Made by a program: the position numbers and the translations under genes
Origin: a virus
Taxonomy: Duplodnaviria > Caudoviricetes
IMG/VR virus record: IMGVR_UViG_3300005613_002794
Coordinates: 1-56,524 of that record
Length of the DNA: 56,524 nt
Strand: one strand, 5' to 3'
The notes under the pieces: generated by a model
What the model saw: only the letters and a program-made list of their open reading frames with translations
What the model was told of the DNA's origin: nothing
The model's database searches: none
Shown: positions 1-56,524 of the stretch, in pieces
How the letters are laid out: the number at the start of each line of letters is the position of its first letter
How positions within the stretch are numbered: the stretch's first letter is position 1

Positions 1-1
1 T

Positions 2-604
2 ATTCATCACGAACAGGATGTTAGATATTTCTCTGGTGTCCCTCACCTAGTAAATCAAAGAGTTGGAAGAGAAAACTGTAGATGGGATTTCTATGGGCAC
101 CCGCCTCCAAACACGCCTAAAGATGATTGGCAGGTGGATGTGTGGCGCAAGTATAGAGGCATTATCCTTTCGGGATTCAAGGGAGCTAGGAACTGGAATA
201 TTCATTATGCTCTGCCTGCTGATCGTTATGGGGTCTTCTACTCTGACATGGATGTGGCTCTGGCTCCTCTTGAGATAAACGACTTTAACGACTCTAAGAG
301 TGAGATCAAGGTCGCTGAATGCGGGAGGTATAAGGTGCCGCTCGTAGCCACTAACTGCGGTGCCTATGACGAGTGGATCGTAGATGGCGAGACAGGATTC
401 CTCATTGATCCAGAGAAAGGTAAATCAGAGTGGGTAAGGGTTCTCAGTAAGTGCGTTAAGGATCCAGGGCTTGTTCAGCGTATGGGTGAAAACCTACACG
501 CTCATACTGAAGAAAACTTTGATCTTAATAAGGTAGTCAAACATCGCCTTGATCTTTATAGAGAGGTTATGAGTATAAATGTCCAAGCAAAATCCTATGA
601 TTAG
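2..604 (+). CDS. GT-B (GT4-like) glycosyltransferase, 5'-truncated by window edge
   Basis: Frame open from position 2; motifs DVALAPL, KSEIKVAE, PLVATNCGAY, DGETGFL typical of GT-B C-terminal domain. Confidence 0.8.
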   Translation: MHHEQDVRYFSGVPHLVNQRVGRENCRWDFYGHPPPNTPKDDWQVDVWRKYRGIILSGFKGARNWNIHYALPADRYGVFYSDMDVALAPLEINDFNDSKSEIKVAECGRYKVPLVATNCGAYDEWIVDGETGFLIDPEKGKSEWVRVLSKCVKDPGLVQRMGENLHAHTEENFDLNKVVKHRLDLYREVMSINVQAKSYD

Positions 605-1850
605 TGTTGTAATTCCTACCATATGGAAATCTTCTGTATTTAACGATCTTCTTTTGGGTTTATGTAAGCATTCTTTGATTGAAGAAATTATTATCATATC
701 AAATGATAACCCAACATTTAAAATAGAAGATGAAAAAATTAAGATTATTCAACAGGAGCAAAATATAGGAGTTAATCCTGCCTGGAACTTAGGAGTATCT
801 TTAAGTAAAAATCAATATATTTTAATTTTAAATGATGATTTGTTATTTGATTTGGATTTTATAGATAAAGCATTTGGTATTAAGGATGATTATTCTATTA
901 TTTCAATTAACTATGATCAGAAGCAAGAACACATAGTTGAGCCAACCAGAAGACCTTACGGATTTGGCTGTGCTTTTTTTATAAGTAAATCAGACTATGT
1001 TTCAATACCTGAAGATTTAAAAATATTCTTTGGTGATGATTGGCTATTTGATAATTGCCTATTTGCTAATAAAAAAATCGCACTACTTCCAGGCATAAAA
1101 ACAAATGAAATTCTATCTTCTTCATCAAAAGATTTTCTATCAGGTATTTATATAGAATTAAGTAAGTATTCAAAACACCTAGACACCTTATATAATCATA
1201 AGTATAGGTTTAGTATCATAATTCCATATCATCACAGCGTAGTTTCGTTCAACGAAATGAATAACTTACTAAAATCTTTAAAAAATCAAACTTTTACTGA
1301 TTTTGAGATAATTGTTATACATGATGGTCCAAATCCTGATTTAGAAAGTATAGATAAAAAAGGTATAAAGTATATTGAAACTACTGTAAGATATAATGAT
1401 TGGGGACACTCTCCTAGGGATTTTGGAATATCTATTAGCAAAGGTCAATATATTATTCATTTAAATTGTGATAATCTGCTATACGAAAATGCCCTTGAAA
1501 AGCTAAATGACCTTATTGAAAGAGATATAGAGTTTGCAACTAATTATGAGGGACACCAATTCGATAGTAAGGATATTTTAATATTTCCAATAATACTACA
1601 TGGACAGACCACAGATGGCATACATCTATTCAGATATAAAAATTCTGACAAGAAGCTAATATTGACAGGATATCCTCCTCAAACTAATTTCATAGATTGT
1701 ATGCAATTAGTTATGAAAAGATCTAAGTGGAACTATTATGGAGGGTGGTATGACAAGAGCTTCGCTTCTGATGGAGCTATGTATTCTAGATTTGTTAGAG
1801 AGAATTTAGGTGCCATATATGAATCTGAGATACTAGGAGAGCACAGATGA
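579..1850 (+). CDS. Two-domain GT2 family glycosyltransferase
   Basis: Two GT-A starts (ISVVIPT...LNDD; FSIIIPY...HDG...YNDWGH...NCDN). Confidence 0.85.
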   Translation: MSKQNPMISVVIPTIWKSSVFNDLLLGLCKHSLIEEIIIISNDNPTFKIEDEKIKIIQQEQNIGVNPAWNLGVSLSKNQYILILNDDLLFDLDFIDKAFGIKDDYSIISINYDQKQEHIVEPTRRPYGFGCAFFISKSDYVSIPEDLKIFFGDDWLFDNCLFANKKIALLPGIKTNEILSSSSKDFLSGIYIELSKYSKHLDTLYNHKYRFSIIIPYHHSVVSFNEMNNLLKSLKNQTFTDFEIIVIHDGPNPDLESIDKKGIKYIETTVRYNDWGHSPRDFGISISKGQYIIHLNCDNLLYENALEKLNDLIERDIEFATNYEGHQFDSKDILIFPIILHGQTTDGIHLFRYKNSDKKLILTGYPPQTNFIDCMQLVMKRSKWNYYGGWYDKSFASDGAMYSRFVRENLGAIYESEILGEHR

Positions 1851-2035
1851 AAGTGGCTGAATGGGTTCGTATTCTAAGTAAGTGTGCTAAAGATCCTGGC
1901 CTTGTAAAGCGTATGGGTGAGAACCTACACCAACTAACAGAGGAAAACTTTGATCTTAATAAAGTGGTTAAGTATCGTCTTGATCTTTATAGAGAGGTTA
2001 TGAGTATAAATGTCCAAGCAAAATCCAAAATTTAG
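1847..2035 (+). pseudogene. Duplicated C-terminal fragment of the upstream GT4 gene
   Basis: EWVRILSKCAKDPGLVKRMGENLH... nearly identical to end of 2..604; 48 bp identical (548-595 vs 1979-2026). Confidence 0.75.
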
Positions 2036-2705
2036 TTTTATAGTTCCACATTATGATGGGGTAATTTCTGATGAGCAATTTATAGAGGGTATGTCTTCTA
2101 TTGCTCAATCAACTTACAAAAACTTTGAAGTTAGAGTCTATCATGATGGACCTACAAGTAGACCAATACCTGATTTAGATCAGTTTGGCTTTGAGTACTC
2201 TTTTAAAGAAACAAAGAAGCGTTATAATGATTGGGGACATTCTTTAAGAGATTTAGGTATTAGAGAAGCAGAAGGAGATTACATAGTTCATTTTAATCCT
2301 GATAATATCCTTTACCTAGAAGGGTTACAGGGGATTGTAGATATGCTAAACTTCGCAACAACCTATAATATACATGAACAATGTAACTCCTTAACAAGAA
2401 CCTTCGGTCTTTTTGATAACTGTTATGAAGTAGTTGTATGTCCTATAATCTTAGAAGGTGTAATTAGATTTCCAAATGGAGGTTTGACAAGAACTAGAGT
2501 TCCTTATCATAAAACTATACTTGATGGATTTCCTACTATTCACCACAATGTTGACTGTATGCAGATAGTAGCTAGTAAAAAAGCTTGGTTATCTATCGGA
2601 GGTTGGTACAATAAAGAAGAAACTTCTGATGGTTTACTAGCTCAAGAATTACATAATAAGTATAAATGTTTGTATTCTCAAACAACAATAGGAGTTCATA
2701 GATGA
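2010..2705 (+). CDS. GT2 family glycosyltransferase
   Basis: FSFIVPHY...HDGP...YNDWGHSLRD...NPDN; paralog of the second domain of 579..1850. Confidence 0.85.
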   Translation: MSKQNPKFSFIVPHYDGVISDEQFIEGMSSIAQSTYKNFEVRVYHDGPTSRPIPDLDQFGFEYSFKETKKRYNDWGHSLRDLGIREAEGDYIVHFNPDNILYLEGLQGIVDMLNFATTYNIHEQCNSLTRTFGLFDNCYEVVVCPIILEGVIRFPNGGLTRTRVPYHKTILDGFPTIHHNVDCMQIVASKKAWLSIGGWYNKEETSDGLLAQELHNKYKCLYSQTTIGVHR

Positions 2706-2742
2706 GAGTATTTGATGATCGTTATGTATGGAGGATAGTTAA

Positions 2743-3543
2743 ATGAAATATAACGTTTTTACTACAGCAAATAAATCATATTTTCCTTTTGTTGATATAC
2801 TTGTCAATTCTTTGACTGAGAATTGTGAAAATATTCAAAGGATCTATATTGCAGATTGCGGTCTGGGCGAATATCGTAAGTACCTTCAAGACAAAGAAAA
2901 TGTCTGCATCATGGATACTGATGTTACTGACGAATATGCTGGTGTTCATTCTGAAGGTTGGGTCAAAGCAACCCAACAGAAGACTAGAGTTCTGAGCAAA
3001 CTCCTGACGATGATGGACTTTGAAGACCCACTCATTATGATTGATAGTGATGTATGCGTCTTGAAAGATCTAGCACAGGTCATTGATAAGGAGTTTGATA
3101 TGCAAGTGACTACAATGAATACTGGTGGTCACACCCGTGCTGATGGCATCTTTATCAGTGAGATTGCAAGTTTTTTAGTTATCAATAATTCTGATCTCGG
3201 TAAGGTTTTTGTTCGCAATTGGATCGAGCAGATGGAAGAATTTGCTGAAAATGGTACTCCATTCCCTCATGAAACTCCTGCACTAAATATGACTTTGAAG
3301 AATAACAACTTCCTTAATATTGGTTATCTGAAAGAATTGGAAGTTTGTGCAGATCAAGAGTTGACTTATAATACTCTATCAGTACACTTTAAGAGTAATG
3401 GTCCCACAAAGAACAATCCTGTGGTAAACTTTGAAAAGAGAGTAATGTCTGTTGATAATAAAACTAAGACTGATCTTGATATTGACAAATACTTGAACGA
3501 AGAAATTTACGATCAATGGAGATCTGAATATGAAACTAACTGA
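2743..3543 (+). CDS. Nucleotide-diphospho-sugar transferase (GT-A fold)
   Basis: FTTANKSYF N-terminus, IMIDSDV DxD motif, SD GGA upstream. Confidence 0.65.
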   Translation: MKYNVFTTANKSYFPFVDILVNSLTENCENIQRIYIADCGLGEYRKYLQDKENVCIMDTDVTDEYAGVHSEGWVKATQQKTRVLSKLLTMMDFEDPLIMIDSDVCVLKDLAQVIDKEFDMQVTTMNTGGHTRADGIFISEIASFLVINNSDLGKVFVRNWIEQMEEFAENGTPFPHETPALNMTLKNNNFLNIGYLKELEVCADQELTYNTLSVHFKSNGPTKNNPVVNFEKRVMSVDNKTKTDLDIDKYLNEEIYDQWRSEYETN

Positions 3544-3715
3544 TATTCATACACAATTTAAGACTGATAAAGGAACTGCTCACGACTATATTGGCTGGTA
3601 TGAGCAGACATTCTCCGATCGTAGAACTGATGAAATGAATGTTCTTGAGATTGGTGTTCTATTTGGTGGTTCACTCAAGATGTGGGAGCATTACTTTGAG
3701 AACTCTAACATATAG
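3530..3715 (+). pseudogene. Truncated SAM-dependent methyltransferase
   Basis: TDKGTAHDY...VLEIGV..GGSL.MW motif I; TAG stop, then GIEDFS in frame, then a duplicated segment. Confidence 0.7.
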
Positions 3716-3732
3716 GGTATAGAAGATTTTTC

Positions 3733-3831
3733 TAAAGAAGAAACTTCTGATGGTTTACTAGCTCAAGAATTACATAATAAGTATAAATATTTGTATTCTC
3801 AAGCAACAATAGGACTTCATAGATGAGAGTA
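3733..3831 (+). repeat. 99-bp direct repeat of 2612..2710 (3' end of GT2 gene)
   Basis: Direct comparison shows 3 mismatches. Confidence 0.9.
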
Positions 3832-4527
3832 GCTGTTATAACAGGAATATTTTCTCCAAAATCAAAAATAGAGATTAAGTATTCTAACTATTTTGATGAA
3901 TATGATTATTTTTGCTACACTTGTGATAGTGAAAATATACAAGTAGATTCTAAAATTACTAGGATTATATTGCCTAATAAAGATTTAGATAAAAAATATT
4001 CAGCTAGAAGAGTTGGAAAAATTCCTAAAATATTATCTCATTTACTATTGCCTAGTTATGATATTTACATTTGGTGTGATGCTACTCATGAGCCTTGTAT
4101 AAATTTAAAAGAATTAAAAGATATTTTAGGAGATAATGATTGTGCGCTGTTTAAACACCCACATAGAATTTGTGTTTATGAAGAAGCAGCAGAGTGTTCA
4201 AGAAATAAGTTAGATCACCAAAACCTTATAGATGATACCGTTGTTTGGCTTTCTTCTATAGGGTTCCCTAGTAATTGTGGTTTATATGAAATGACATCGT
4301 TCATAAGAAAAAATAATAAAAAATGTAATAATGCTTTTTCTTTGTGGTATTCTGCTGTATCAAAACTGTCTTCAAGAGATCAGTTATCTTTTATGCCTTG
4401 TGCTTGTGAAACTAATATATCTATAAAATTATTAGAAGGGTCTGCTCAAATTTATTTTGGAGGTAATAAGTACTTCAAACAAATTAAACCGTCTTTGAGG
4501 ATTTCTGGAGTTGTGGATTATGTGTAG
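3823..4527 (+). CDS. DUF616-like glycosyltransferase
   Basis: VITGI, KILSH, IWCD, FKHPHR.CVYEE, SRDQLSF motifs. Confidence 0.75.
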   Translation: MRVAVITGIFSPKSKIEIKYSNYFDEYDYFCYTCDSENIQVDSKITRIILPNKDLDKKYSARRVGKIPKILSHLLLPSYDIYIWCDATHEPCINLKELKDILGDNDCALFKHPHRICVYEEAAECSRNKLDHQNLIDDTVVWLSSIGFPSNCGLYEMTSFIRKNNKKCNNAFSLWYSAVSKLSSRDQLSFMPCACETNISIKLLEGSAQIYFGGNKYFKQIKPSLRISGVVDYV

Positions 4528-5860
4528 CATATTAATTACAAATAAAAATCTAAAAGATAGATTTGATAAAGTTAATAAATACTTAAAATTAAGAGGTCCT
4601 GATGAGACTAATATTATAACTAGAGATAATATATCCTTTGTTCATAATCTTTTAGCTATGACGGGGGATTTTACTACACAACCCTTTGTTGATGATGATA
4701 TAATTTGTCTATTTAATGGAGAGATTTATAACTATAAATCTCTTGGAGACTTTTCTAGTGATGGTGAATGCCTAATCCCCTTATATAAAGAATATCAATC
4801 TGAATTTATAAAACATCTTGATGGTGAGTTTGCGATATGTTTATTTGATTTTAAAAAAAATATAATTATATTATCGTCTGATGTTTTTGCAACCAAACCT
4901 TTATGGTTTTCTTTTGAAGAAAATAATATTGGGATAGCTTCTTATGATTCAGCATTAAAATTACTTGGATTTAAAGAGACTACGAAGCTTCCTGCAAATA
5001 CGACAATTATTAAAAGTCTTAATAACTTAGCAGATACTCAAAGAATTCAGTCTGTTTATGACTTTGATTTAAAACAGTATAAGAATAGTTTTGATGATTG
5101 GACCCAAGCATTTAAAGACGCTATTAAAAAAAGGTACATGACAAGTCATCAAAAAGTTTTTATTGGTTTAAGTAGCGGTTATGATTCGGGCGCGATTTGT
5201 TGTGAATTACTTCAACAAGGTGTAGATTTTCATGCTTATAGTTCAAAAGGTTATGAAAACCTGCCCATACTTTATGCTCGACATGAAATAATTAAAAATT
5301 CTATAGCAGAAGGGTTTATTTTTAAGGCAACAAAGTCGGACCTTAATTTTGCATCTAATCATCTAAAAGAGTATGTTGAAGATTTTCCTTACCAAATTTC
5401 ATCCAGTTCTAGCAATTACAAAGAATACGGAAGTGTTCGAGGTGATGCTGGATCGAATGCTCTTGCTGTGATTTGCAACATGGCAAAAAAGAATGAAAGA
5501 AGGATTTACATATCAGGACAAGGTGCTGATGAAATCACATCAGATTATGGGTTTCAGGGCAAGAAGATATTCAACCACTCTAACTTTGGAGGTCTGTTTC
5601 CAGAAAACTTAAAAGAAATCTTTCCTTGGAATAGCTTTTATGGTAGCTCTCAACTATCATACCTCATGAAGGAAGAGTATGTTTCTGGTTCTTTCGGCCT
5701 AGAGGGCAGGTACCCCTACCTTGATAAGAATGTTGTTCAAGAGTTTTTAAATCTAGACCATCATCTGAAAAACGAAAAATACAAGGCACCTATATTTAAT
5801 TACCTAACGGAACATCAATTCCCGACACAAGAAAACGAAAAGAGAGGATTTAGTTTATAA
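4520..5860 (+). CDS. Asparagine synthetase B-like amidotransferase
   Basis: N-terminal MCS (Ntn Cys), RGPD, FNGEIYNY, LSSGYDS, SGQGADEI, RYPYLD. Confidence 0.85.
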   Translation: MCSILITNKNLKDRFDKVNKYLKLRGPDETNIITRDNISFVHNLLAMTGDFTTQPFVDDDIICLFNGEIYNYKSLGDFSSDGECLIPLYKEYQSEFIKHLDGEFAICLFDFKKNIIILSSDVFATKPLWFSFEENNIGIASYDSALKLLGFKETTKLPANTTIIKSLNNLADTQRIQSVYDFDLKQYKNSFDDWTQAFKDAIKKRYMTSHQKVFIGLSSGYDSGAICCELLQQGVDFHAYSSKGYENLPILYARHEIIKNSIAEGFIFKATKSDLNFASNHLKEYVEDFPYQISSSSSNYKEYGSVRGDAGSNALAVICNMAKKNERRIYISGQGADEITSDYGFQGKKIFNHSNFGGLFPENLKEIFPWNSFYGSSQLSYLMKEEYVSGSFGLEGRYPYLDKNVVQEFLNLDHHLKNEKYKAPIFNYLTEHQFPTQENEKRGFSL

Positions 5861-6019
5861 TGGGCATTTGCAAGAACGTAATGCTTCTCAAGGTGGAAGC
5901 CGTGATAAAAGAGATTTCTAGTAGCACTCCTAAGATTCGCATGATCGAGCTAGAAGACTTCCTTGGGTTGAGAAAGCAAGATCTGCTCGATGGTCTCCTT
6001 GAAAAAAATATCAAACACC

Positions 6020-6856
6020 ATGAATGGCACTAAAAAACTATATCTTCACTGCGATGGCGGTTTTGGAAACCGATTTTACGTACTGGTGGCTGGTCTCTAT
6101 CTCGCCAAATCACTAGAGTACGAGCCTATTATTAGCTGGCCTACAAACAACTGGTGCGGCGCAGGTCTAGAGGATCTGTTCGAAAATGTTTTCGAGACAT
6201 GGGATGCTGTCATCGGGGAACCTCCCTGTGAGCTAAGACTGCTGCATGAGGATCAACTCAAGTACGGCGGCTGTACTAATATCCACCAGTTTCAAAATCT
6301 TACCCAGTTAAAAGATTACGTAGAGGGAAAAGACTTTTTCTATTTTAATAACCTTATTCCTTTTCATCTAATCACAGACCGCGAAGACTTTTTTAATGTG
6401 GTTCGTGACCTAAGGTTCAAGAAAGAGATCACGGAACTGGTTGATGAGGTGACGGGAGAGGACTCCTTTATCGGTATTCACATTAGAAAGACTGATTTTG
6501 GTGATCGTGTTAATGAAGATCACCTCTTTAACATGGCAAAAGATCGAGGCGAACGAGTGTTCATCTGCTCTGATGACCCTGACACCGAAAATAAGTTTTT
6601 AGCCCTGCCAAATGTCTTCTCCTTTGATAAGACTTCCTACGTTGAAAAATTGGTAGAAGGGTCATGGAATAGTAATATTGTGGACGATAATGGGAACGCA
6701 CGGAACTTTAATGTAAATAGAAGCAAGCAAAGTGTCGTAGAAGCAATGGTTGATCTGCTGTGCCTTTCCAAAGCAGATGAACTTATCGGGGACCACGGAA
6801 GCACTTTCTTGGCAACAGCAGGAATACTAAAAGAATGCCGACAGATTCAACACTAA
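6020..6856 (+). CDS. Fucosyltransferase-like glycosyltransferase
   Basis: GGFGNR, IGIHIRKTD, FICSDD, DLLCLS, GSTF motifs. Confidence 0.75.
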   Translation: MNGTKKLYLHCDGGFGNRFYVLVAGLYLAKSLEYEPIISWPTNNWCGAGLEDLFENVFETWDAVIGEPPCELRLLHEDQLKYGGCTNIHQFQNLTQLKDYVEGKDFFYFNNLIPFHLITDREDFFNVVRDLRFKKEITELVDEVTGEDSFIGIHIRKTDFGDRVNEDHLFNMAKDRGERVFICSDDPDTENKFLALPNVFSFDKTSYVEKLVEGSWNSNIVDDNGNARNFNVNRSKQSVVEAMVDLLCLSKADELIGDHGSTFLATAGILKECRQIQH

Positions 6857-7374
6857 AACTCGCAGTATTGCAAAAATATCTCTCGCCTGTTTTTGTAGAG
6901 ACAGGAACACACGATGGCGGGGGAGTTCAGGTCGCACTGGATGCTGGCTTCGAGAAAGTAATCTCCGTAGAGATCGACGAAGAGCGACAAAAGCAAAATA
7001 CTCTGCGCTTTCAAAAAGAGATTGACGAAGGCCGCGTTACGCTAATCACAGGAGATATCATTGACGAGTTTGGCGGTATCGTAGAATCTCTCACGGAGCA
7101 AGCCACGTTCTTTCTTGATGCTCATTGGGATTTTGGCGTTGAGGGTAAATCGAAGTGCCCTCTGTACTTCGAGCTAGATCAGATCGCGAAGAGTGACATC
7201 AATAATCACAAGATCTTGATTGATGATCGCCGTTGCTTTGGAGAAGGTCATCATTGGGGTAACGAGATTACCGAACTAGAGATCATAAAAAAACTCCAGA
7301 GCATCAACTCAGACTATGAGATTGGATACGAAGACAACACCGTAGCAAAAAACGATATCATTGTAGCATCATGA
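6835..7374 (+). CDS. Methyltransferase-like protein
   Basis: FVETGT..G.G, SVEID, FFLDAH, ILIDD. Confidence 0.65.
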   Translation: MPTDSTLKLAVLQKYLSPVFVETGTHDGGGVQVALDAGFEKVISVEIDEERQKQNTLRFQKEIDEGRVTLITGDIIDEFGGIVESLTEQATFFLDAHWDFGVEGKSKCPLYFELDQIAKSDINNHKILIDDRRCFGEGHHWGNEITELEIIKKLQSINSDYEIGYEDNTVAKNDIIVAS

Positions 7375-8357
7375 AAAAAGCAATAGTATGTGGAGCGGGT
7401 GGTTTTATCGGAGGCCACATGGTAAGACGCCTTCTTGATGAAGGTTATAAAGTTGTAGCAGTGGACCTAAAACCAAAAAAAGATTGGTATCAAGTTCATG
7501 AAGGTACTTTGAATGAGGGACTATTCAACCTCACTCATAAAAACAATGTATATCCTCTAATACAGGAAAGCAGACCAGACGAACTCTACCAGTTCGCAGC
7601 GGATATGGGAGGAGCGGGTTATATATTTACTGGAGAGCATGACGCTGATGTAATGTATAACTCGGCTCAGATCAATCTGAATATAGTCAATGCCCTTAAA
7701 ATATACAGCAAGCACACTAAGGTTTTTTATTCATCATCGGCTTGCATCTACCCAGCGCACAACCAAACAGATCCAGACAATCCAAACTGCGAGGAAAGCT
7801 CTGCATATCCCGCTAACCCAGACTCGGAGTATGGGTGGGAGAAACTATTTTCTGAAAGGCTTTACCGTTCTTACGCTAGGAACTACGGACTAAATGTTCG
7901 TATAGCTAGATTCCACAATATCTTCGGTCCTTACGGTACATGGGATGGAGGAAAAGAAAAAGCTCCCGCTGCTATGTGTAGAAAAGCACTACAAGCAAGC
8001 GAGTCTATGGAGGTATGGGGACCAGGAACACAAACTCGATCCTTCCTGTACATTGATGAGTGTATTGAAGCTGTACGCAGGCTAATGGAGTCTGATGTAG
8101 AGACTGTAATCAATATCGGATCAGATGAAATGATTAGCATAAATAACCTAGCTCGTATGGCTCTAGACTTGGCTGGGAAACAAAATATAGAACTTGAAAA
8201 TATTGAGGGTCCAGTAGGAGTCATGGGGCGCTGTTCTGATAATAACCTTATTGAAGAAAAGCTTGGCTGGCGTCCTAGCGAGCCTCTTGTAGAGGGCATG
8301 AAGAAAACTCTCGATTGGATTGCAGAACAGATGGATGTGAGCTATAATAAAGCATGA
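7371..8357 (+). CDS. NAD-dependent epimerase (GDP-mannose 3,5-epimerase-like)
   Basis: GAGGFIG, AADMGGAG, YSSSACIY, YGWEK, EKAPAAMCRK. Confidence 0.9.
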   Translation: MKKAIVCGAGGFIGGHMVRRLLDEGYKVVAVDLKPKKDWYQVHEGTLNEGLFNLTHKNNVYPLIQESRPDELYQFAADMGGAGYIFTGEHDADVMYNSAQINLNIVNALKIYSKHTKVFYSSSACIYPAHNQTDPDNPNCEESSAYPANPDSEYGWEKLFSERLYRSYARNYGLNVRIARFHNIFGPYGTWDGGKEKAPAAMCRKALQASESMEVWGPGTQTRSFLYIDECIEAVRRLMESDVETVINIGSDEMISINNLARMALDLAGKQNIELENIEGPVGVMGRCSDNNLIEEKLGWRPSEPLVEGMKKTLDWIAEQMDVSYNKA

Positions 8358-8683
8358 ACTTCCAAGAATATCAAGCAGAAGCAAGCAAGACCGCGATCTA
8401 CCCTAATAAGGGGAACAACCCTTACTACCCTACCCTTGGCCTTTGTGGTGAAGCAGGAGAGGTTGCCGAGAAGATCAAAAAGGTTATGCGTGATAATGGT
8501 GGGGAGATCTCCATCGAAAAATCAGCAGAGATTATGAAAGAGATTGGTGATGTTCTTTGGTACATTGCTGCTCTTTGTGAAGAGCTAGATATTGACATGG
8601 AAACCTGCGCTATTCTAAACATTGAAAAGCTCAAGTCGCGCCAGCAAAGAGGAACCCTCCAGGGTTCAGGAGACAATCGCTGA
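8354..8683 (+). CDS. MazG-like nucleotide pyrophosphohydrolase
   Basis: GLCGEAGEVAEK..KK, KEIGDVLWY, N.EKL..R. Confidence 0.9.
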   Translation: MNFQEYQAEASKTAIYPNKGNNPYYPTLGLCGEAGEVAEKIKKVMRDNGGEISIEKSAEIMKEIGDVLWYIAALCEELDIDMETCAILNIEKLKSRQQRGTLQGSGDNR

Positions 8684-8892
8684 TGCCTATGTATCAATAC
8701 GAGTGCTCTGCTTGTGAACTCCAGTTTGAGCTGTTTGAATCTATCTCAGAGAACATCGAGAGGGGTGCTCCTCACTGTCCCAAGTGTGATCCTGAGGGCG
8801 AGAGGGGCACTACGATGTTTAAATACTTTGGTAACTGTCGTCCAGCCTTCAAGGTTAATGGAGAAGGCGCATACGATAATAGGATGAAATGA
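8683..8892 (+). CDS. FmdB-like zinc-ribbon protein
   Basis: MPMYQYECSAC...CPKC. Confidence 0.8.
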   Translation: MPMYQYECSACELQFELFESISENIERGAPHCPKCDPEGERGTTMFKYFGNCRPAFKVNGEGAYDNRMK

Positions 8893-9263
8893 TGCAAGTT
8901 CCGCCGACCGCGCCGCCGATGAGGGCGGCAATCAAAGCAAGCAAGAAAAGCTCCGAGAGGTTCAAAGTTGGGGCTGCCATATCAAATAAAAATAAAGTTC
9001 TTGCTGTGGGACATAACAAACATAAAACCCACACTAAATACAGTAGTGGGCCTTTCTGTACTACTCATGCGGAGGGCGATGCGATTCGTAAAGCAGTAAA
9101 CAAGGGTGTCGATCTTCTGGGAAAGACGCTCTTTGTTTACAGGAAGAACTGCCGATTGTCGAAGCCGTGCCCTGACTGCGAAAAACTAGCCAGAGATCAC
9201 GGCATAAAGAAGGTTGTATACTCTGTTGATCCTGGTATCTTCGAAACCTTAATATTGACATGA
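8889..9263 (+). CDS. Cytidine/dCMP deaminase-fold protein
   Basis: VGAAI, HAE, SKPCPDC zinc motifs. Confidence 0.8.
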   Translation: MMQVPPTAPPMRAAIKASKKSSERFKVGAAISNKNKVLAVGHNKHKTHTKYSSGPFCTTHAEGDAIRKAVNKGVDLLGKTLFVYRKNCRLSKPCPDCEKLARDHGIKKVVYSVDPGIFETLILT

Positions 9264-11233
9264 CCTTTAAGTTTAATGAATGGATTGTAGATGTACTACC
9301 AACCCTTGATGCTGGGGTAACACTAGCATTGAATTCAGGCCACGTTGCTACCCTTGACGTAGGCATTGATGCACCAGAGGATCTGAGAGATCCTTATATT
9401 GAATTTGCAGGCAACATTATCAAACGTAGTGGTGTTACTCGCTTTGATAATAACTTGGACCCAACTGTAAAGAATGGGCCTCTCATTCGTTATATCTTCT
9501 CCGCAAGACATAACACTCCTGCGCTTGAGCTTGATATGTTTATCAACAATGGCACCTTGGATAACACCAAAGAGGATGAGAACAACCCCCTTACCCCACA
9601 CTTGCTGTCTAATGGTATCTTCATTACCACACCCAAGGGCTACAAGTGGGTAAGTAAAGTTGACACGGTGAAAACCCAGGAGATTCAGGTTGGAGACGAA
9701 ACTGTTACCACTGTGCTTATTGAGAAGGCTTGGTTGGCGCAGGCTAGTTTGATGTGGTTGGGTCTTTACCTTGTTCCTAATGTCCTTGAAGAGAGTATCG
9801 TCAACGACTACAGGAACAAGCTTCCATGGGCAGATAAGGTTCAGCCACAATGGCTAGGCCCCTCGAAGTCCCCAACACTAAAAAATAATCCAGTCTTTTC
9901 TGATTACTATCTCGCAAAGGTAAACTCAGACTTCGACAAGTGGGATGTAGATTTCTCACAAGCCTTTATCGAAGGCCCTGAGGAGATTGGTAGCATTCCA
10001 AACATGTTTATCCCCCAATCCCTTAGCTACCTTGTTGCTGCGAACGGGCAGATGACTGGTGGACACGGAATGGGTATTGACAGCCTTGCTCAATACTATG
10101 GTCTGCCAGCAGGTAAGCAATGGCACATGGCAGCTAACGCTTTGGTTTATTCATTGTGCCGTCCACAGCGAGGATTCTTCAACATTGATGATGACATCGC
10201 AAGCTTGGATAAAGTTCTTGCTAAGATCAAGAGTGGTGATGTAGAAGCCCCATGGGAGAGCTGGAATCTTTCACTAGGAGGAACCCACAAGATCTTCCAT
10301 AACCAACACAACCCATTTGGTTTCACTGAGCCTGAATCAGGTTGGGAAGGAATGGAAGGCGGCATTGGCAAATCAGGTAGTGTAGACCTTCAACACTTCT
10401 CCCGTGCGTTTGGTCCTGCTGTTTTCCTAGCAGAGCGTTTCGATGACGAGGTAGGCAAGGAAGCTATTCGCTGGTTTGCTTCTACCGCACGACTCGATAT
10501 CGAAGACCCAAGAGCAGCTATTGGTCAAGACGAAAAGGGTTGGTTCTCCAACCTGGGCCGTGGCTACGCTTTCGGAGCTATGATTAACGTCTACGACTGG
10601 CACTTCAATAAAACTGAGGATGCCAAGGAATGGGTAGAGTGGTTTATCGAAGCGTGTCAGACTTTCCAAACCAACGGTATGAAGGACGGCAACTCAGGAG
10701 GATCATTCTGCTGCTGGAGAACCCCACAATGGTCTGGATCAAAGGAGATCAATTGGGCTAAAGAAGTGTGGGCTGAGAAGCATAACTACGAGGGAGACCT
10801 TGATGCGCTCGATCCCATCCCAATCACTGGTTCGTACCAGGAGATGCTTATCTTTGGTGCATTAGCTCTCGCTCACTACGCTGGTATTGAGGTAAGCATG
10901 GATGCTCTAAACAAGCAACTTGGATTCCTCGCAGAAGCTACTGAGACAGGGGATAACACTCCTGCTTACAGAGTAAACTGTATCACTGGGGAGAACCTAA
11001 GCTTTGCTTACGAAAAAGGATACACGATGAGTTATTATGGATGTATCCTAAGCTTGTTGTTTGATCTTCCTGTCTCTGACGCTTGGAAAGGCGTTCACTA
11101 TGCGGAGATCTTCGGTGGAGACAAGAGCGTAGCTGAGAGGCTACACGCCCTCAATCCATATGGTAAACCACTTAACGAGCGTAACTTTGTTGGCCTAAGA
11201 GCTTTGACCGAACGAGAAGACTTCCCCTACTAA
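9260..11233 (+). CDS. Hypothetical protein, 657 aa
   Basis: Long ORF coupled by ATGA overlap; no motif recognised. Confidence 0.7.
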   Translation: MTFKFNEWIVDVLPTLDAGVTLALNSGHVATLDVGIDAPEDLRDPYIEFAGNIIKRSGVTRFDNNLDPTVKNGPLIRYIFSARHNTPALELDMFINNGTLDNTKEDENNPLTPHLLSNGIFITTPKGYKWVSKVDTVKTQEIQVGDETVTTVLIEKAWLAQASLMWLGLYLVPNVLEESIVNDYRNKLPWADKVQPQWLGPSKSPTLKNNPVFSDYYLAKVNSDFDKWDVDFSQAFIEGPEEIGSIPNMFIPQSLSYLVAANGQMTGGHGMGIDSLAQYYGLPAGKQWHMAANALVYSLCRPQRGFFNIDDDIASLDKVLAKIKSGDVEAPWESWNLSLGGTHKIFHNQHNPFGFTEPESGWEGMEGGIGKSGSVDLQHFSRAFGPAVFLAERFDDEVGKEAIRWFASTARLDIEDPRAAIGQDEKGWFSNLGRGYAFGAMINVYDWHFNKTEDAKEWVEWFIEACQTFQTNGMKDGNSGGSFCCWRTPQWSGSKEINWAKEVWAEKHNYEGDLDALDPIPITGSYQEMLIFGALALAHYAGIEVSMDALNKQLGFLAEATETGDNTPAYRVNCITGENLSFAYEKGYTMSYYGCILSLLFDLPVSDAWKGVHYAEIFGGDKSVAERLHALNPYGKPLNERNFVGLRALTEREDFPY

Positions 11234-11283
11234 AAAAGAAAGAATAGCAGGGACCAAAAAGTCAAACGTTTCTATAATAAGGC

Positions 11284-12264
11284 ATGGATAATGCAGTATT
11301 AAACAGACTTAAGAACGCAGGACTACTCTCGGAACAGACTCCTGATATGGGATTTGTTTCGACGGGTAGCTTTGCTCTTAACAAGGTTATTTCTGGTGAC
11401 TACACCAAAGGCATCCCCATTGGAATGATTACTCAGTTCCATGGTGAAGCTTCGACTGCGAAGACAGTTTTCGCCACGCACATTCTTAAAGAGGCGCAAA
11501 AAAAAGGTTTTTACACCATGCTTGTTGACTCAGAGAATGCGTACAATTCTGAATTTGCAACTAGCTTGGGTCTTGACCCAAAAAAGCTTATTTATGCAGC
11601 ACCCGAAACGCTTGAAGATTGTTTTCAGGTTATTGAAGACACAATCTTAGCTATTCGAGAAACCGATAAAGAAACACCCATTGTTGTGGCTTATGATTCG
11701 ATTGCTGTTTCACCTTCCAAAGCGGAATATGAAGCAGAAAACTACGAAGGCAACAACATGCAAGGTGCAGTAAGAGCTAAATCAACTGGAGCTTGTTTGA
11801 GAAAGATAAATCCACTCATGCGAAAGCATCGGGTTGCTTTAGTAGTTGTCAACCAAATTAGAAACAAGGTCGGAATCGTTTACGGCAGCAACGAGACTGC
11901 CGCAGCAGGAGGTAAGGCTTTAGATTACTATCTAGGTGTCAATATAAAGACTATCTCGAATAAAACTAGCGATCTTTTGAAAGACGATAACAAACGGGTA
12001 ATGGGTATTCAAGGAAGACTACGCAACACAAAGAATAAGGTTTCCATACCTTTCCGAGAGACCACCTTCAAACTAATGTTTGATGAAGGTCTAGATCCTT
12101 TTGACGGGGTTTTGGATTATCTAATGGAGGATGGTCTTGTTACTCGATCTGGGGCATGGTATACCATAGTCTCCAATAATGAGAAGTTTCAAAGAAAAGA
12201 GCTAGAAAATATTCAGACTGACCCAAAATTTGAAGAAATACGCAACCTTCTTGGGTTGGGGTGA
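11284..12264 (+). CDS. recA: RecA/UvsX recombinase
   Basis: STGSFALN, GEASTAKT Walker A variant, VDSEN, YDSIA, NQIR, GGKALDYY, KNKV..PFR. Confidence 0.9.
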   Translation: MDNAVLNRLKNAGLLSEQTPDMGFVSTGSFALNKVISGDYTKGIPIGMITQFHGEASTAKTVFATHILKEAQKKGFYTMLVDSENAYNSEFATSLGLDPKKLIYAAPETLEDCFQVIEDTILAIRETDKETPIVVAYDSIAVSPSKAEYEAENYEGNNMQGAVRAKSTGACLRKINPLMRKHRVALVVVNQIRNKVGIVYGSNETAAAGGKALDYYLGVNIKTISNKTSDLLKDDNKRVMGIQGRLRNTKNKVSIPFRETTFKLMFDEGLDPFDGVLDYLMEDGLVTRSGAWYTIVSNNEKFQRKELENIQTDPKFEEIRNLLGLG

Positions 12265-12275
12265 CTATATATGGT

Positions 12276-12752
12276 ATGAAAAATATCCCAACTCATATCA
12301 AATGTGGTAAATGCTTAGAAGTAAAAAGCTCTGATGAGTTTCATAACAATGCTTACAGGCATAATGGTAAAGCATATGCCTGTAAGCATTGTGACAACGA
12401 AAGAAAAAAGGCATACGCCAAAACCGAGAAGGGTAAAGAAGGAACTCGGCGTAGGTCCAAAAGGCATCGGGAAAAGAATCCTGATTCCTGCCGTGAGGCT
12501 ACACTAAAAAACAAGGCCAAAAAGAGGGCTTTGATACATGAAAAGAAATCTGGTGGTTGTATAGTGTGTGGGTACAATCGCTGTCCAGAAGCCTTAGATT
12601 TGCATCACCTCGATGAATCAACCAAAGAGGGGACTCTGGCTGACATGCTCCACGCATCGGGTATAAAGAGACTTGAAGAAGAAATCAAAAAGTGCGTTGT
12701 TCTCTGCGCCAATTGCCACAGAGAGCACCATGCAGGGCTCTTGGACCTGTGA
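12276..12752 (+). CDS. HNH endonuclease
   Basis: CxxC pairs, LDLHH, VLCANCHREHH. Confidence 0.85.
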   Translation: MKNIPTHIKCGKCLEVKSSDEFHNNAYRHNGKAYACKHCDNERKKAYAKTEKGKEGTRRRSKRHREKNPDSCREATLKNKAKKRALIHEKKSGGCIVCGYNRCPEALDLHHLDESTKEGTLADMLHASGIKRLEEEIKKCVVLCANCHREHHAGLLDL

Positions 12753-12833
12753 CTTCGCAAATTTTTTGGACTTTCTCCTTGCAAGTAATCAGCGAACAGG
12801 GTATAATAGGGCGACCGATGGAGGTAGTACGAC

Positions 12834-13721
12834 ATGGATGACAAGTTTTACGAAGAGTTGAGCCAACTCATTAATGGTGCGTTTGACGCTACCTTCGGTC
12901 GAACATCTACCCCTAACAAAGAGGAAAAACCAATGGTTACTATCAAGAACGAAGAACTTATCCGCCAGTACGCTCCCGCTGCTTTCGCAGAGGCTCCTGA
13001 AGAGGGTCGAGTGTCTGATCGTTACACTTTCCTTCCTACCACGGAGATCCTTTCCATCCTACAGGATGAGGGTTGGACCGCATGGAAGGCCCAGCAGGTT
13101 CAAGCTCGCAAGTGGAGCAAGGACCACGCCAAGCACATTATCCGTCTTCGCCACGAAGACATGAACATGGATAGATTTGGTGTCGGTGACAGCTTCCCTG
13201 AGATGCTGCTTATCAATGCTCACAACGGTCTCGGGGGCTACACTCTTCAAGGTGGAATCTACCGTATGATTTGCTCGAACGGAATGGTGATCTCTGAAGA
13301 GGACTTTGGTAAGATTCACATTCGCCACATCGGCTTTGAGCCTGAGCAGGTTCAGGAAGCTTCTCGCCAGCTTATCATGAACTCGTCCCGAATTGCGGAC
13401 AAGATCGGTAGCTGGCAGGAGACCACGCTTTCTGACCGTAGCCGACAGGACTTCTTTGCTGACGCTGCTCGCCTTCGGTGGGATAACCCTGATGACGGAC
13501 TGATTCGTGATGTCGCTACCCCTCGCCGTGAGGCTGATAAGGGTAACGACCTCTGGCGTGTTTTTAATGTTAGTCAAGAAAACCTTCTGCGAGGAGGCTT
13601 CCGTAATGGATCGACTAACCGAATGGTGCGTCCTATCACTAACATTCAAAAAGATGTCAATTTGAACCAAAAACTGTGGGAGCTTGCCTCTACATACAGT
13701 GAGGGCATTGCTCTCAACTAA
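12834..13721 (+). CDS. DUF932/DUF945 family protein (alternative start 12933)
   Basis: SDRYTFLPT, KHIIRLR, LINAHNG, R.ICSNG, PRR..D...DLW..FN..QE. Confidence 0.85.
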   Translation: MDDKFYEELSQLINGAFDATFGRTSTPNKEEKPMVTIKNEELIRQYAPAAFAEAPEEGRVSDRYTFLPTTEILSILQDEGWTAWKAQQVQARKWSKDHAKHIIRLRHEDMNMDRFGVGDSFPEMLLINAHNGLGGYTLQGGIYRMICSNGMVISEEDFGKIHIRHIGFEPEQVQEASRQLIMNSSRIADKIGSWQETTLSDRSRQDFFADAARLRWDNPDDGLIRDVATPRREADKGNDLWRVFNVSQENLLRGGFRNGSTNRMVRPITNIQKDVNLNQKLWELASTYSEGIALN

Positions 13722-13727
13722 TTCCTT

Positions 13728-13762
13728 GAGGGAGGGGTGTTTCCCCCGTCCACTCCTCCCTC
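13728..13762 (+). terminator. GC-rich hairpin, probable terminator
   Basis: GAGGGAG...CTCCCTC followed by GTTTTATT. Confidence 0.5.
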
Positions 13763-13773
13763 GTTTTATTATT

Positions 13774-14124
13774 ATGTTAGAAGACGATTACAGAGAACCT
13801 TTGATGATTGACGAGTGCGGCTTGTACATTACAATCGCACAGATGGGATTCTTCCTCAACAGGAAAAACGGTGAGAGCTTGATGAATGCCGCTTCACCTG
13901 AATTCTTAAAGTATTACAATAACTGTTGTTTATACAATCTTGTGTATGATATGATGGAGGAAGATCCCAAATGTGGTAAGATGTATTGGGACACTAAAAC
14001 TGAGTCTGTTGCGATTGCTTTTCCTATGAACGGAAAGATTGCTAAGGCTCTAGCAACTGTATCTCTTCACCTAGCAGAAATAGAGGATGAAGAGGATAGT
14101 GACGAATTTGATTCTTTTGATTGA
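13774..14124 (+). CDS. Hypothetical protein
   Basis: ORF with acidic C-terminus. Confidence 0.6.
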   Translation: MLEDDYREPLMIDECGLYITIAQMGFFLNRKNGESLMNAASPEFLKYYNNCCLYNLVYDMMEEDPKCGKMYWDTKTESVAIAFPMNGKIAKALATVSLHLAEIEDEEDSDEFDSFD

Positions 14125-14125
14125 T

Positions 14126-14326
14126 ATGGGAAGAACATTCCGAAGAGATGATGATCATAACTTTGGTCGTACCAAAAAAAAGAACTTGCGTGCCAAGAAA
14201 AATAAACCTGGCAAAGTGAAGAAGAGTTTTACGGATAGGAACTATAATGAGCTAGAGAGCTATGAAGACCGTTATGATGACGGTGGCTTTGAAAAGTTCA
14301 CTTATGGAAAACGTAAAGGTAAATAA
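14126..14326 (+). CDS. Hypothetical basic protein
   Basis: MGRTFRR... small ORF in operon. Confidence 0.55.
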   Translation: MGRTFRRDDDHNFGRTKKKNLRAKKNKPGKVKKSFTDRNYNELESYEDRYDDGGFEKFTYGKRKGK

Positions 14327-14903
14327 CCCAGAACCAACGTATATCACCGCAAAGGATGTTCTTACGCCAGAGTGTGCTAAGACACTGATGCAACTTGTTG
14401 ATGAACGGGGGAAGCGGTCTGAGTGGTCCTACAATCCTTGGTGCGTAGAATTCCAGATCGCTAACCCATTCTCACAAGTTAGATCAAAGAATGACGAGAA
14501 GATCATCTCCGTCCTGCCTGAGTTGTTTGGCATTGGAGAGAGCTTCTTGCGCCATATAAACTGGAACTTCCACAATAATGTTTGTGAGTTAGTTACAGGG
14601 CATCATGGTTTTTGGGTATTGCGGTATGATGAGGATGGATTCTTCGATCTACATTGTGATTGGGATTCTGGTCCAAACGGTATTCGTCCACCTATCGTAG
14701 CCACAGTGGCTATCCTACTAAACGACGACTTCGAAGGTGGCAAGACGGTGTTGTTTGACTCCACAAGTACACCGACTATGATAGAGCAACAGGAGCCGTT
14801 GTCTGCGCTCGTATGGGACGGGTTTACACAGCATAAAGTAGAAACTGTGATATCGGGCAGCAGATACGCTCTTGTTATACATTACACAGGAACAATCAAA
14901 TGA
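14304..14903 (+). CDS. 2OG-Fe(II) oxygenase
   Basis: LRY...HCD, LLNDDFEGG, H.V..V.SG.RY. Confidence 0.85.
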   Translation: MENVKVNNPEPTYITAKDVLTPECAKTLMQLVDERGKRSEWSYNPWCVEFQIANPFSQVRSKNDEKIISVLPELFGIGESFLRHINWNFHNNVCELVTGHHGFWVLRYDEDGFFDLHCDWDSGPNGIRPPIVATVAILLNDDFEGGKTVLFDSTSTPTMIEQQEPLSALVWDGFTQHKVETVISGSRYALVIHYTGTIK

Positions 14904-15151
14904 AGTGGATTTGGAAAGACAAAGTATCACAAGAGAAAACCAAACTTGATTTCTCTGCCAAGAACAGACGCAAAGATGTAGTCACCAGGACCATCAAGGT
15001 TCACCTTGAACTTAAGATGGAGTACCCTGAGAGCATGGACATCGTGCAAGCAATTCGTGATACCAAAACATCATTCGATCTACCTCTGGGAATTGATATG
15101 AAAGATGCTCACCTTTCTAACATCGAAATCCTTGGAGTCGAAGATGTTTGA
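14900..15151 (+). CDS. Hypothetical protein
   Basis: Overlapping operon ORF. Confidence 0.55.
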   Translation: MKWIWKDKVSQEKTKLDFSAKNRRKDVVTRTIKVHLELKMEYPESMDIVQAIRDTKTSFDLPLGIDMKDAHLSNIEILGVEDV

Positions 15152-15302
15152 TGATTACGATGTTTTGCCCTGGAAACCCTTTGGATTAGAACTTACCTAT
15201 GGGGAGTGGGATGAACTTGTTACATGGTATGTGCAAAAAAAGATCTCTGAGATACTAGATACTAAGGAGGACCAGGACAATGCCATCGAACTACATCCCT
15301 AA
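15144..15302 (+). CDS. Hypothetical protein
   Basis: Fills gap in operon, GGAG upstream. Confidence 0.45.
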   Translation: MFDDYDVLPWKPFGLELTYGEWDELVTWYVQKKISEILDTKEDQDNAIELHP

Positions 15303-15618
15303 AAACTCCTTACTCGGCCCCACACGGGTGCAGAGGATTGCTAAAAAGCTGATTGATGAGGCTGGAGAGGATCGCAAATTAGCTCTCGAAGCCCATAGAT
15401 TTTTCAGAAACATGGTTGATGAGAACCCACAAGACTCAACTGCTAAGAGTCTTATGGTTGATTCATTGAAGGTTGCCCAGGCATCTAAAAACAATGTAAT
15501 CAAAATCCTCAACCTTGTCGTTAAAATGGAAGAGACCAAAGATGAGAATATCACTAAGGCTTCCAAAGGATCCGAAAACTCTGTATTCAGCGAATTAGAC
15601 AATCTACTAAATGAGTAA
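15280..15618 (+). CDS. Hypothetical helical protein
   Basis: ORF with AGGA SD. Confidence 0.6.
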   Translation: MPSNYIPKNSLLGPTRVQRIAKKLIDEAGEDRKLALEAHRFFRNMVDENPQDSTAKSLMVDSLKVAQASKNNVIKILNLVVKMEETKDENITKASKGSENSVFSELDNLLNE

Positions 15619-16954
15619 CCGTAAAACCTATCGTGTTGTTTGCCCAGAACTGAACGCAGTTCTTTACGTTAAAGGCTATTCCGTTGAGGAAGAGCACAAA
15701 CTGTACACTTCACTCCGTAAGAAGATTCAAGATTCTGAAACTCCTATCAAGATTGATGAGTACAAAACTTTTATTGTTCGTAAGTTCATCGCTGACGTAG
15801 ATGGATTCTTTAACCTGTTCCCTGACGATGATGTCGAGGAAATGATTGAAGGTGTGGATGCAGCTTACGAAGCCATTGTTACGTTGTATCCCCCATTCTC
15901 TCTAGACTTTATTTGTACTGATCTTAATAGCGAAACCTTCTTCTCTGGAATCGAGAAGAGGATGCTCAACAAGCTCAGGGAGCAGATCACTGGGAAGCAG
16001 CAGAAGGTCGCCACTGAGGGCTCTGTGGCTCTCTCCTCGCTTGAGGAGCTACAACAGCTTGAAGAGCACTTCGGGGAGAACATCGTGGGACAGAAGGACG
16101 CTATACGCGCTCTCATGCGTTCGCTCAAGCTGATGGCTTCGGGTCTCGCTAACCACTCGTCGTTCTTATTCGTCGGGCCAACTGGTGTAGGCAAGACCCA
16201 AATTGCTAAACTGCTTGGTGATAAGTTCAGTGGTAATTTCTACAAGGTAAACTGTGCCGAGTATGCTGGAGGCCATGAGTACGCAAAGCTAATCGGTTCC
16301 CCTCCAGGATATGTTGGGCACTCTGAGAAGTCTTTGCTGGCTGAGAAAGCAGAGCAGTCTAACGCTTGGGTGTTCTTGTTTGACGAGATCGAGAAAGCAC
16401 ACCACAAGCTGTACGATTTCCTGTTGAGTCTATTGGATGATGGCACTTGTACGGATAACATGGGTCAGGTTCTAGACTTCACGCAGTCGATCTTTATCTT
16501 TACTTCTAACCAGGGAGTGGGTGAGATTAAGCGTGATTCCGTGGGCTTTAACCCTGGTCAGGATGAGGTAGAAGAGAAGGTAACTGATAGTGTAATTCGT
16601 AATTCCGTCAAGCGTCACTTTAGTCCTGAGTTCTTGAACAGGATTGATGAGGTTGTTGTGTTCAAATCTTTGACCCGCAACGACGTTAGGAAGATTGCCG
16701 AAATACAACTGGATGAGCTACCTATCAAAGCTACGAAGTCCTTGGTTGATTTTGTTGCCGAGAAAGGATACTCACAGGAGTATGGAGCCAGGAACATTCA
16801 AAGGTTCATCAAGAATAATGTTTCTGATAAGATAGCCGACGCCATCTTGCGTCGTTTGGTGCCCAAGAAGGACGGTGAGTATTACACACCTAGAGTTGTA
16901 GAGGGGCAAGTGAAGATCGTTGACACCAAAAAATTTAACGTGTCTTCGACTTGA
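15611..16954 (+). CDS. ClpA/ClpB-like AAA+ ATPase (D2 module only)
   Basis: IVGQ..A, GPTGVGKT, LIGSPPGYVG, LFDEIEKAH, FTSN, FSPEFLNRID, YGAR. Confidence 0.9.
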   Translation: MSNRKTYRVVCPELNAVLYVKGYSVEEEHKLYTSLRKKIQDSETPIKIDEYKTFIVRKFIADVDGFFNLFPDDDVEEMIEGVDAAYEAIVTLYPPFSLDFICTDLNSETFFSGIEKRMLNKLREQITGKQQKVATEGSVALSSLEELQQLEEHFGENIVGQKDAIRALMRSLKLMASGLANHSSFLFVGPTGVGKTQIAKLLGDKFSGNFYKVNCAEYAGGHEYAKLIGSPPGYVGHSEKSLLAEKAEQSNAWVFLFDEIEKAHHKLYDFLLSLLDDGTCTDNMGQVLDFTQSIFIFTSNQGVGEIKRDSVGFNPGQDEVEEKVTDSVIRNSVKRHFSPEFLNRIDEVVVFKSLTRNDVRKIAEIQLDELPIKATKSLVDFVAEKGYSQEYGARNIQRFIKNNVSDKIADAILRRLVPKKDGEYYTPRVVEGQVKIVDTKKFNVSST

Positions 16955-17035
16955 GAACTGAGCAGGCAAGGCTATAATGAGTAGGTTAGATGAGCCTGAG
17001 GTAACGACGGCCGACAGACGCAACTGCCTGAATAT

Positions 17036-17123
17036 GGTCCCGTGACCTCCCGCGCGTCTTATAAGCGTGTCCGCTAAAATGGGGGGCGGTAGCGGACAGG
17101 TTCAACTCCTGGCGGGACTACCA
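17036..17123 (+). tRNA. Non-canonical tRNA-Ile(UAU)-like RNA, no D arm, long variable arm
   Basis: Acceptor GGTCCCG/CGGGACT+ACCA; anticodon arm CGCGT-CTTATAA-GCGTG; T arm CAGG-TTCAACT-CCTG. Confidence 0.7.
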
Positions 17124-17124
17124 A

Positions 17125-17445
17125 TCACTTCGAGTGTAGCTCTCTATGACAATTAGCGCATACCAAGATACACTTGTCTAGTTCTTCTTTGAGGGTTTCC
17201 CACTTTCTACAGTGAGAGCCTGAAATATTGAAATCTTTGGTAGACTCGTCCAGGTGGTGGAAGTCTAGTGCTACGAGGCATTTCTTGTAGCCACACTTTT
17301 GACACTCGCCTCCTTTGTAGTCTACAGCTTTCTGCTTCAGTGAATGCCTTCTAGCATTCACATGGCAGGAGTTACAAACCTTCTTGGTGTGTCCTGCTGA
17401 TCTTTTATACTCGAACTTTCTTGCACATTTTTCGCATGTATTCAT
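17125..17445 (-). CDS. HNH endonuclease
   Basis: AVDYKGGECQKCGY, LDFHH, VCANCHRELH; AGGAGG SD. Confidence 0.85.
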   Translation of the reverse strand: MNTCEKCARKFEYKRSAGHTKKVCNSCHVNARRHSLKQKAVDYKGGECQKCGYKKCLVALDFHHLDESTKDFNISGSHCRKWETLKEELDKCILVCANCHRELHSK

Positions 17446-17514
17446 ATGTAAGAGCCTCCTATGCTCTATCATATATAGTTACCAACAACCAACAAACAAC
17501 TTACAGGAGAAATC

Positions 17515-17721
17515 ATGAACGAACTAGCAGAAAAATACCTTTCGCAGGCTCTCGAAGGAGCAGAGCAAGCAACCCAACAAATTGATCAAGCAATCGCCCA
17601 ACTTGAAGCACAACTAGAAAAGATGCAGGAGCAACGCTCCGAAGTGGGAGAAGCCGTTTCTGATCTAAAGTCTGTCCTTGGTTTGGAGGAAGAGGATGTC
17701 GATCAAGACTCGCAAGAGTAA
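17515..17721 (+). CDS. Small coiled-coil protein
   Basis: AGGAG SD, heptad pattern. Confidence 0.65.
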   Translation: MNELAEKYLSQALEGAEQATQQIDQAIAQLEAQLEKMQEQRSEVGEAVSDLKSVLGLEEEDVDQDSQE

Positions 17722-17893
17722 TCGAATTAAGTTTGGGATGTTTCACTCTGAGTCGGATGCAAAAGCAGTCTGCGACAAGCAAGCTAAACAACCCAATTTT
17801 GCTAACTCTAAGTTCTACACCATCAAAATCAAACGAGGTAAAGAAGGACAAAAGCCTTGGTTGGCATATTGTCTGACTCCCTTGAGTAACTAA
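17696..17893 (+). CDS. Hypothetical basic protein
   Basis: ORF with purine-rich SD. Confidence 0.5.
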   Translation: MSIKTRKSNRIKFGMFHSESDAKAVCDKQAKQPNFANSKFYTIKIKRGKEGQKPWLAYCLTPLSN

Positions 17894-18001
17894 TTTTTGA
17901 GGCAGGATTTAGAGACATCTCTTCGTTCTTCATGATTGGCTCAATCCATAAGACCTCTTTTTACAAGCCTGGATGGTGGAATTGGTATACACATCAGACT
18001 T

Positions 18002-18688
18002 AGTTCTTTTTTAAATTTGAGTGCCTTTAGGGGAAACCCTTTAGGTAGAACCTTTCAAATTCGGGGAAGCCTTTAGCATGGTAATCCCGAGCCAAGCTCA
18101 ATACGAGCCCTTATTCTTACCTCGATAGGTAGGAGTAAGAGCATGGCAGTTTGGACAAAGCAAGGTAAGGTTATCAAGAGTGTTATTTTGATGGTTTCCA
18201 TCAATGTGTTCTAACTCTAATGGGATGGGGTTTCCTAACCATTCAGACTGTTCACAGTTATAACACTTAGCTTCAAAGAAGTTTTCTTTTAGTAATCTCT
18301 GTCGAAGACGATGAGAACTACAGGAATACTTGTTCGAAAGATAATCTTCAATTGGTCTTTTGGGACCAAACTTCTTGCTTTTGTTCCAACCCTGCCCTTT
18401 GAGATGGGAAGTATCAAGGTTGAAGTGAGCAATCGCTTTTCTTAGAGTTTCGTAATTACCTCCTGCTGGAGTAACACCTAACTTATTAAGAATCTGGCGA
18501 TAAGAGATGCTAGTTGCTAAAGCATCTTTCAGTTCTTCTAATGTATATTTTCTTAGTTTCATAGCTTATTGAGAAGGTGTAGAGACTTGACGGAAGGCAC
18601 CTTAGTAATATGGTGAAGAGAAAGTCCAGACCACAAATGCCTTTACTATTATATAGTATGGTCAGCAACGAAAGTTGTAGTTGGTAAG
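18002..18688 (+). mobile_element. Group I intron (trnL-UAA type) containing an HNH ORF
   Basis: Follows U, ends in G; core elements CAAATTCGGGGAA, AATCCCGAGCC, GTAGAGACTTGACGG, GAAAGTCCA. Confidence 0.9.
18098..18562 (-). CDS. Intron-encoded HNH homing endonuclease (antisense)
   Basis: CYNC..W.G.PIPLELEHIDGN..NN..NL.LLCPNCH. Confidence 0.9.
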   Translation of the reverse strand: MKLRKYTLEELKDALATSISYRQILNKLGVTPAGGNYETLRKAIAHFNLDTSHLKGQGWNKSKKFGPKRPIEDYLSNKYSCSSHRLRQRLLKENFFEAKCYNCEQSEWLGNPIPLELEHIDGNHQNNTLDNLTLLCPNCHALTPTYRGKNKGSY

Positions 18689-18745
18689 AAAATCTGACGC
18701 CGCGAGGCATACGGGTTCGACTCCCGTTCTAGGCACCAAAAACAT

Positions 18746-18821
18746 TCCTCGATAGCTCAGTTGGTAGAGCATCTGGCTGTTAACCAGAGTGTCGCAAGTT
18801 CGAGCCTTGCTCGGGGAGCCA
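18746..18821 (+). tRNA. tRNA-Asn(GUU)
   Basis: Canonical 76-nt cloverleaf, CT-GTT-AA loop, encoded CCA. Confidence 0.95.
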
Positions 18822-18853
18822 CCTTACAACAAGCACCCATAGCTCAATTGGAT

Positions 18854-19009
18854 ATGAATAAAGAAACATATAAAGAAGAACGCGACCAGCTTCTAAGGGA
18901 TAAAATAAGACTCTTAGAAGAGTTATCTTCTATGTGTGAAGAAGCCTGTTATGGGGATGCTATTCGACAAGAACTAGAAGAAACACGGAAGAGATTGGTA
19001 AGGGATTGA
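18854..19009 (+). CDS. Hypothetical protein between tRNA remnants
   Basis: 51-aa helical ORF MNKETYKEERD... Confidence 0.45.
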   Translation: MNKETYKEERDQLLRDKIRLLEELSSMCEEACYGDAIRQELEETRKRLVRD

Positions 19010-19187
19010 GGTTCGATTCCAAGAATACCCACCAAAAATCATAGAGGGGTTTAACTCTGCATGTTAATTAAAGAGGGGACTCTCGATTCTCCGCCCCGAT
19101 GTACAAAATCCTGGTGAGTAACGAGAAACGCTCGCTGTTACAATAAAAAGGCAGAGCGGCCTTACCCAGGTACTTACAACATGGAAG

Positions 19188-19264
19188 GCACCCATAGCTC
19201 AACTGGATAGAGCGACGGACTTCTAATCCGTAGGTTTCAGGTTCGAGTCCTGATGGGTGTGCCA
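19188..19264 (+). tRNA. tRNA-Arg(UCU)
   Basis: Canonical cloverleaf, CT-TCT-AA loop, encoded CCA. Confidence 0.95.
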
Positions 19265-19282
19265 TCAAAAAGAGAGTATAGC

Positions 19283-20005
19283 TTGAAGAATCACTATCGA
19301 AGTATTTTTATCTCCGACACTCATCTGGGCAATAAAAATTGTCAAGCTGAAAAACTATTGAGCCTCTTGAAGAGTGTAGAGTGCGATAGACTTTACCTCG
19401 TTGGTGATATCATTGATGTGTGGTCAATGCAGGCTAGTAAACTTCATTGGACTCAGCCACAAAGCGAGATTATTCGCAGAGTGCTTAAGATGTCCAGGAA
19501 CACAGAGATTTACTATGTTGTTGGCAACCACGACGCAATCGTAAGACCTTTCTTGCCTATTGACATGGGCAACATCAAGATCGTAAATGAAGCAATACAC
19601 ACTACAGCGCGTGGTAGAAAGCTTCTTGTTACGCACGGAGACATCTTTGATCCTTTTGTGGTTCGTTACGAGTGGATCTCTAAGCTTGGAGCTAAGGTAT
19701 ACGATCTGCTGATCAATGCTAACAGTTCTATTAACTGGGTCAGAAGGATCTTTGGTCTAAAATACTGGTCTCTGTCTAAATACATCAAGTACAGGTCAAA
19801 ACGAATCACGAACGTCATTGACAACTTTGAAAACCTTTTGGTTGATTACGGCAAGCAAAATGGATACGATGGTGTTGTTGCGGGTCACATTCATACTCCA
19901 GACGTAAATAACGCCAAAGGATACTATAACTGTGGTGATTGGGTAGAAACCTGCTCTTGGCTATCAGAAGACGATTACGGAAATATAAAACTGAACTACT
20001 TCTGA
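19283..20005 (+). CDS. Metallophosphoesterase (LpxH/UDP-2,3-diacylglucosamine hydrolase-like)
   Basis: SDTHLG, VGDIID, GNHD, HGD, GHIH, NCGDW; TTG start chosen to avoid overlap with tRNA. Confidence 0.85.
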   Translation: MKNHYRSIFISDTHLGNKNCQAEKLLSLLKSVECDRLYLVGDIIDVWSMQASKLHWTQPQSEIIRRVLKMSRNTEIYYVVGNHDAIVRPFLPIDMGNIKIVNEAIHTTARGRKLLVTHGDIFDPFVVRYEWISKLGAKVYDLLINANSSINWVRRIFGLKYWSLSKYIKYRSKRITNVIDNFENLLVDYGKQNGYDGVVAGHIHTPDVNNAKGYYNCGDWVETCSWLSEDDYGNIKLNYF

Positions 20006-20466
20006 TGATAGATCAAATTAGGAAACTAGAAGACAACTGGGAGACAGTCCTAGAAGAATACAACTCGATCAAAAGCACCGAGAAGTATTTTGAGAGAGAT
20101 TTGTATGTTGGGGATTGGGATGTCTACCCCTTCTTGTTTTTTGGCAGGCCGTTCCCCGAAAACCAATCAGCCTGCTCCAAGACTTGGGATATGCTAAAAG
20201 CGATCCCTGGATTGACAACCGCGAGCTTTTCGATCCTAACTCCACACACTGAGATCTTTCCTCATACAGGATTTACCTCAGAGGTAATAAGATACCACTT
20301 AGGCTTGGAGATTCCAGACAACTGTGCTATAACAGTAGAGGGGAGAGAGTTTAAGTGGCAACAAGGAAAGATATTTAAATTCGATGACACAAAAGAACAC
20401 TCAGCCTACAACAGAAGCGAGCGAGACAGAGTTGTCCTGCTCTTCGATGTTAGAAAAGATCAATGA
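20005..20466 (+). CDS. Aspartyl/asparaginyl beta-hydroxylase family dioxygenase
   Basis: FSIL.P...I.PH.G, RYHLGL.IP, FDDT.EH.AYN, RVVL. Confidence 0.85.
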   Translation: MIDQIRKLEDNWETVLEEYNSIKSTEKYFERDLYVGDWDVYPFLFFGRPFPENQSACSKTWDMLKAIPGLTTASFSILTPHTEIFPHTGFTSEVIRYHLGLEIPDNCAITVEGREFKWQQGKIFKFDDTKEHSAYNRSERDRVVLLFDVRKDQ

Positions 20467-20632
20467 ATATGCTTCAAGCCAACTTCAGCGTTGGTGCGAA
20501 GTTTACGACTACGATCAACATACTGATTCGGGCAAATCCCTCAAAGCTCATGCAGATGCCTGTATTTCTGCATACACTGAACTACTATCCTTTTTAAGAG
20601 AGTTAGAGAAAGACCTTGAAGAAAGACTGTGA
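20447..20632 (+). CDS. Hypothetical protein
   Basis: Operon ORF. Confidence 0.45.
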   Translation: MLEKINEYASSQLQRWCEVYDYDQHTDSGKSLKAHADACISAYTELLSFLRELEKDLEERL

Positions 20633-20915
20633 CGGAACCTATGAAAGTATTGGATGGAATGTTGGAGAACTTGTCTCAGCTAAACAACGTGCTTATGGCG
20701 ATTCTTTCGGACGAAGTGGAGAATGCCTTCGTCAAATGTTTCCCAATGGCATCAAGCCAGAGCAATATGATGACCTTCTCACCATCGCTAGGATTCTAGA
20801 CAAACTATTTAGAATTGCCAACGACAAGAATGCCTTCGATGAAAACCCTTGGCAAGACATTTGTGGATACTCTTTGCTAGGAATGAAGCGCCATGCTGAA
20901 CACAACGATTCCTGA
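20616..20915 (+). CDS. Helical nucleotide-modification-associated-like phage protein
   Basis: KQRAYGDSF...RILDKLFRIA...W.DI.GY. Confidence 0.6.
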   Translation: MKKDCDGTYESIGWNVGELVSAKQRAYGDSFGRSGECLRQMFPNGIKPEQYDDLLTIARILDKLFRIANDKNAFDENPWQDICGYSLLGMKRHAEHNDS

Positions 20916-21477
20916 GTTTTACTGCCTAGCTAGAAAAGAGTTCTTTTACAATCAAGAGAAAGGGCATGGTGAGTTTGTGCCTGTCATGCTTTTCGGTGCA
21001 AGATCACGCGGAGGCAGAGTGCTAGAGTTTCATGCCATGACAGATTCGGGTATGCAATTCTTAGGATTGCCTCCACACGCGATCTGCCATAAGCCTTGCA
21101 AAAAACCTCTGATCCAAGACTCCCAACTCTGGGACTGTTTCGGTGATGAAGTTACTGTGGAGAAGTTTGATTATCTTGAGGGGATGCGGTGCAAGTACAG
21201 ACGAGAAAGTGATGGCAAATGGCTTTCGGGTAGGTACATGATGACCTTCGACTGGACGGGTAATGCATTCTCTGATGATCCTTCACAGCGTAAGAATGGT
21301 CATCTTATCGAGCTAGATTCTGGCAACTACACAATTCAACCAAACAACAGGACTTTATGGTTCGATCCTTCTTGGACCACGAACGAGCCTGATCTAGATT
21401 GGAAAGTAAACGAGCATGTGTGGTCATCAGAAAACCAACATGCTCGTCACAAGGAAAACAAGTTCTTCTACGATTAG
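20893..21477 (+). CDS. Conserved phage hypothetical protein
   Basis: QLWDCF, GRY.MTFDW, QPNNR pattern. Confidence 0.65.
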   Translation: MLNTTIPEFYCLARKEFFYNQEKGHGEFVPVMLFGARSRGGRVLEFHAMTDSGMQFLGLPPHAICHKPCKKPLIQDSQLWDCFGDEVTVEKFDYLEGMRCKYRRESDGKWLSGRYMMTFDWTGNAFSDDPSQRKNGHLIELDSGNYTIQPNNRTLWFDPSWTTNEPDLDWKVNEHVWSSENQHARHKENKFFYD

Positions 21478-21989
21478 ACCCCTCGATCGTAAAGATCTTG
21501 TCTTAGCGTATTGAATGGGGTGATGTTGCCGTAGTTTAGTTCAATCGTTACCTCACCTTCATGTGATGAATTCTTGGGGTGGTCTTCTAAACGAATGTTA
21601 ACGCTGTCCATAATTTCACCGTTATCACATTTAAACTCGACCACCCCAGGATTCGCGTTATCAGCAAAAACCACTTGACCGTAAATACCCGAAACATTAC
21701 CCGCTGCAATATCGTCTGTGGTAATTTCGTTAGCGATATGTGAGTGTGTTGTCATGCTAAATGCTGTATGCGAAGTAGGTCCGCTAGGCTCAACCCATAC
21801 CACAGCATGATCTTTTGGCTCGCTTTGGTAATCGTAGTAAATTGCTACTCTAGCATAGTTGCACTTGATTCTAGCTCCATTAGAATCCACGAAAGGGAAT
21901 CCAGAAGCATCACCATCCATGGTTATTGAAGATACAGCATAACCATAGGTTCTTTCGCCGTCAGTCAGATTTAAAGATAGACCAGCCAT
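21474..21989 (-). CDS. Putative virion protein, paralog of 44766..45194
   Basis: Shared D...CNY.RV...SG..G.V...YGNI...N..R motifs. Confidence 0.55.
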   Translation of the reverse strand: MAGLSLNLTDGERTYGYAVSSITMDGDASGFPFVDSNGARIKCNYARVAIYYDYQSEPKDHAVVWVEPSGPTSHTAFSMTTHSHIANEITTDDIAAGNVSGIYGQVVFADNANPGVVEFKCDNGEIMDSVNIRLEDHPKNSSHEGEVTIELNYGNITPFNTLRQDLYDRGV

Positions 21990-22475
21990 TTAGCAATTCC
22001 ACTTACGAAGTGCCTTGTTAATCCGTGAATCAGGATCATTCGCAGTCTTGGCACTCGTAAGTCTTTTCTTCATTCCACCCATGCGAGCACAGAAGGATTT
22101 TCTACGACTGGCTGCCTTCGATCCCTTCTTTAGTTTACTGGGTTTAGTCGTAACAGCAGTCTTTAATTTTGATCCTGGATTGGCTGCTCTGTATCTAGCA
22201 ACACCTTTTGCTGTAAGACCTCCTGCTTCGGATTTATCACCACTCTTTACAGAGAAGTTCTTTGGCATGGTGCCCTTCTTTCCTTCTGCAATAGCGAATG
22301 CCATGGTAGCATAAGTGTTGATGATGGACTCGTTCTTATTTTTGCTTTTGTTACCCCAGTTAGCAGCACCAACCTTTCTACACTTTACGAGCGCACCAGA
22401 AGCATAAGCTGAGGGCCAAACACTGTAGCGGGACTTGACCTTGTTGTAGCAAGCGTCTTTCTTTTCATTAATCAT
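21990..22475 (-). CDS. Basic putative internal head protein
   Basis: KKDACY.KVK.RY..WPSAYASG module plus GGLT.KG...RRKSFCARM...W.C module seen in T4-like phages. Confidence 0.65.
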   Translation of the reverse strand: MINEKKDACYNKVKSRYSVWPSAYASGALVKCRKVGAANWGNKSKNKNESIINTYATMAFAIAEGKKGTMPKNFSVKSGDKSEAGGLTAKGVARYRAANPGSKLKTAVTTKPSKLKKGSKAASRRKSFCARMGGMKKRLTSAKTANDPDSRINKALRKWNC

Positions 22476-22903
22476 TTTGATTTTCTTTTTGGTTTATCAG
22501 TAGAAACATATGTGGGCTTTGCTGCGCCTGTTTTTTGTGGTTGGCCTGGATCAGCCTTACGCTTTCTTCTTTGTGCGGACTCGCGTTCGGACTTAGACAT
22601 GGACGCTCTCTTTGCAGAGGACACACACTTTGGAGTAGTCTTTTGTCCAGGCTGACGAGCGCAAGGTTTACCCGACACTACTTGTACCCAACCAGGCTTG
22701 CCACCCTTTGAACGAGAATTCTTAAACCAGGCATGGAGTCCTTCTTCACGAAGTTTCTCCATACTCTCTCTGAGCTTGGCTTTCTTTTTTACGCAGTTGG
22801 GATAACGCTTACCAAACATGGTCTTCATGCCCTTCTTTTCGTACCCAGCCCAGCACTTCTCGGCTAACATATTTTTAAGTTTTTCTCGCTTATCCATTGA
22901 CAT
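22472..22903 (-). CDS. Basic putative internal head protein
   Basis: KCWAGY..KG.K...PNCV module; L.E motifs precede each module. Confidence 0.6.
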   Translation of the reverse strand: MSMDKREKLKNMLAEKCWAGYEKKGMKTMFGKRYPNCVKKKAKLRESMEKLREEGLHAWFKNSRSKGGKPGWVQVVSGKPCARQPGQKTTPKCVSSAKRASMSKSERESAQRRKRKADPGQPQKTGAAKPTYVSTDKPKRKSK

Positions 22904-22980
22904 TTAGCACTCCGTCTGGTATTATATACCCTATTCAGTAAGTAATTTAGAGTAATAACTAACTAATTCTCGCAGCTCAC

Positions 22981-23484
22981 ATGAACATTTTCTACCTTGA
23001 CTCCGACCCGAAACTTGCCGCCAAGTACCATTGTGATAAACACCAAAAAATGATCTTGGAATCTGCCCAACTTTTGTCTACAGCGCATCGTGAGACTGGT
23101 TCACCTTGGGCTGATCAAGTTTATAAGTCTACTCACAAACAACACCCTTCGAGTCTTTGGACGCGAGCCAGCCAGGATCACTATAGTTGGCTTTTTGAAC
23201 TATTCAGAGAGCTTACCAACGAGTTCCACAACCGTCGAGGCAAGACACACGCATCATGGACCAAGCTAGGTCATATCCTCTGCCACAACCCCCCTGGGTT
23301 GCCTTGTGCTGGCTTCGAGCCCCCTCCCCTATGTATGCCCGACCAGTACAAGCAGGAAGACGCTGTGGAGGCTTACAGGGCCTATTACAGAGGCGACAAG
23401 GCCAGCTTCGCCAAATGGGACTGGCCGACTGCTCAGACCCCTAGCTGGTGGGATTTTCCCAAGTTTTCTCAAGTCGGGGCTTGA
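22981..23484 (+). CDS. Pyrimidine-dimer DNA glycosylase-like protein
   Basis: MNIFYLD, CDKH.KMILE.AQLL, H..HP, AYR.YY. Confidence 0.8.
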   Translation: MNIFYLDSDPKLAAKYHCDKHQKMILESAQLLSTAHRETGSPWADQVYKSTHKQHPSSLWTRASQDHYSWLFELFRELTNEFHNRRGKTHASWTKLGHILCHNPPGLPCAGFEPPPLCMPDQYKQEDAVEAYRAYYRGDKASFAKWDWPTAQTPSWWDFPKFSQVGA

Positions 23485-23515
23485 CATCTGCCGATAATAC
23501 AGTATAATACTCCCT
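23454..23515 (+). promoter_or_regulatory. sigma70-type promoter module, repeated at about 25689-25750
   Basis: TTTTCCCAAGTTTTCTCAAGT...GGCTTGACATCTGCCGATAATA...TATAAT in both copies, each followed by ATG 6-7 nt later. Confidence 0.85.
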
Positions 23516-23788
23516 ATGAGCTACAAACAAAGCAAAGATCTTCAGAGTATTTGTCGATACGTTGAGTACGTTCGTGATACGCTTAATCGTAAATCTAACT
23601 CCCTAAACTCTTCGTGGTGTAAACTTCAGCCAATGGCTACTGAAGAACGCTGGGGTTATGATTCTGTCAAAGAGACTGATCTGGATCCTGTTTTCCAGGA
23701 GCTTTTTGATTCCATGGATGAACTCGCTAATGTGTTTACTGTTCTTGAATCTAAGATTACTGATTATATTAATCATCAATATCGCTGA
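23516..23788 (+). CDS. Hypothetical protein (leaderless)
   Basis: ATG 7 nt after TATAAT. Confidence 0.65.
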   Translation: MSYKQSKDLQSICRYVEYVRDTLNRKSNSLNSSWCKLQPMATEERWGYDSVKETDLDPVFQELFDSMDELANVFTVLESKITDYINHQYR

Positions 23789-23799
23789 TAAATTATCAA

Positions 23800-24213
23800 A
23801 TGAAGAAAGCCTTACTGACGACACTATTCCTTCTTAGTTCTTGTATTGAGAGTAGGCGTGTAATTGACATAGAACAAGAACATGCTCGAATTCAACAAGA
23901 GATTGAACTTTACCGAGTAAATCAAGCAGAACAAAGAGAGCAGGCTTTCTTCGATACTCTTCGAGAGTTTTCTGGGGAAGAGTTTAATGAGCCTAACGTT
24001 AAGTTATTCTTTTGGGAAAATTATGGTTCTTATTCTAAATTTGAGCCTGATCGGGGAATGACTACTTATAGTTTCTTGAATAGGTTGGATTCAGATACTC
24101 CCCCTAAAGCTGTTCGTGAGTATGTCCATTTTTGGCTTTTGATCCAAAATCCTAAACTACGCAATACTACCGCTGAAATTATTTGGAGAAACTACCGAGC
24201 TAAGGTCCTATGA
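23800..24213 (+). CDS. Putative lipoprotein
   Basis: MKK, hydrophobic stretch, LSSC lipobox-like motif. Confidence 0.55.
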   Translation: MKKALLTTLFLLSSCIESRRVIDIEQEHARIQQEIELYRVNQAEQREQAFFDTLREFSGEEFNEPNVKLFFWENYGSYSKFEPDRGMTTYSFLNRLDSDTPPKAVREYVHFWLLIQNPKLRNTTAEIIWRNYRAKVL

Positions 24214-24566
24214 GTAAGTATATTGTATTTGATAAGTATTTAGTTTCTGATTGTGAGTATGAAGCTGATTACGAAGTAGCAAAATCAGTAATTGAGGTTT
24301 TAGAGGACGAAGTTTGCGAGCTATCTAAACAAGAGATTGTTTCCCTTTCTAGAGCTGGGTATGTAGTTGTTCGGCTGGTCCCTAAAACTTCGGTTAAAAT
24401 CTTATTGGATAATATCAGGGAGGGTGAGAAGAAAAAGAAAGCCGCCGCAGAAAAAGCTAAGAAGGCTAGGGAAGAAAAGAAGCGCCTACGTTTGGCTCAA
24501 GAGAAAAAACTCAAGGAAGAACAAGAGCGAAAACTTTTGAAGGAATTACAAGACAAGTACAGTTAA
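24210..24566 (+). CDS. Hypothetical protein with charged coiled-coil tail
   Basis: ATGA overlap with previous ORF. Confidence 0.6.
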   Translation: MSKYIVFDKYLVSDCEYEADYEVAKSVIEVLEDEVCELSKQEIVSLSRAGYVVVRLVPKTSVKILLDNIREGEKKKKAAAEKAKKAREEKKRLRLAQEKKLKEEQERKLLKELQDKYS

Positions 24567-24606
24567 ATAAGCACCTCCTGTATCACACTCCAACTAGAAT
24601 AACACT

Positions 24607-24726
24607 ATGAGACACTCTCCTTGGGCTAAAGGTAATTCCTACAACTGTGGTGATTGGGTAGAAAGCTTTTCTTATTTGGCAGAAGACAGTGAAGGAGAAA
24701 TCACGCTTCACTATTATAAGCAGTAA
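24607..24726 (+). pseudogene. C-terminal remnant of a metallophosphoesterase paralog
   Basis: YNCGDWVESFSYLAEDSEGEITLHYY vs YNCGDWVETCSWLSEDDYGNIKLNYF in 19283..20005. Confidence 0.7.
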
Positions 24727-24738
24727 AAGGAAACACTT

Positions 24739-25302
24739 ATGTCTTGGTTCTCATTAACTTCTATTGTAGACGCATTATCCGTCTTATCCCCGATTAGATT
24801 TGCTACTGTTCACGATAATGAGCATGGAATCCTTTTCCGCTTCGGAAAAGTAAAGAAGGTTATTAACTCCAGTAATGGATTATTTGGAACAGGGGTCCAT
24901 GCCTATTTCGGCTGGTGGTTAGGGAGTGTCGATACTCTTCCTTGCTCAGAGCAAACTATGGAGACTGAATATCAATCAGTAGAAACTATTGATGGTAAGT
25001 CTCTAACTGTAACTTGCTCTATCAATTACAAAGTAGTGGACCCACAAGCTGCTCTAATTAACGTGAACGATTACGTAGGCAGCATGATGGATGTTATTTG
25101 TGGAGTTATTGCTAGTGATATCGGAGTTAAAAGATTCACTGAGCTTAATACTAAACGAGGAGCTATCCTTTCTGAGATTACAGCAAGTCTAGAAGCTTGT
25201 ATGGATCGTTGGGGTATTGAAGTACTGAGTGTAGAATATAATAACTTCACTACTGCTCCTGCTTATCGCCTAATGGCTGACCCTTTTGGAATTAGCAACT
25301 AA
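24739..25302 (+). CDS. SPFH/band 7 domain protein
   Basis: E.GILFRFGK, Q.V.T.DG, YKVVDP, WGIEV..V. Confidence 0.8.
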   Translation: MSWFSLTSIVDALSVLSPIRFATVHDNEHGILFRFGKVKKVINSSNGLFGTGVHAYFGWWLGSVDTLPCSEQTMETEYQSVETIDGKSLTVTCSINYKVVDPQAALINVNDYVGSMMDVICGVIASDIGVKRFTELNTKRGAILSEITASLEACMDRWGIEVLSVEYNNFTTAPAYRLMADPFGISN

Positions 25303-25307
25303 ACATT

Positions 25308-25565
25308 ATGAATAAATATCAAGAACTTGGAAATCAGGTAGGGGAACTTGTAGGCCACAAACAAGAGGCTTATGGTGATGCTTTTAATAAGGCTGGAAGA
25401 TGCTTAGAGCAGCTATTCCCTGATGGTATAAAAAAAGAACAATACACAGATTTACTATGTATTGTTCGGATTTTAGATAAGCTCTTTAGGGTTGCTAATG
25501 GTGAGCCTGGAGGATTGCAAGATTGCCATGTGGATCAGGCAATTAAATCCTTAAACAATGTGTGA
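25308..25565 (+). CDS. Paralog of 20616..20915 with divergent C-terminus
   Basis: VGELV..KQ.AYGD.F...G.CL.Q.FP.GIK.EQY.DLL.I.RILDKLFR.AN shared. Confidence 0.6.
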   Translation: MNKYQELGNQVGELVGHKQEAYGDAFNKAGRCLEQLFPDGIKKEQYTDLLCIVRILDKLFRVANGEPGGLQDCHVDQAIKSLNNV

Positions 25566-25645
25566 TTGACCGAGCGGTCTAAGGTCCTAGATTGCAAATC
25601 TAAGGGGAGAAATCCACGCAGGTTCGAATCCTGCATCACACTCCA
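25560..25645 (+). tRNA. tRNA-Cys(GCA) with long variable arm
   Basis: Acceptor GTGTGAT/ATCACAC, discriminator U, CCA, loop TT-GCA-AA, extra GGA-GAAA-TCC arm. Confidence 0.85.
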
Positions 25646-25750
25646 ACTATAATTATATTATGACACAACAAGAAAATAAAGATCACCATTTTTCCCAAGT
25701 TTTCTCAAGTTGAGGCTTGACATCTGCCGATAATATGGTATAATATCCCC

Positions 25751-25960
25751 ATGAAAGCACGACAAATCGTACAACAGTTGGACCACTTCAACGATGTCAC
25801 TCTGGAGATCCTGGAGCTTATTGACATCTGGCGTACTGCCAAGCACCCTGAGCTAATTGAGGCCGTCAAGGAGGCTCACGAAAAGCTCGACAGAATGCGG
25901 CAAGAGAGCTGTGACCTGGCTGACACAATCGACTACCAAATTAGTGAAACCTTGATGTAG
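25751..25960 (+). CDS. Hypothetical protein (leaderless)
   Basis: ATG 6 nt after TATAAT. Confidence 0.65.
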   Translation: MKARQIVQQLDHFNDVTLEILELIDIWRTAKHPELIEAVKEAHEKLDRMRQESCDLADTIDYQISETLM

Positions 25961-25976
25961 ACGGAGAAACTCTGAT

Positions 25977-26381
25977 ATGGGACTTGATATGAATGTTTAC
26001 CACACGAACGGTGTGGAGCTTACTGAAGAGAACTTCGAAGAGCATTGCATGGGTCAGTGGGACGACTTTTACTGGCGCAAGGCTAACGCTATTCACGGTT
26101 GGTTTGTTGATACTGTCCAAGGTGGCAAAGATGAATGTCAAATCACTGAGATCAACTGGCCTGACCTTTTGAACCTGAAGAGTCTGTGTCTTGCTGCTCT
26201 GAAATATCCTTCTGACGCAGCTAGTGTTCTTCCTATTCGTCGAGGTTTCTTCTTCGGGCCCTACGACTACGGCGAGTATTACATGGAAGCCCTCAGGGCT
26301 ACGATTGGGTACATTGAAAAGATGCAGGAGATGAAGAAGGAGAATCCCCAGACCCGATTCTTCTACAACGCAAGTTGGTGA
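25977..26381 (+). CDS. Conserved phage hypothetical protein
   Basis: MGLD, YWRKANAIHGWF, GFFFG, Y.ASW pattern. Confidence 0.75.
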   Translation: MGLDMNVYHTNGVELTEENFEEHCMGQWDDFYWRKANAIHGWFVDTVQGGKDECQITEINWPDLLNLKSLCLAALKYPSDAASVLPIRRGFFFGPYDYGEYYMEALRATIGYIEKMQEMKKENPQTRFFYNASW

Positions 26382-26388
26382 TAGAACT

Positions 26389-26571
26389 ATGAAAATATTG
26401 AACGACATGAAGGGCAACATTGACGGTAAAGTAATTCTTTCCCGACTGGATTGCCGTAGACTACACTCTGCTATTTTCTACTTTCTTAAAGAAGAGCCTT
26501 CGGATGAAGAAGCAGAGGGACTTCGTAAACTACAGGCTCAACTAAAAGCAATGATTCAGGAATTAGGTTGA
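26389..26571 (+). CDS. Hypothetical protein
   Basis: Operon ORF. Confidence 0.5.
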   Translation: MKILNDMKGNIDGKVILSRLDCRRLHSAIFYFLKEEPSDEEAEGLRKLQAQLKAMIQELG

Positions 26572-26640
26572 CCCAGGGACCTGATCCTGGTATAATACAC
26601 GCATGAATGACAAGCAGACAACCGATTTTGATCATGGTGT

Positions 26641-27216
26641 TCAGGTAGGGCGTTTACACCCTTTTGATAAATTATCGTAGGCCCACAGAGGTTGTAGATT
26701 CTGATAGTGAAACAAGGGAATCAATTCCTCTAGGGATTTAGCCGATGATAAAGGGACAATATGATCTACATGCCATTCACCATAATTGTCCCAACCCATG
26801 CCGTCTACAAATTGGTTTTCCAGATGTGCTTTGAGATCACTCCAAGTACATCCAAGGTAAGCCCCTGTGTGGTGCTCTTTTCCTTCTTGAATAAGCTCCC
26901 TGATCCTAGCCCGACAACTGTTCTTCACCCTGTTCAAGGGTTTCCTTCGGTATTCCTTTTGGTATTCCTGTTGTCTTTTGGATGTTTTTCGTTGGGCTAG
27001 GATCTTTTCTTTATTTTCATAATAATATTTCCGAGATTTTGCTTGCCTTTCCTCTCTGTTTGCGGTATAATTGGCGCGTGAGGTTGAGGCAGTCTTCTCT
27101 GGGTTCTCGACCCGATATTTCTTCACTACAGCCCTCTTACAGGCTTTACAGGATGGGTAGCCAGAGTAGAACTCGGACTCGTCTTTCTCCACACCACACT
27201 TAGTACACTTCTTCAT
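26641..27216 (-). CDS. Free-standing HNH-type endonuclease
   Basis: KKCTKC...CKAC; LGC...L..HLE.QF..GM.W.NYG.WHVDHIVP...HY.NLQPLW...N..K. Confidence 0.85.
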   Translation of the reverse strand: MKKCTKCGVEKDESEFYSGYPSCKACKRAVVKKYRVENPEKTASTSRANYTANREERQAKSRKYYYENKEKILAQRKTSKRQQEYQKEYRRKPLNRVKNSCRARIRELIQEGKEHHTGAYLGCTWSDLKAHLENQFVDGMGWDNYGEWHVDHIVPLSSAKSLEELIPLFHYQNLQPLWAYDNLSKGCKRPT

Positions 27217-27226
27217 ACAAGTATAT

Positions 27227-27823
27227 ATGCTGGAACGTAAAGAAAACTGGAACGAAAAAGCTGATTTTTATGACCATATGGAGAGCAAGTATGGTAAGCT
27301 CATGCATAAGATCAGTCATTGGATTTCTGGTGATATCGCTATCACTTCTCACGATGATAATGTTCAAGAGCTTTGGCTGGTAGCGTACACCACTATGGAA
27401 ACATTTAGCCGCTTGAACCTAGAGCAGTACCCAAATGGGTTTGAGGACTACAAGGACACCAAACATTGGGACAAGTACATCAAAACCGCGCTTTGGAATA
27501 ACAAGAATTCTCGCGGAGCAAAGATCACCAAGAAGTTTAACATCACCCGTAACACCGTTGACATTGTAGACAACGAGGAAGTGCTACAGAAAGAGGATCC
27601 TTCTGTGGCTTGCTCTGACACTGATATCTTCCTTGAGGAGATTCAGCCCATGCTCACTGACGATCAGCGAGTGCTTGTGCGTTCGATCCTAGAGGACCCT
27701 ACATATATCAAGCCTTCGGGCAAGGTAAACATCAACGCTCTAGCCAAGAACACAGGCAAGACCTGGAATGATGTGAGCATCCTTCTCAAAGACCTTGGGC
27801 GACGAATCGGTAACGAACTATGA
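27227..27823 (+). CDS. Sigma factor-like / HTH transcription protein
   Basis: Region-2-like KYGKLM...DD.VQE.W...YIKTAL.N and C-terminal HTH-like INALAK.TG.TW..V. Confidence 0.5.
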   Translation: MLERKENWNEKADFYDHMESKYGKLMHKISHWISGDIAITSHDDNVQELWLVAYTTMETFSRLNLEQYPNGFEDYKDTKHWDKYIKTALWNNKNSRGAKITKKFNITRNTVDIVDNEEVLQKEDPSVACSDTDIFLEEIQPMLTDDQRVLVRSILEDPTYIKPSGKVNINALAKNTGKTWNDVSILLKDLGRRIGNEL

Positions 27824-28146
27824 AACAGTACAAAACAGTATATCTCAGTGGTAGTATTTCTGGCCGCATCCAAGGGATCGCAGAGTTCCACTTCAAAGCA
27901 GTCCAGCGTTGGATCGAGGAGCAGACAGGCGCTTATGTCTACAACCCAATGGAGTTTAAGGAGCGTGATTGCTGGGAGGATTACATGCGAGACGGTATCT
28001 CAGCTTTGATGGACTCTGATGCTATCCTGATGCTGGATGGTTGGCAAGAGAGCAGGGGTGCTTCTCTGGAGAGGCATATCGCTCTTGAACTCAAGATTCC
28101 TGTCTTCTACGAACACACTACGCCATGGGTTTCTTCAGAAAACTAA
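27820..28146 (+). CDS. DUF4406 / nucleoside deoxyribosyltransferase-like protein
   Basis: VYLSG.ISG, YNP, W..YM, DAI.ML.GW..S.GA.LE. Confidence 0.8.
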   Translation: MKQYKTVYLSGSISGRIQGIAEFHFKAVQRWIEEQTGAYVYNPMEFKERDCWEDYMRDGISALMDSDAILMLDGWQESRGASLERHIALELKIPVFYEHTTPWVSSEN

Positions 28147-28243
28147 TTTACGCAACCATAATCCCTCAAGATGTGAGGGAAGCAATCAAGATTGACGAGC
28201 TAAAGAAACTCAACGAACAAAAAGAAAAGGACAAGAAGAAGAA

Positions 28244-28471
28244 ATGAGCGACAAAACTTATGACCTCCTGAACACTTTCATTGTGACCCTTGGCATTTTA
28301 GGCTTCTCCTGGATCGCACTAAACGCGGTGGATAAGGCTGCTGCTCGTAAGCACTCCGAGGAGATCTATCGTCTGGAGATCAAGGAGATTGAAGCCAACG
28401 CTCGCATGAAACTGTCTGACATGATCATTGATCTGAACGAAACCATTTTGAGCTTGAAGGAGCAACTGTAA
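28244..28471 (+). CDS. Small membrane-anchored protein
   Basis: N-terminal hydrophobic segment then coiled coil. Confidence 0.55.
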   Translation: MSDKTYDLLNTFIVTLGILGFSWIALNAVDKAAARKHSEEIYRLEIKEIEANARMKLSDMIIDLNETILSLKEQL

Positions 28472-28475
28472 AAGA

Positions 28476-28982
28476 ATGAGCACTTACGATTTCAAAGACG
28501 GTAACGGTCCTGTCCCTGCTCATCAACACACTAACCCTGATGGTTCTGTCGGTGGCTGGGTAGCTGATACTGCCACCGTCGCTGATACTGCCTACATCGG
28601 TCGTGATGCCAAGGTGTCTGGTGATGCCTTGGTGTATGATAATGCCTGGGTGTTTGATGATGCCTTGGTGTATGGTAATGCCAAGGTGTATGGTGATGCC
28701 AAGGTGTATGGTAATGCCTTGGTGTATGATAATGCCTGGGTGTTTGATGATGCCTTGGTGTATGGTAATGCCAAGGTGTATGGTGATGCCAAGGTGTATG
28801 GTAATGCTGAGGTTTTTGGTAATGCCAAGGTGTTTGGTAATGCCTTGGTGTATGATAATGCCTGGGTGTTTGATGATGCCTTGGTGTATGGTAATGCCAA
28901 GGTGTATGGTAATGCCAAGGTGTGCGGTCATGCCTGGGTGTTTGATGATTCTGTATTGAGTACAGGAACCCACAAGGAATAA
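28476..28982 (+). CDS. Hexapeptide-repeat (left-handed beta-helix) protein
   Basis: GPVPAHQHTNPDGSVGGWVADTA then VYGNAK-type repeats. Confidence 0.8.
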   Translation: MSTYDFKDGNGPVPAHQHTNPDGSVGGWVADTATVADTAYIGRDAKVSGDALVYDNAWVFDDALVYGNAKVYGDAKVYGNALVYDNAWVFDDALVYGNAKVYGDAKVYGNAEVFGNAKVFGNALVYDNAWVFDDALVYGNAKVYGNAKVCGHAWVFDDSVLSTGTHKE

Positions 28983-28984
28983 CG

Positions 28985-29581
28985 ATGAACAAGAAAGAAG
29001 TTATCAAGAGCCTGGAATCCATTATCGAGGCTTTGAGTGCTGAGGAGCAAGAAGAAATCACTACCTTTGATTTTGGTAGTGGACCTGTTCCTGCTCATCA
29101 ACACACTAACCCTGATGGGTCAATCGGTGGTTGGGTAGCGGATACAGCTAAAGTAGAACCTAATGTTTATATCGGCTCTAATGCTAGGGTTTTTGGCGAA
29201 GCTTGGGTTTATGGTAATGCTCAGGTTTATGGTGAAGCTTGGGTTTATGGTGAAGCTCGGGTTTGGGGTAAAGCCTGTGTGCTTGGTAATGCTCGGGTTT
29301 ATGGTTATGCTGAGGTTTATGGTAATGCTTGGGCTTATGATAAAGCTCGGGTTTATGATAAAGCTCTAGTTTATGGTAATGCTGAGGTTTTTGGTAATGC
29401 CGAGGTTTATGGTACTGCCCAGGTTTCTGGTACTGCCCAGGTGTCTGGTTTTGCCAGGGTGTATGGTAATGCCTTGGTTTCTGGTAATGCTGAGGTTTGT
29501 GGTAATGCTGAGGTTTATGGTAATGCTCTAGTGTTTGGAGATGCTGGAGAGCATTACCATAGTGACTATAATGAGGACTAA
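28985..29581 (+). CDS. Hexapeptide-repeat protein, paralog 2
   Basis: Same cap motif and VYG.A. repeats. Confidence 0.8.
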   Translation: MNKKEVIKSLESIIEALSAEEQEEITTFDFGSGPVPAHQHTNPDGSIGGWVADTAKVEPNVYIGSNARVFGEAWVYGNAQVYGEAWVYGEARVWGKACVLGNARVYGYAEVYGNAWAYDKARVYDKALVYGNAEVFGNAEVYGTAQVSGTAQVSGFARVYGNALVSGNAEVCGNAEVYGNALVFGDAGEHYHSDYNED

Positions 29582-29584
29582 GCA

Positions 29585-30100
29585 ATGAAATACGAAGAGA
29601 TCAAAGTCCACAAGATCAAGACAGCGGAAATGTATGTGAATGCCTGGTACATCATGCAGGAAGAATTCCCTGATCACAGGGACACAGATCTCTTGAGTGA
29701 ATACGAGTGGATTCTAGTAGCCACAATCGAGCAGAACCAACCGCTGATCAGGGGAAAGAAACAAAAACTAATCGGCGTGATAACAGCGAACAAGTATATC
29801 CCAAAAAAAGCTCTACTGTGTGATATAGTAGTATCCCCAGGATATAGATCCAAAGGAGTAGGAATCAAGATGCTAAAAGAGATGGGCATCATGCTGAGAC
29901 AACAAGGATATACTCACCTTATGGGATTCACACCTAAGAAGAATACAGAAGCTCTCAATACATACAAGAGAGTACACACACACCAAGAAGAAATGATCAT
30001 TACCTCTAGTGAACTAGATGTAAGCATACCACACATCGAACAACTAGAAGCTAAACTAAAATACAGAGATAAGAGAACCAAGAGACAATCACGAAGGTAA
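29585..30100 (+). CDS. GNAT acetyltransferase
   Basis: VSPGYRSKGVG motif A, N..A...Y. Confidence 0.8.
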   Translation: MKYEEIKVHKIKTAEMYVNAWYIMQEEFPDHRDTDLLSEYEWILVATIEQNQPLIRGKKQKLIGVITANKYIPKKALLCDIVVSPGYRSKGVGIKMLKEMGIMLRQQGYTHLMGFTPKKNTEALNTYKRVHTHQEEMIITSSELDVSIPHIEQLEAKLKYRDKRTKRQSRR

Positions 30101-30144
30101 AAGAGGTAGAAAAGAATAGAGAAAAAGGTACAAAAAAGGGTAGT

Positions 30145-30420
30145 ACCAAAAAGTCAAAGTAGAGGCACCCCATATACCCACCCCCCTGAAAAGTAAACCA
30201 AAAAGTCAAAGTATTGAGTTTGAGTATACAAAATACTATACAGGGGACCAAAAAGTCAAATTAGGGGTTCTGAAAATAAGTTGTTTGCTTGACCCAAACT
30301 AAATTCCCACTTTCTCCCACATCCCCCCACTAAACTAAATTCTGTTTTTCTCCCACCCCACCGAACTAAATTTAGAACTAATTCGGTCCACACCGAATAA
30401 AAGTAAACCAAAAAGTCAAA
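30145..30420 (+). repeat. Four ACCAAAAAGTCAAA direct repeats in A-rich non-coding DNA
   Basis: Copies at 30145, 30197, 30247, 30407; fifth at 11253. Confidence 0.85.
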
Positions 30421-30557
30421 CCTGGAAATTGAAATAAATGCATTTTAAAGCACTTTAGTAGGAGCTAGACTCAAATAGTCTAATTTTAAAACCACCTATC
30501 ACAACAAATTAGGATATGGTTTAAAAAACTCCTAAGGAATAAATCCAACTAGATAAG

Positions 30558-30595
30558 AAAAACCCTCTAGGCTATTTAAAGTCTAGAGGGTTTTT
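30558..30595. terminator. Bidirectional intrinsic terminator
   Basis: AAAAACCCTCTAG...CTAGAGGGTTTTT between convergent regions. Confidence 0.8.
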
Positions 30596-30641
30596 CTATT
30601 TAGTCTGAATTAAATTCAGCGAAGCATATCAGGACTTACTT

Positions 30642-30836
30642 TTACTGAAAAGCTTCCCAATCTTCTTCGTTATCGTAATCGTCGAACATATCGTCAAGCG
30701 CTTGACGATAATAGTCTGCGGTACTAATGCTCTGGAAAGTAGCATTCTCTCGCGTTGCAGTGTAGTAAACCGCTTCCCGATAAGAATCCACAACAAGGGT
30801 AGATCCATCCTCAAACCGAACCTCGAACTTTTTCAT
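30642..30836 (-). CDS. Small acidic leaderless protein (array unit)
   Basis: TTGCAA-17-TATAAT-6-ATG, MKKFEVRF... Confidence 0.7.
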   Translation of the reverse strand: MKKFEVRFEDGSTLVVDSYREAVYYTATRENATFQSISTADYYRQALDDMFDDYDNEEDWEAFQ

Positions 30837-30902
30837 GCCCCTATTATACCTCACGTGGCCTAGAATTGCAAGAGAAACCCGTGGGAATTTTTTGGTTCCC
30901 GT

Positions 30903-30984
30903 CGTAAGTGGTTGTAAATAAAGGACTTATGGCGCGCCGCCGCCCGCAGGCCGATCCTAAACCCTTGGGGGATAAGCACTTAGG
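30903..30984 (-). repeat. Composite palindromic element copy 1 (inverted, two 11-7-11 sites)
   Basis: CGTAAGTGGTT-GTAAATA-AAGGACTTATG and CCTAAACCCTT-GGGGGAT-AAGCACTTAGG. Confidence 0.8.
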
Positions 30985-30993
30985 ACCTCGCCC

Positions 30994-31215
30994 CTAGGGC
31001 CTAGAATCCTTGTAAAAAGGCGTCAGGGAGTTAGTGTAAGCTCGGACGGGGGAACATTCTTCGTCGCAATCGTTACACCAGTAAAAATCGTTGGCATAAT
31101 TGTTTTCGATACCTTCCTCCCAACCGTTATCTTCGTTCATTTCCAGGAGAACAGAAAACTCCTGGAGAACGTTATCGCTACCGCATTGGCTACAAGTCCA
31201 GCTATCTTTTTTCAT
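30994..31215 (-). CDS. Zinc-finger protein
   Basis: CSQCGSDNV...WCNDC. Confidence 0.65.
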   Translation of the reverse strand: MKKDSWTCSQCGSDNVLQEFSVLLEMNEDNGWEEGIENNYANDFYWCNDCDEECSPVRAYTNSLTPFYKDSRP

Positions 31216-31877
31216 CAGTGAGAAAGGAATCGAACGGTTTTTTTAGCAGTCCAGCACAATCCACAATCGGCGCAGGACTTTGCTTTAGCAGTCTGTTCGG
31301 GACAATCGAAAGAAGAACCCTCGAAAGATTCTTCCGCAGCATAAAGCCAACCCGTAATGGTATCGGCTTCGAAGTTGCCAGAATGGCGAATAACACAACG
31401 CTCGGAAAAGCGGTTATTCAGGAGCCAGATAGCCTTGCCGATCTTAGTTTGATCCTGGCGAGCAGTATATCCGAAGATCGCAAGTTTAGGATATTCCAGC
31501 AACATCTCTTGCCAGAACTCGACATAATCGGTGGAGTAGAAGTCTCCGAGAACATGCAAACGAATAAGGATTCCGTCCTTATGTTTCGCCATTAGTTTGG
31601 CGATATCGTCGCGCAGCTTATCCTCTAAACCGTTCACGTTGTAACGGTGTGCGAAGGGCATATTGTTACCATAACAGTCTGCCCAATGGTGACAGCTAGT
31701 GGGGCAAGTTTCCCGTTCAGTAAGGGTAAGGGAGAAGATACGCTTTCCCTTGTGCCGACCTTTCGAGACTTTCCAACCGAGCTTCTTGTTGTTCGAGCCA
31801 GGCTTGAGAACGTGGAGAGTGTCCCAGACAGACTTGATGGACTTGAGGTAGCGCGTGGTCAGGAGAGTGTTAGTCAT
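31215..31877 (-). CDS. GP88-like Cys-rich protein (leaderless)
   Basis: N.KLG, TCP.SC....CY, RLHV.GDF, YT, C..CGLC; own promoter. Confidence 0.7.
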   Translation of the reverse strand: MTNTLLTTRYLKSIKSVWDTLHVLKPGSNNKKLGWKVSKGRHKGKRIFSLTLTERETCPTSCHHWADCYGNNMPFAHRYNVNGLEDKLRDDIAKLMAKHKDGILIRLHVLGDFYSTDYVEFWQEMLLEYPKLAIFGYTARQDQTKIGKAIWLLNNRFSERCVIRHSGNFEADTITGWLYAAEESFEGSSFDCPEQTAKAKSCADCGLCWTAKKTVRFLSH

Positions 31878-31936
31878 GCGTGTATTATACCCGACTTTGG
31901 GCCAATGTCAAGCCTGGGAAGAAGTTTTTTTTCGAT

Positions 31937-32002
31937 CCTAAGTCCTTATCCCCCAAGGGTTTACGACCGCTTCGCGGGCGGCCGCGCCTGCCAATATGGC
32001 AG
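31937..32002 (+). repeat. Composite element copy 2 (CTGCCA..TGGCAG tail)
   Basis: CCTAAGTCCTTATCCCCCAAGGGTTTACGACCGCTTCGCGGGCGGC. Confidence 0.9.
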
Positions 32003-32015
32003 TCAAGGAAAAAAA

Positions 32016-32098
32016 TGGTGGAGGCGCAGGGAATCGAACCCTGGTCTTAACTAGTTCCCGTGTAGGGTCTTAGCTAGTCGAACAACCATATCGCCCCC
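32016..32098 (-). ncRNA. tmRNA tRNA-like-domain-only RNA (83 nt)
   Basis: GGGGGCG-ATATGGTTGTTCGAC...GAC-CAGGG-TTCGATT-CCCTG-CGCCTCC-ACCA; G3:U70 pair; no D stem; short closed helix 2. Confidence 0.8.
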
Positions 32099-32172
32099 GA
32101 AGGGTGGCGGAGGGTAGCCCTTCTGCTGTGGCCCACTTACCTCCAGCATGAGACAGACCCTCCGCCGATCAT

Positions 32173-32406
32173 TCACCGACCGCGACGGCCAAGGCCACCC
32201 TGGGTGGCGAGGTGAGCAGCAGAGGCACCGAGGCGCCGATCCCCGTCCATCGGGAGGAGACGCCGCAGAGATTTGTAAGCCTCAAGGCACTCCATCGCGT
32301 TGATGTTTGAGTTGGGATCATCGTAGAGGTCAGCGAAAAGCTCTCCAACTTGGACGGAGAGACCTTGAATCTTAGCCAACAGGGCGTCCTTGTTGAAATC
32401 TTTCAT
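32173..32406 (-). CDS. Leaderless hypothetical protein (array unit)
   Basis: TTGACA...GGTATAAT-6-ATG. Confidence 0.65.
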   Translation of the reverse strand: MKDFNKDALLAKIQGLSVQVGELFADLYDDPNSNINAMECLEAYKSLRRLLPMDGDRRLGASAAHLATQGGLGRRGR

Positions 32407-32459
32407 GGGTGTATTATACCGCAGGGAAGGGAGTTTGTCAAGGGGAAAAGGGAAGAAAC

Positions 32460-32603
32460 CTAGTAGGCGTCGTCGCACCAATCGTCGCAATCGGGATCAT
32501 CTTGCCAATCCTCACAGCCTTCCTCCTCGATGGCATAGAAGCCTTCCTCGATCATGCGGTAGAAGCTGTCGGCTTGCTCGTAGTAATCGTTTTCGTTTTC
32601 CAT
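32460..32603 (-). CDS. Very acidic 47-aa leaderless protein
   Basis: MENENDYYEQADSF...DDWCDDAY; own promoter. Confidence 0.65.
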   Translation of the reverse strand: MENENDYYEQADSFYRMIEEGFYAIEEEGCEDWQDDPDCDDWCDDAY

Positions 32604-32644
32604 GCGTGTATTATACCAGAAGAAGGCTCGTTTGTCAAGGGGAA

Positions 32645-32860
32645 TCAGAGAGAAAACGGAAGTTCGCAACCCTCGCGCTGCCAACGACTTGCAATGGCGC
32701 TCATGTGGTAGCTGGCAAGGGAATCGGGCATATCGAGCCCGTGGACGCGGTAGTCCGCACAGGCATCACGGTAGGGCATCCACAACAGCCCAAACCCATC
32801 GGCTTCAATGGCATCGAGGAGGCGAGAGAGCTTGCTGGGCAGGTGAGTCGTTTTCTTCAT
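32645..32860 (-). CDS. Leaderless hypothetical protein
   Basis: TGTGGTATAAT-6-ATG. Confidence 0.6.
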   Translation of the reverse strand: MKKTTHLPSKLSRLLDAIEADGFGLLWMPYRDACADYRVHGLDMPDSLASYHMSAIASRWQREGCELPFSL

Positions 32861-32919
32861 GTGTGTATTATACCACACTCTTGGGGGATTGCAGGCGTGT
32901 GGTGCGAAAAACTTTCTGC

Positions 32920-33002
32920 CCTAAGTCCTTGTCCCCCAAGGGTTTAGGACCGCTTCGCGGGCGGCGCGGATGCCCTAACCCTAGTATTGACAAGGGTTTA
33001 GG
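32920..33002 (+). repeat. Composite element copy 3 (two 11-7-11 sites, 54 bp apart)
   Basis: Core plus CCTAACCCTAG-TATTGAC-AAGGGTTTAGG. Confidence 0.9.
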
Positions 33003-33020
33003 TTCACCCACTAAAAAATA

Positions 33021-33280
33021 GCACTCAACCGCTAAAAACTAGCGGTTGAGTGCATCCGAGACGCCCCTTGCAAAGAGCTTCTCGGCCTGCCTCGGCCCTA
33101 GCCGCCTCAGCCAGTTTAATAAATCACGCACCGCTCTAGACTATCGCGCGCGACCCGATAGTGTTGCGGTGTGGAGGAGCTACCTCCGCGTGTCCCCCAA
33201 AGGGTGGGGCTTTCGCCTCGCTACCCTTCGGGACGCTCTGGGCCTAGTCACCTATTTAGCCTCGCCCAGTCGAGGATGGG
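33021..33280 (-). ncRNA. Candidate structured non-coding RNA
   Basis: Dense series of GC-rich hairpins and a 14-bp terminal stem. Confidence 0.4.
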
Positions 33281-33282
33281 AT

Positions 33283-33516
33283 TCACGCCCCCATGTAGCG
33301 GTGGTTCAATCCGCTCTTGGTCACGAACTGGCGGGAGTTGGCATAGTGCCGATTCCACGCGTGCTTGCAAGCGTTCAGCGTTCCCGTGTAGGTGTTTCGC
33401 TGTTCTTGTAGGTCGAAGATGGTGTAGACCGCATTTGCGGCGTTGCCCTTACCGACTCGAATCATGACCGCATTCTGGTTCGAACGCACGATGTTAGTGA
33501 TGATGAAGTTGATCAT
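33283..33516 (-). CDS. Hypothetical protein (SD-led, own promoter)
   Basis: AGGAGA SD; TTGACA..TATAAT at about 33562-33590. Confidence 0.65.
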   Translation of the reverse strand: MINFIITNIVRSNQNAVMIRVGKGNAANAVYTIFDLQEQRNTYTGTLNACKHAWNRHYANSRQFVTKSGLNHRYMGA

Positions 33517-33586
33517 TGTTTGATTTCTCCTATTGGAAATAAGGTTGGTGAACGAGCCCCCATTATACCATGGGGACCGTGTGCTG

Positions 33587-33961
33587 TCAAGCGTTGGCTT
33601 CGAAGTTCTTGACGATGTTGGCGATCTTGGCCTGGATGCGAGCGTCGATATCGCTCAGACGCTGCTCACCGCTGGAGAGGGTTTCCTCTGCCTCACTGAC
33701 TTCCATGTTGATCTTGTCGATCCAACGCTCATGCTTGGCGATGCGAGCCTGTCCCGACTGGGGACCGTTGCCAAGCACCTTCTTGGCCTCGCGGATCTGC
33801 TTCTGGATGATGGCCTTGTTCTCCAGCATGGTGGCAACGTCGGGGTTGCTGCTGGCGTCCTTCTTGGCTTGCTTGATGCGAAGACGCTCAAGCTTGGCCT
33901 CGGTTTCCGCGATGATCTCGGCAGGGGTGCGCTGGCCGCGCTTAGTGATGTTGTCTTTCAT
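33587..33961 (-). CDS. Coiled-coil leaderless protein
   Basis: TTGACT..GGTATAAT-6-ATG. Confidence 0.7.
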   Translation of the reverse strand: MKDNITKRGQRTPAEIIAETEAKLERLRIKQAKKDASSNPDVATMLENKAIIQKQIREAKKVLGNGPQSGQARIAKHERWIDKINMEVSEAEETLSSGEQRLSDIDARIQAKIANIVKNFEANA

Positions 33962-34015
33962 GGTCGTATTATACCTCAGGTTAGGGGTTCAGTCAACAAG
34001 AATCTGGAGAAAGTT

Positions 34016-34177
34016 TCAGATGTTGAGACCTTTGGAGCGAGCTTCCTCACGCCATGCGAGGTAGTCTTGGACCTCTTCGACAGTGTAACCATCTTCCCAG
34101 AACTCTTGGATCACCTCCGTATCCAGGTAGCCCAGGGTGGTGAAGAAGGCCTCTTGGTTCATATCGGTGTAGCTCAT
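34016..34177 (-). CDS. 53-aa acidic leaderless protein (not in ORF track)
   Basis: MSYTDMNQEAFFTTLGYLDTEVIQEFWEDGYTVEEVQDYLAWREEARSKGLNI; TATAAT-6-ATG. Confidence 0.65.
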   Translation of the reverse strand: MSYTDMNQEAFFTTLGYLDTEVIQEFWEDGYTVEEVQDYLAWREEARSKGLNI

Positions 34178-34236
34178 GCGCGTATTATATCACGGATCGA
34201 GGCCATTGCAAGCCTGGGAAGAAGTTTTCTTTCGAT

Positions 34237-34319
34237 CCTAAGTCTTTATCCCCCAAGGGTTTAGGACCGCTTCGCGGGCGGCGCGGATGCCCTAACCCTA
34301 GTATTGACAAGGGTTTAGG
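34237..34319 (+). repeat. Composite element copy 4 (two sites)
   Basis: Near-identical to copy 3. Confidence 0.9.
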
Positions 34320-34466
34320 ACCGTTTTCGGCAGTTTGCGTGCACACGAAATTTTGCGTGCGCACGGAATCTACCCGACTGCCGTTGAGCATGGGCCTACA
34401 TGTAGAGCCAAGCTATGCACGCACCGAAGAACAACACGTTGCACAGCACGCGGTAAGCACGACTCT

Positions 34467-34730
34467 TCAATAGATCAGTCCGCCGCTGCTGTTCAACCTC
34501 GCGACGTATTCTTCACGCAAGGCGTTGTGCTTGCGCGTGAGCACGGGGATCTCCTCAGCAGGGACGAAGGCCCCCCAGAGCGTGTTGACACCGTTGTCCA
34601 GGATCTCAAGATGCACGAGTTCGTTGGATTGAGGACGAACGGCGAACCAGATGTCTTGGATGAGGATGTTGGTAGGGATGTCGTGGATGGATGACATGAT
34701 CAGCATTTGGCTAGGTTGTTGTGTTTCCAT
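34467..34730 (-). CDS. Leaderless hypothetical protein (METQ...)
   Basis: TTGACA..TATAAT-GAGCAAC-ATG. Confidence 0.65.
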   Translation of the reverse strand: METQQPSQMLIMSSIHDIPTNILIQDIWFAVRPQSNELVHLEILDNGVNTLWGAFVPAEEIPVLTRKHNALREEYVARLNSSGGLIY

Positions 34731-34769
34731 GTTGCTCATTATACCACAAGGGACAGGGGTTGTCAAGGA

Positions 34770-34976
34770 CTAATCCGTGCAAACTTCAACGTACCAGCCG
34801 TCCAGCGCGGGCCAGGAATCGCGGATGCCAAGCCAAGCGCCGATTTCCTTGCGGACGAACTCGTACATCTCCTTTTTGGTGGAACCCTCTGGAACTACGA
34901 CAAAGTAGGTATCGTAGTAACGGCCAGATTGGATCTTTTCGAACGAAGAGACGTTCAGCTCTTTGCTTTCTTTCAT
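34770..34976 (-). CDS. Leaderless protein, paralog of 36565..36747
   Basis: FEKIQSGRYYDTY...GWYVEVCTD. Confidence 0.7.
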   Translation of the reverse strand: MKESKELNVSSFEKIQSGRYYDTYFVVVPEGSTKKEMYEFVRKEIGAWLGIRDSWPALDGWYVEVCTD

Positions 34977-35035
34977 GGGTACATTATACCACATCCTGGG
35001 CAAATGTCAAGGGGTCAGGTGGATCTTTTTGTCGT

Positions 35036-35100
35036 CCTAAGTCCTTGTCCCCCAAGGGGTTAGGACCGCTTCGCGGGCGGCTGGCCTGCCATTATGGCAG
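35036..35100 (+). repeat. Composite element copy 5
   Basis: Core plus CTGCCATTATGGCAG. Confidence 0.9.
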
Positions 35101-35247
35101 ATTGTGTGCTTGGTCCTCGATAGCTTCAATGAGGGCACGGTAGTCCATAGGACCGAGGGGAGTAGTTCCTGGGGCTGTGCTCTCAGCGACCCACTGGCCG
35201 ACTTCGATGCAACGGATTTCCCAGAAATTCATATTGCTATCGTACAT
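35092..35247 (-). CDS. 51-aa leaderless protein (not in ORF track)
   Basis: MYDSNMNFWEIRCIEVGQW...QAHNLP; TATAAC-7-ATG; stop lies inside the element tail. Confidence 0.55.
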   Translation of the reverse strand: MYDSNMNFWEIRCIEVGQWVAESTAPGTTPLGPMDYRALIEAIEDQAHNLP

Positions 35248-35319
35248 GCTTTGTGTTATACCACGGGGGTAGCAGTATGCTGATCGGTGTCAAGAAGAGC
35301 GTTCAAGCCTTTTTATTTG

Positions 35320-35919
35320 TTAGTTGCCAGAAACCCAAGCTTTACCAAAAACTAGAGCATTATCACAAACCCGAGCTTTACCAAAAACTAGAGCATTACC
35401 ATGAACCGAAGCATTATCAAAAACTAGAGCTTCACCGTAAACCCTAACTTCATCATAGGCCCAAGCTTTACCAAAAACCTGAGCTTTACCATAAACCCGA
35501 GCTTTACCATAAACCCGAGCATTACCATAAACCCGAGCTTCATCATAAACCCGAGCTTCATCATAAACCCTAGCTTCATCATAAACCCTAGCTTCACCAA
35601 AAACCTGAGCTTTACCGTAAACCCGAGCATTACCAAAAACCCTAGCTTTACCATAAATCCAAGTTTCACCAAAAACCTGAGCTTTACCGTAAACCGAAGC
35701 ATTACCCCAAACCCGAGCATTACCAAAAACCTGAGCTTTACCGTAAACCCGAGCATAACCAAGAACTAAAGCTTCCCCGAAAACCCTAGCATTGGGACCA
35801 ATATAAGCAGTAGGTTCTACGATAGCTGTATCAGCTACCCAACCACCAATTGATCCATCAGGATTAATATGACGCTTCGCAGCCAGAAGGGGAACGTTCA
35901 GCTCTTTGCTTTCTTTCAT
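35320..35919 (-). CDS. Hexapeptide-repeat protein, paralog 3 (chimeric N-terminus)
   Basis: MKESKELNV shared with 34976 gene, then HINPDGSIGGWVADTA and repeats. Confidence 0.8.
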   Translation of the reverse strand: MKESKELNVPLLAAKRHINPDGSIGGWVADTAIVEPTAYIGPNARVFGEALVLGYARVYGKAQVFGNARVWGNASVYGKAQVFGETWIYGKARVFGNARVYGKAQVFGEARVYDEARVYDEARVYDEARVYGNARVYGKARVYGKAQVFGKAWAYDEVRVYGEALVFDNASVHGNALVFGKARVCDNALVFGKAWVSGN

Positions 35920-35978
35920 GGGTGTATTATACCACACTTCGGGGCGATTACAAGTCTGGAGGTGGATCTTTTTGCACT

Positions 35979-36044
35979 CCTAACCTGTTATGCCCCAAGG
36001 GGTTACGACCGCTTCGCGGGCGGCCCCGCCTGCCATAATGGCAG
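35979..36044 (+). repeat. Composite element copy 6 (diverged left arm)
   Basis: CCTAACCTGTT-ATGCCCC-AAGGGGTTACG, core, CTGCCATAATGGCAG. Confidence 0.85.
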
Positions 36045-36127
36045 TCAAGGAAAAAAGATGATAGATATTCGCTATTCGCGAATAGCGAATGGGGCAAGCC
36101 GTCAGGCTCCACAGGTGCGGCGGCTAA

Positions 36128-36310
36128 CTAAATCAGGTTCTTAAGGTTTTGCTTTTGGATGCGGCGAAACTTACGGCGTTCTTTCGCGTTGGACTTTCTC
36201 GGATGAGTCCCCCACCCGTTGCAGCACACACAACTTTTTCCGCCATACCCGTGATAGCTACGACGAATCAGTTTTTCTTCTTTTGCGTTGTTTGCAATCT
36301 CGATGTTCAT
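36128..36310 (-). CDS. Small basic Cys-containing protein
   Basis: CVCCNG, Arg/Lys-rich. Confidence 0.55.
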   Translation of the reverse strand: MNIEIANNAKEEKLIRRSYHGYGGKSCVCCNGWGTHPRKSNAKERRKFRRIQKQNLKNLI

Positions 36311-36331
36311 ACTAGTATTTAGGGAACTTTA

Positions 36332-36526
36332 TTATCGAAGAAGATCAGGGGAAACGGGTTGATTTTGAATCAAAGCAAAAGCCACTTCACGAATTTGCAT
36401 TCTCAATTCCTCCGTAGGGGAAAAAGAATCCTCGTCGTCAACCACAACAAAGCGCTTTTCTCGGTCGATGATATCCAAAAGAGTGTTTGCGATGTCGATT
36501 CGACGGCGATCTTCGGAAGTTTCCAT
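36332..36526 (-). CDS. Leaderless hypothetical protein
   Basis: TTGACA..GGTATAAT-6-ATG. Confidence 0.65.
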   Translation of the reverse strand: METSEDRRRIDIANTLLDIIDREKRFVVVDDEDSFSPTEELRMQIREVAFALIQNQPVSPDLLR

Positions 36527-36564
36527 GTGTGCATTATACCTCAGTAAGTGGGGGTTGTCAAGGA

Positions 36565-36747
36565 CTAATCCGTGCAAACTTCAACGTACCAACCCTTGTC
36601 CTTGTAGGGCCAGGATTGGCGGATGCCGAGACCAGCGCCAATTTCCCTGCGGACGTACTCGTGGATCTCCTCTCGGGTGGAACCCTCAGGTGCCACGACA
36701 AGGTAGGTATCGTAGTAACGGCCAGATTGGATCTTTTCGAACTTCAT
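36565..36747 (-). CDS. Leaderless protein, paralog of 34770..34976
   Basis: Same promoter sequence and similar coding sequence. Confidence 0.7.
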   Translation of the reverse strand: MKFEKIQSGRYYDTYLVVAPEGSTREEIHEYVRREIGAGLGIRQSWPYKDKGWYVEVCTD

Positions 36748-36806
36748 GGGTACATTATACCACATCCTGGGCAAATGTCAAGGGGTCAGGTGGATTTTTT
36801 TATCGT

Positions 36807-36872
36807 CCTAAGTCCTTGTCCCCCAAGGGGTTAGGACCGCTTCGCGGCCGCCCCCGCCTGCCATAATGGCAG
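36807..36872 (+). repeat. Composite element copy 7
   Basis: Core plus CTGCCATAATGGCAG. Confidence 0.9.
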
Positions 36873-36885
36873 TCTGTGATGTGTT

Positions 36886-37089
36886 TCATTCGCAGGGAAT
36901 AACGTCGTCCCAGATGCCTTGGTCGATCAGGTCCTGAGCGGACACGATCTTATTCCAATAGTACTCGTCCGCCCACCGCTCCAAATCAGCCATGTACTCA
37001 GTGTCGCAGGAGGAGCAGAGCCCCATGTGCGAGCGAAGGAAGTGGATCGGGGCAAGCGCCCCACAGCTATCACAGGCTTGTGTTTCCAT
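36886..37089 (-). CDS. Leaderless zinc-finger protein
   Basis: METQACDSC...LCSSC; TATAAT-GAGCAAC-ATG. Confidence 0.65.
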   Translation of the reverse strand: METQACDSCGALAPIHFLRSHMGLCSSCDTEYMADLERWADEYYWNKIVSAQDLIDQGIWDDVIPCE

Positions 37090-37238
37090 GTTGCTCATTA
37101 TACCACAGGGAAGGGGGCTTGTCAATAGGTTTTTTGGGTTTTCCTCAGAGGTTAGAGGTCATCTGCCTCTAAAGTGCCAAAAGTGGCCTATAACCGATGT
37201 GGCGTGTGGCCTTGACGCGGGGCCGCTCGGCCCCTGAA

Positions 37239-37460
37239 TTAGCGGTTGAGGAGGTCGAGCATTTGCTTCAAGCTCCACCGCTTGGTGCTGTAGTAGGAGG
37301 GCCACAAGGGGTCGCCTTGAGGGTAGTGGAATCGGTAGTGCGAGGAACCACTCGCCAGGTTGACGAGTTGGAGGACCTTACCCTCAGGCCCGAACCACTC
37401 CAGGATGTTCGGGTTGTCGGTGCGGGGAGTACCTTGGGGGAGAGTCTTGGTTGCTTTCAT
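37239..37460 (-). CDS. Leaderless hypothetical protein
   Basis: TTGCAT..TATAAT-GAGCAAC-ATG. Confidence 0.65.
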   Translation of the reverse strand: MKATKTLPQGTPRTDNPNILEWFGPEGKVLQLVNLASGSSHYRFHYPQGDPLWPSYYSTKRWSLKQMLDLLNR

Positions 37461-37523
37461 GTTGCTCATTATACCACACCCTCAGCGGAATGCAAGAACT
37501 ATTTCGGAAAATATCGCGTGGAC

Positions 37524-37637
37524 GGGACTCCTAACAAACCCCAAACCCACCTACATACAGGGACTCCTAATATTTTTCAAGTCCCAATTTTATAAAAAAT
37601 AAACTCAGGGACTCCTAGAACTTTTGTGGGACTCCTA
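37524..37637 (+). repeat. Four GGGACTCCTA direct repeats
   Basis: Copies at 37524, 37560, 37608, 37628. Confidence 0.85.
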
Positions 37638-37657
37638 TATAAATTCAGAGGTACATT

Positions 37658-38143
37658 ATGACTAACTTAGAAGACGCTTACTTACGCGCAAACATTAATC
37701 TCGCAGACACCTTAGCAGAGGCTCTAATCTCTGACAGTAACCAAGAAAAAGCCAAACCCCGCTATTCCATTGATCCAGGGGGAAAAGCGAAGAAAGAAGC
37801 GGAAAGATTAGCTGCACAACGAAGAAATAATCCTGAAACTATGCGAAGGGCTAACGCCGCAGCACTGAAGGCCCGCGCGATCGCCAACCAGCCTATGGGT
37901 GGTGTCACCCGCGTTCCAGGTCGTCCTGGCGTAGAAGAAGCTAATGAGATGCTTGGTGCCTGTATCGCAGAAGGTCTAGCACAGAAACTTCGCTCTGTAG
38001 CATCTAAGATGAAAGATCGCTACCAAAAAGGATCTAAGAAATCTCAAGCTAGGGGGATGGAGAAAGCTGATAGGGAATCTGAGAAATTCCACGCGGATCG
38101 TAAGAGAAGAGAGAGAGGCACAGCCTACTCACAAGACTCTTAA
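37658..38143 (+). CDS. Putative internal head protein
   Basis: Basic segments separated by LAE/VEE/IAE motifs; TATATAAAT upstream. Confidence 0.55.
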   Translation: MTNLEDAYLRANINLADTLAEALISDSNQEKAKPRYSIDPGGKAKKEAERLAAQRRNNPETMRRANAAALKARAIANQPMGGVTRVPGRPGVEEANEMLGACIAEGLAQKLRSVASKMKDRYQKGSKKSQARGMEKADRESEKFHADRKRRERGTAYSQDS

Positions 38144-38271
38144 TTTGCCACGCAGAAAGAACAAAGGATTTCGTAACAAGGATCCTAAATACTTTGAAAA
38201 ACTCGGGGAAACTAAAAAAGAAGTTCGTTGGATTATAAGCCAAGAAACTAAAAAAAAATTAGGAGTAGAAA

Positions 38272-38463
38272 ATGGACCACAAAGAAAGAATCCGCGCAAA
38301 GACCGAAGCTAGACTTGCAAGACTTAGACCCAACACGGGTCATGCTAGACTCTTAAGAGCAAGACTTGGAATTTCTGATGCTCCTGTAGTAGAAGAAGTT
38401 GTTGAGCCCGTTGTCGAAGAAGTAGTCAAGCCTCGCAAGCGTAGAACAAAGAAATCCGACTGA
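38272..38463 (+). CDS. Small hypothetical protein
   Basis: AGGAG SD; VEE repeats, basic tail. Confidence 0.6.
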   Translation: MDHKERIRAKTEARLARLRPNTGHARLLRARLGISDAPVVEEVVEPVVEEVVKPRKRRTKKSD

Positions 38464-38481
38464 TTATTTGTTCAATATAAT

Positions 38482-38519
38482 AAAAACTCCTTGGTATAAA
38501 ACAGTACCAAGGAGTTTTT
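38482..38519. terminator. Bidirectional terminator
   Basis: AAAAACTCCTTGGTA...TACCAAGGAGTTTTT. Confidence 0.85.
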
Positions 38520-39143
38520 TTATACTTCTTTAATTATCCAACCCGACACATGCTTAACGCCACCGACTCTGTTAGCGAACTCATGTCTGTGGTTCCCGTC
38601 TATTACTTCTAGCAAGCCCTCGTCTGACTCGAACAGGAGTAGGTCATCTTGCTTGTTGTAGTCCCAAGTAGTGTCCTCGATGGGTCTGACGGGCTGTAAG
38701 TACCTGATAGTTTTCTCTAGAGGTATCTGATACTCGTACCGCATCTCATAAATTGGCTTTGAGTACATAGAGGCTATACGATATTGCTGCATACACTCCT
38801 CGTCTTCACTCCAATCACCTACACACATGACAAGACTTGTGTTCTGAATAAGCATTTGCTGCTCATCTTCACGCTTTCCAATGCCATGAGTGATCTCTAG
38901 GTTCATAGCTTGGTAATATTTTTCGGTCTCTCGCTTGATTTTATGCTCAATAAGCCCACTGATGCGTGAATGCAGATACTCTTTGCACTTTTTAAGCAGA
39001 TCAGCGTCTTTTTTAGGCCCAATTCCGTAAATGTTGACAGTATTTTTGATAATTTCGTTGAAATTATCGTTCATTGGGTGCGGCCACTTATTTCTTTGAG
39101 GTTTATCACTGCCTGCGCCAGTGTAATTAATGATTTTTTTCAT
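38520..39143 (-). CDS. Protein with C-terminal ParB/Srx-like motif
   Basis: EVIDGNHR. Confidence 0.55.
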   Translation of the reverse strand: MKKIINYTGAGSDKPQRNKWPHPMNDNFNEIIKNTVNIYGIGPKKDADLLKKCKEYLHSRISGLIEHKIKRETEKYYQAMNLEITHGIGKREDEQQMLIQNTSLVMCVGDWSEDEECMQQYRIASMYSKPIYEMRYEYQIPLEKTIRYLQPVRPIEDTTWDYNKQDDLLLFESDEGLLEVIDGNHRHEFANRVGGVKHVSGWIIKEV

Positions 39144-39146
39144 TTC

Positions 39147-39839
39147 TCAGTGCTGAATTCTAATAGGAAGCTCTGTATTCTGAATAAATGCGAGCCTATT
39201 CTTGTGCCATGACTCTCTTCCTACCAATTCTCCTCTAGAATTATGTAGAATGTTCATGTCAATCACCTTATTTGTGTATCCTTTTTCAAAAGCAGTAGTT
39301 GTATAATGAATATCATAGAAATCCCACTCACCTTCGAAGTATTCTGGCTTGTCTAAACCAATATCACGCACTACTTTTGCTCTTGCTGCTAAAAATAAGC
39401 CGTCCAAAGCCACTACATCATCTGCTGGACCATATTCAGTCACATATTCCTTGCCTTGCTGGTCAATGTGAGATACTTTACCCCTATGCAATCCTGCTTT
39501 CCACACATCCTGATCCCACCACACCGCATTTGGAGATAAATAAGTAGTTCCCGCTGGTCCTACAAACCCAGTCTCAGGTAAATAGCACAAATCTTGGAGC
39601 TTCTTTAAAAATTCGGCGCATACTTCTCGAATTTCGATGTCATCATGACAAAATATACAGATATCGTTGTCATCTGGGTTAATGCGCTCAAAAGCCCCTT
39701 TATAAGCTTTAAATATAGATTTGGCCTTAGACATCAAGATTACATTAACACCACAACCAGACAAAAAGTTCAAAAGCTTATTCGTTGTAGCAGTAACTTG
39801 ATCTGCTGATCTAGTACATATAATAGCGTGTATTGACAT
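39147..39839 (-). CDS. GT2-like glycosyltransferase
   Basis: IICT, FCHDD, G.AG, VALDGLFLA, WDFYD, H.S.G. Confidence 0.8.
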   Translation of the reverse strand: MSIHAIICTRSADQVTATTNKLLNFLSGCGVNVILMSKAKSIFKAYKGAFERINPDDNDICIFCHDDIEIREVCAEFLKKLQDLCYLPETGFVGPAGTTYLSPNAVWWDQDVWKAGLHRGKVSHIDQQGKEYVTEYGPADDVVALDGLFLAARAKVVRDIGLDKPEYFEGEWDFYDIHYTTTAFEKGYTNKVIDMNILHNSRGELVGRESWHKNRLAFIQNTELPIRIQH

Positions 39840-39872
39840 ATACTATTATATGCAAGAGCCAAGTATTTTTTT

Positions 39873-41417
39873 ATGGAAAACGAAAAATTATTAGAAGAGT
39901 TTAAGAAATGCTCTCAAGACCCCGCTCACTTTATATCCAGATATATCAAAGTTACTCACCCTGTTCGAGGTCTAGTTCCCTTCAAACTCTACCCATTCCA
40001 GGAAAGAATCCTTGAAGAACTACAAGGAAACAGGTTTAATATTCTTCGTAAGTTCAGACAGGCTGGATGTACTACTATCGCTGCTGCTTACAGCTTGTGG
40101 ATGATTATCTTTCAAAAGCACAAGTCGGTGGTTATTCTCTCTAAGGGTGATGCAGAGTCTACCGAGGTTCTTGATCGTATTAAGCTCATGTATGACGAGC
40201 TACCTGATTTCCTAAAGCCAGGCATCGTTGAAGACAACAAACACACACTAAAACTTAAAACAAACTCTATTATTAAGTCCAGGCCATCAGGGAAGCAGTC
40301 AGGTCGTTCTCTTGCTGGATCATTTCTGATTATTGATGAGGCTGCGTTCATTGAGAATATTGATACTATTTGGGCTGCTGTTTATCCAATTATCTCTACA
40401 GGTGGTCGTGCTTTCGTTCTTTCTACTGTTAACGGCATTGGAAATTGGTATCATGAAGTTTACCAAAATTCGCTTGTAGGAGTAAACTCTTTTAATGCCA
40501 TTGATATCCGTTGGCAGGAGCATCCAGAGTATAGCTTCACAGAAGGCTTTGAGGACCTTTATGCCGAAATGGCAGAGAAGGGCCTGGACATCCATAAATG
40601 GGAAGAGATCACTAAGGCGAACATGCCTACTAAGCAGTGGTTACAAGAGTATGAGTGTAGCTTCCTGGGAACTGGCGATACCTTCGTAGAGGGCGAAATT
40701 CTTAAAAACATTTCGTCCCAAACTAGTGAAAAATACTACACCAAGTATAACAACCGTATGCGCGTTTGGCAGGACCCTCAGCCCCATTACTCGTACCTAA
40801 TTTCGTGTGATACTTCCTTGGGTAGGGACAGGGACTACTCAGCTTTCCATATAATCAATATGTACAACGGGCAGCAAGTGGCAGAATTTTACTCTAACCG
40901 CACTGCCATTAACGATTTCGCTAAAATACTATTCAATGAAGGCACGCTATATAATATAGCTTCGATAGTTTGTGAAAGAAACACGATAGGTAACAATCTT
41001 ATCGACTGGCTCTATAATATTTATGAGTATGAAAACCTGTGGGCCGACGATAAGGGTGAGTTGGGATTCCAGGTTACTGCCAAAAATAGAGAAAGTGTTC
41101 TGGCTGAATTAGAGGAGGCCCTTAGGACTGACATGATCAAAATTAACTCAACGAGAACCTGCGATGAGTTAATGACGTTCATTATTTCAGAGAATGGCAA
41201 GCCCCAGGCTGAGAAAAATCACCACGATGATTTGGTCATGAGTTTAGCCCTGGCAGTCCATACCTACAAAAACTTGCTCGATTCCACCCCCATGGAGTTT
41301 GCAACTAGACTAAATAATGATGAGAGATTACCCCTCCCTTCAAAGATGTACAAGCACACAATAAAAAATGCGCTTGGACAAATAACTGAGGAAGATTATA
41401 AATGGCTGATAAAGTAG
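39873..41417 (+). CDS. Terminase large subunit (T4 gp17-like)
   Basis: F.LYPFQ, RQAGCTT Walker A variant, IIDEAAF, STVNG, QEYEC.F, HDDLVM. Confidence 0.95.
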   Translation: MENEKLLEEFKKCSQDPAHFISRYIKVTHPVRGLVPFKLYPFQERILEELQGNRFNILRKFRQAGCTTIAAAYSLWMIIFQKHKSVVILSKGDAESTEVLDRIKLMYDELPDFLKPGIVEDNKHTLKLKTNSIIKSRPSGKQSGRSLAGSFLIIDEAAFIENIDTIWAAVYPIISTGGRAFVLSTVNGIGNWYHEVYQNSLVGVNSFNAIDIRWQEHPEYSFTEGFEDLYAEMAEKGLDIHKWEEITKANMPTKQWLQEYECSFLGTGDTFVEGEILKNISSQTSEKYYTKYNNRMRVWQDPQPHYSYLISCDTSLGRDRDYSAFHIINMYNGQQVAEFYSNRTAINDFAKILFNEGTLYNIASIVCERNTIGNNLIDWLYNIYEYENLWADDKGELGFQVTAKNRESVLAELEEALRTDMIKINSTRTCDELMTFIISENGKPQAEKNHHDDLVMSLALAVHTYKNLLDSTPMEFATRLNNDERLPLPSKMYKHTIKNALGQITEEDYKWLIK

Positions 41418-43168
41418 AGGACAATATTGAAGAAAGCGGTTACACCAACTTCGGTGGAACTGAAAACAGGGCTGGTTCTTATTATACACCAACAGGACCA
41501 ATAGGAAAGTTCTTTGCTAAGTTCTTTGCCACAAAAGCGCAAGTTCCCGCTGCCGCTGCCATTGATAGTAAAGTTACTCCTGAAACTGGAGACACGGTTA
41601 TCTCAACTCAGGTTATCAAGGATGCGCCTGTAGATGGCGCTCCTGCCGTGGGTGGGGTGAGCAGAAACCCAATCCTTCCCCAGCTAGAACTCAACCGTAG
41701 GCGTAGATACAAAGACTACGAAGAGATGGACGAGTACCCAGAGATTGGTGCTGCTTTTGATATTTACGCTGATGATTCTACTCAGCGAGGATTAAGGGGC
41801 GAACGCTGGGCTGTGAAGTCTGATAACGACATGGTGGTTGAAGAAGTAGAAACCTTTTTCGATACCATTCGATTAGACAAGCTTCTTTGGGATATCATCA
41901 GAAATACCGTAAAATATGGGGATTGCTTTACTGAACTTATCCTAGACGTTAACAAGCCACAGGAAGGCGTAAAGAAGATCAAGATCCTTAACCCAAACTG
42001 GATTCTTCGTGTTGAAAACGAGTTTGGTTATCTAAAGAAGTTCCTCCAAGAGATCCCTAATATGGAGTCTCTACAATACGCTGAAGTTGGTCAATCTAAT
42101 GTAAATCGCCCTGTTAAGTACATTGAGCTTGACAAGAATCAAATTGTCCACTTCCGTCTACACACATCAGATCCAATCTTCTACCCCTATGGTAAATCAA
42201 TTGCAGCCCTCTGCCACAGGGTATTCCGATCACTGAAGATGATGGAAGACGCGATGATGATTTATCGTTTGTCGCGTGCTCCTGAGCGTAGAATCTTTTA
42301 TGTAGACACAGGCAACCTTCCAACCTCCAAGGCTGAAATGTTTATTGAGCGTCTTAAGCAGAAGTTCAAGAAAGAGAAGTTCTACAACAGCCCAAAGGGC
42401 ACAGTGGACTCAAGATACAACCCAATGTCAATGGACGAGGACTTCTTCGTTCCAACTAGAAATGGCAGGGGCACCAAGATCGAAACTCTGCCTGGAGCTA
42501 CTAACCTTGGTGAGATCGAAGACGTTCGATACTACAGAGACAAGCTACTTGCTGGTTTGAAGGTTCCAAAAGACTACATTGTAGAAAAGGAACAATCACC
42601 AGAAAGAAAAGCCAACCTATCTCAGCTTGATGTTAAGTTCGCCAGAACTATTCAGCGAGTCCAGATTGATGTTGAAACTGGGTTGGAAAACATGGCAAAG
42701 AGACACCTTCAATTACGAGGGTTCCCTGCTTCTGTGATCAAAAATCTAAAAATTAAATTACCTGAGCCTTCTGATATGTCAGAAAAGCGCAAGCTTGATG
42801 TTGATGAGCAGAAGACTAGAGTTATCCAGGCTGTCCAAGGTCTCAACCTGTTCTCAAAGGAGAGCATCTACCGCGAGTTCTACGATATGACTGAAGATGA
42901 GATCCGTAGAATGAAATCGGAGATAGAGAGCGAACAACAGCAGGAGCAACAGGATCAGCAAGCCATGGGTGCGGGGCCTGGGCCAGGAGAAGCAGGTGGG
43001 CAAGAGCCTGCTGAAAACGCACCACCTACAGCCAATGAGAGTGTAGAGTATGCACTCAAATTTGTGGCTGACACTGCAATTGATGAAAAAGCCAAAGAAG
43101 TGCTACAACGAATTGTAGAAAAACAACAGCAAAAAGCAGAAATCACTAACTCCGAAGAATCTATATAA
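41402..43168 (+). CDS. Portal protein (T4 gp20-like)
   Basis: MEDAMMIYRLSRAPERRIFYVDTGNLP, EDFFVP, IETLPG. Confidence 0.95.
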   Translation: MADKVEDNIEESGYTNFGGTENRAGSYYTPTGPIGKFFAKFFATKAQVPAAAAIDSKVTPETGDTVISTQVIKDAPVDGAPAVGGVSRNPILPQLELNRRRRYKDYEEMDEYPEIGAAFDIYADDSTQRGLRGERWAVKSDNDMVVEEVETFFDTIRLDKLLWDIIRNTVKYGDCFTELILDVNKPQEGVKKIKILNPNWILRVENEFGYLKKFLQEIPNMESLQYAEVGQSNVNRPVKYIELDKNQIVHFRLHTSDPIFYPYGKSIAALCHRVFRSLKMMEDAMMIYRLSRAPERRIFYVDTGNLPTSKAEMFIERLKQKFKKEKFYNSPKGTVDSRYNPMSMDEDFFVPTRNGRGTKIETLPGATNLGEIEDVRYYRDKLLAGLKVPKDYIVEKEQSPERKANLSQLDVKFARTIQRVQIDVETGLENMAKRHLQLRGFPASVIKNLKIKLPEPSDMSEKRKLDVDEQKTRVIQAVQGLNLFSKESIYREFYDMTEDEIRRMKSEIESEQQQEQQDQQAMGAGPGPGEAGGQEPAENAPPTANESVEYALKFVADTAIDEKAKEVLQRIVEKQQQKAEITNSEESI

Positions 43169-43194
43169 TTCGGGGCCACATTACGGAGATAAAA

Positions 43195-44769
43195 ATGTTT
43201 TCTAATTTATTCGAAGAGAGAGATAAAACAATCACACACCTAGTAAAGCTGGGTGACTGCATTGGCAGATCACTGAGAGAGAACGTCAGTCTTTTCTCAA
43301 TTGACAGTGCAAATTCTGAAGTATCCTATGTCACTAACAGCGGCATGGTTATCAGCGGAAAGTATACTATTGGAGAGGATATCTCAATTGATAGAATCAA
43401 AGTTCAAGATTCCTCAGTTTTCCAAGATGGAGAGGAGTTTGATAACTTTGTAAACTCTAAAATCCACTCCTTTGTAGAAAGTGTGCATTACGGAGAGTAT
43501 GCCACAGCCGATAGCTCATTTGATGATGTTCTTTCACTATGGGAAAGCCGCCTAAAGCTTTCATCTATCCAGAACAGATTGATGGAGCAAAGTGAAAAGC
43601 TTTCTCAGATAGAGCAGATTCTTGAGTCTGATCAGTTCCAAAAGCTCATGGAGGTCACTCCCCAGCTTCAGGACTTCCTAAGAGAAAACATTGAAAAAGT
43701 AACTTCAGTTCCAGAAGTTCGCAACGCTGTGAACCTCTCAAACGTGGTTTCAAATGCTTTCAACTTCCCAAGGTTAACCCTTGAGGAGCTTGAGGAGAAC
43801 AGTTCATACACCTTGAAGAATGGTGTTAATGAGTCTATCTACGAAATGATTTGTAGACAAGAGCTTGTTAAGCGTGAACTAATCGAATCAAAGAAAAGCT
43901 TTGACACTGTATGGGCTGATAACACATCAATTAGAAAACTTGCGAGTATGATCTTTGAAGGTGACGAAGCCGTTGTTGGGGCTTTGTCTGAGGCCCTGAA
44001 GGAAGTTCCTTATCTCTCACTTGCTTCCAAGAGGAGCCTCTTCAATACTTTCACAAACTGCCTTGCAAACGCTGATGGTATCGGTGTGTCTGAGAAGGAC
44101 ATCCAGAGCTACGCATCAAGGATCTTTGAATATAAGAAGGATGTGAAAGAACTCTTTATTGATACAATCAATGAAAAGTACGGAGTGAACATTCAGAATC
44201 TACAAAACCCAGCATCTTTCAAGAGCCTGGCTAACACTCAAGTTATTATCTTCGAAGCTCTTTCAAGATTGGCTCCAAAAGGATCTGTGCTGAAGGAAGT
44301 CTTGTCTGAGATGGCTCAGTGCTTGAAGAACAAGTCTGGTGTCGAGTGCATTGATGTAAACGACTTTCTTATGGAAATGTTTGTATCAGTCGGATACGAC
44401 TACGTTCTTGAGGAGGCCGAAACTAAGGATCTTCCAAAAGTAAACTTCAAAAGAGTAAGTAAGGACCTGATCGACATCCAGGATCTAGTTATGACCCTAA
44501 AGCAAAAGGTTCAAGATCAAGAGTACCCAAGCGATGAAAACCTAGCTCCTGAGGAAGAAGCTCCCGCAAAGGCCACCCAAAAGGAACCAGCACCAGAGCC
44601 CCCAGCAGAGGAGCCAGCCCCTGAGCCAGCACCAGAAGCTGCTCCTGAAGAAGCACCAGAGCCACAAGCTCAAGATGATGTAGTCAACGATCTAGCTGAC
44701 TTGGAAAACATGGTAGCTGACATCGCTGCTGAACTTGGAATGGATAAGCCAGAGGAAGATGAAGAATGA
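43195..44769 (+). CDS. Large acidic head-associated hypothetical protein
   Basis: Follows portal; helical; Pro/Glu-rich tail. Confidence 0.6.
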   Translation: MFSNLFEERDKTITHLVKLGDCIGRSLRENVSLFSIDSANSEVSYVTNSGMVISGKYTIGEDISIDRIKVQDSSVFQDGEEFDNFVNSKIHSFVESVHYGEYATADSSFDDVLSLWESRLKLSSIQNRLMEQSEKLSQIEQILESDQFQKLMEVTPQLQDFLRENIEKVTSVPEVRNAVNLSNVVSNAFNFPRLTLEELEENSSYTLKNGVNESIYEMICRQELVKRELIESKKSFDTVWADNTSIRKLASMIFEGDEAVVGALSEALKEVPYLSLASKRSLFNTFTNCLANADGIGVSEKDIQSYASRIFEYKKDVKELFIDTINEKYGVNIQNLQNPASFKSLANTQVIIFEALSRLAPKGSVLKEVLSEMAQCLKNKSGVECIDVNDFLMEMFVSVGYDYVLEEAETKDLPKVNFKRVSKDLIDIQDLVMTLKQKVQDQEYPSDENLAPEEEAPAKATQKEPAPEPPAEEPAPEPAPEAAPEEAPEPQAQDDVVNDLADLENMVADIAAELGMDKPEEDEE

Positions 44770-45194
44770 CACATACCACTTTAAGACCCTACACTAAAGT
44801 AATAAATATTGGTGCTGGTGAAACTTCAGCCATAGAATTAAAAGACACTTCTGAGACTTTATTAGAATGTAATTACATCAGAGTTAACACTTCTGGAACC
44901 CTGATCCCGCTGGCCGTCGAAGATGCAGTTGATTTTACAGTCTACCTTTCTGGAGTTGAAGGATTAACGACCACAAATACACCTGCTGGGACAGGGACTG
45001 CTGATGGTAGTGGTTTTTGCGGTGTTGTAGGTCAAGGTGATGGAATTAATCCTGTAGAAATATTTCTGGATGATCAAGACAGAGTTTCCGAAATTCAAAT
45101 ATATTCTCCTCTTAATAGAAATTATTCTATAACATACGGTAATATTAAATTCATTAATCCAATGAGATTTAATGATCGTCCAAAAGGATCGTAA
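44766..45194 (+). CDS. Putative virion protein, paralog of 21474..21989
   Basis: CNY.RV, SG..G.V, YGNI motifs. Confidence 0.6.
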   Translation: MTHTTLRPYTKVINIGAGETSAIELKDTSETLLECNYIRVNTSGTLIPLAVEDAVDFTVYLSGVEGLTTTNTPAGTGTADGSGFCGVVGQGDGINPVEIFLDDQDRVSEIQIYSPLNRNYSITYGNIKFINPMRFNDRPKGS

Positions 45195-45589
45195 TGGCAT
45201 TACAAATACAAAATAACCTTACGGTGGGAAGACCAGGAAAGCGAGGTAGATCTAGAAGATACTCTAGTTCTACCTACCGCACTTCTGGTGGAGATCGTGG
45301 AGTTACTTTTGTAGGAGTTCAAAATTTAAGATTTCGTGCAGGAAACGGATATAGAACAACCTTAGGTTTCGGTGGAGGTAACTGGTCTTTCAAGCTATGG
45401 GACTCCACAGGAACACAAGTAGGAACAACAAAAGTTAGAAGCACACTTGAAGTTCTAATTGCTCTAGTAAATGCTGATGCCACCCTATCAACTTATGTAG
45501 AAGCAGTTTTAGAGAGTGGCGTTACAAGTGTGACAGGAAATACTAGTTTAAACTTTGCTGATGCAACGGTTATGAGTGGGGGAGTATAA
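45194..45589 (+). CDS. Putative virion protein
   Basis: Gly/Thr-rich ORF in late operon. Confidence 0.55.
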   Translation: MALQIQNNLTVGRPGKRGRSRRYSSSTYRTSGGDRGVTFVGVQNLRFRAGNGYRTTLGFGGGNWSFKLWDSTGTQVGTTKVRSTLEVLIALVNADATLSTYVEAVLESGVTSVTGNTSLNFADATVMSGGV

Positions 45590-47607
45590 TGACTGAATAC
45601 AGCGCGATTGTCGTCGTTCAAACTAACGAGGCAGACCAGCCTACTAATTTATTAGCCCTTAATGAGGGCGACACTATTTCTTCAGGCGTATTACCTGACT
45701 CTGTAAGACAGGCTGTTTCTGGAGTTTCTGAAGTATCTTCTACAGTATATGATAACTCATCCTCTTGGGGGTTAGGACTTGATGCGGGTACTAGAGCTGA
45801 TATTGAATCTGTTTCTGGTACTGTTCGAGATACCTCAGGTGACTACACCGAGGCTTCAGTTGGATTTAGAATCTTTTCAGGTGACATTCAAGCCTCTACT
45901 TCTTATGTTTCAAGCTACGCTACTGATGTTTCAACCTATATTGAAGATAATAGGACATCTTGGGAGCAGGGAATTGATGCGGATACTCTAGCAGACATTG
46001 AATCGGTTTCAGCTACTGTTCTAAATACTTCAGGTGACTTGGTTGAAGCTTCTGCTGGATTTAGAGTCTTTTCAGGTGACATTCAAGCCTCTACCACATA
46101 CTTGTCTGGTTACACTGATGATTTAGAAACATCTGCTAGAAACTTATCAGGATTAGTAGATTCTTCAACAGCCATTCTTGATGGTAGTGTCGTTGCTCTA
46201 AATGCTTCTTCTGATAGACTATTTGTTTTTTCAGGTGATGTAGAAACGTCTACTGCTACTTTGGATAGTCGGGCTGATGCTATAGATTTAAGCACTAATA
46301 CATACTGGAATAAAACCTATGAAGATGTAAATACTAGTTCCACTAATTGGAATTTTACTTATATAGGTGTAAATACGAGTGCTCACCCTATATGGAATGC
46401 TACAGCAGTGGGAGTCTCTACTAGTGCTAATACATACTGGAATAGAACCTATGAAGATGTAAATACTAGTTCCACTAATTGGAATTTTACTTATATAGGT
46501 GTAAATACGAGTGCTCACCCTATATGGAATGCTACAGCACTGGGAGTCGCTACTAGTGCTAATCCATATTGGAATAGTAACTACGAAGACGTTCAAGCTA
46601 ACAGAGATGCTTGGGCAGTAACTTCTGGCATAGCTAGTGGTTTCGGTTTTGTACCTAACGCCCCTACAAAAACTCTCTCTTCAGTAGCCATTTCTGGTTT
46701 TGGTGATGGGGATACCTCAGGTGTTACTATTTTTGATGGAGCCATCCCTGTATACTCTGAAGAATTAGGTAGGTTTAACTATCTTCCATATATTGCGGAG
46801 CCCGCTGGCGGTTTTGAGGCAGTAGGGGAAAATGAGCCACCTGTATCAATTGGAATAACAGAGTTTGGAGGATTCCAATTTACCAATGAGAGTGGTACTC
46901 CTCAACTCTTGATTGATACCCAAGATGGATTCTTATCAGGAACTGGCTCCTTTGATATGTCTAGTATTCGTTCTGTCAAGGCAGGAACAGGAGATTTTAC
47001 CACAGCTAGTGCTGAAACTCAGGTAGTAGAGAGTGAATTAAAAGTGCGTGGAGCGGCTTTTTCTCAATTGGATAGAGGCTACAAGGCTACAAGTACAGAT
47101 AGGTTTGCTGTAAACGGATCTGGTATAGGTACAGGAGCTGGTGATATTTATATTGTCAACGCAGGAGCACCATTTATCTACTACGAAACTTCTACCGATG
47201 GTTCAGTTAGAAACGGATCTAATGAACTTGGATTAGGAGCAACTCCAATGTACACGGTCTCCTCGACGCCAGATTCTTATTTGTCTGGAACAATTGATGC
47301 CTTTTATGACAACTCAGCATATGCCAGAACAGTAGTATCCTCTACAGGAGTTTATGAAATCCAGGCTATGATGAACGTCTCATCCCTCGGGGAAATTGAC
47401 GTTGTGTATGGTGTACAGATTGATGGCGTTGATATCGCGCAAACAGGGGACACCGTTGTTGGTATCTCCGCTCCGCATTATATGTTATCAAAACTTCAAT
47501 TTGTAAAATTTTTAAATGTTGGACAAGAAATTAGAGTTACTTTAACTGCGGCGGCACAGCATATAATTGCAAAGGGTTCTAACCTACTAATACGAAGAAT
47601 AGGATAA
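45589..47607 (+). CDS. Fibre-like virion protein with internal repeats
   Basis: Ser/Thr-rich; W..TY..V repeats; 132-bp tandem duplication; beta-rich C-terminal domain. Confidence 0.65.
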   Translation: MTEYSAIVVVQTNEADQPTNLLALNEGDTISSGVLPDSVRQAVSGVSEVSSTVYDNSSSWGLGLDAGTRADIESVSGTVRDTSGDYTEASVGFRIFSGDIQASTSYVSSYATDVSTYIEDNRTSWEQGIDADTLADIESVSATVLNTSGDLVEASAGFRVFSGDIQASTTYLSGYTDDLETSARNLSGLVDSSTAILDGSVVALNASSDRLFVFSGDVETSTATLDSRADAIDLSTNTYWNKTYEDVNTSSTNWNFTYIGVNTSAHPIWNATAVGVSTSANTYWNRTYEDVNTSSTNWNFTYIGVNTSAHPIWNATALGVATSANPYWNSNYEDVQANRDAWAVTSGIASGFGFVPNAPTKTLSSVAISGFGDGDTSGVTIFDGAIPVYSEELGRFNYLPYIAEPAGGFEAVGENEPPVSIGITEFGGFQFTNESGTPQLLIDTQDGFLSGTGSFDMSSIRSVKAGTGDFTTASAETQVVESELKVRGAAFSQLDRGYKATSTDRFAVNGSGIGTGAGDIYIVNAGAPFIYYETSTDGSVRNGSNELGLGATPMYTVSSTPDSYLSGTIDAFYDNSAYARTVVSSTGVYEIQAMMNVSSLGEIDVVYGVQIDGVDIAQTGDTVVGISAPHYMLSKLQFVKFLNVGQEIRVTLTAAAQHIIAKGSNLLIRRIG

Positions 47608-47612
47608 ATACT

Positions 47613-47864
47613 ATGCCTGAAACTACACCTCATCCAGAAAAAAAGATTACAATAGGTAAAGAAACACTTATGCCCATCAGTATGGTGATTGCCGTCTGCG
47701 GTGGGGTCGTTTGGATTAGCACTCAACTTAACAATATAAATTATAAGTTAGACGTACTTGAATCCAAACTCCAAGACCAGTGGACTACCAGGGACATGGA
47801 AAACTGGGGCCTACGCTTACAAATGCAGAACCCAGAAATTGTAATTCCAAAAATGAAAGATTAG
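47613..47864 (+). CDS. Small single-TM protein
   Basis: Hydrophobic MPISMVIAVCGGVVWI segment. Confidence 0.55.
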   Translation: MPETTPHPEKKITIGKETLMPISMVIAVCGGVVWISTQLNNINYKLDVLESKLQDQWTTRDMENWGLRLQMQNPEIVIPKMKD

Positions 47865-47887
47865 TCTAACATGCCAGAAATGACACA

Positions 47888-48115
47888 TTAGTCTAACATG
47901 TGGTTTTGTTTGGCTGCTCTTAGCAGTCTCCACATGTAGCTATCTTTTAAATTTTCTAGAGTTGTAATTATATTTTCCAACTTGTGTATTAACTCTTCGT
48001 TAACAACTCTTGTTTCCGTCGCCATTTTGATTTCTTCTGACACGGAAGTGATTGTCTTTCTATCGTCTTCAGATATTGAGAATATCTGTTTTTCTATAGT
48101 TTCTCTGGCTTTCAT
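47888..48115 (-). CDS. Hypothetical protein
   Basis: ATGA overlap in minus-strand operon. Confidence 0.55.
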   Translation of the reverse strand: MKARETIEKQIFSISEDDRKTITSVSEEIKMATETRVVNEELIHKLENIITTLENLKDSYMWRLLRAAKQNHMLD

Positions 48116-48702
48116 CGTTGTACCTTTATTTTTTTGTCCCAACAGCTAATCATTAAGCTGATTCTTGAGGATCCTGATCGCATATGTCGGATAGGTAAAA
48201 CTCCATGAGCGTGGTTTCCCTCAAAGATTACTAGGCGGCTGGGTTTGTATTCAATCTTTAACCACTTGTTTGCTTTGGATCTTTCAGCTAGATTGTAGAT
48301 ATCTTCCTCAAAAAAGTAGCCTGGATGATATGGTTCGGGATCCATCACAAGCTCGCCGCCTTCGATCTCGTCTCCTCCAAGAAAGAGAACGGCTGTCTTT
48401 TTGGCAGGTTCAATACCTTCTACCTCTTCATCACAATCCACATGATGATGTAGATAGTTATTATTGTGGTCTAAGACGTTAACCCAAACCTCGTAACCCT
48501 TGCCTGTAAACCCTGGATCTACATTAGATAAAGACCTAATAATCTTACAGATATCAGATTCTGTCTTGTCCTTGTGTTTCTTACCCCAAACATACTTGTC
48601 GCTGAAGAAATCAAACTGCCAGGATCCAGCGTAATGAAAAAAGCTATAAAGGTCATCTAAAGTAGAATCTCCACCAAAAAAATCATCTTCTATCTTAATC
48701 AT
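48112..48702 (-). CDS. 2OG-Fe(II) oxygenase
   Basis: GYEVWVN, HVDCDE, GGEL, RLVIF...HGV, R.SL. Confidence 0.75.
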   Translation of the reverse strand: MIKIEDDFFGGDSTLDDLYSFFHYAGSWQFDFFSDKYVWGKKHKDKTESDICKIIRSLSNVDPGFTGKGYEVWVNVLDHNNNYLHHHVDCDEEVEGIEPAKKTAVLFLGGDEIEGGELVMDPEPYHPGYFFEEDIYNLAERSKANKWLKIEYKPSRLVIFEGNHAHGVLPIRHMRSGSSRISLMISCWDKKIKVQR

Positions 48703-50075
48703 AGAATTTTTACCGTATGGCCCTCTTTTTCGTAGTGTCGTCTGCGTGCTACAGAGTGATCAGATAGATATTTCTCTTTATCGAGAAAATCATAGATATA
48801 TACTACATCTTTGCTATCATGCCGTCTTAATGCTCGGCCAAGTGCTTGTAAAGTAGCAATTTCGGATTTCATACCTCTTGCATTTATGAAGTGGGTGATC
48901 TCCTCGATATTTACTCCTGTTTGCAGAATTTTTGTTCCAATAAGAACACTAGACTCTGAGCATCCTCTGAATCTAGATATACAGTCATACCGTTCTCCGA
49001 TGGAATTAGCCCCTTCCAAGAACTCAACGGATCCTCCAACCATTTCCTCCAAGGTCCTTCCGTGATCAAGTGATTTGGTAAGAATAAGGATACGGGCTTT
49101 TTTGTTTCTTCTTCTGATGTCATTTACAATTTCTTTTATTATTTTGTTTCTGGGTTCGTTGTTTACAATGTAATCATCATAAACGTCAAGGAACCCCATG
49201 TCCTCATCGACTCCACTAGCTTCGTAGGGTCTGTCAATGAGTTGTATGATTGGTTTTGTGAGTTTGCCTTCATCAACTAGATCGGCTGTTGCCACGGTCT
49301 GTAGGACGCTCCCTAGAGCGCCCTCTAGGTTGTATCGAGGGATCTTCTCACTTGGAGGCGTAGCGGTGAATCCGAAGCGGTACACGGCGTTAGGGAAGCT
49401 CCTGATGGCTGTCAGGGTGGTCTTCCCATTAGCGAACTCATGGCACTCGTCAACCATAAGCACTTCAGCTTCGGTCAAGTGTGTGTCTAAGATTCTTTCG
49501 ATGCTTTGTACAGTACATAACATAATATCACCACAAACAAAACCCTCACCAAAACAAAGCCCAATATTATCAAATCCACAAGCTTTAGTAAGGAAATCAT
49601 ATGTCTGCGTCAGTAGCTGTTTCGCATTGAACAAGATCACCATCTTTTTACCCTCTAGAGCTTTGATCAAACCAGCCATGATCAAAGTTTTTCCTGAGCC
49701 AGTTGGAGACTTGATAACACCTCTCATCTTATCTAGGCCCTGAGCGATAAGTTCTTTTTGGTAGTCGTAGTAAGTAAATCCTGGTATTGTGTAATCTACT
49801 TTTTGTATTTCAGAAACAGGAAGATGATCTAGAACTATCTCGGGATCACAATCAATCTTCTTTAAGTCCTCAAGTAACCTAGATAATAGGCCAGTCTTAA
49901 ATACGCCAGACTTAGAAATAAAGTAAGTTTTACCATCCCATTGTCTCCGCTTGTACGCAGGCGAGTACCTGGCACCAGGAACATTGAATGAGTAAAGCTC
50001 ATATAGTGCTTTTAGAAGCTCGGGATTGTCGGTTTCTATACGAGAATTTATTGTATCGACATAGATCTTCATCAC
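48699..50075 (-). CDS. uvsW: SF2 DNA helicase (UvsW-like)
   Basis: SPTGSGKT, DECH, TATP, TGVNI, QALGRALR. Confidence 0.9.
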   Translation of the reverse strand: MMKIYVDTINSRIETDNPELLKALYELYSFNVPGARYSPAYKRRQWDGKTYFISKSGVFKTGLLSRLLEDLKKIDCDPEIVLDHLPVSEIQKVDYTIPGFTYYDYQKELIAQGLDKMRGVIKSPTGSGKTLIMAGLIKALEGKKMVILFNAKQLLTQTYDFLTKACGFDNIGLCFGEGFVCGDIMLCTVQSIERILDTHLTEAEVLMVDECHEFANGKTTLTAIRSFPNAVYRFGFTATPPSEKIPRYNLEGALGSVLQTVATADLVDEGKLTKPIIQLIDRPYEASGVDEDMGFLDVYDDYIVNNEPRNKIIKEIVNDIRRRNKKARILILTKSLDHGRTLEEMVGGSVEFLEGANSIGERYDCISRFRGCSESSVLIGTKILQTGVNIEEITHFINARGMKSEIATLQALGRALRRHDSKDVVYIYDFLDKEKYLSDHSVARRRHYEKEGHTVKIL

Positions 50076-50115
50076 ACTATTATAGATTAGGAATTATGCC
50101 TATAGGAGTTGAAAT

Positions 50116-50859
50116 ATGCTAAACCAACCAGTTAACGATGAAGCCAAGCAGGCGGTCATTGATGAAATTTTAAAAGAGCTTCCCACAGATACTGCTGTGG
50201 AAGTGGAGCTACCCTCTGAGTCTAAAGTCTATAGCTTAGAAGACCCAGGGGCTCCAATCACCATCCGTCCTATGACATTTGAGGACGAGAAGGCTCTAGT
50301 CAGTGCTGGTAAGGGTGATGATCCAGTAAACTTGATTCTACAAAGGTGTACGACCAATATCAAGATTCCAGATCTCCTTTCCATGGATAAGCTTTACCTT
50401 ATCATGAAACTGAGAGAGATTTCTTATGGAGATGATTACAACACCTTGTTGGTGTGCTCTCACTGTAAGGCTGAGAACCCAACCACTGTTAAGCTATCTC
50501 AATTAAATGTTAACCCTGTTCCTGATGATTTTGAAGACCCTATCACTGTCATGCTTCCAACCATCAAAAAGGAAGCCAAGGTACGTCTTCCTAGAGTTCG
50601 CGATGAGAGAATGATGATGGACACACAAGCAGCCCTTGATCAGATTTGGAGATTTGTGGTGGAGATTGATGGGCATACCGACAAATCAATCGTAGCTCCA
50701 GTCGTTGATAAGTTGCCTCTAAGAGATGTCAGAACCATCCTAAATGCTATCAAGACTGATTACGGCGTAGATACAAAGATTAAATTTGAGTGCAATAGCT
50801 GTGGAGGGGTGACGGTCGTAGACCTGCCAATCGACTCAAATTTTTTCGATGTGAACTAG
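50116..50859 (+). CDS. Baseplate hub / tail assembly chaperone (T4 gp26-like)
   Basis: V.LPS...Y, IRPMTFEDE, D..YL...LR..SYG, two CxxC, ends NFF. Confidence 0.8.
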   Translation: MLNQPVNDEAKQAVIDEILKELPTDTAVEVELPSESKVYSLEDPGAPITIRPMTFEDEKALVSAGKGDDPVNLILQRCTTNIKIPDLLSMDKLYLIMKLREISYGDDYNTLLVCSHCKAENPTTVKLSQLNVNPVPDDFEDPITVMLPTIKKEAKVRLPRVRDERMMMDTQAALDQIWRFVVEIDGHTDKSIVAPVVDKLPLRDVRTILNAIKTDYGVDTKIKFECNSCGGVTVVDLPIDSNFFDVN

Positions 50860-51038
50860 AAGAAGTAATTGATGTAGACAATCTTCTTCTAGAAGCCTAT
50901 ATACTTGTGAAACGAGCCAATTTCACATATTCCGATGTGAAGGAGATGACTCGTACAGAAAGAACAGTATTTCTAAAACTCCTAAGAGAGGACCTGGAGC
51001 GAGAACAAGATGCAATTAAACGGAGTAACAGTAGTTGA
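50847..51038 (+). CDS. -1 frame extension of baseplate hub gene (gp51-like)
   Basis: Open frame RCELEEV...EAYILVKRANFTYSDVKEMTRTERTVFL after T TTT TTC; no good start codon. Confidence 0.6.
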   Translation, partial: RCELEEVIDVDNLLLEAYILVKRANFTYSDVKEMTRTERTVFLKLLREDLEREQDAIKRSNSS

Positions 51039-51963
51039 TAGACACAACAGACCCACTGTAATTCAGAAGGTCGCGTTGCGTGCATTCTTTATTAATGATG
51101 GAGAATATTACGATCCTTACGATATTAGTGGAGTAACTATTTTTCAAAAGGCATCTAACTTTACTCCAAGCACAGTTCTCGGCAGCGACAACCTCATCAT
51201 AAGCTCAGTTCCAGGATCAATCATCAAAATGCACTTTACCCCCTCTGGCGATGATGGGGGAACAGCAGGTCAGGATCCAAGTGGATATAACCCAGGAACT
51301 GATATCAGGGCTACCAGCGGAGTTTATCGTGTAAGCAAGGGTGAGTACATGGTGATCCTTGATGGGACGCAAACCACATCGGGGGTCTATGATTTCCACG
51401 GCTCATCTCTCACGGTTGAAAACACTGCTAGTGCTGTAAATGATTATATTGATTGTTGGACTATTCAGTTTGCTCAAGGCTCACTATATCAAACGATAAT
51501 CAATGATTTTCACCTGTATGATGACACGTTCTTCAGCATCACACAACCCCTCCTCCTAGCCAGCAGAAACAAACTAATCAATAGAAACATAGTTCTAAGC
51601 TCAATCGAAGATCTAAAAGTAACAACTGAGATTACAATTCAAAACAAAGACATCGACCAGAGTGTAAAAAATATCTTCAAAGATTCAGCCATCACAAACG
51701 CGATGATGAAGATCGAAAAGGTGAACGAAGATTCAACAACTCTGCCTGCTCACGTTACTGTCTCTGGATTCTCTGACACTAGTGCTCTGATTGACGTTAC
51801 CTCAGATAACACTATGGTTTTGAACTTCGATACCACAACCCTAGCTACCCATGCCAATGTGGCAGACTTTGGAGGTCTAACAGGAACCTACAGGGCCATT
51901 GTGAAATACACACTACTAAATGAAACTATCATATCGTCGCCCTATTACTTTACAATAAGTTAA
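51010..51963 (+). CDS. Putative virion structural protein
   Basis: Beta-rich Thr/Ser composition, tail gene context. Confidence 0.6.
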   Translation: MQLNGVTVVDRHNRPTVIQKVALRAFFINDGEYYDPYDISGVTIFQKASNFTPSTVLGSDNLIISSVPGSIIKMHFTPSGDDGGTAGQDPSGYNPGTDIRATSGVYRVSKGEYMVILDGTQTTSGVYDFHGSSLTVENTASAVNDYIDCWTIQFAQGSLYQTIINDFHLYDDTFFSITQPLLLASRNKLINRNIVLSSIEDLKVTTEITIQNKDIDQSVKNIFKDSAITNAMMKIEKVNEDSTTLPAHVTVSGFSDTSALIDVTSDNTMVLNFDTTTLATHANVADFGGLTGTYRAIVKYTLLNETIISSPYYFTIS

Positions 51964-52942
51964 TTTCATTTATCATTTTGTATTCAAAATTATAGAGAGA
52001 GCTTTCATTCATAACCCAGGAGTGAAGGCTCTCTCCTTTTACATGAGCTTCGTTCCAATCTTTGCAGCCCTTAGGTGGGGAACAGACGTAGAAATCATCC
52101 ATTAGTCTTTCACGGCGAAGCACATCAAACCTCTGGCATCCCCTAACACCAGCGGTATCACTATCAAAGCCCAGGATAACCCTGCCATCAAATGTTGACA
52201 GGATCTCAGCCTGGCGAGGGCTAATGTAGTTCTTCATGGTGGCTGTAGCGTTCACACCTTGGAGCTGTAGGGACTTAGCATCCAAAGGCCCTTCGCATAC
52301 AACTACATAATCCTCGTCTTCGTTGTAAGGGTACAGGATCTCTGAGGGGTTGGGAGCAGACTCGATAGAAGGGTTTAGATACTTTGGTCTCTGGTCGCCC
52401 AAGGCTCGACCTTGGAAGTAGTATACAACACCATCTTTCTTGAATGGAATTATGATTCTGTTTTGGAACTTGCCATCCATGCACAGGTAGTATTCAGCAG
52501 CAGGGGGATCTTCTACAGAGAAAAGTTTTCTCTCAAACAATAGGCTCCATGCCCTCAAGACATCAGGATCGTCAGAGTGCCCAGACTCAATATTCAAAGG
52601 AATAAGCTTGCTAGTGTCCAACTCAAGCTGACGCTCCTCCTTGATTTGCTCTGGAATGTCCTCACCAATGAACTCAAAGTTCCTGATCATCAGATCCCTA
52701 TAAGCGCGGAAGTAGGGAATATCTTCAGCTTCGGAGTACAGTCTGGTGAAGTTACCTGAGCGCCCAGTCTTGAAACACTGCCACAAACCACTATCTACAT
52801 TGACGCTCATGTGCCTCTTCCAATCATTCCTGACGAAGAGTGATTCCATGATAAATTCCCGACCGTTGGAAGATAACCTTCCTTTATCAGAAAAATTTTG
52901 AGTAATGTAGTCTCTAATAAACTGAGGTGCTATAATGTACAT
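51950..52942 (-). CDS. DNA primase (TOPRIM)
   Basis: RIIIPF, FQGR, PKYLN, VCEGPLDA, FDSDTAG, KDWNE. Confidence 0.9.
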   Translation of the reverse strand: MYIIAPQFIRDYITQNFSDKGRLSSNGREFIMESLFVRNDWKRHMSVNVDSGLWQCFKTGRSGNFTRLYSEAEDIPYFRAYRDLMIRNFEFIGEDIPEQIKEERQLELDTSKLIPLNIESGHSDDPDVLRAWSLLFERKLFSVEDPPAAEYYLCMDGKFQNRIIIPFKKDGVVYYFQGRALGDQRPKYLNPSIESAPNPSEILYPYNEDEDYVVVCEGPLDAKSLQLQGVNATATMKNYISPRQAEILSTFDGRVILGFDSDTAGVRGCQRFDVLRRERLMDDFYVCSPPKGCKDWNEAHVKGESLHSWVMNESSLYNFEYKMINEINLL

Positions 52943-53720
52943 AAAAACTATTTCCGAATCTAAGTATCAAACTTTCAAGCAGTGTAAACTTAAATACCGT
53001 TACCGTTATGTTGATCGTCTGCCTGAGCCAGAGGAGTCTAACACAGACGCTCTCCACTTTGGATCATATATCCACAAGATCCTTGAGGACGGTGTGAACG
53101 CCAAAACTCAAGAGGAGCTTGTCCAGATCGCTGAGGAAGTGAAGGGCACATACAAGGTATCAGAGAAGTACGACGGCAAGGATTTAAAGTGTATCCAGAA
53201 TTTTCTGAAGTTCAATGAACAACTAGAGAATACCGTCGCCTGCGAGCTTGTATTCGAAGTTCCAGTAAAAGACGACATTACCTTGAATGGAGTAATAGAC
53301 CGTGTAATCAAGGGCAATGATGGTGGTTATCTGGTAATCGACTACAAGACATCCAAGCGTGAGAAAAGTAAGGTCGAACTTTACCAGGATTCCCAACTCA
53401 AAGGGTATGTGTACGCTATCAGCAAACTATACGATGTGCCCTACTCTAAGATCATCGCAGCACACTACTACCCACTAACTAACAATTTTGTACACGTTCA
53501 ATACTCTACCCCTCAGATTACAGCCCATGCTCGCAAGATCGTTGATGAAGTCTGGAAGATCCGCAAGAGCAAGAAAGAGGACATGAAGCCTAACCGCAAT
53601 GAATTTTGCTCATGGTGCGCCTACAAGACCTGCTGCCCCGAGTTTAATTCTCCTCAGGCATGTTCTTCCAAGATCGAGCAGTTGAAGGCTAAGAAGGCTT
53701 TGGATAAGTCCCGTAAATAA
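52935..53720 (+). CDS. PD-(D/E)XK RecB/Cas4-like exonuclease
   Basis: S.SK...F.QC, G..IH..LE, G.IDR, IDYKTS, QL..Y, C.WC....CCP. Confidence 0.85.
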   Translation: MYIKTISESKYQTFKQCKLKYRYRYVDRLPEPEESNTDALHFGSYIHKILEDGVNAKTQEELVQIAEEVKGTYKVSEKYDGKDLKCIQNFLKFNEQLENTVACELVFEVPVKDDITLNGVIDRVIKGNDGGYLVIDYKTSKREKSKVELYQDSQLKGYVYAISKLYDVPYSKIIAAHYYPLTNNFVHVQYSTPQITAHARKIVDEVWKIRKSKKEDMKPNRNEFCSWCAYKTCCPEFNSPQACSSKIEQLKAKKALDKSRK

Positions 53721-53985
53721 ACGGAGAGTAGATACTTATATCAATAGAAACAAAGAAGTTATGTACCTGATCAGATGAGTAGTTACACTTCTTAGTTAAA
53801 TAGTTATAAAGCATTTCTAGTTTAATAGGCTTCTGTTTATTCATACCATCAAGAACCTTAAACTGAAAGTGCTTAATAAATTTTTCACTATACTTATGTC
53901 TCCACTTTTCAACAAAAGAATAGCTAAGTGTCTCATTTATAAGATCAAGAAAATCAATAATATCTACATCTAGGTTATAACTCAT
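53689..53985 (-). CDS. Hypothetical protein
   Basis: ORF divergent from TATATA box at about 54000. Confidence 0.5.
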   Translation of the reverse strand: MSYNLDVDIIDFLDLINETLSYSFVEKWRHKYSEKFIKHFQFKVLDGMNKQKPIKLEMLYNYLTKKCNYSSDQVHNFFVSIDISIYSPFIYGTYPKPS

Positions 53986-54018
53986 GATTAGGGTAATGTT
54001 TATATATAATATAGAGCT

Positions 54019-54405
54019 ATGAGAGGTTTTTCAAAAGAAATCAAGAATTTTCTTACTCAAGTCCAAGCAGCCGATGATTTGAGGATAAGTATTGTCCCAA
54101 AGAGTGAATCCTGTGGTGGCCCAGGGGATATATTATTTTTTCGGTATAAGTTAGGTGAAGGTAAAGGAAGTAGAGCTTTTAGGATTTTTCTCTTGACAGA
54201 GCCTATAACTAAAGATGCTAGAACGGGAAACAGATTGATGACTGGGTTTAGAGTTCCTGAAGATGGCACATATACCCCAGATTCTTTAGAGTCTCTATAT
54301 AAAAATAAGGAGCTTGATAAAGAACAATATAGGACCTACATAATGTCTAGAATATATGGTCCCCTAAGAAAGATTAGCAGACTCCCACAACAGGAGATTA
54401 GATAA
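54019..54405 (+). CDS. Hypothetical protein
   Basis: ORF coupled to next gene. Confidence 0.6.
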   Translation: MRGFSKEIKNFLTQVQAADDLRISIVPKSESCGGPGDILFFRYKLGEGKGSRAFRIFLLTEPITKDARTGNRLMTGFRVPEDGTYTPDSLESLYKNKELDKEQYRTYIMSRIYGPLRKISRLPQQEIR

Positions 54406-56129
54406 TGGTAGTACAAGCAGTTGCCCTTACGGCTTTAACAACAGCAATGGATGGTCTAAAAGCGACTCTTGAGAAATCCATGGAGTTTGGTGAGAAAGCT
54501 AATAAAGCCTCCTTGGCCTTGGGTATGACATACTCGGAGGCAGAATCAAAGTTAGGCCCAAGCATGGATGGCTTGCGGGGCAGCATTGACCAAAGGTTTG
54601 GGGCTGCGATTAGAACCTTAGAAGCAGGTCTTCAAGGCAACACCACTGGAATTTCTAGGCTAATTAATCAACAAAAACTAACAGGAACACAATCAGCAAA
54701 AACAGCAAAAGCTTTTGCTACTTTGGAAGCTCAACTTGGGTCATCAAGAGATGATACTAATAATTTAGCTGAGTCCCTTATTATCACTAGCCAGGAGTAT
54801 CAGATAAGCACTGACAAGCTCGTAGAAGCCGTTGATGGCCTGAAGGCTACTTTCCCAGCCCAAGCTCTAGCTGGCATGGGAAGCAAGGTCATGGAGGCTA
54901 CCACGCAGCTACAAGCGCAGCTAGGCCCTCAGTTAGCTGGTCCCCTCAATAAAGTAATGAAGATGGTTATGGATACCAGCATGGAGGGTTATGAGCGCCT
55001 TACAAAGCTTGGTATCGGGGATGTTAGAGAACGCTTATCAGCAGCTAAGGATTCAGCGGAAGCTCAAAAAATATTAAAAGAGGCTTTTGTTAAGGCACAA
55101 GAAAACTTTGAATCTGTAGCAGGAAACGCAGCAGAAGGCTTCTTCCAGATCGGCGTAGCTAGTGATATTTTTGGTCAACAGGCAATAAACTTTGGTCTGG
55201 TCGCAGAAGGCTTTGGTAAGAGGGTTAAGACTGAGGCTCAAGAGATGGATAAGTTTGCCAAGCAAATGAATGTGCTTAGGTCTGAAATTCTTTATCCTCT
55301 TCAAAAGCTTTTAACTGATTTCGTGTATCCAGCATTTGTTAGCTTGGCTCAGTTTGTTAAAAAAGTTAGTTTAATATTTCTCGATGGTGTTAGACTGATC
55401 TTAAACAGTTTGACTGGTGTTTATGATGGTGTAAAAAACTTTTTTAGTAAAGTATTCAAACCAATAACGGAATCTTCTGAGTTTGTAAATAAAGCTATAC
55501 ATTTTGGGATTGTTCTGCCTATAGAGCGTTTAAAAATTGTATTTAACTTATTTATGAACGGTCTTGATGGTATTTACTTTGCTACTTTGTTTGTTGCTGA
55601 AGGTCTTTTAAAGTTTGTAAATGATCTCAATATCATGGGTTTTGATGTCGCTGATCTTGGTAGTGAGATTTCTGCGGTTCAAAACCAGATGCTTGAATCA
55701 GGGCTTAGGATAGAAGAACGAAATGCTAAAATGAAAGATAGTGTTGATAGACACTTTATGGACCCTGGTGAATCGGCAAGGAAGTTTAGAGAATCACTGA
55801 AAGAATCAAGAGATGATCCTAATGGGCTAGGCAATAGAATCATGGGTGATATGTTACATACCCTCATGATGACTGAAGAAACGTCTAAGCTTAATCTTAA
55901 AGAAAATCAAGAAACAAACAATAAAACTCCCGAACTAACAACTTCTCCTGAGTTCTTAGATGAGACAGCAAATATGTTAGGTAGGAGTATTGAGAGGATT
56001 CTAGGCATCGGACCAGACATAAGATTGTCTGAAGTCGTAGAGGCTATCGACAGAGGCACTGAGGTAGCTATGGCTAATGGAGACAAGGGTGGGGCATCTT
56101 CATCCACCAAACAGGACTCACTTGAATAA
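54405..56129 (+). CDS. Tape-measure-like protein
   Basis: Long Ala/Gly/Leu-rich helical protein with hydrophobic middle; tail context. Confidence 0.6.
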   Translation: MVVQAVALTALTTAMDGLKATLEKSMEFGEKANKASLALGMTYSEAESKLGPSMDGLRGSIDQRFGAAIRTLEAGLQGNTTGISRLINQQKLTGTQSAKTAKAFATLEAQLGSSRDDTNNLAESLIITSQEYQISTDKLVEAVDGLKATFPAQALAGMGSKVMEATTQLQAQLGPQLAGPLNKVMKMVMDTSMEGYERLTKLGIGDVRERLSAAKDSAEAQKILKEAFVKAQENFESVAGNAAEGFFQIGVASDIFGQQAINFGLVAEGFGKRVKTEAQEMDKFAKQMNVLRSEILYPLQKLLTDFVYPAFVSLAQFVKKVSLIFLDGVRLILNSLTGVYDGVKNFFSKVFKPITESSEFVNKAIHFGIVLPIERLKIVFNLFMNGLDGIYFATLFVAEGLLKFVNDLNIMGFDVADLGSEISAVQNQMLESGLRIEERNAKMKDSVDRHFMDPGESARKFRESLKESRDDPNGLGNRIMGDMLHTLMMTEETSKLNLKENQETNNKTPELTTSPEFLDETANMLGRSIERILGIGPDIRLSEVVEAIDRGTEVAMANGDKGGASSSTKQDSLE

Positions 56130-56524
56130 TGACTAATCGCCATATAGTAGACAGGAATCTCCCTGAAAGAACTAAGCTAATGTTCTATTTCCCAATGCCA
56201 ACAGCGGGGGATAGTTACTACACTGTGGAGATGCCTTTCTTTGAAAATGTCTCCATAAAGGAATCTAAAAAAGCACGTTATCAAAAGTATTCTCTAATTT
56301 CCAGGTCCAGTAATTTGTACAGTTACCTTGGAGCGGATTCTAGAGTGCTAAACCTGACCTTCAACATAAGCCTTCCTCACCTTCTTGAGGAGCATCCTGG
56401 CATTAACTTAGATAAGTATGTAAGTTATATGCAGGACAAGGATAACGAAGAATTAGAAAAACAAAAGTTCAAGGAGCCATATAAGCAGCAATCCATCCCA
56501 GAAGGGATGGCCTTTAGACTCGGA
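56129..56524 (+). CDS. Tail/baseplate protein, 3'-truncated by window edge
   Basis: Open frame MTNRHIVDRNLPERTKL...ISRSSNLYSYLGADSRVLNLTF. Confidence 0.55.
   Translation, partial: MTNRHIVDRNLPERTKLMFYFPMPTAGDSYYTVEMPFFENVSIKESKKARYQKYSLISRSSNLYSYLGADSRVLNLTFNISLPHLLEEHPGINLDKYVSYMQDKDNEELEKQKFKEPYKQQSIPEGMAFRLG

Follow-up and report, generated by a model that had tools for sequence, protein, structure and literature searches.

What does a composite palindromic element do when it recurs upstream of promoter after promoter in a phage gene array? This question is raised by a 56,524-nt stretch of DNA (the window, meaning the whole stretch that was analyzed; CheckV completeness 51%) from a tailed phage of aquatic origin that has not been cultured. 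Its T4-type terminase is ~31–33% identical to those of the best-matching isolate phages, T4-type myoviruses among them, and the phage is only distantly T4-like. The original prediction offered two readings of the element, an integron- or dif-like recombination system that shuffles self-expressing genes, and a series of phased nucleoprotein sites. Our analysis points, with moderate confidence, to the upstream half of a cassette border of the promoter-early stem-loop (PeSL) type in an early-gene (hyperplastic) array, which would combine regulation with a patch of homology.

Composite elements in the early-gene array

Every one of the seven composite copies predicted upstream of promoters was present. 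The array and its elements are laid out as follows:

30642..37460, minus strand: early-type array of ~18 small genes, mostly orphans, in ~7 element-headed units
36807..36872, minus strand: element E7, with palindrome CTGCCATTATGGCAG (36858–36872), GC box (36836–36857) and proximal dyad (36807–36835); downstream are an A-tract, −35 box (36781–36776), −10 box (36759–36754) and ATG (36747)
~36090–36051, minus strand: terminator-like hairpin and T-run just upstream of E6
35979..36044, minus strand: element E6, with palindrome (36030–36044), GC box and proximal dyad (35979–36007); its promoter TTGTAA/TATAAT precedes a β-solenoid gene (ATG 35919)
35036..35100, minus strand: element E5, with palindrome (35086–35100, sharing bases with the stop codon of the 51-aa ORF upstream), GC box and proximal dyad (35036–35064); −10 box start 34988, ATG 34976
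34237..34319, minus strand: element E4, with distal dyad (34291–34319), GC box and proximal dyad (34237–34265); −10 box start 34189, ATG 34177
33053–33021, minus strand: intrinsic terminator upstream of E3
32920..33002, minus strand: element E3, with distal dyad (32974–33002), GC box and proximal dyad (32920–32948); promoter CTGCAA/TATAAT, ATG 32860
31937..32002, minus strand: element E2, directly after the end of a tmRNA-like gene, with palindrome (31988–32002), GC box and proximal dyad (31937–31965); −10 box start 31889, ATG 31877
30903..30984, minus strand: element E1, with distal dyad (30956–30984), deviant GC box and proximal dyad (30903–30931); −35 box TTGCAA, ATG 30836

Searching the window for the dyad TAANNCCTT-N7-AAGNNNTTA with at most one mismatch gave 14 strand matches at eight loci, compared with 0.15 expected; none of 100 shuffles reached 14, and no match in the window lay outside 30.9–36.9 kb. 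The GC box CGCGAAGCGGTC occurred six times in the window, always inside the array. Both kinds of distal partner were found as described, namely exact matches to CTGCCA-N3-TGGCAG at 31988, 35086, 36030 and 36858, and a second dyad 53–54 bp away, upstream of the proximal dyad, in E1, E3 and E4. The copy at 30903 had been called inverted, which is incorrect: this proximal dyad is oriented like the others, with 30956–30984 as its distal partner. The distance to the −35 box, given previously as ~25–35 bp, is 27 nt from ACTTA in the six main copies (25 nt from the end of the 29-mer) and 33 nt in the copy at 30903.

Each unit opens with one set of modules. The first two are optional, a terminator and then either a distal dyad or CTGCCA-N3-TGGCAG. 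A GC-rich box comes next, and after it the proximal dyad, (C)TAAGT-N15-ACTTA(G); a UP-like tract rich in A and T then leads to the −35 box, to a −10 box extended by TG, and to an ATG at +1. The array proteins had no informative Pfam or PHROG match, and no binding protein for the dyad was identified.

Promoters and helical phasing of the dyad

The window contained 16 promoter-like sites against 5.6 ± 2.4 expected, and all 13 sites matching at least 10 of 12 positions were on the minus strand. Most array genes carried their own near-consensus σ70 promoter, in agreement with the description of them as self-expressing. In 12 of the 13 listed array promoters the −10 hexamer was 6–7 nt from the ATG, and the array mRNAs therefore look leaderless, a feature that the original prediction had not mentioned.

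We compared promoters with and without an element, the latter set including unverified promoter-like sites. A perfect TTGACA was present in 14 of 52 promoters with an element and 104 of 164 without (Mann–Whitney P = 1e-6, a value inflated because the copies are mutually related), and a TG-extended −10 box in 41/52 and 92/164, respectively. The mean −35 score was lower with an element in 11 of the 17 sources having both kinds of promoter and not lower in 6. Many element-bearing promoters already match the consensus perfectly, an observation that counts against a need for an activator.

The element proved to be conserved in related phages, with 80 promoter-proximal copies (71 distinct 29-mers) in 21 sources, that is, the window and 20 of 24 related viral contigs. 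For 71 of the 80 copies, a promoter lay at most 120 nt downstream, with an ATG 5–8 nt past its −10 box. The distance from the dyad center to the −10 box fell mainly into two classes, 61–63 bp (31 copies) and 71–73 bp (22 copies); the remainder were at 51 bp (1), 64–70 bp (6), 74 bp (2), 79–81 bp (4), 90 bp (2) and 118–122 bp (3). Among 69 distinct spacer sequences, the Rayleigh R was 0.72 at a period of 9.5–10 bp, within a broad spectrum (R of at least 0.6 between 9 and 11.5 bp). The spacing between distal and proximal dyads was 51–54 bp in 21 of 23 pairs. The dyad fits a predicted phased protein-binding site, and the alternative of phased nucleoprotein sites is consistent with both the 10-bp ladder to the promoter and the inter-dyad spacing. 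However, copies inspected by eye carried class-specific motifs: those of the 27-nt class had GAAAGTTTTT, those of the 37-nt class long A-runs, and the ladder may therefore partly reflect two ancestral modules and not a selected helical phase.

Conservation of the dyad as a probable DNA site

Only the outer half-sites, (C)TAAGT..ACTTA(G), recurred in all copies, and they were kept across phages whose portal proteins are just 72–75% identical. Identity of the central 15 bp was 79% within a source and 50% between sources; gene conversion alone could explain such uniformity within a genome. The element is confined to the array in the window and likewise in a 130-kb relative rated 100% complete, where five copies lie on one strand, all within 4.7 kb.

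These patterns bear on whether the element might be a selfish miniature mobile element (MITE or REP-like) that spread through the array without a role for the phage. Such an element would be a short, repeated, palindrome-rich intergenic sequence with copies similar within one genome, as is the case here. The constant orientation, the few promoter spacings, the confinement to a single array and the retention of the outer half-sites across divergent phages all argue against it; moreover, no target-site duplications were seen, and the 60 window ORFs covered included no transposase or HUH-type gene. We regard this explanation as highly improbable.

We further analyzed whether the arms are maintained as a hairpin. 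The fraction of arm cells able to pair was 69.4%, compared with 71.5% in shuffled controls, and 500 of 500 shuffles reached the observed value. The pair formed by columns 8 and 22 was Watson–Crick in 24% of the 71 sequences, and the commonest state of the central pair was a C–C mismatch (35/71). Because the arms show no covariation, the dyad is not a conserved hairpin, and the site would act as DNA.

An RNA stem-loop, corresponding to the ‘SL’ of PeSL, is accordingly an unlikely explanation. It would have read-through transcripts fold at the GC box and dyad, so that the upstream mRNA is terminated, attenuated or stabilized, with the link to the promoter due to descent only. PeSL stem-loops are described as terminators in the available part of one report (PMC2839356), the elements are placed at the ends of transcription units, and single copies fold with z-scores of −3.2 to −3.7. 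Dyad variants with a perfect stem and T-run were also found in two relatives (position 9462 of L086 and 5696 of L088). These two variants resemble plain intrinsic terminators. Besides the pairing data, however, the proximal dyad has no trailing U-run, and separate canonical terminators stand upstream of several copies. The GC box folds no better than its shuffles (mean z −0.58), and equally well from both strands. Finally, the elements keep to constrained distances from the promoter, but in the window they lie anywhere from 0 to ~280 nt from the upstream stop codon.

As a DNA site, the dyad might be bound by a host bending protein of the IHF/HU type and not by a phage protein; bending at about −74 would then place upstream DNA, or else the α C-terminal domain, on RNA polymerase. 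The promoter-proximal arm is indeed the better conserved (C18 86%, A19 94%, A20 83%; the conservation of T25-T26-A27 was imposed by the search filter). Its sequence, CAA-N4-TTA, corresponds to part of the IHF core given in the original prediction, and an A/T-rich tract adjoins the arm; phasing is present as well. The WAT part of that core is nevertheless unmatched, with T at column 17 in 2 of 71 sequences, and the left half-site TAAGT is also conserved, a feature left unexplained by one asymmetric IHF site. We consider a site of this type quite unlikely.

Junctions of rearranged cassettes

Close relatives differed in the order and content of their cassettes, and the junctions lay at the element, as the prediction of shuffled cassettes had anticipated. 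In L107, the cassette between E6 and E5 is absent. In L114, the 51-aa gene is relocated, with one junction inside an element. In L105, the distal dyad of E1 contains a drop in identity from 99.6% to 86%, and two element-bounded blocks are in exchanged order. L116 carries a 1.2-kb tandem duplication whose right ends are at the ATG after element and promoter, and in L110 and L113 a cassette is duplicated with its own element on each copy. Among close relatives, cassettes bounded by elements have been deleted, transposed or duplicated.

Three of the four junctions placed at base level were inside elements, which make up ~8% of the array. The L107 and L114 crossovers were upstream of the spacer, where GC box and left arm together are identical over 22 nt. 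The L105 junction fell in a dyad lacking homology on its left flank, either in the left arm or in the spacer. The GC box and left arm form the longest identity between copies, and the in-element junctions map there, not to the 7-bp spacer where breakpoints had been sought. At the fourth junction no element was involved; the sequences used were a plain promoter module and a terminator. At the sequence level, the role of the element as a homology patch is evident from this comparison of relatives.

Two window genes could supply the enzymes for such exchange:

11284..12264, plus strand: RecA-family recombinase (PF00154, E = 1.8e-40)
52935..53720, plus strand: PD-(D/E)XK nuclease (PF12705, E = 2.1e-35)

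The RecA-family enzyme is the probable agent of homologous exchange between elements, and the nuclease is a possible partner in recombination. The statement that the window holds no recombinase was accordingly right for the tyrosine (PF00589) and serine (PF00239) types, for which neither the window nor any of five related records (CheckV 55–100% complete, one rated 100%) gave a match at E ≤ 1, and wrong for the RecA family.

These results weigh against a site-specific recombination site (integron attC, dif or pdif), where cassettes would be captured or excised by a dedicated recombinase that cuts within the 7-bp spacer separating the 11-bp arms. Two inverted arms with a short spacer do lie at cassette borders, the spacer and inner arms are uniform in each genome, as would be required of partner sites, and the L105 junction with its non-homologous left flank could be accommodated. 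However, there is the negative search for both recombinase families, two crossovers lie upstream of the spacer, one junction is at a plain promoter module, and the L116 duplication ends at an ATG. A recombination site, moreover, needs neither fixed orientation nor helical phasing to a promoter. We find this explanation very unlikely and reject an integron- or dif-like system in favor of a regulatory module and homology patch of the T4-type PeSL kind.

Proposed function of the element

For its regulatory role, we suggest that the dyad is bound by a dimeric protein of phage or host, which would sit on one helix face at about −74, −84 or −93 and act on RNA polymerase at the neighboring early promoter. 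The bound protein might activate promoters with weaker −35 boxes, or shut off early transcription like p4 in phi29, and a distal dyad five helical turns away could allow cooperative binding. The 60–130 bp of near-identical element and promoter would at the same time form a portable homology patch, and homologous recombination between patches could delete, duplicate, move or replace the bounded cassettes.

Comparison with known systems

Like integron attC and XerCD dif/pdif sites, the dyad is an imperfect inverted repeat with a short spacer at cassette borders. In contrast to those systems, the window and the related records searched yielded no tyrosine recombinase, the L107 and L114 crossovers lie outside the spacer, the cassettes have their own promoters, and the element is phase-locked to the promoter.

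The p4 sites of phi29 consist of inverted half-sites ~15 bp apart, two helical turns center to center, and several phased sites lie upstream of early and late promoters. From around −71 and −82, p4 works via RNA polymerase, activating weak promoters and repressing strong ones. The dyad resembles these sites in half-site spacing and in its multiple phased positions upstream of promoters. The sequences are unrelated, however, no p4-like protein was identified here, and p4 sites are not known to be spread over a cassette array or to serve as recombination borders. Strong bacterial promoters are also activated from upstream, as at rrnB P1 (UP element and Fis) and class I CRP sites. In the array, as in these systems, an A/T-rich tract (about −40 to −60) precedes a protein site, predicted here, that is centered near −70, with alternative positions one helical turn apart, although the dyad motif is unlike the Fis or CRP consensus.

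The closest likeness is to the PeSL cassettes of T4-type phages, for which the available parts of the reports give the same cassette logic, with homologous recombination as the mechanism (Arbiol et al. 2010, PMC2839356; Comeau et al. 2014, PMC4122927), and the analogy drawn originally holds to that extent. As described there, PeSLs are, like the element here, composite intergenic repeats of ~100 bp with a palindromic or GC-rich part and then an A/T-rich tract, a strong σ70-type promoter and a start codon. They are concentrated among small orphan early genes and bound the indels, replacements and displacements between close relatives; homologous recombination was proposed, with crossovers in or near the stem-loop. 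Compared with PeSLs as so described, the present array belongs to a phage whose T4-likeness is distant (terminase identity about 31–33%), and it has no Shine–Dalgarno sequence, the ATG following the −10 box by 6–7 nt. It also has separate canonical terminators, and in place of a conserved hairpin a dyad with recurring outer half-sites, which is helically phased to the promoter and often preceded, five turns upstream, by another copy.

The composite element in the early-gene array

All seven predicted copies of the composite element were found among the small minus-strand genes of the array (30.6–37.5 kb):

E1, 30903
E2, 31937
E3, 32920
E4, 34237
E5, 35036
E6, 35979
E7, 36807

The component parts were present as well: the GC box in six copies, the palindrome CTGCCA-N3-TGGCAG in four and a second dyad in three. 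The copy at 30903, which had been described as inverted, is instead an ordinary proximal dyad, and its distal partner lies at 30956–30984. As determined from a six-copy alignment, promoter scans and an 80-copy consensus, the repeat places a palindromic sequence just ahead of an A/T-rich tract, which leads into a sigma-70-like early promoter and ends with the start codon. The dyad pattern occurred at eight loci (14 strand matches), compared with 0.15 expected in the window; all copies fell within 30.9–36.9 kb, and no match was found anywhere else in the window. The element is real and conserved.

Array genes and their promoters

The minus strand between 30.6 and 37.5 kb contains about 18 small ORFs, and 15 of the 17 array ORFs that were scanned (g34976 lay outside the scan) showed no significant match to Pfam or PHROG. 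A conserved 124-aa array protein matched a single viral cluster of the protein atlas (score 0.79), which offered no lead. The gene at 35320–35919 (minus strand) encodes a beta-solenoid protein with the YdcK repeat (PF18836) and is built of 18-nt periodic repeats; repeat DNA at 28425–29581 cross-matches this gene.

The promoter scan identified 16 sigma-70-like sites, compared with 5.6 ± 2.4 expected, and the best 13 belonged without exception to the minus strand. A separate listing of array promoters contained 13, of which 12 had the ATG 6–7 nt past the –10 hexamer, and array transcripts should therefore begin at or beside the start codon, as predicted from this layout. By visual inspection, the genes with ATG at 37460, 32860 and 35247 displayed the same layout with weaker hexamers.

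Outside the array, five genes (11284, 39839 on the minus strand, 50075 on the minus strand, 14262 and 29585) carried TATAAT(A) upstream of the ATG, at distances between a few bases and about 12 nt, and lacked a Shine-Dalgarno sequence; these genes may have a second class of promoter, producing very short leaders or none. A Shine-Dalgarno-like motif was observed in only 17 of the 37 larger window genes that were checked.

The phage and its relatives

The window is an entire viral contig of 56.5 kb with a CheckV completeness of 51%. It encodes a T4-type large terminase, a portal protein, a helicase, a T4_baseplate-family protein (PF12322), a RecA-family recombinase, a primase, a PD-(D/E)XK nuclease and a ClpX-like ATPase; a gp23-type capsid protein was not recognised among the window proteins scanned. 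In tblastn searches of isolate phages, the best terminase matches showed about 31–33% identity, with a maximum of 33%, and array DNA matched isolate phages (blastn) solely in the beta-solenoid repeats. By these two measures, no isolate phage is close. Uncultured relatives are numerous in aquatic metagenomes: portal relatives were confirmed in 179 viral contigs, and the 80 that were kept were 72–99% identical.

The first part of the window (1–6000) is low in GC (32–35%); most other parts have 40–46%, and the array reaches as much as 55%. This block contains matches to GtrB-like glycosyltransferases and an asparagine-synthase-like gene, and an epimerase gene follows at 7371–8357. We also observed that a 3.6-kb contig (L117) binned in an alphaproteobacterial metagenome-assembled genome harbors three copies of the composite in which a distal dyad and a GC box precede the proximal dyad (203–1760), and that the copy at position 654 is directly followed by a promoter and an ATG. 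This could be a weak hint at the host or a binning artefact, and we did not count it as evidence.

The element family across relatives

An exact search of viral contigs for the GC box plus left arm of the window returned no matches; relatives were then reached via proteins. Using the conserved 124-aa array protein, we collected arrays from 24 loci. Promoter-proximal copies with a GC-rich block ahead numbered 80 (71 distinct 29-mers) and were distributed over 21 sources, i.e. the window and 20 of the 24 loci. The family consensus, beyond the TAA..TTA that the pattern search itself demanded, was CC-TAAGTCCTT-nnnTnA-CAAGCACTTA-CG, and the GC-rich block (consensus GGGCCGGGGC..GCCC) abuts the dyad directly. 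Conservation was higher in the promoter-proximal arm than in the distal arm. We considered whether the window copies are inverted relative to those of the relatives and rejected this, as the better conserved promoter-proximal arm (ACTTA) gives the same orientation everywhere. The central 15 bp were 79% identical within a source compared with 50% between sources; therefore, each phage keeps its own uniform version.

In a relative rated 100% complete, five copies were located on one strand, all within 4.7 kb, and no copies occurred elsewhere in that genome. Literature searches, judged on titles and the beginnings of abstracts for the motif strings and on the listing for leaderless transcription, early promoters and T4-like phages, with supplements outside their scope, yielded top-listed papers unrelated to the element in the former case and no paper on it in the latter.

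Promoter coupling and helical phase

For 71 of the 80 copies, a promoter was found at most 120 nt downstream, with the ATG 5–8 nt past its –10 box. We measured the spacing from the dyad centre to the first base of the –10 box.

Spacing between dyad centre and –10 box
Spacing (bp), number of copies
51, 1
61–63, 31
64–70, 6
71–73, 22
74, 2
79–81, 4
90, 2
118–122, 3

The commonest dyad positions were accordingly about –74 and about –84 (ATG = +1). The Rayleigh R value peaked at 0.72 for a period of 9.5–10 bp over 69 different spacer sequences, in a set of copies that are mutually related. Visual inspection of the copies indicated that the two main spacing classes each have their own A/T motifs. 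The distance between distal and proximal dyads was 51–54 bp, about five helical turns, in 21 of 23 pairs.

The promoters themselves also differed, with the same relatedness among copies applying to these counts: a perfect TTGACA was rarer with the element (14/52) than without it (104/164), and a TG-extended –10 box was commoner (41/52 compared with 92/164). Among 17 sources containing both kinds of promoter, 11 had a lower mean –35 score for the element-bearing promoters, and the other 6 did not. The element is linked to promoters and specific to the array. We propose that a dimeric protein binds the dyad and modulates early transcription.

The dyad as a probable DNA site

We further analyzed the possibility that the 11-7-11 structure is an RNA hairpin or terminator. 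Single copies fold well, and a terminator or attenuator role such as that of the PeSL stem-loop would be a less probable reading of the element. Among the 71 distinct copies, 69.4% of cells paired, compared with 71.5% after shuffling of the 3΄ letters, and all 500 shuffles reached the observed value. Pair changes on both sides were rarer in real copies than in shuffles, and a C-C mismatch occupied the middle pair in 35 of 71 copies. The dyad is not a conserved hairpin. Because pairing was no better than in shuffled sequences, covariation was absent and the middle mismatch was common, the two arms keep their half-site sequences independently rather than their complementarity, as expected for the DNA site of a dimer.

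An intrinsic (Rho-independent) terminator would call for a conserved GC-rich paired stem followed directly by a U-run, and the dyad showed no such combination; no U-run follows the proximal dyad. The terminator scan listed none at any dyad and found one at 33053–33021, upstream of E3. The GC box was also considered as a hairpin and dropped, since its mean z value was –0.58 relative to shuffles and strand bias was absent. In two relatives (L086 at about 9462 and L088 at about 5696), a dyad variant, CCCCAAGTGC..GGCACTTGGGG, forms a perfect stem followed by a T-run; it looks like a canonical terminator that reuses the half-site, and it is located 62 bp upstream of the proximal dyad.

Cassette exchange at the element

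An exact-pattern scan of metagenome contigs recovered 12 loci. Five (L106, L108, L111, L112 and L115) were collinear with the window at 95–99.9% identity, and the remaining loci were rearranged. In L107, window position 35894 is joined straight to 35100, so that the two-gene cassette between E6 and E5 is absent; the diagnostic bases switch within the GC box, upstream of the spacer. The array copy of the beta-solenoid gene belongs to this cassette. In L114, a 51-aa gene is placed between E4 and the gene at 34730; one junction maps to the GC box or the left arm, and the other uses a terminator plus a plain promoter module that occurs elsewhere in the array. The L107 and L114 crossovers at the element fall upstream of the diagnostic base of the left arm. 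L105 is 99.6% identical to window 22168–30984; within the distal dyad of E1 the identity falls to 86%, which locates the crossover either within the left arm or at the edge of the spacer. L105 also lacks a 73-aa gene, contains an additional dyad unit and shows two element-bounded blocks whose order is exchanged. A 1.2-kb tandem duplication in L116 (copies 97% identical) has right ends at the ATG that follows element and promoter, and a cassette is duplicated in L110 and L113 with an element heading each copy.

Cassette shuffling at the element, as originally proposed, was borne out by these comparisons. Gene order is not fixed, and breakpoints are not unrelated to the element, because three of the four junctions mapped at base level lie within elements, which make up about 8% of the array. 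As far as the compared contigs show, the element is a preferred border of cassette exchange.

The prediction went further in placing the exchanges inside the 7-bp spacer, as an integron- or dif-like system would. The breakpoints did not follow this pattern, lying in the region of GC box and left arm in L107 and L114 and, in L105, within the left arm or at the border of the spacer. Searches for Phage_integrase (PF00589) and Resolvase (PF00239) gave no match at E ≤ 1 in the window and five related records (61–130 kb), one of which was rated 100% complete; the controls matched in 14/14 and 13/14 known genomes. Site-specific recombination of an integron or dif type is unlikely at the element, although an enzyme of the host could still supply it. 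The RecA-family system of the window would probably drive the exchanges, and the PD-(D/E)XK protein may also take part.

RNA genes and other repeats near the array

Further features were observed in and beside the array:

32016–32098, minus strand, tmRNA-like gene of 83 nt, tRNA-like domain only (55.6 bits; gathering score 47)
33223–33275, minus strand, Pistol ribozyme match at 38.5 bits (gathering score 34.5), final model helix unmatched
37530–37640, direct repeat TAGGAGTCCC in four copies with a single inverted GGGACT, located where array and plus-strand genes diverge
30145–30438, ACCAAAAAGTCAAA in four copies 50–160 bp apart, just outside the array
30296–30367, tandem 36-nt repeats, just outside the array

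In Rfam, these two RNAs were the only array matches, and the element was unmatched both at the gathering threshold and at E ≤ 1. The tmRNA-like gene, directly upstream of E2, has 13 nt in place of the 306-nt middle part of the model; its acceptor stem contains a G3:U pair, and its CCA end is encoded. Its simple T-arm/CCA pattern was also matched in L105, L109, L110 and L116, and the same end is readable in L046, L085 and L102. The available account of marine myophages reports tmRNA genes behind early promoters (PMC9004378). The Pistol match sits in the gap between a 77-aa gene and the terminator at 33053–33021. The TAGGAGTCCC motif occurs, as GGGACTCCTA, at the equivalent place in L046, and near the first promoter in several relatives.

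A possible operator function

We hypothesized that the dyads are operators of an unrecognised regulator that couples the timing of early genes with gene capture; taken as a whole, this hypothesis is tentative and we consider it rather more doubtful than probable. The regulator would be a small early phage protein or one delivered with the virion. At the promoter heading each early cassette, it could form a phased nucleoprotein complex comprising the proximal site, the distal site five turns away and RNA polymerase, and could thereby set the timing of the entire leaderless early programme in a widespread aquatic phage clade. Because the operators would double as homology patches for cassette exchange, a captured gene would automatically come under control, and no site-specific recombinase would be needed.

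If the dyad is an operator, it provides a handle for finding the early-transcription regulator in phages without a cultured host, and explains how newly acquired orphan genes could be controlled correctly at once. The natural deletion, transposition and duplication variants constitute a ready series in which recombination at short regulatory repeats could be tested.

Comparison with known systems

The geometry of the element, with half-sites two turns apart, sites near –74 and –84 and a second site five turns away, resembles that of phi29 p4 and class I activators.

The promoter/early stem-loop (PeSL) cassettes of T4-type phages are described in the accounts consulted as composites of about 100 bp that combine a stem-loop and an A/T-rich tract with a sigma-70-like early promoter, a Shine-Dalgarno sequence and the start codon, and that cluster among orphan genes (PMC2839356, PMC4122927). 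The same accounts attribute insertions, deletions and replacements to homologous recombination between the repeats, place the crossovers within or next to the stem-loop and report the formation of mini-circles (PMC2839356, PMC4122927).

The analogy with PeSL drawn in the original prediction holds against these descriptions in composition, position and comparative behaviour. The window element likewise joins a palindromic repeat, an A/T tract and an early promoter that ends at the start codon; its copies are concentrated within a plastic stretch of small orphan genes; and gain, loss or replacement is bounded by the element in L105, L107, L114, L116, L110 and L113. In contrast to PeSL as described, the window element has a leaderless layout without a Shine-Dalgarno sequence, its palindrome is a dyad whose half-sites recur while its arms do not covary, the distances from this dyad to the promoter and to a second dyad are in helical phase, and separate canonical terminators are present (e.g. 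33053–33021). On these sequence features, the element belongs to the PeSL kind, apparently as a differing variant not previously described.

To our knowledge, the documented cases of PeSL-type shuffling had all come from cultured T4-type phages that infect enterobacteria and vibrios. Its logic is now seen in an abundant uncultured aquatic clade (179 portal-encoding contigs), whose cassette borders add two features, a dyad phase-locked to the promoter and a start codon next to the –10 box.

Follow-up and report, generated by a model that had tools for sequence, protein, structure and literature searches.

A miniature tmRNA gene in a phage genome

The window (the whole stretch of DNA that was analysed, 56,524 nucleotides long) comes from the IMG/VR virus record IMGVR_UViG_3300005613_002794, which is about 51% complete according to CheckV. 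It carries genes for a terminase, a portal protein, a UvsX-like recombinase, a helicase, a primase, MazG and a 2OG-Fe(II) oxygenase, along with several HNH endonucleases. Neither an integrase nor an SmpB gene was found in the window. By its gene content, the phage looks large and of the virulent type. When the terminase was compared with those of cultured phages, the best identities (31-33%) were to T4-like terminases, and the 2.5-kb region around the RNA described here had no DNA match among cultured phages.

At 32016-32098 on the minus strand, we observed an 83-nt element with the form of a tmRNA reduced to its tRNA-like domain. The features of the element and of its surroundings, in the order of transcription, are given below.

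32413..32441, minus strand: perfect sigma-70-type promoter (TTGACA-17-TATAAT), the nearest upstream of the RNA (about 310 nt); a 12/12 consensus match only
32173..32379, minus strand: candidate small ORF of about 67 codons, with a putative TTG start after AAGGA, between promoter and RNA (ORF frame)
32106..32166, minus strand: leader hairpin, ending 7 nt before G1 (-38.1 kcal/mol, z -3.65, 0/200 shuffles as stable)
32016..32098, minus strand: mini-tmRNA gene, 83 nt, a tRNA-like domain in which a short hairpin closes helix 2 (RF00023, 55.6 bits; our own model R1, 65.4 bits)
32092..32098, minus strand: 5' strand of the acceptor stem, GGGGGCG, with G3 paired with U as the G3:U70 alanine identity pair (sequence and RF00023)
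32077..32091, minus strand: D-loop analog AUAUGGUUGUUCGAC, without a D stem and with a 2-nt insertion relative to the Rfam consensus (RF00023 alignment)
32048..32076, minus strand: capped helix 2, made up of the 6-bp helix 2a UAGCUA/UAGUUA, an internal loop AGA/AAC, a 3-bp distal helix CCC/GGG and a 5-nt apical loop (fold)
32027..32043, minus strand: T arm CAGGG-UUCGAUU-CCCUG (sequence and RF00023)
32016..32026, minus strand: 3' strand of the acceptor stem CGCCUCC, discriminator A and encoded CCA (sequence and RF00023)
32009..32015, minus strand: run of 7 T right behind ACCA, a possible terminator tail (sequence)
31884..31911, minus strand: next perfect sigma-70-type promoter, predicted to drive the GP88-like ORF 31215-31877 (consensus match)

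The original prediction had read a tRNA-like domain without a tag reading frame at this place. The bases that it quoted were identical to those at 32016-32098, and every hallmark that it named (G3:U70, discriminator A, CCA, a stemless D loop ending TTCGAC, GAC and helix 2a) was present by sequence and by alignment to RF00023, the Rfam tmRNA model. This model matched the element end to end with 55.6 bits (E 3.8e-19), which is over the gathering score of 47. The alignment spans model positions 1-374, with 306 internal positions reduced to 13 nt, and both halves of the domain are aligned: first the 5' acceptor strand, the D-loop analog and the beginning of helix 2, and then, beyond the 13 nt, the returning strand of helix 2, the T arm, the 3' acceptor strand and ACCA. 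The acceptor stem has 7 bp, the D-loop analog is unpaired and ends in UUCGAC, and GAC precedes the T arm. The body between the strands of helix 2a is 17 nt long, with no room for the pseudoknots PK1-PK4. The mRNA-like domain, the resume codon and the tag frame are likewise absent from the element, as judged by the 13 nt that stand for 306 model positions and by the lack of an ARAGORN tag.

Our own covariance model, built from eight other sequences, gave the element 65.4 bits and found no second copy in the whole window at E<=0.01. ARAGORN, which requires a tag reading frame to detect a tmRNA, called neither a tmRNA nor a tRNA at the element, and the only tRNAs that it called in the window were three elsewhere (Asn, Arg and Cys).

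Three other assignments were evaluated and rejected. The element is not a tRNA (RF00005, e.g. tRNA-Ala), since ARAGORN makes no tRNA call here, the tmRNA model wins within the tRNA clan, and helix 2 is interrupted by an internal loop and capped by 5 nt. It is not of the mitochondrial tmRNA type (RF02544), as the gene is phage-borne and its 5' acceptor strand precedes the 3' strand, i.e. it is not permuted. An attP-type ssrA fragment was also rejected, as both halves of the element are present and covary, and the window has no integrase. We conclude that the window element is a genuine miniature-tmRNA gene, comprising the tRNA-like domain and the first 10 or so bp of helix 2, with a small loop at the end.

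When folded alone, the element had an energy of -28.3 kcal/mol (z -1.57), and 13 of 200 shuffles were as stable. As the fold of the single sequence is not unusual, the case rests on homology and covariation, and not on thermodynamics. The window copy also departs from the family consensus. It has AGAC for GGAC, so that in the RF00023 alignment the basal pair of helix 2a is a C-A mismatch. GGAC is present in its closest relatives, L069 and L073, and the 2-nt insertion in the D-loop analog is found in both of them as well. With AGAC in this place, the binding of SmpB could be weaker for the window copy.

Ends, flanks and promoter context of the RNA

When the window element was compared with L069 and L073, conservation began a few nt before G1 and stopped exactly at ACCA, and the flanks were unalignable. 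Within the element there were compensatory changes (acceptor C6-G to U6-A, and C-G to G-C in the T stem). The leader of L069 has a hairpin at the same distance with a different stem sequence (z -4.52), and that of L073 also has a stable fold; the folds of the L037 and Jojan60 leaders were not significant. Once RNase P has cut, the leader hairpin may shield the upstream mRNA at its 3' end.

The region around the RNA has a GC content of 52-57%, as against 42.8% for the window, and 14 promoter-like sites as against 5.4 (sd 2.5) in shuffles. Six perfect (12/12) consensus matches to sigma-70-type promoters lie on the strand of the RNA within 31884-35010. As one of these (31884..31911) lies just downstream, the transcription unit of the RNA is likely to end there. 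The RNA is surrounded by small ORFs without assigned function: the one at 32173..32379 had no Pfam match, and the downstream ORF matches GP88 and PHROG 2554 alone, neither of them of known function. The sigma-70 promoter context fits a region of the early type. A search of sequencing runs with window positions 31400-32800 gave a best word share of 0.08, with no RNA run listed.

The RNA is the last part of a short transcription unit, with a leader hairpin before it and a T run behind it. One would also see this if it were tRNA-like punctuation, i.e. an RNase P site, a stabiliser of the transcript end or a terminator of an early operon, with no role after cleavage. tRNA genes adjoin the element in other phages, which is in keeping with this. 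However, the T run is not kept in L069 or L073, and inside tRNA arrays an extra mark would be redundant. Moreover, the conserved G3:U70, A73, tmRNA-type D-loop analog and two-part helix 2 are needless for recognition by RNase P. We therefore consider punctuation to be very improbable.

Related elements form a large phage RNA family

We scanned viral contigs with two patterns. The first was degenerate, with 30-60 nt between the halves of the tRNA-like domain and with G3:U70, A73 and CCA fixed, and it gave at least 119 stretches. Together with L001 and L002, these made up a first set of at least 121 loci and at least 102 unique sequences. On curation of the 102 unique sequences among the matches listed, 83 were kept. 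Eighteen were dropped for having fewer than 7/7 acceptor pairs (among them a true tRNA-Asp and a separate class of 74 nt), and one because it was a tRNA-Cys by ARAGORN; two of the dropped sequences (L025 and L116) were later regained by the covariance model.

The second pattern used internal motifs only (the end of the D-loop analog, GGAC and the T loop), leaving the acceptor stem and the tail free. It gave at least 120 stretches, mostly new. Among the matches listed there were 109 unique cores, of which three were chance matches without a T stem or a model hit, and one, missed by the offset used, was a true member whose T loop has 8 nt. The 105 cores kept correspond to 106 unique full sequences (again among the matches listed), with lengths of 78-89 nt and a mode of 82, and only 30 of these fit the first pattern. 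The two sets pooled contain at least 159 unique sequences of about 80 nt, from about 200 viral contigs.

The covariance model was built from eight members of uniform geometry. At E<1e-5 it matched the window element (65.4 bits), Stenotrophomonas virus Jojan60 (72.2), Mycobacterium phage DS6A (58.8) and 81 others. It also matched 97 of the 100 new loci searched (the second set has 103; three were left out). RF00023 called the short form at its exact ends at 13 of the 13 carrier loci scanned (48.2-81.1 bits). Over eight elements, ARAGORN made longer 'tmRNA' or permuted 'tmRNA*' calls. These were rejected, with Rfam calling nothing but the short form at the six of the eight that were scanned, and the additional stretch of L037 and L094 contained a Pistol ribozyme. 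A 332-nt sub-threshold tmRNA match beside the element in G018 (25.5 bits) overlaps a tRNA-Met called by ARAGORN and was taken as spurious.

Among cultured phages, BLAST with the 83 nt found one near-full-length match, in Jojan60. Its element is 83 nt long (RF00023, 61.8 bits), lies between four tRNA genes, which it directly follows, and the primase gene, and is unannotated, being partly under a 'hypothetical protein' CDS. All three helices differ from those of the window element through compensating changes. BLAST with four family members at E<=1e-6 gave nothing useful, the limit being too strict for 80-nt queries. On repeating these searches at E<=10, two of the eight candidates taken further were full members by the family model. 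The Streptomyces phages BRock (61.9 bits) and LuckySocke (58.3 bits) have, by this model, unannotated 81-nt copies inside tRNA arrays, with G3:U70 and A73 present and CCA not encoded. The remaining six of the eight candidates scored 19-32 bits and were rejected as fragments only. GiJojo and pSt2308 also match by BLAST, and are candidates by BLAST alone.

When bacterial genome contigs were scanned with the same pattern, we obtained at least 120 stretches, most of which were tRNA-Ala genes or the 3' portions of regular tmRNA genes; on visual inspection, about four of those listed (L174, L184, L196 and L207) resemble the phage form. The full-text literature searched contained no account of tag-less tmRNAs as a widespread family in phages. 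The mini-tmRNAs are a large, mostly unannotated phage RNA family.

The helices of the family covary

A MAFFT alignment of 72 sequences had staggered 5' ends, and the pair counts were taken from model-based alignments instead. In the first set (84 sequences), 98.1% of the cells were paired, in comparison to 66.9% (sd 0.8) in shuffles, and none of 500 shuffles reached the observed value. When the partners were slid by 1-3 columns, only 50-57% of the cells were paired. Changes on both sides were seen for 15 of the 19 pairs, in 498 cells, and all seven modelled pairs of helix 2a covaried. The covariation of helix 2a carries the most weight, as helix 2 played no part in the selection by pattern or by curation.

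The alignment of the first set was fitted to the model, and its acceptor stem had been selected by curation. In view of these caveats, the test was repeated on the independent second set. Here, with 77 distinct sequences, 98.3% of the cells were paired in comparison to 65.5% in shuffles, and 16 of the 19 pairs had changed on both sides. The T-stem pairs covaried with 100% of the cells paired. Covariation among phage homologs, which the original prediction had proposed as a check, was thus seen in both sets.

The body folds as a two-part helix in 150 of the 159 unique sequences among the matches listed. The outer helix is mostly of 5-9 bp, the internal loop is often A-rich, the distal helix is mostly of 2-4 bp and the apical loop mostly of 4-6 nt, so that the window body (6 bp, AGA/AAC, 3 bp and 5 nt) is typical of the family. 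That helix 2 is capped, with no pseudoknots or mRNA-like domain, is therefore agreed upon by the RF00023 alignment, the family fold and the covariation.

The alanine identity elements are fixed

The second set, in which the acceptor stem was unconstrained, allowed us to examine the identity elements for alanine. Among the 106 sequences of the matches listed, G3:U70 was present in 105 (the one other had G:C) and the discriminator A in all 106. G1:C72 was found in 106/106 and G2:C71 in 104/106. Positions 4-7 of the acceptor stem showed 4-6 pair types each, although the stem itself was intact, with 7/7 pairs in 104 sequences and 6/7 in the other two. In the alignment of this set, all 77 distinct sequences had both G3:U70 and A73. 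CCA was encoded in only 37 of the 106, and the maturation of the relatives would hence need the CCA-adding enzyme of the host. As G3:U70 and the discriminator A are fixed and their neighbours vary freely, charging with alanine looks to be under selection.

These observations bear on the possibility that the RNA is a pure SmpB sponge, which would sequester the SmpB of the host, and possibly its AlaRS or EF-Tu as well, off the ribosome, with charging being irrelevant. A sponge would suit carriers in which no SmpB of their own was found (0/48 records, see below), and the strong early-type promoter would permit a high copy number. However, to our knowledge the binding of SmpB requires neither G3:U70 nor A73, and it is these that are fixed (105/106 and 106/106 among the matches listed, and 77/77 in the second-set alignment) while the neighbouring pairs vary. 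We consider it unlikely that the RNA is only a sponge.

Carrier genomes and the neighbourhood of the elements

We also evaluated the virus records that hold elements among the matches listed (the carrier records; L038 and L073 were left out of the search for partner proteins). With the tmRNA model, a full-length tmRNA over the cut-off was found in 0 of 48 carrier records, and the best match was the short form (69-99 nt) in all 48, being over the cut-off in 45. The original prediction had held that full-length tmRNAs at this locus in relatives would point to a recent deletion, and what the relatives carry is the short form. An SmpB gene was found in 0/48 carrier records, including 0/11 of the virus records that are at least 90% complete. 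A peptidyl-tRNA hydrolase was found in 0/49 and an RF-1/ArfB-like ORF in 1/49. A tyrosine integrase was present in 6/49 (five over the cut-off), and in 2/11 of those at least 90% complete. Since virus records may be fragments, absence in any one record is weak evidence, although the overall pattern is clear. With no SmpB of their own found (0/48), the carriers would rely on host factors.

Integrative elements commonly bear 3' pieces of ssrA. The mini-tmRNA could then be a relic, either of a recently deleted full-length phage tmRNA or of an attP-type fragment of host ssrA used for integration. Mycobacteriophage Shandong1 does have a 3' ssrA fragment beside its integrase, and DS6A is temperate. 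However, the Shandong1 fragment scores 19.2 bits with the family model, and such attP-like fragments score 19-32 bits as compared with 58-97 bits for members. The members have both halves, which covary, and a narrow length (78-89 nt, mode 82, in 106 sequences among the matches listed). In addition, there was no full-length tmRNA over the cut-off in the 48 carrier records, and an integrase in only 6 of 49 and none in the window. The relic reading is thus largely refuted, and we give it hardly any credence.

We then counted the tRNA genes at 199 carrier loci, leaving out seven ARAGORN calls that lie on the elements themselves. Any tRNA gene was present at 42 loci, within 500 nt of the element at 36 and within 200 nt at 34. 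In the 36 loci with a tRNA within 500 nt, 94 tRNAs were on the same strand as the element and one was on the opposite strand.

Phage tRNA arrays have been linked to the evasion of tRNA-cleaving defences, and the elements are found near tRNA genes, often in tRNA arrays (36/199 loci among the matches listed). This would be consistent with a decoy or inhibitor of host nucleases or defence sensors that recognize tmRNA- or tRNA-like shapes (RNase R, anticodon-type nucleases or the SmpB-like domains of CoCoNuT systems), with no part in ribosome rescue. Two reports lend this some weight. In one, the phage anti-CRISPR AcrIIIA1 was purified together with tmRNA fragments of about 90 nt that cover the tRNA-like domain, and RNAs of this sort bind RNase R (PMC11662646). 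In the other, tmRNA is the predicted ligand of the SmpB-like domains found in CoCoNuT defence systems (PMC11090510). However, a decoy has no obvious need for an invariant alanine identity set, no nuclease or Acr gene is consistently adjacent, and the neighbours in the window have no informative family. We find this reading improbable.

Proposed function

The reading that we favour, and consider somewhat probable, is that the RNA, charged with alanine and dependent on SmpB, mimics host tmRNA and competes with it, and so prevents tagging. The RNA would form the 3' portion of a short transcript made early from the host-type promoter, and would be released in the manner of a tRNA, by an RNase P cut and 3' trimming. 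Host AlaRS would charge it with alanine. Host SmpB and EF-Tu would then bind it and bring it to ribosomes stalled on broken mRNAs, where it would compete with host tmRNA. The tmRNA-type D-loop analog and the base of helix 2, both retained here, are the parts that hold SmpB. The nascent chain would be accepted by the RNA and would gain one alanine at most; as the mini-tmRNA has no message, no degradation tag would be added. At the same time, host SmpB would be pulled off the real tmRNA. The net effect would be that normal trans-translation (tagging and proteolysis) is blocked or diverted during infection. For the later release of the ribosome, the candidates are ArfB, ArfA-RF2, drop-off with Pth, or a second round with the real tmRNA. 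Against the proposal, some phages require the activity of host tmRNA.

Two published results bear on this proposal. In vitro, peptidyl transfer to a tmRNA consisting of the tRNA-like domain (TLD) only was blocked by kirromycin, according to PMC3895274 (citing Shimizu and Ueda 2006), which indicates that a TLD-only RNA can accept peptide and needs EF-Tu in order to do so. A molecule similar to the TLD-only form of DS6A inhibits E. coli tmRNA (PMC4131195 and PMC11915505, both citing Mao et al. 2009, in the parts available), and this inhibition was reportedly independent of chargeability (PMC4131195). Of the three candidate functions in the original prediction (titration of SmpB, rescue without tagging and an RNase decoy), it is the first that this result on a similar molecule supports. 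Inhibition alone would thus need no entry into the ribosome, and it is only the conservation of the identity elements that argues for the on-ribosome part of the mechanism.

A broader version, which we put forward tentatively and regard as rather doubtful, is that the family is a widespread phage counter-measure. The charged RNA, borne by SmpB and EF-Tu, would take stalled ribosomes before host tmRNA does. Phage proteins being made when defences have cut mRNAs or tRNAs would then escape tagging, and tag-independent host factors would free the ribosome. If this were true, the hijacking of ribosome rescue would be a general phage strategy, comparable to tRNA arrays. Such probability as remains falls to other roles, e.g. 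that of a non-ribosomal donor of alanine.

The invariant alanine identity set argues for charging and for contact with the ribosome. If the alanine-charged mimic is what these RNAs are, phages commonly tamper with trans-translation, and the role of ribosome rescue in infection becomes testable in tractable phage-host pairs.

Comparison with known systems

The original prediction had pointed to the mitochondrial tmRNAs of jakobids as the parallel. As described in the available text of PMC11915505, mitochondrial tmRNAs (of jakobids and oomycetes) are without a tag frame, are usually permuted, and have their SmpB encoded elsewhere. The parallel holds to the extent that the mitochondrial form (RF02544) is likewise a tmRNA homolog without a tag frame; it does not extend to the gene order, since the organellar form is usually circularly permuted while the window gene and the phage form are in standard order. 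Further, unlike in mitochondria, the SmpB partner of the phage form would be that of the host, and the RNA may therefore act against the cell and not for it.

Full-length phage tmRNAs are known from the mycobacteriophage Bxz1 group and from Bacillus phage G (PMC4131195, in its available part), and a two-piece ssrA is known from the marine phage Melnitz (PMC9004378). Like the mini form, the full-length phage tmRNAs are phage-borne ssrA homologs, often near tRNA genes or early promoters. However, they keep the mRNA-like domain and the tag, and ARAGORN finds them; the mini form has neither, and ARAGORN misses the window copy.

The acrIIIA1-RNAs, which serve a phage against host nucleases, are pieces of host tmRNA cut by a phage protein, whereas the mini-tmRNA has a gene of its own in the phage, and nothing like AcrIIIA1 was seen beside the window element. 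TLD constructs of tmRNA have been used in the laboratory for co-crystals with SmpB. These share the boundaries of the mini form in principle (helix 2 closed by a loop) but are engineered, while the mini form is natural.

The direct precedent, which the original prediction had overlooked, is Mycobacterium phage DS6A (entry 'Phage__Mycobacterium.9' of the tmRNA Website), listed as a 'TLD only' tmRNA by Hudson, Lau and Williams 2014 (PMC4131195) and in PMC11915505. We located its element at record positions 28478-28560. Like the window element, it is phage-encoded, in one piece, in standard order and 83 nt long. It has G3:U70, A73, a D-loop analog ending in CGAC, helix 2a, an A-rich internal loop, a short capped distal helix and the T arm, and the same family model matches both (58.8 bits for DS6A and 65.4 for the window), although with RF00023 it reaches only 43.2 bits, below the cut-off. 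The window fits the DS6A-type case in that it is a carrier in which no full-length tmRNA or SmpB of its own was found (the window record being about 51% complete). The two differ in that DS6A is temperate and of high GC and its element ends in ACUA, whereas the window phage looks virulent and encodes CCA.

Given the DS6A precedent, the kind is not new. In the parts of PMC4131195 and PMC11915505 available, DS6A is treated as a single oddity. The 2025 tmRNA database (PMC11915505, in the same part) holds 97,179 unique sequences, of which 79 are from phages and 9, over all taxa, are 'standard, no CDS'; further phage forms may stand in its supplementary tables. Truncated forms were rejected by its pipeline, as were sequences in which the CCA-tail positions were lacking. 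As far as the available text of these sources goes, then, the tag-less phage tmRNA is on record as the single case of DS6A, which is here one of at least 159 unique sequences, with unannotated copies in Stenotrophomonas and Streptomyces phages. Together, these comparisons have led us to conclude that the window RNA belongs to a kind already known from one phage, DS6A, and that what is new is the scale of the family and the evidence for selection on charging.

Promoters and ribozymes around the mini-tmRNA

We observed that the minus strand of the window carries six perfect TTGACA-16/17-TATAAT promoters at 31884-35010, all on this single strand and within about 3 kb. The small ORFs of this stretch have no family match, and its GC content is 52-57%, as compared to 42.8% for the whole window. 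The stretch looks like an early takeover region driven by the host RNA polymerase.

A Pistol ribozyme was also seen in the window, on the same strand as the mini-tmRNA and 1.1 kb upstream of it. A scan of 13 carrier loci (L-numbers; L069 carries a close relative of the window copy) revealed self-cleaving ribozymes in five of them. This is a raw count without a baseline, with no enrichment claimed, and it includes both of the near-identical loci L037 and L094.

Self-cleaving ribozymes in the window and in carrier loci
Window 33223-33275, minus strand: Pistol, 38.5 bits (cut-off 34.5), final helix unaligned
L037 6093-6154, minus strand: Pistol, 106 nt upstream of the mini-tmRNA
L094 11838-11899, minus strand: Pistol, 106 nt upstream of the mini-tmRNA
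L069 6292-6379, minus strand: Pistol
L008 974-1038: Hammerhead II
L020 5839-5903: Hammerhead II

Other RNAs recovered by the searches

A separate class of RNAs, of 69-75 nt, was found among the matches listed, in bacterial MAG contigs (L125, L127, L134, L150, L152, L153, L165, L179, L208, L224 and others) and in viral loci (L034, L065, L095, L098 and L119). Many members, among these same listed matches, come from Patescibacteria/CPR MAGs. The RNAs of this class have a 7-bp acceptor stem, with G3:U70 and ACCA imposed by the search pattern. They also have a tiny D arm (GCAGGTTTGC), a T arm, and a single further stem whose 7-nt loop resembles an anticodon loop (CTACGAA, CTGCGAA and TTGAGAC, for example). 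ARAGORN names only a few of them (as Ser or Leu). These may be reduced tRNA-like molecules that combine alanine identity with non-alanine anticodons.

The first pattern, which fixed G3:U70, A73 and CCA, also matched a 74-nt class at at least 11 viral loci: L028 (11517-11590) and the similar L031, L032, L046, L052, L053, L059, L067, L082, L103 and L110. This class has a TTGCAA loop, and only four of seven positions pair in the assumed acceptor register. In the Rfam scan, which covered L028 alone among these loci, the 74-nt RNA was not called as tmRNA. L028 also has a GOLLD RNA (7549-8012, 201 bits) and tRNA genes by the dozen.

Individual carriers and cultured phages

One viral contig (L280) carries two mini-tmRNA copies separated by 1.2 kb, and an RF-1 domain ORF was found in a sole carrier record, G015 (the contig of L049), about 43 kb from the mini-tmRNA. 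In size, this ORF matches the ArfB-type tag-independent ribosome rescue factor.

L280 5-84, plus strand: mini-tmRNA, 42.6 bits
L280 1317-1395, plus strand: mini-tmRNA, 57.0 bits
G015 52363-52551, minus strand: RF-1 domain ORF, 120 aa, 67.5 bits

In the cultured Stenotrophomonas phage Jojan60 (L002, ON045087.1, region 3295-4083), the mini-tmRNA is unannotated, and a 'hypothetical protein' CDS overlaps its first 29 nt. The public record places the four tRNA features on the strand opposite to the cmscan and ARAGORN calls.

Mycobacterium phage Shandong1 (L349) carries at 580-652 a piece of a tmRNA gene, from its 3' part, which precedes the tyrosine integrase gene by about 90 nt, as is classic for attP. 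This attP-type fragment contrasts usefully with the full mini form.
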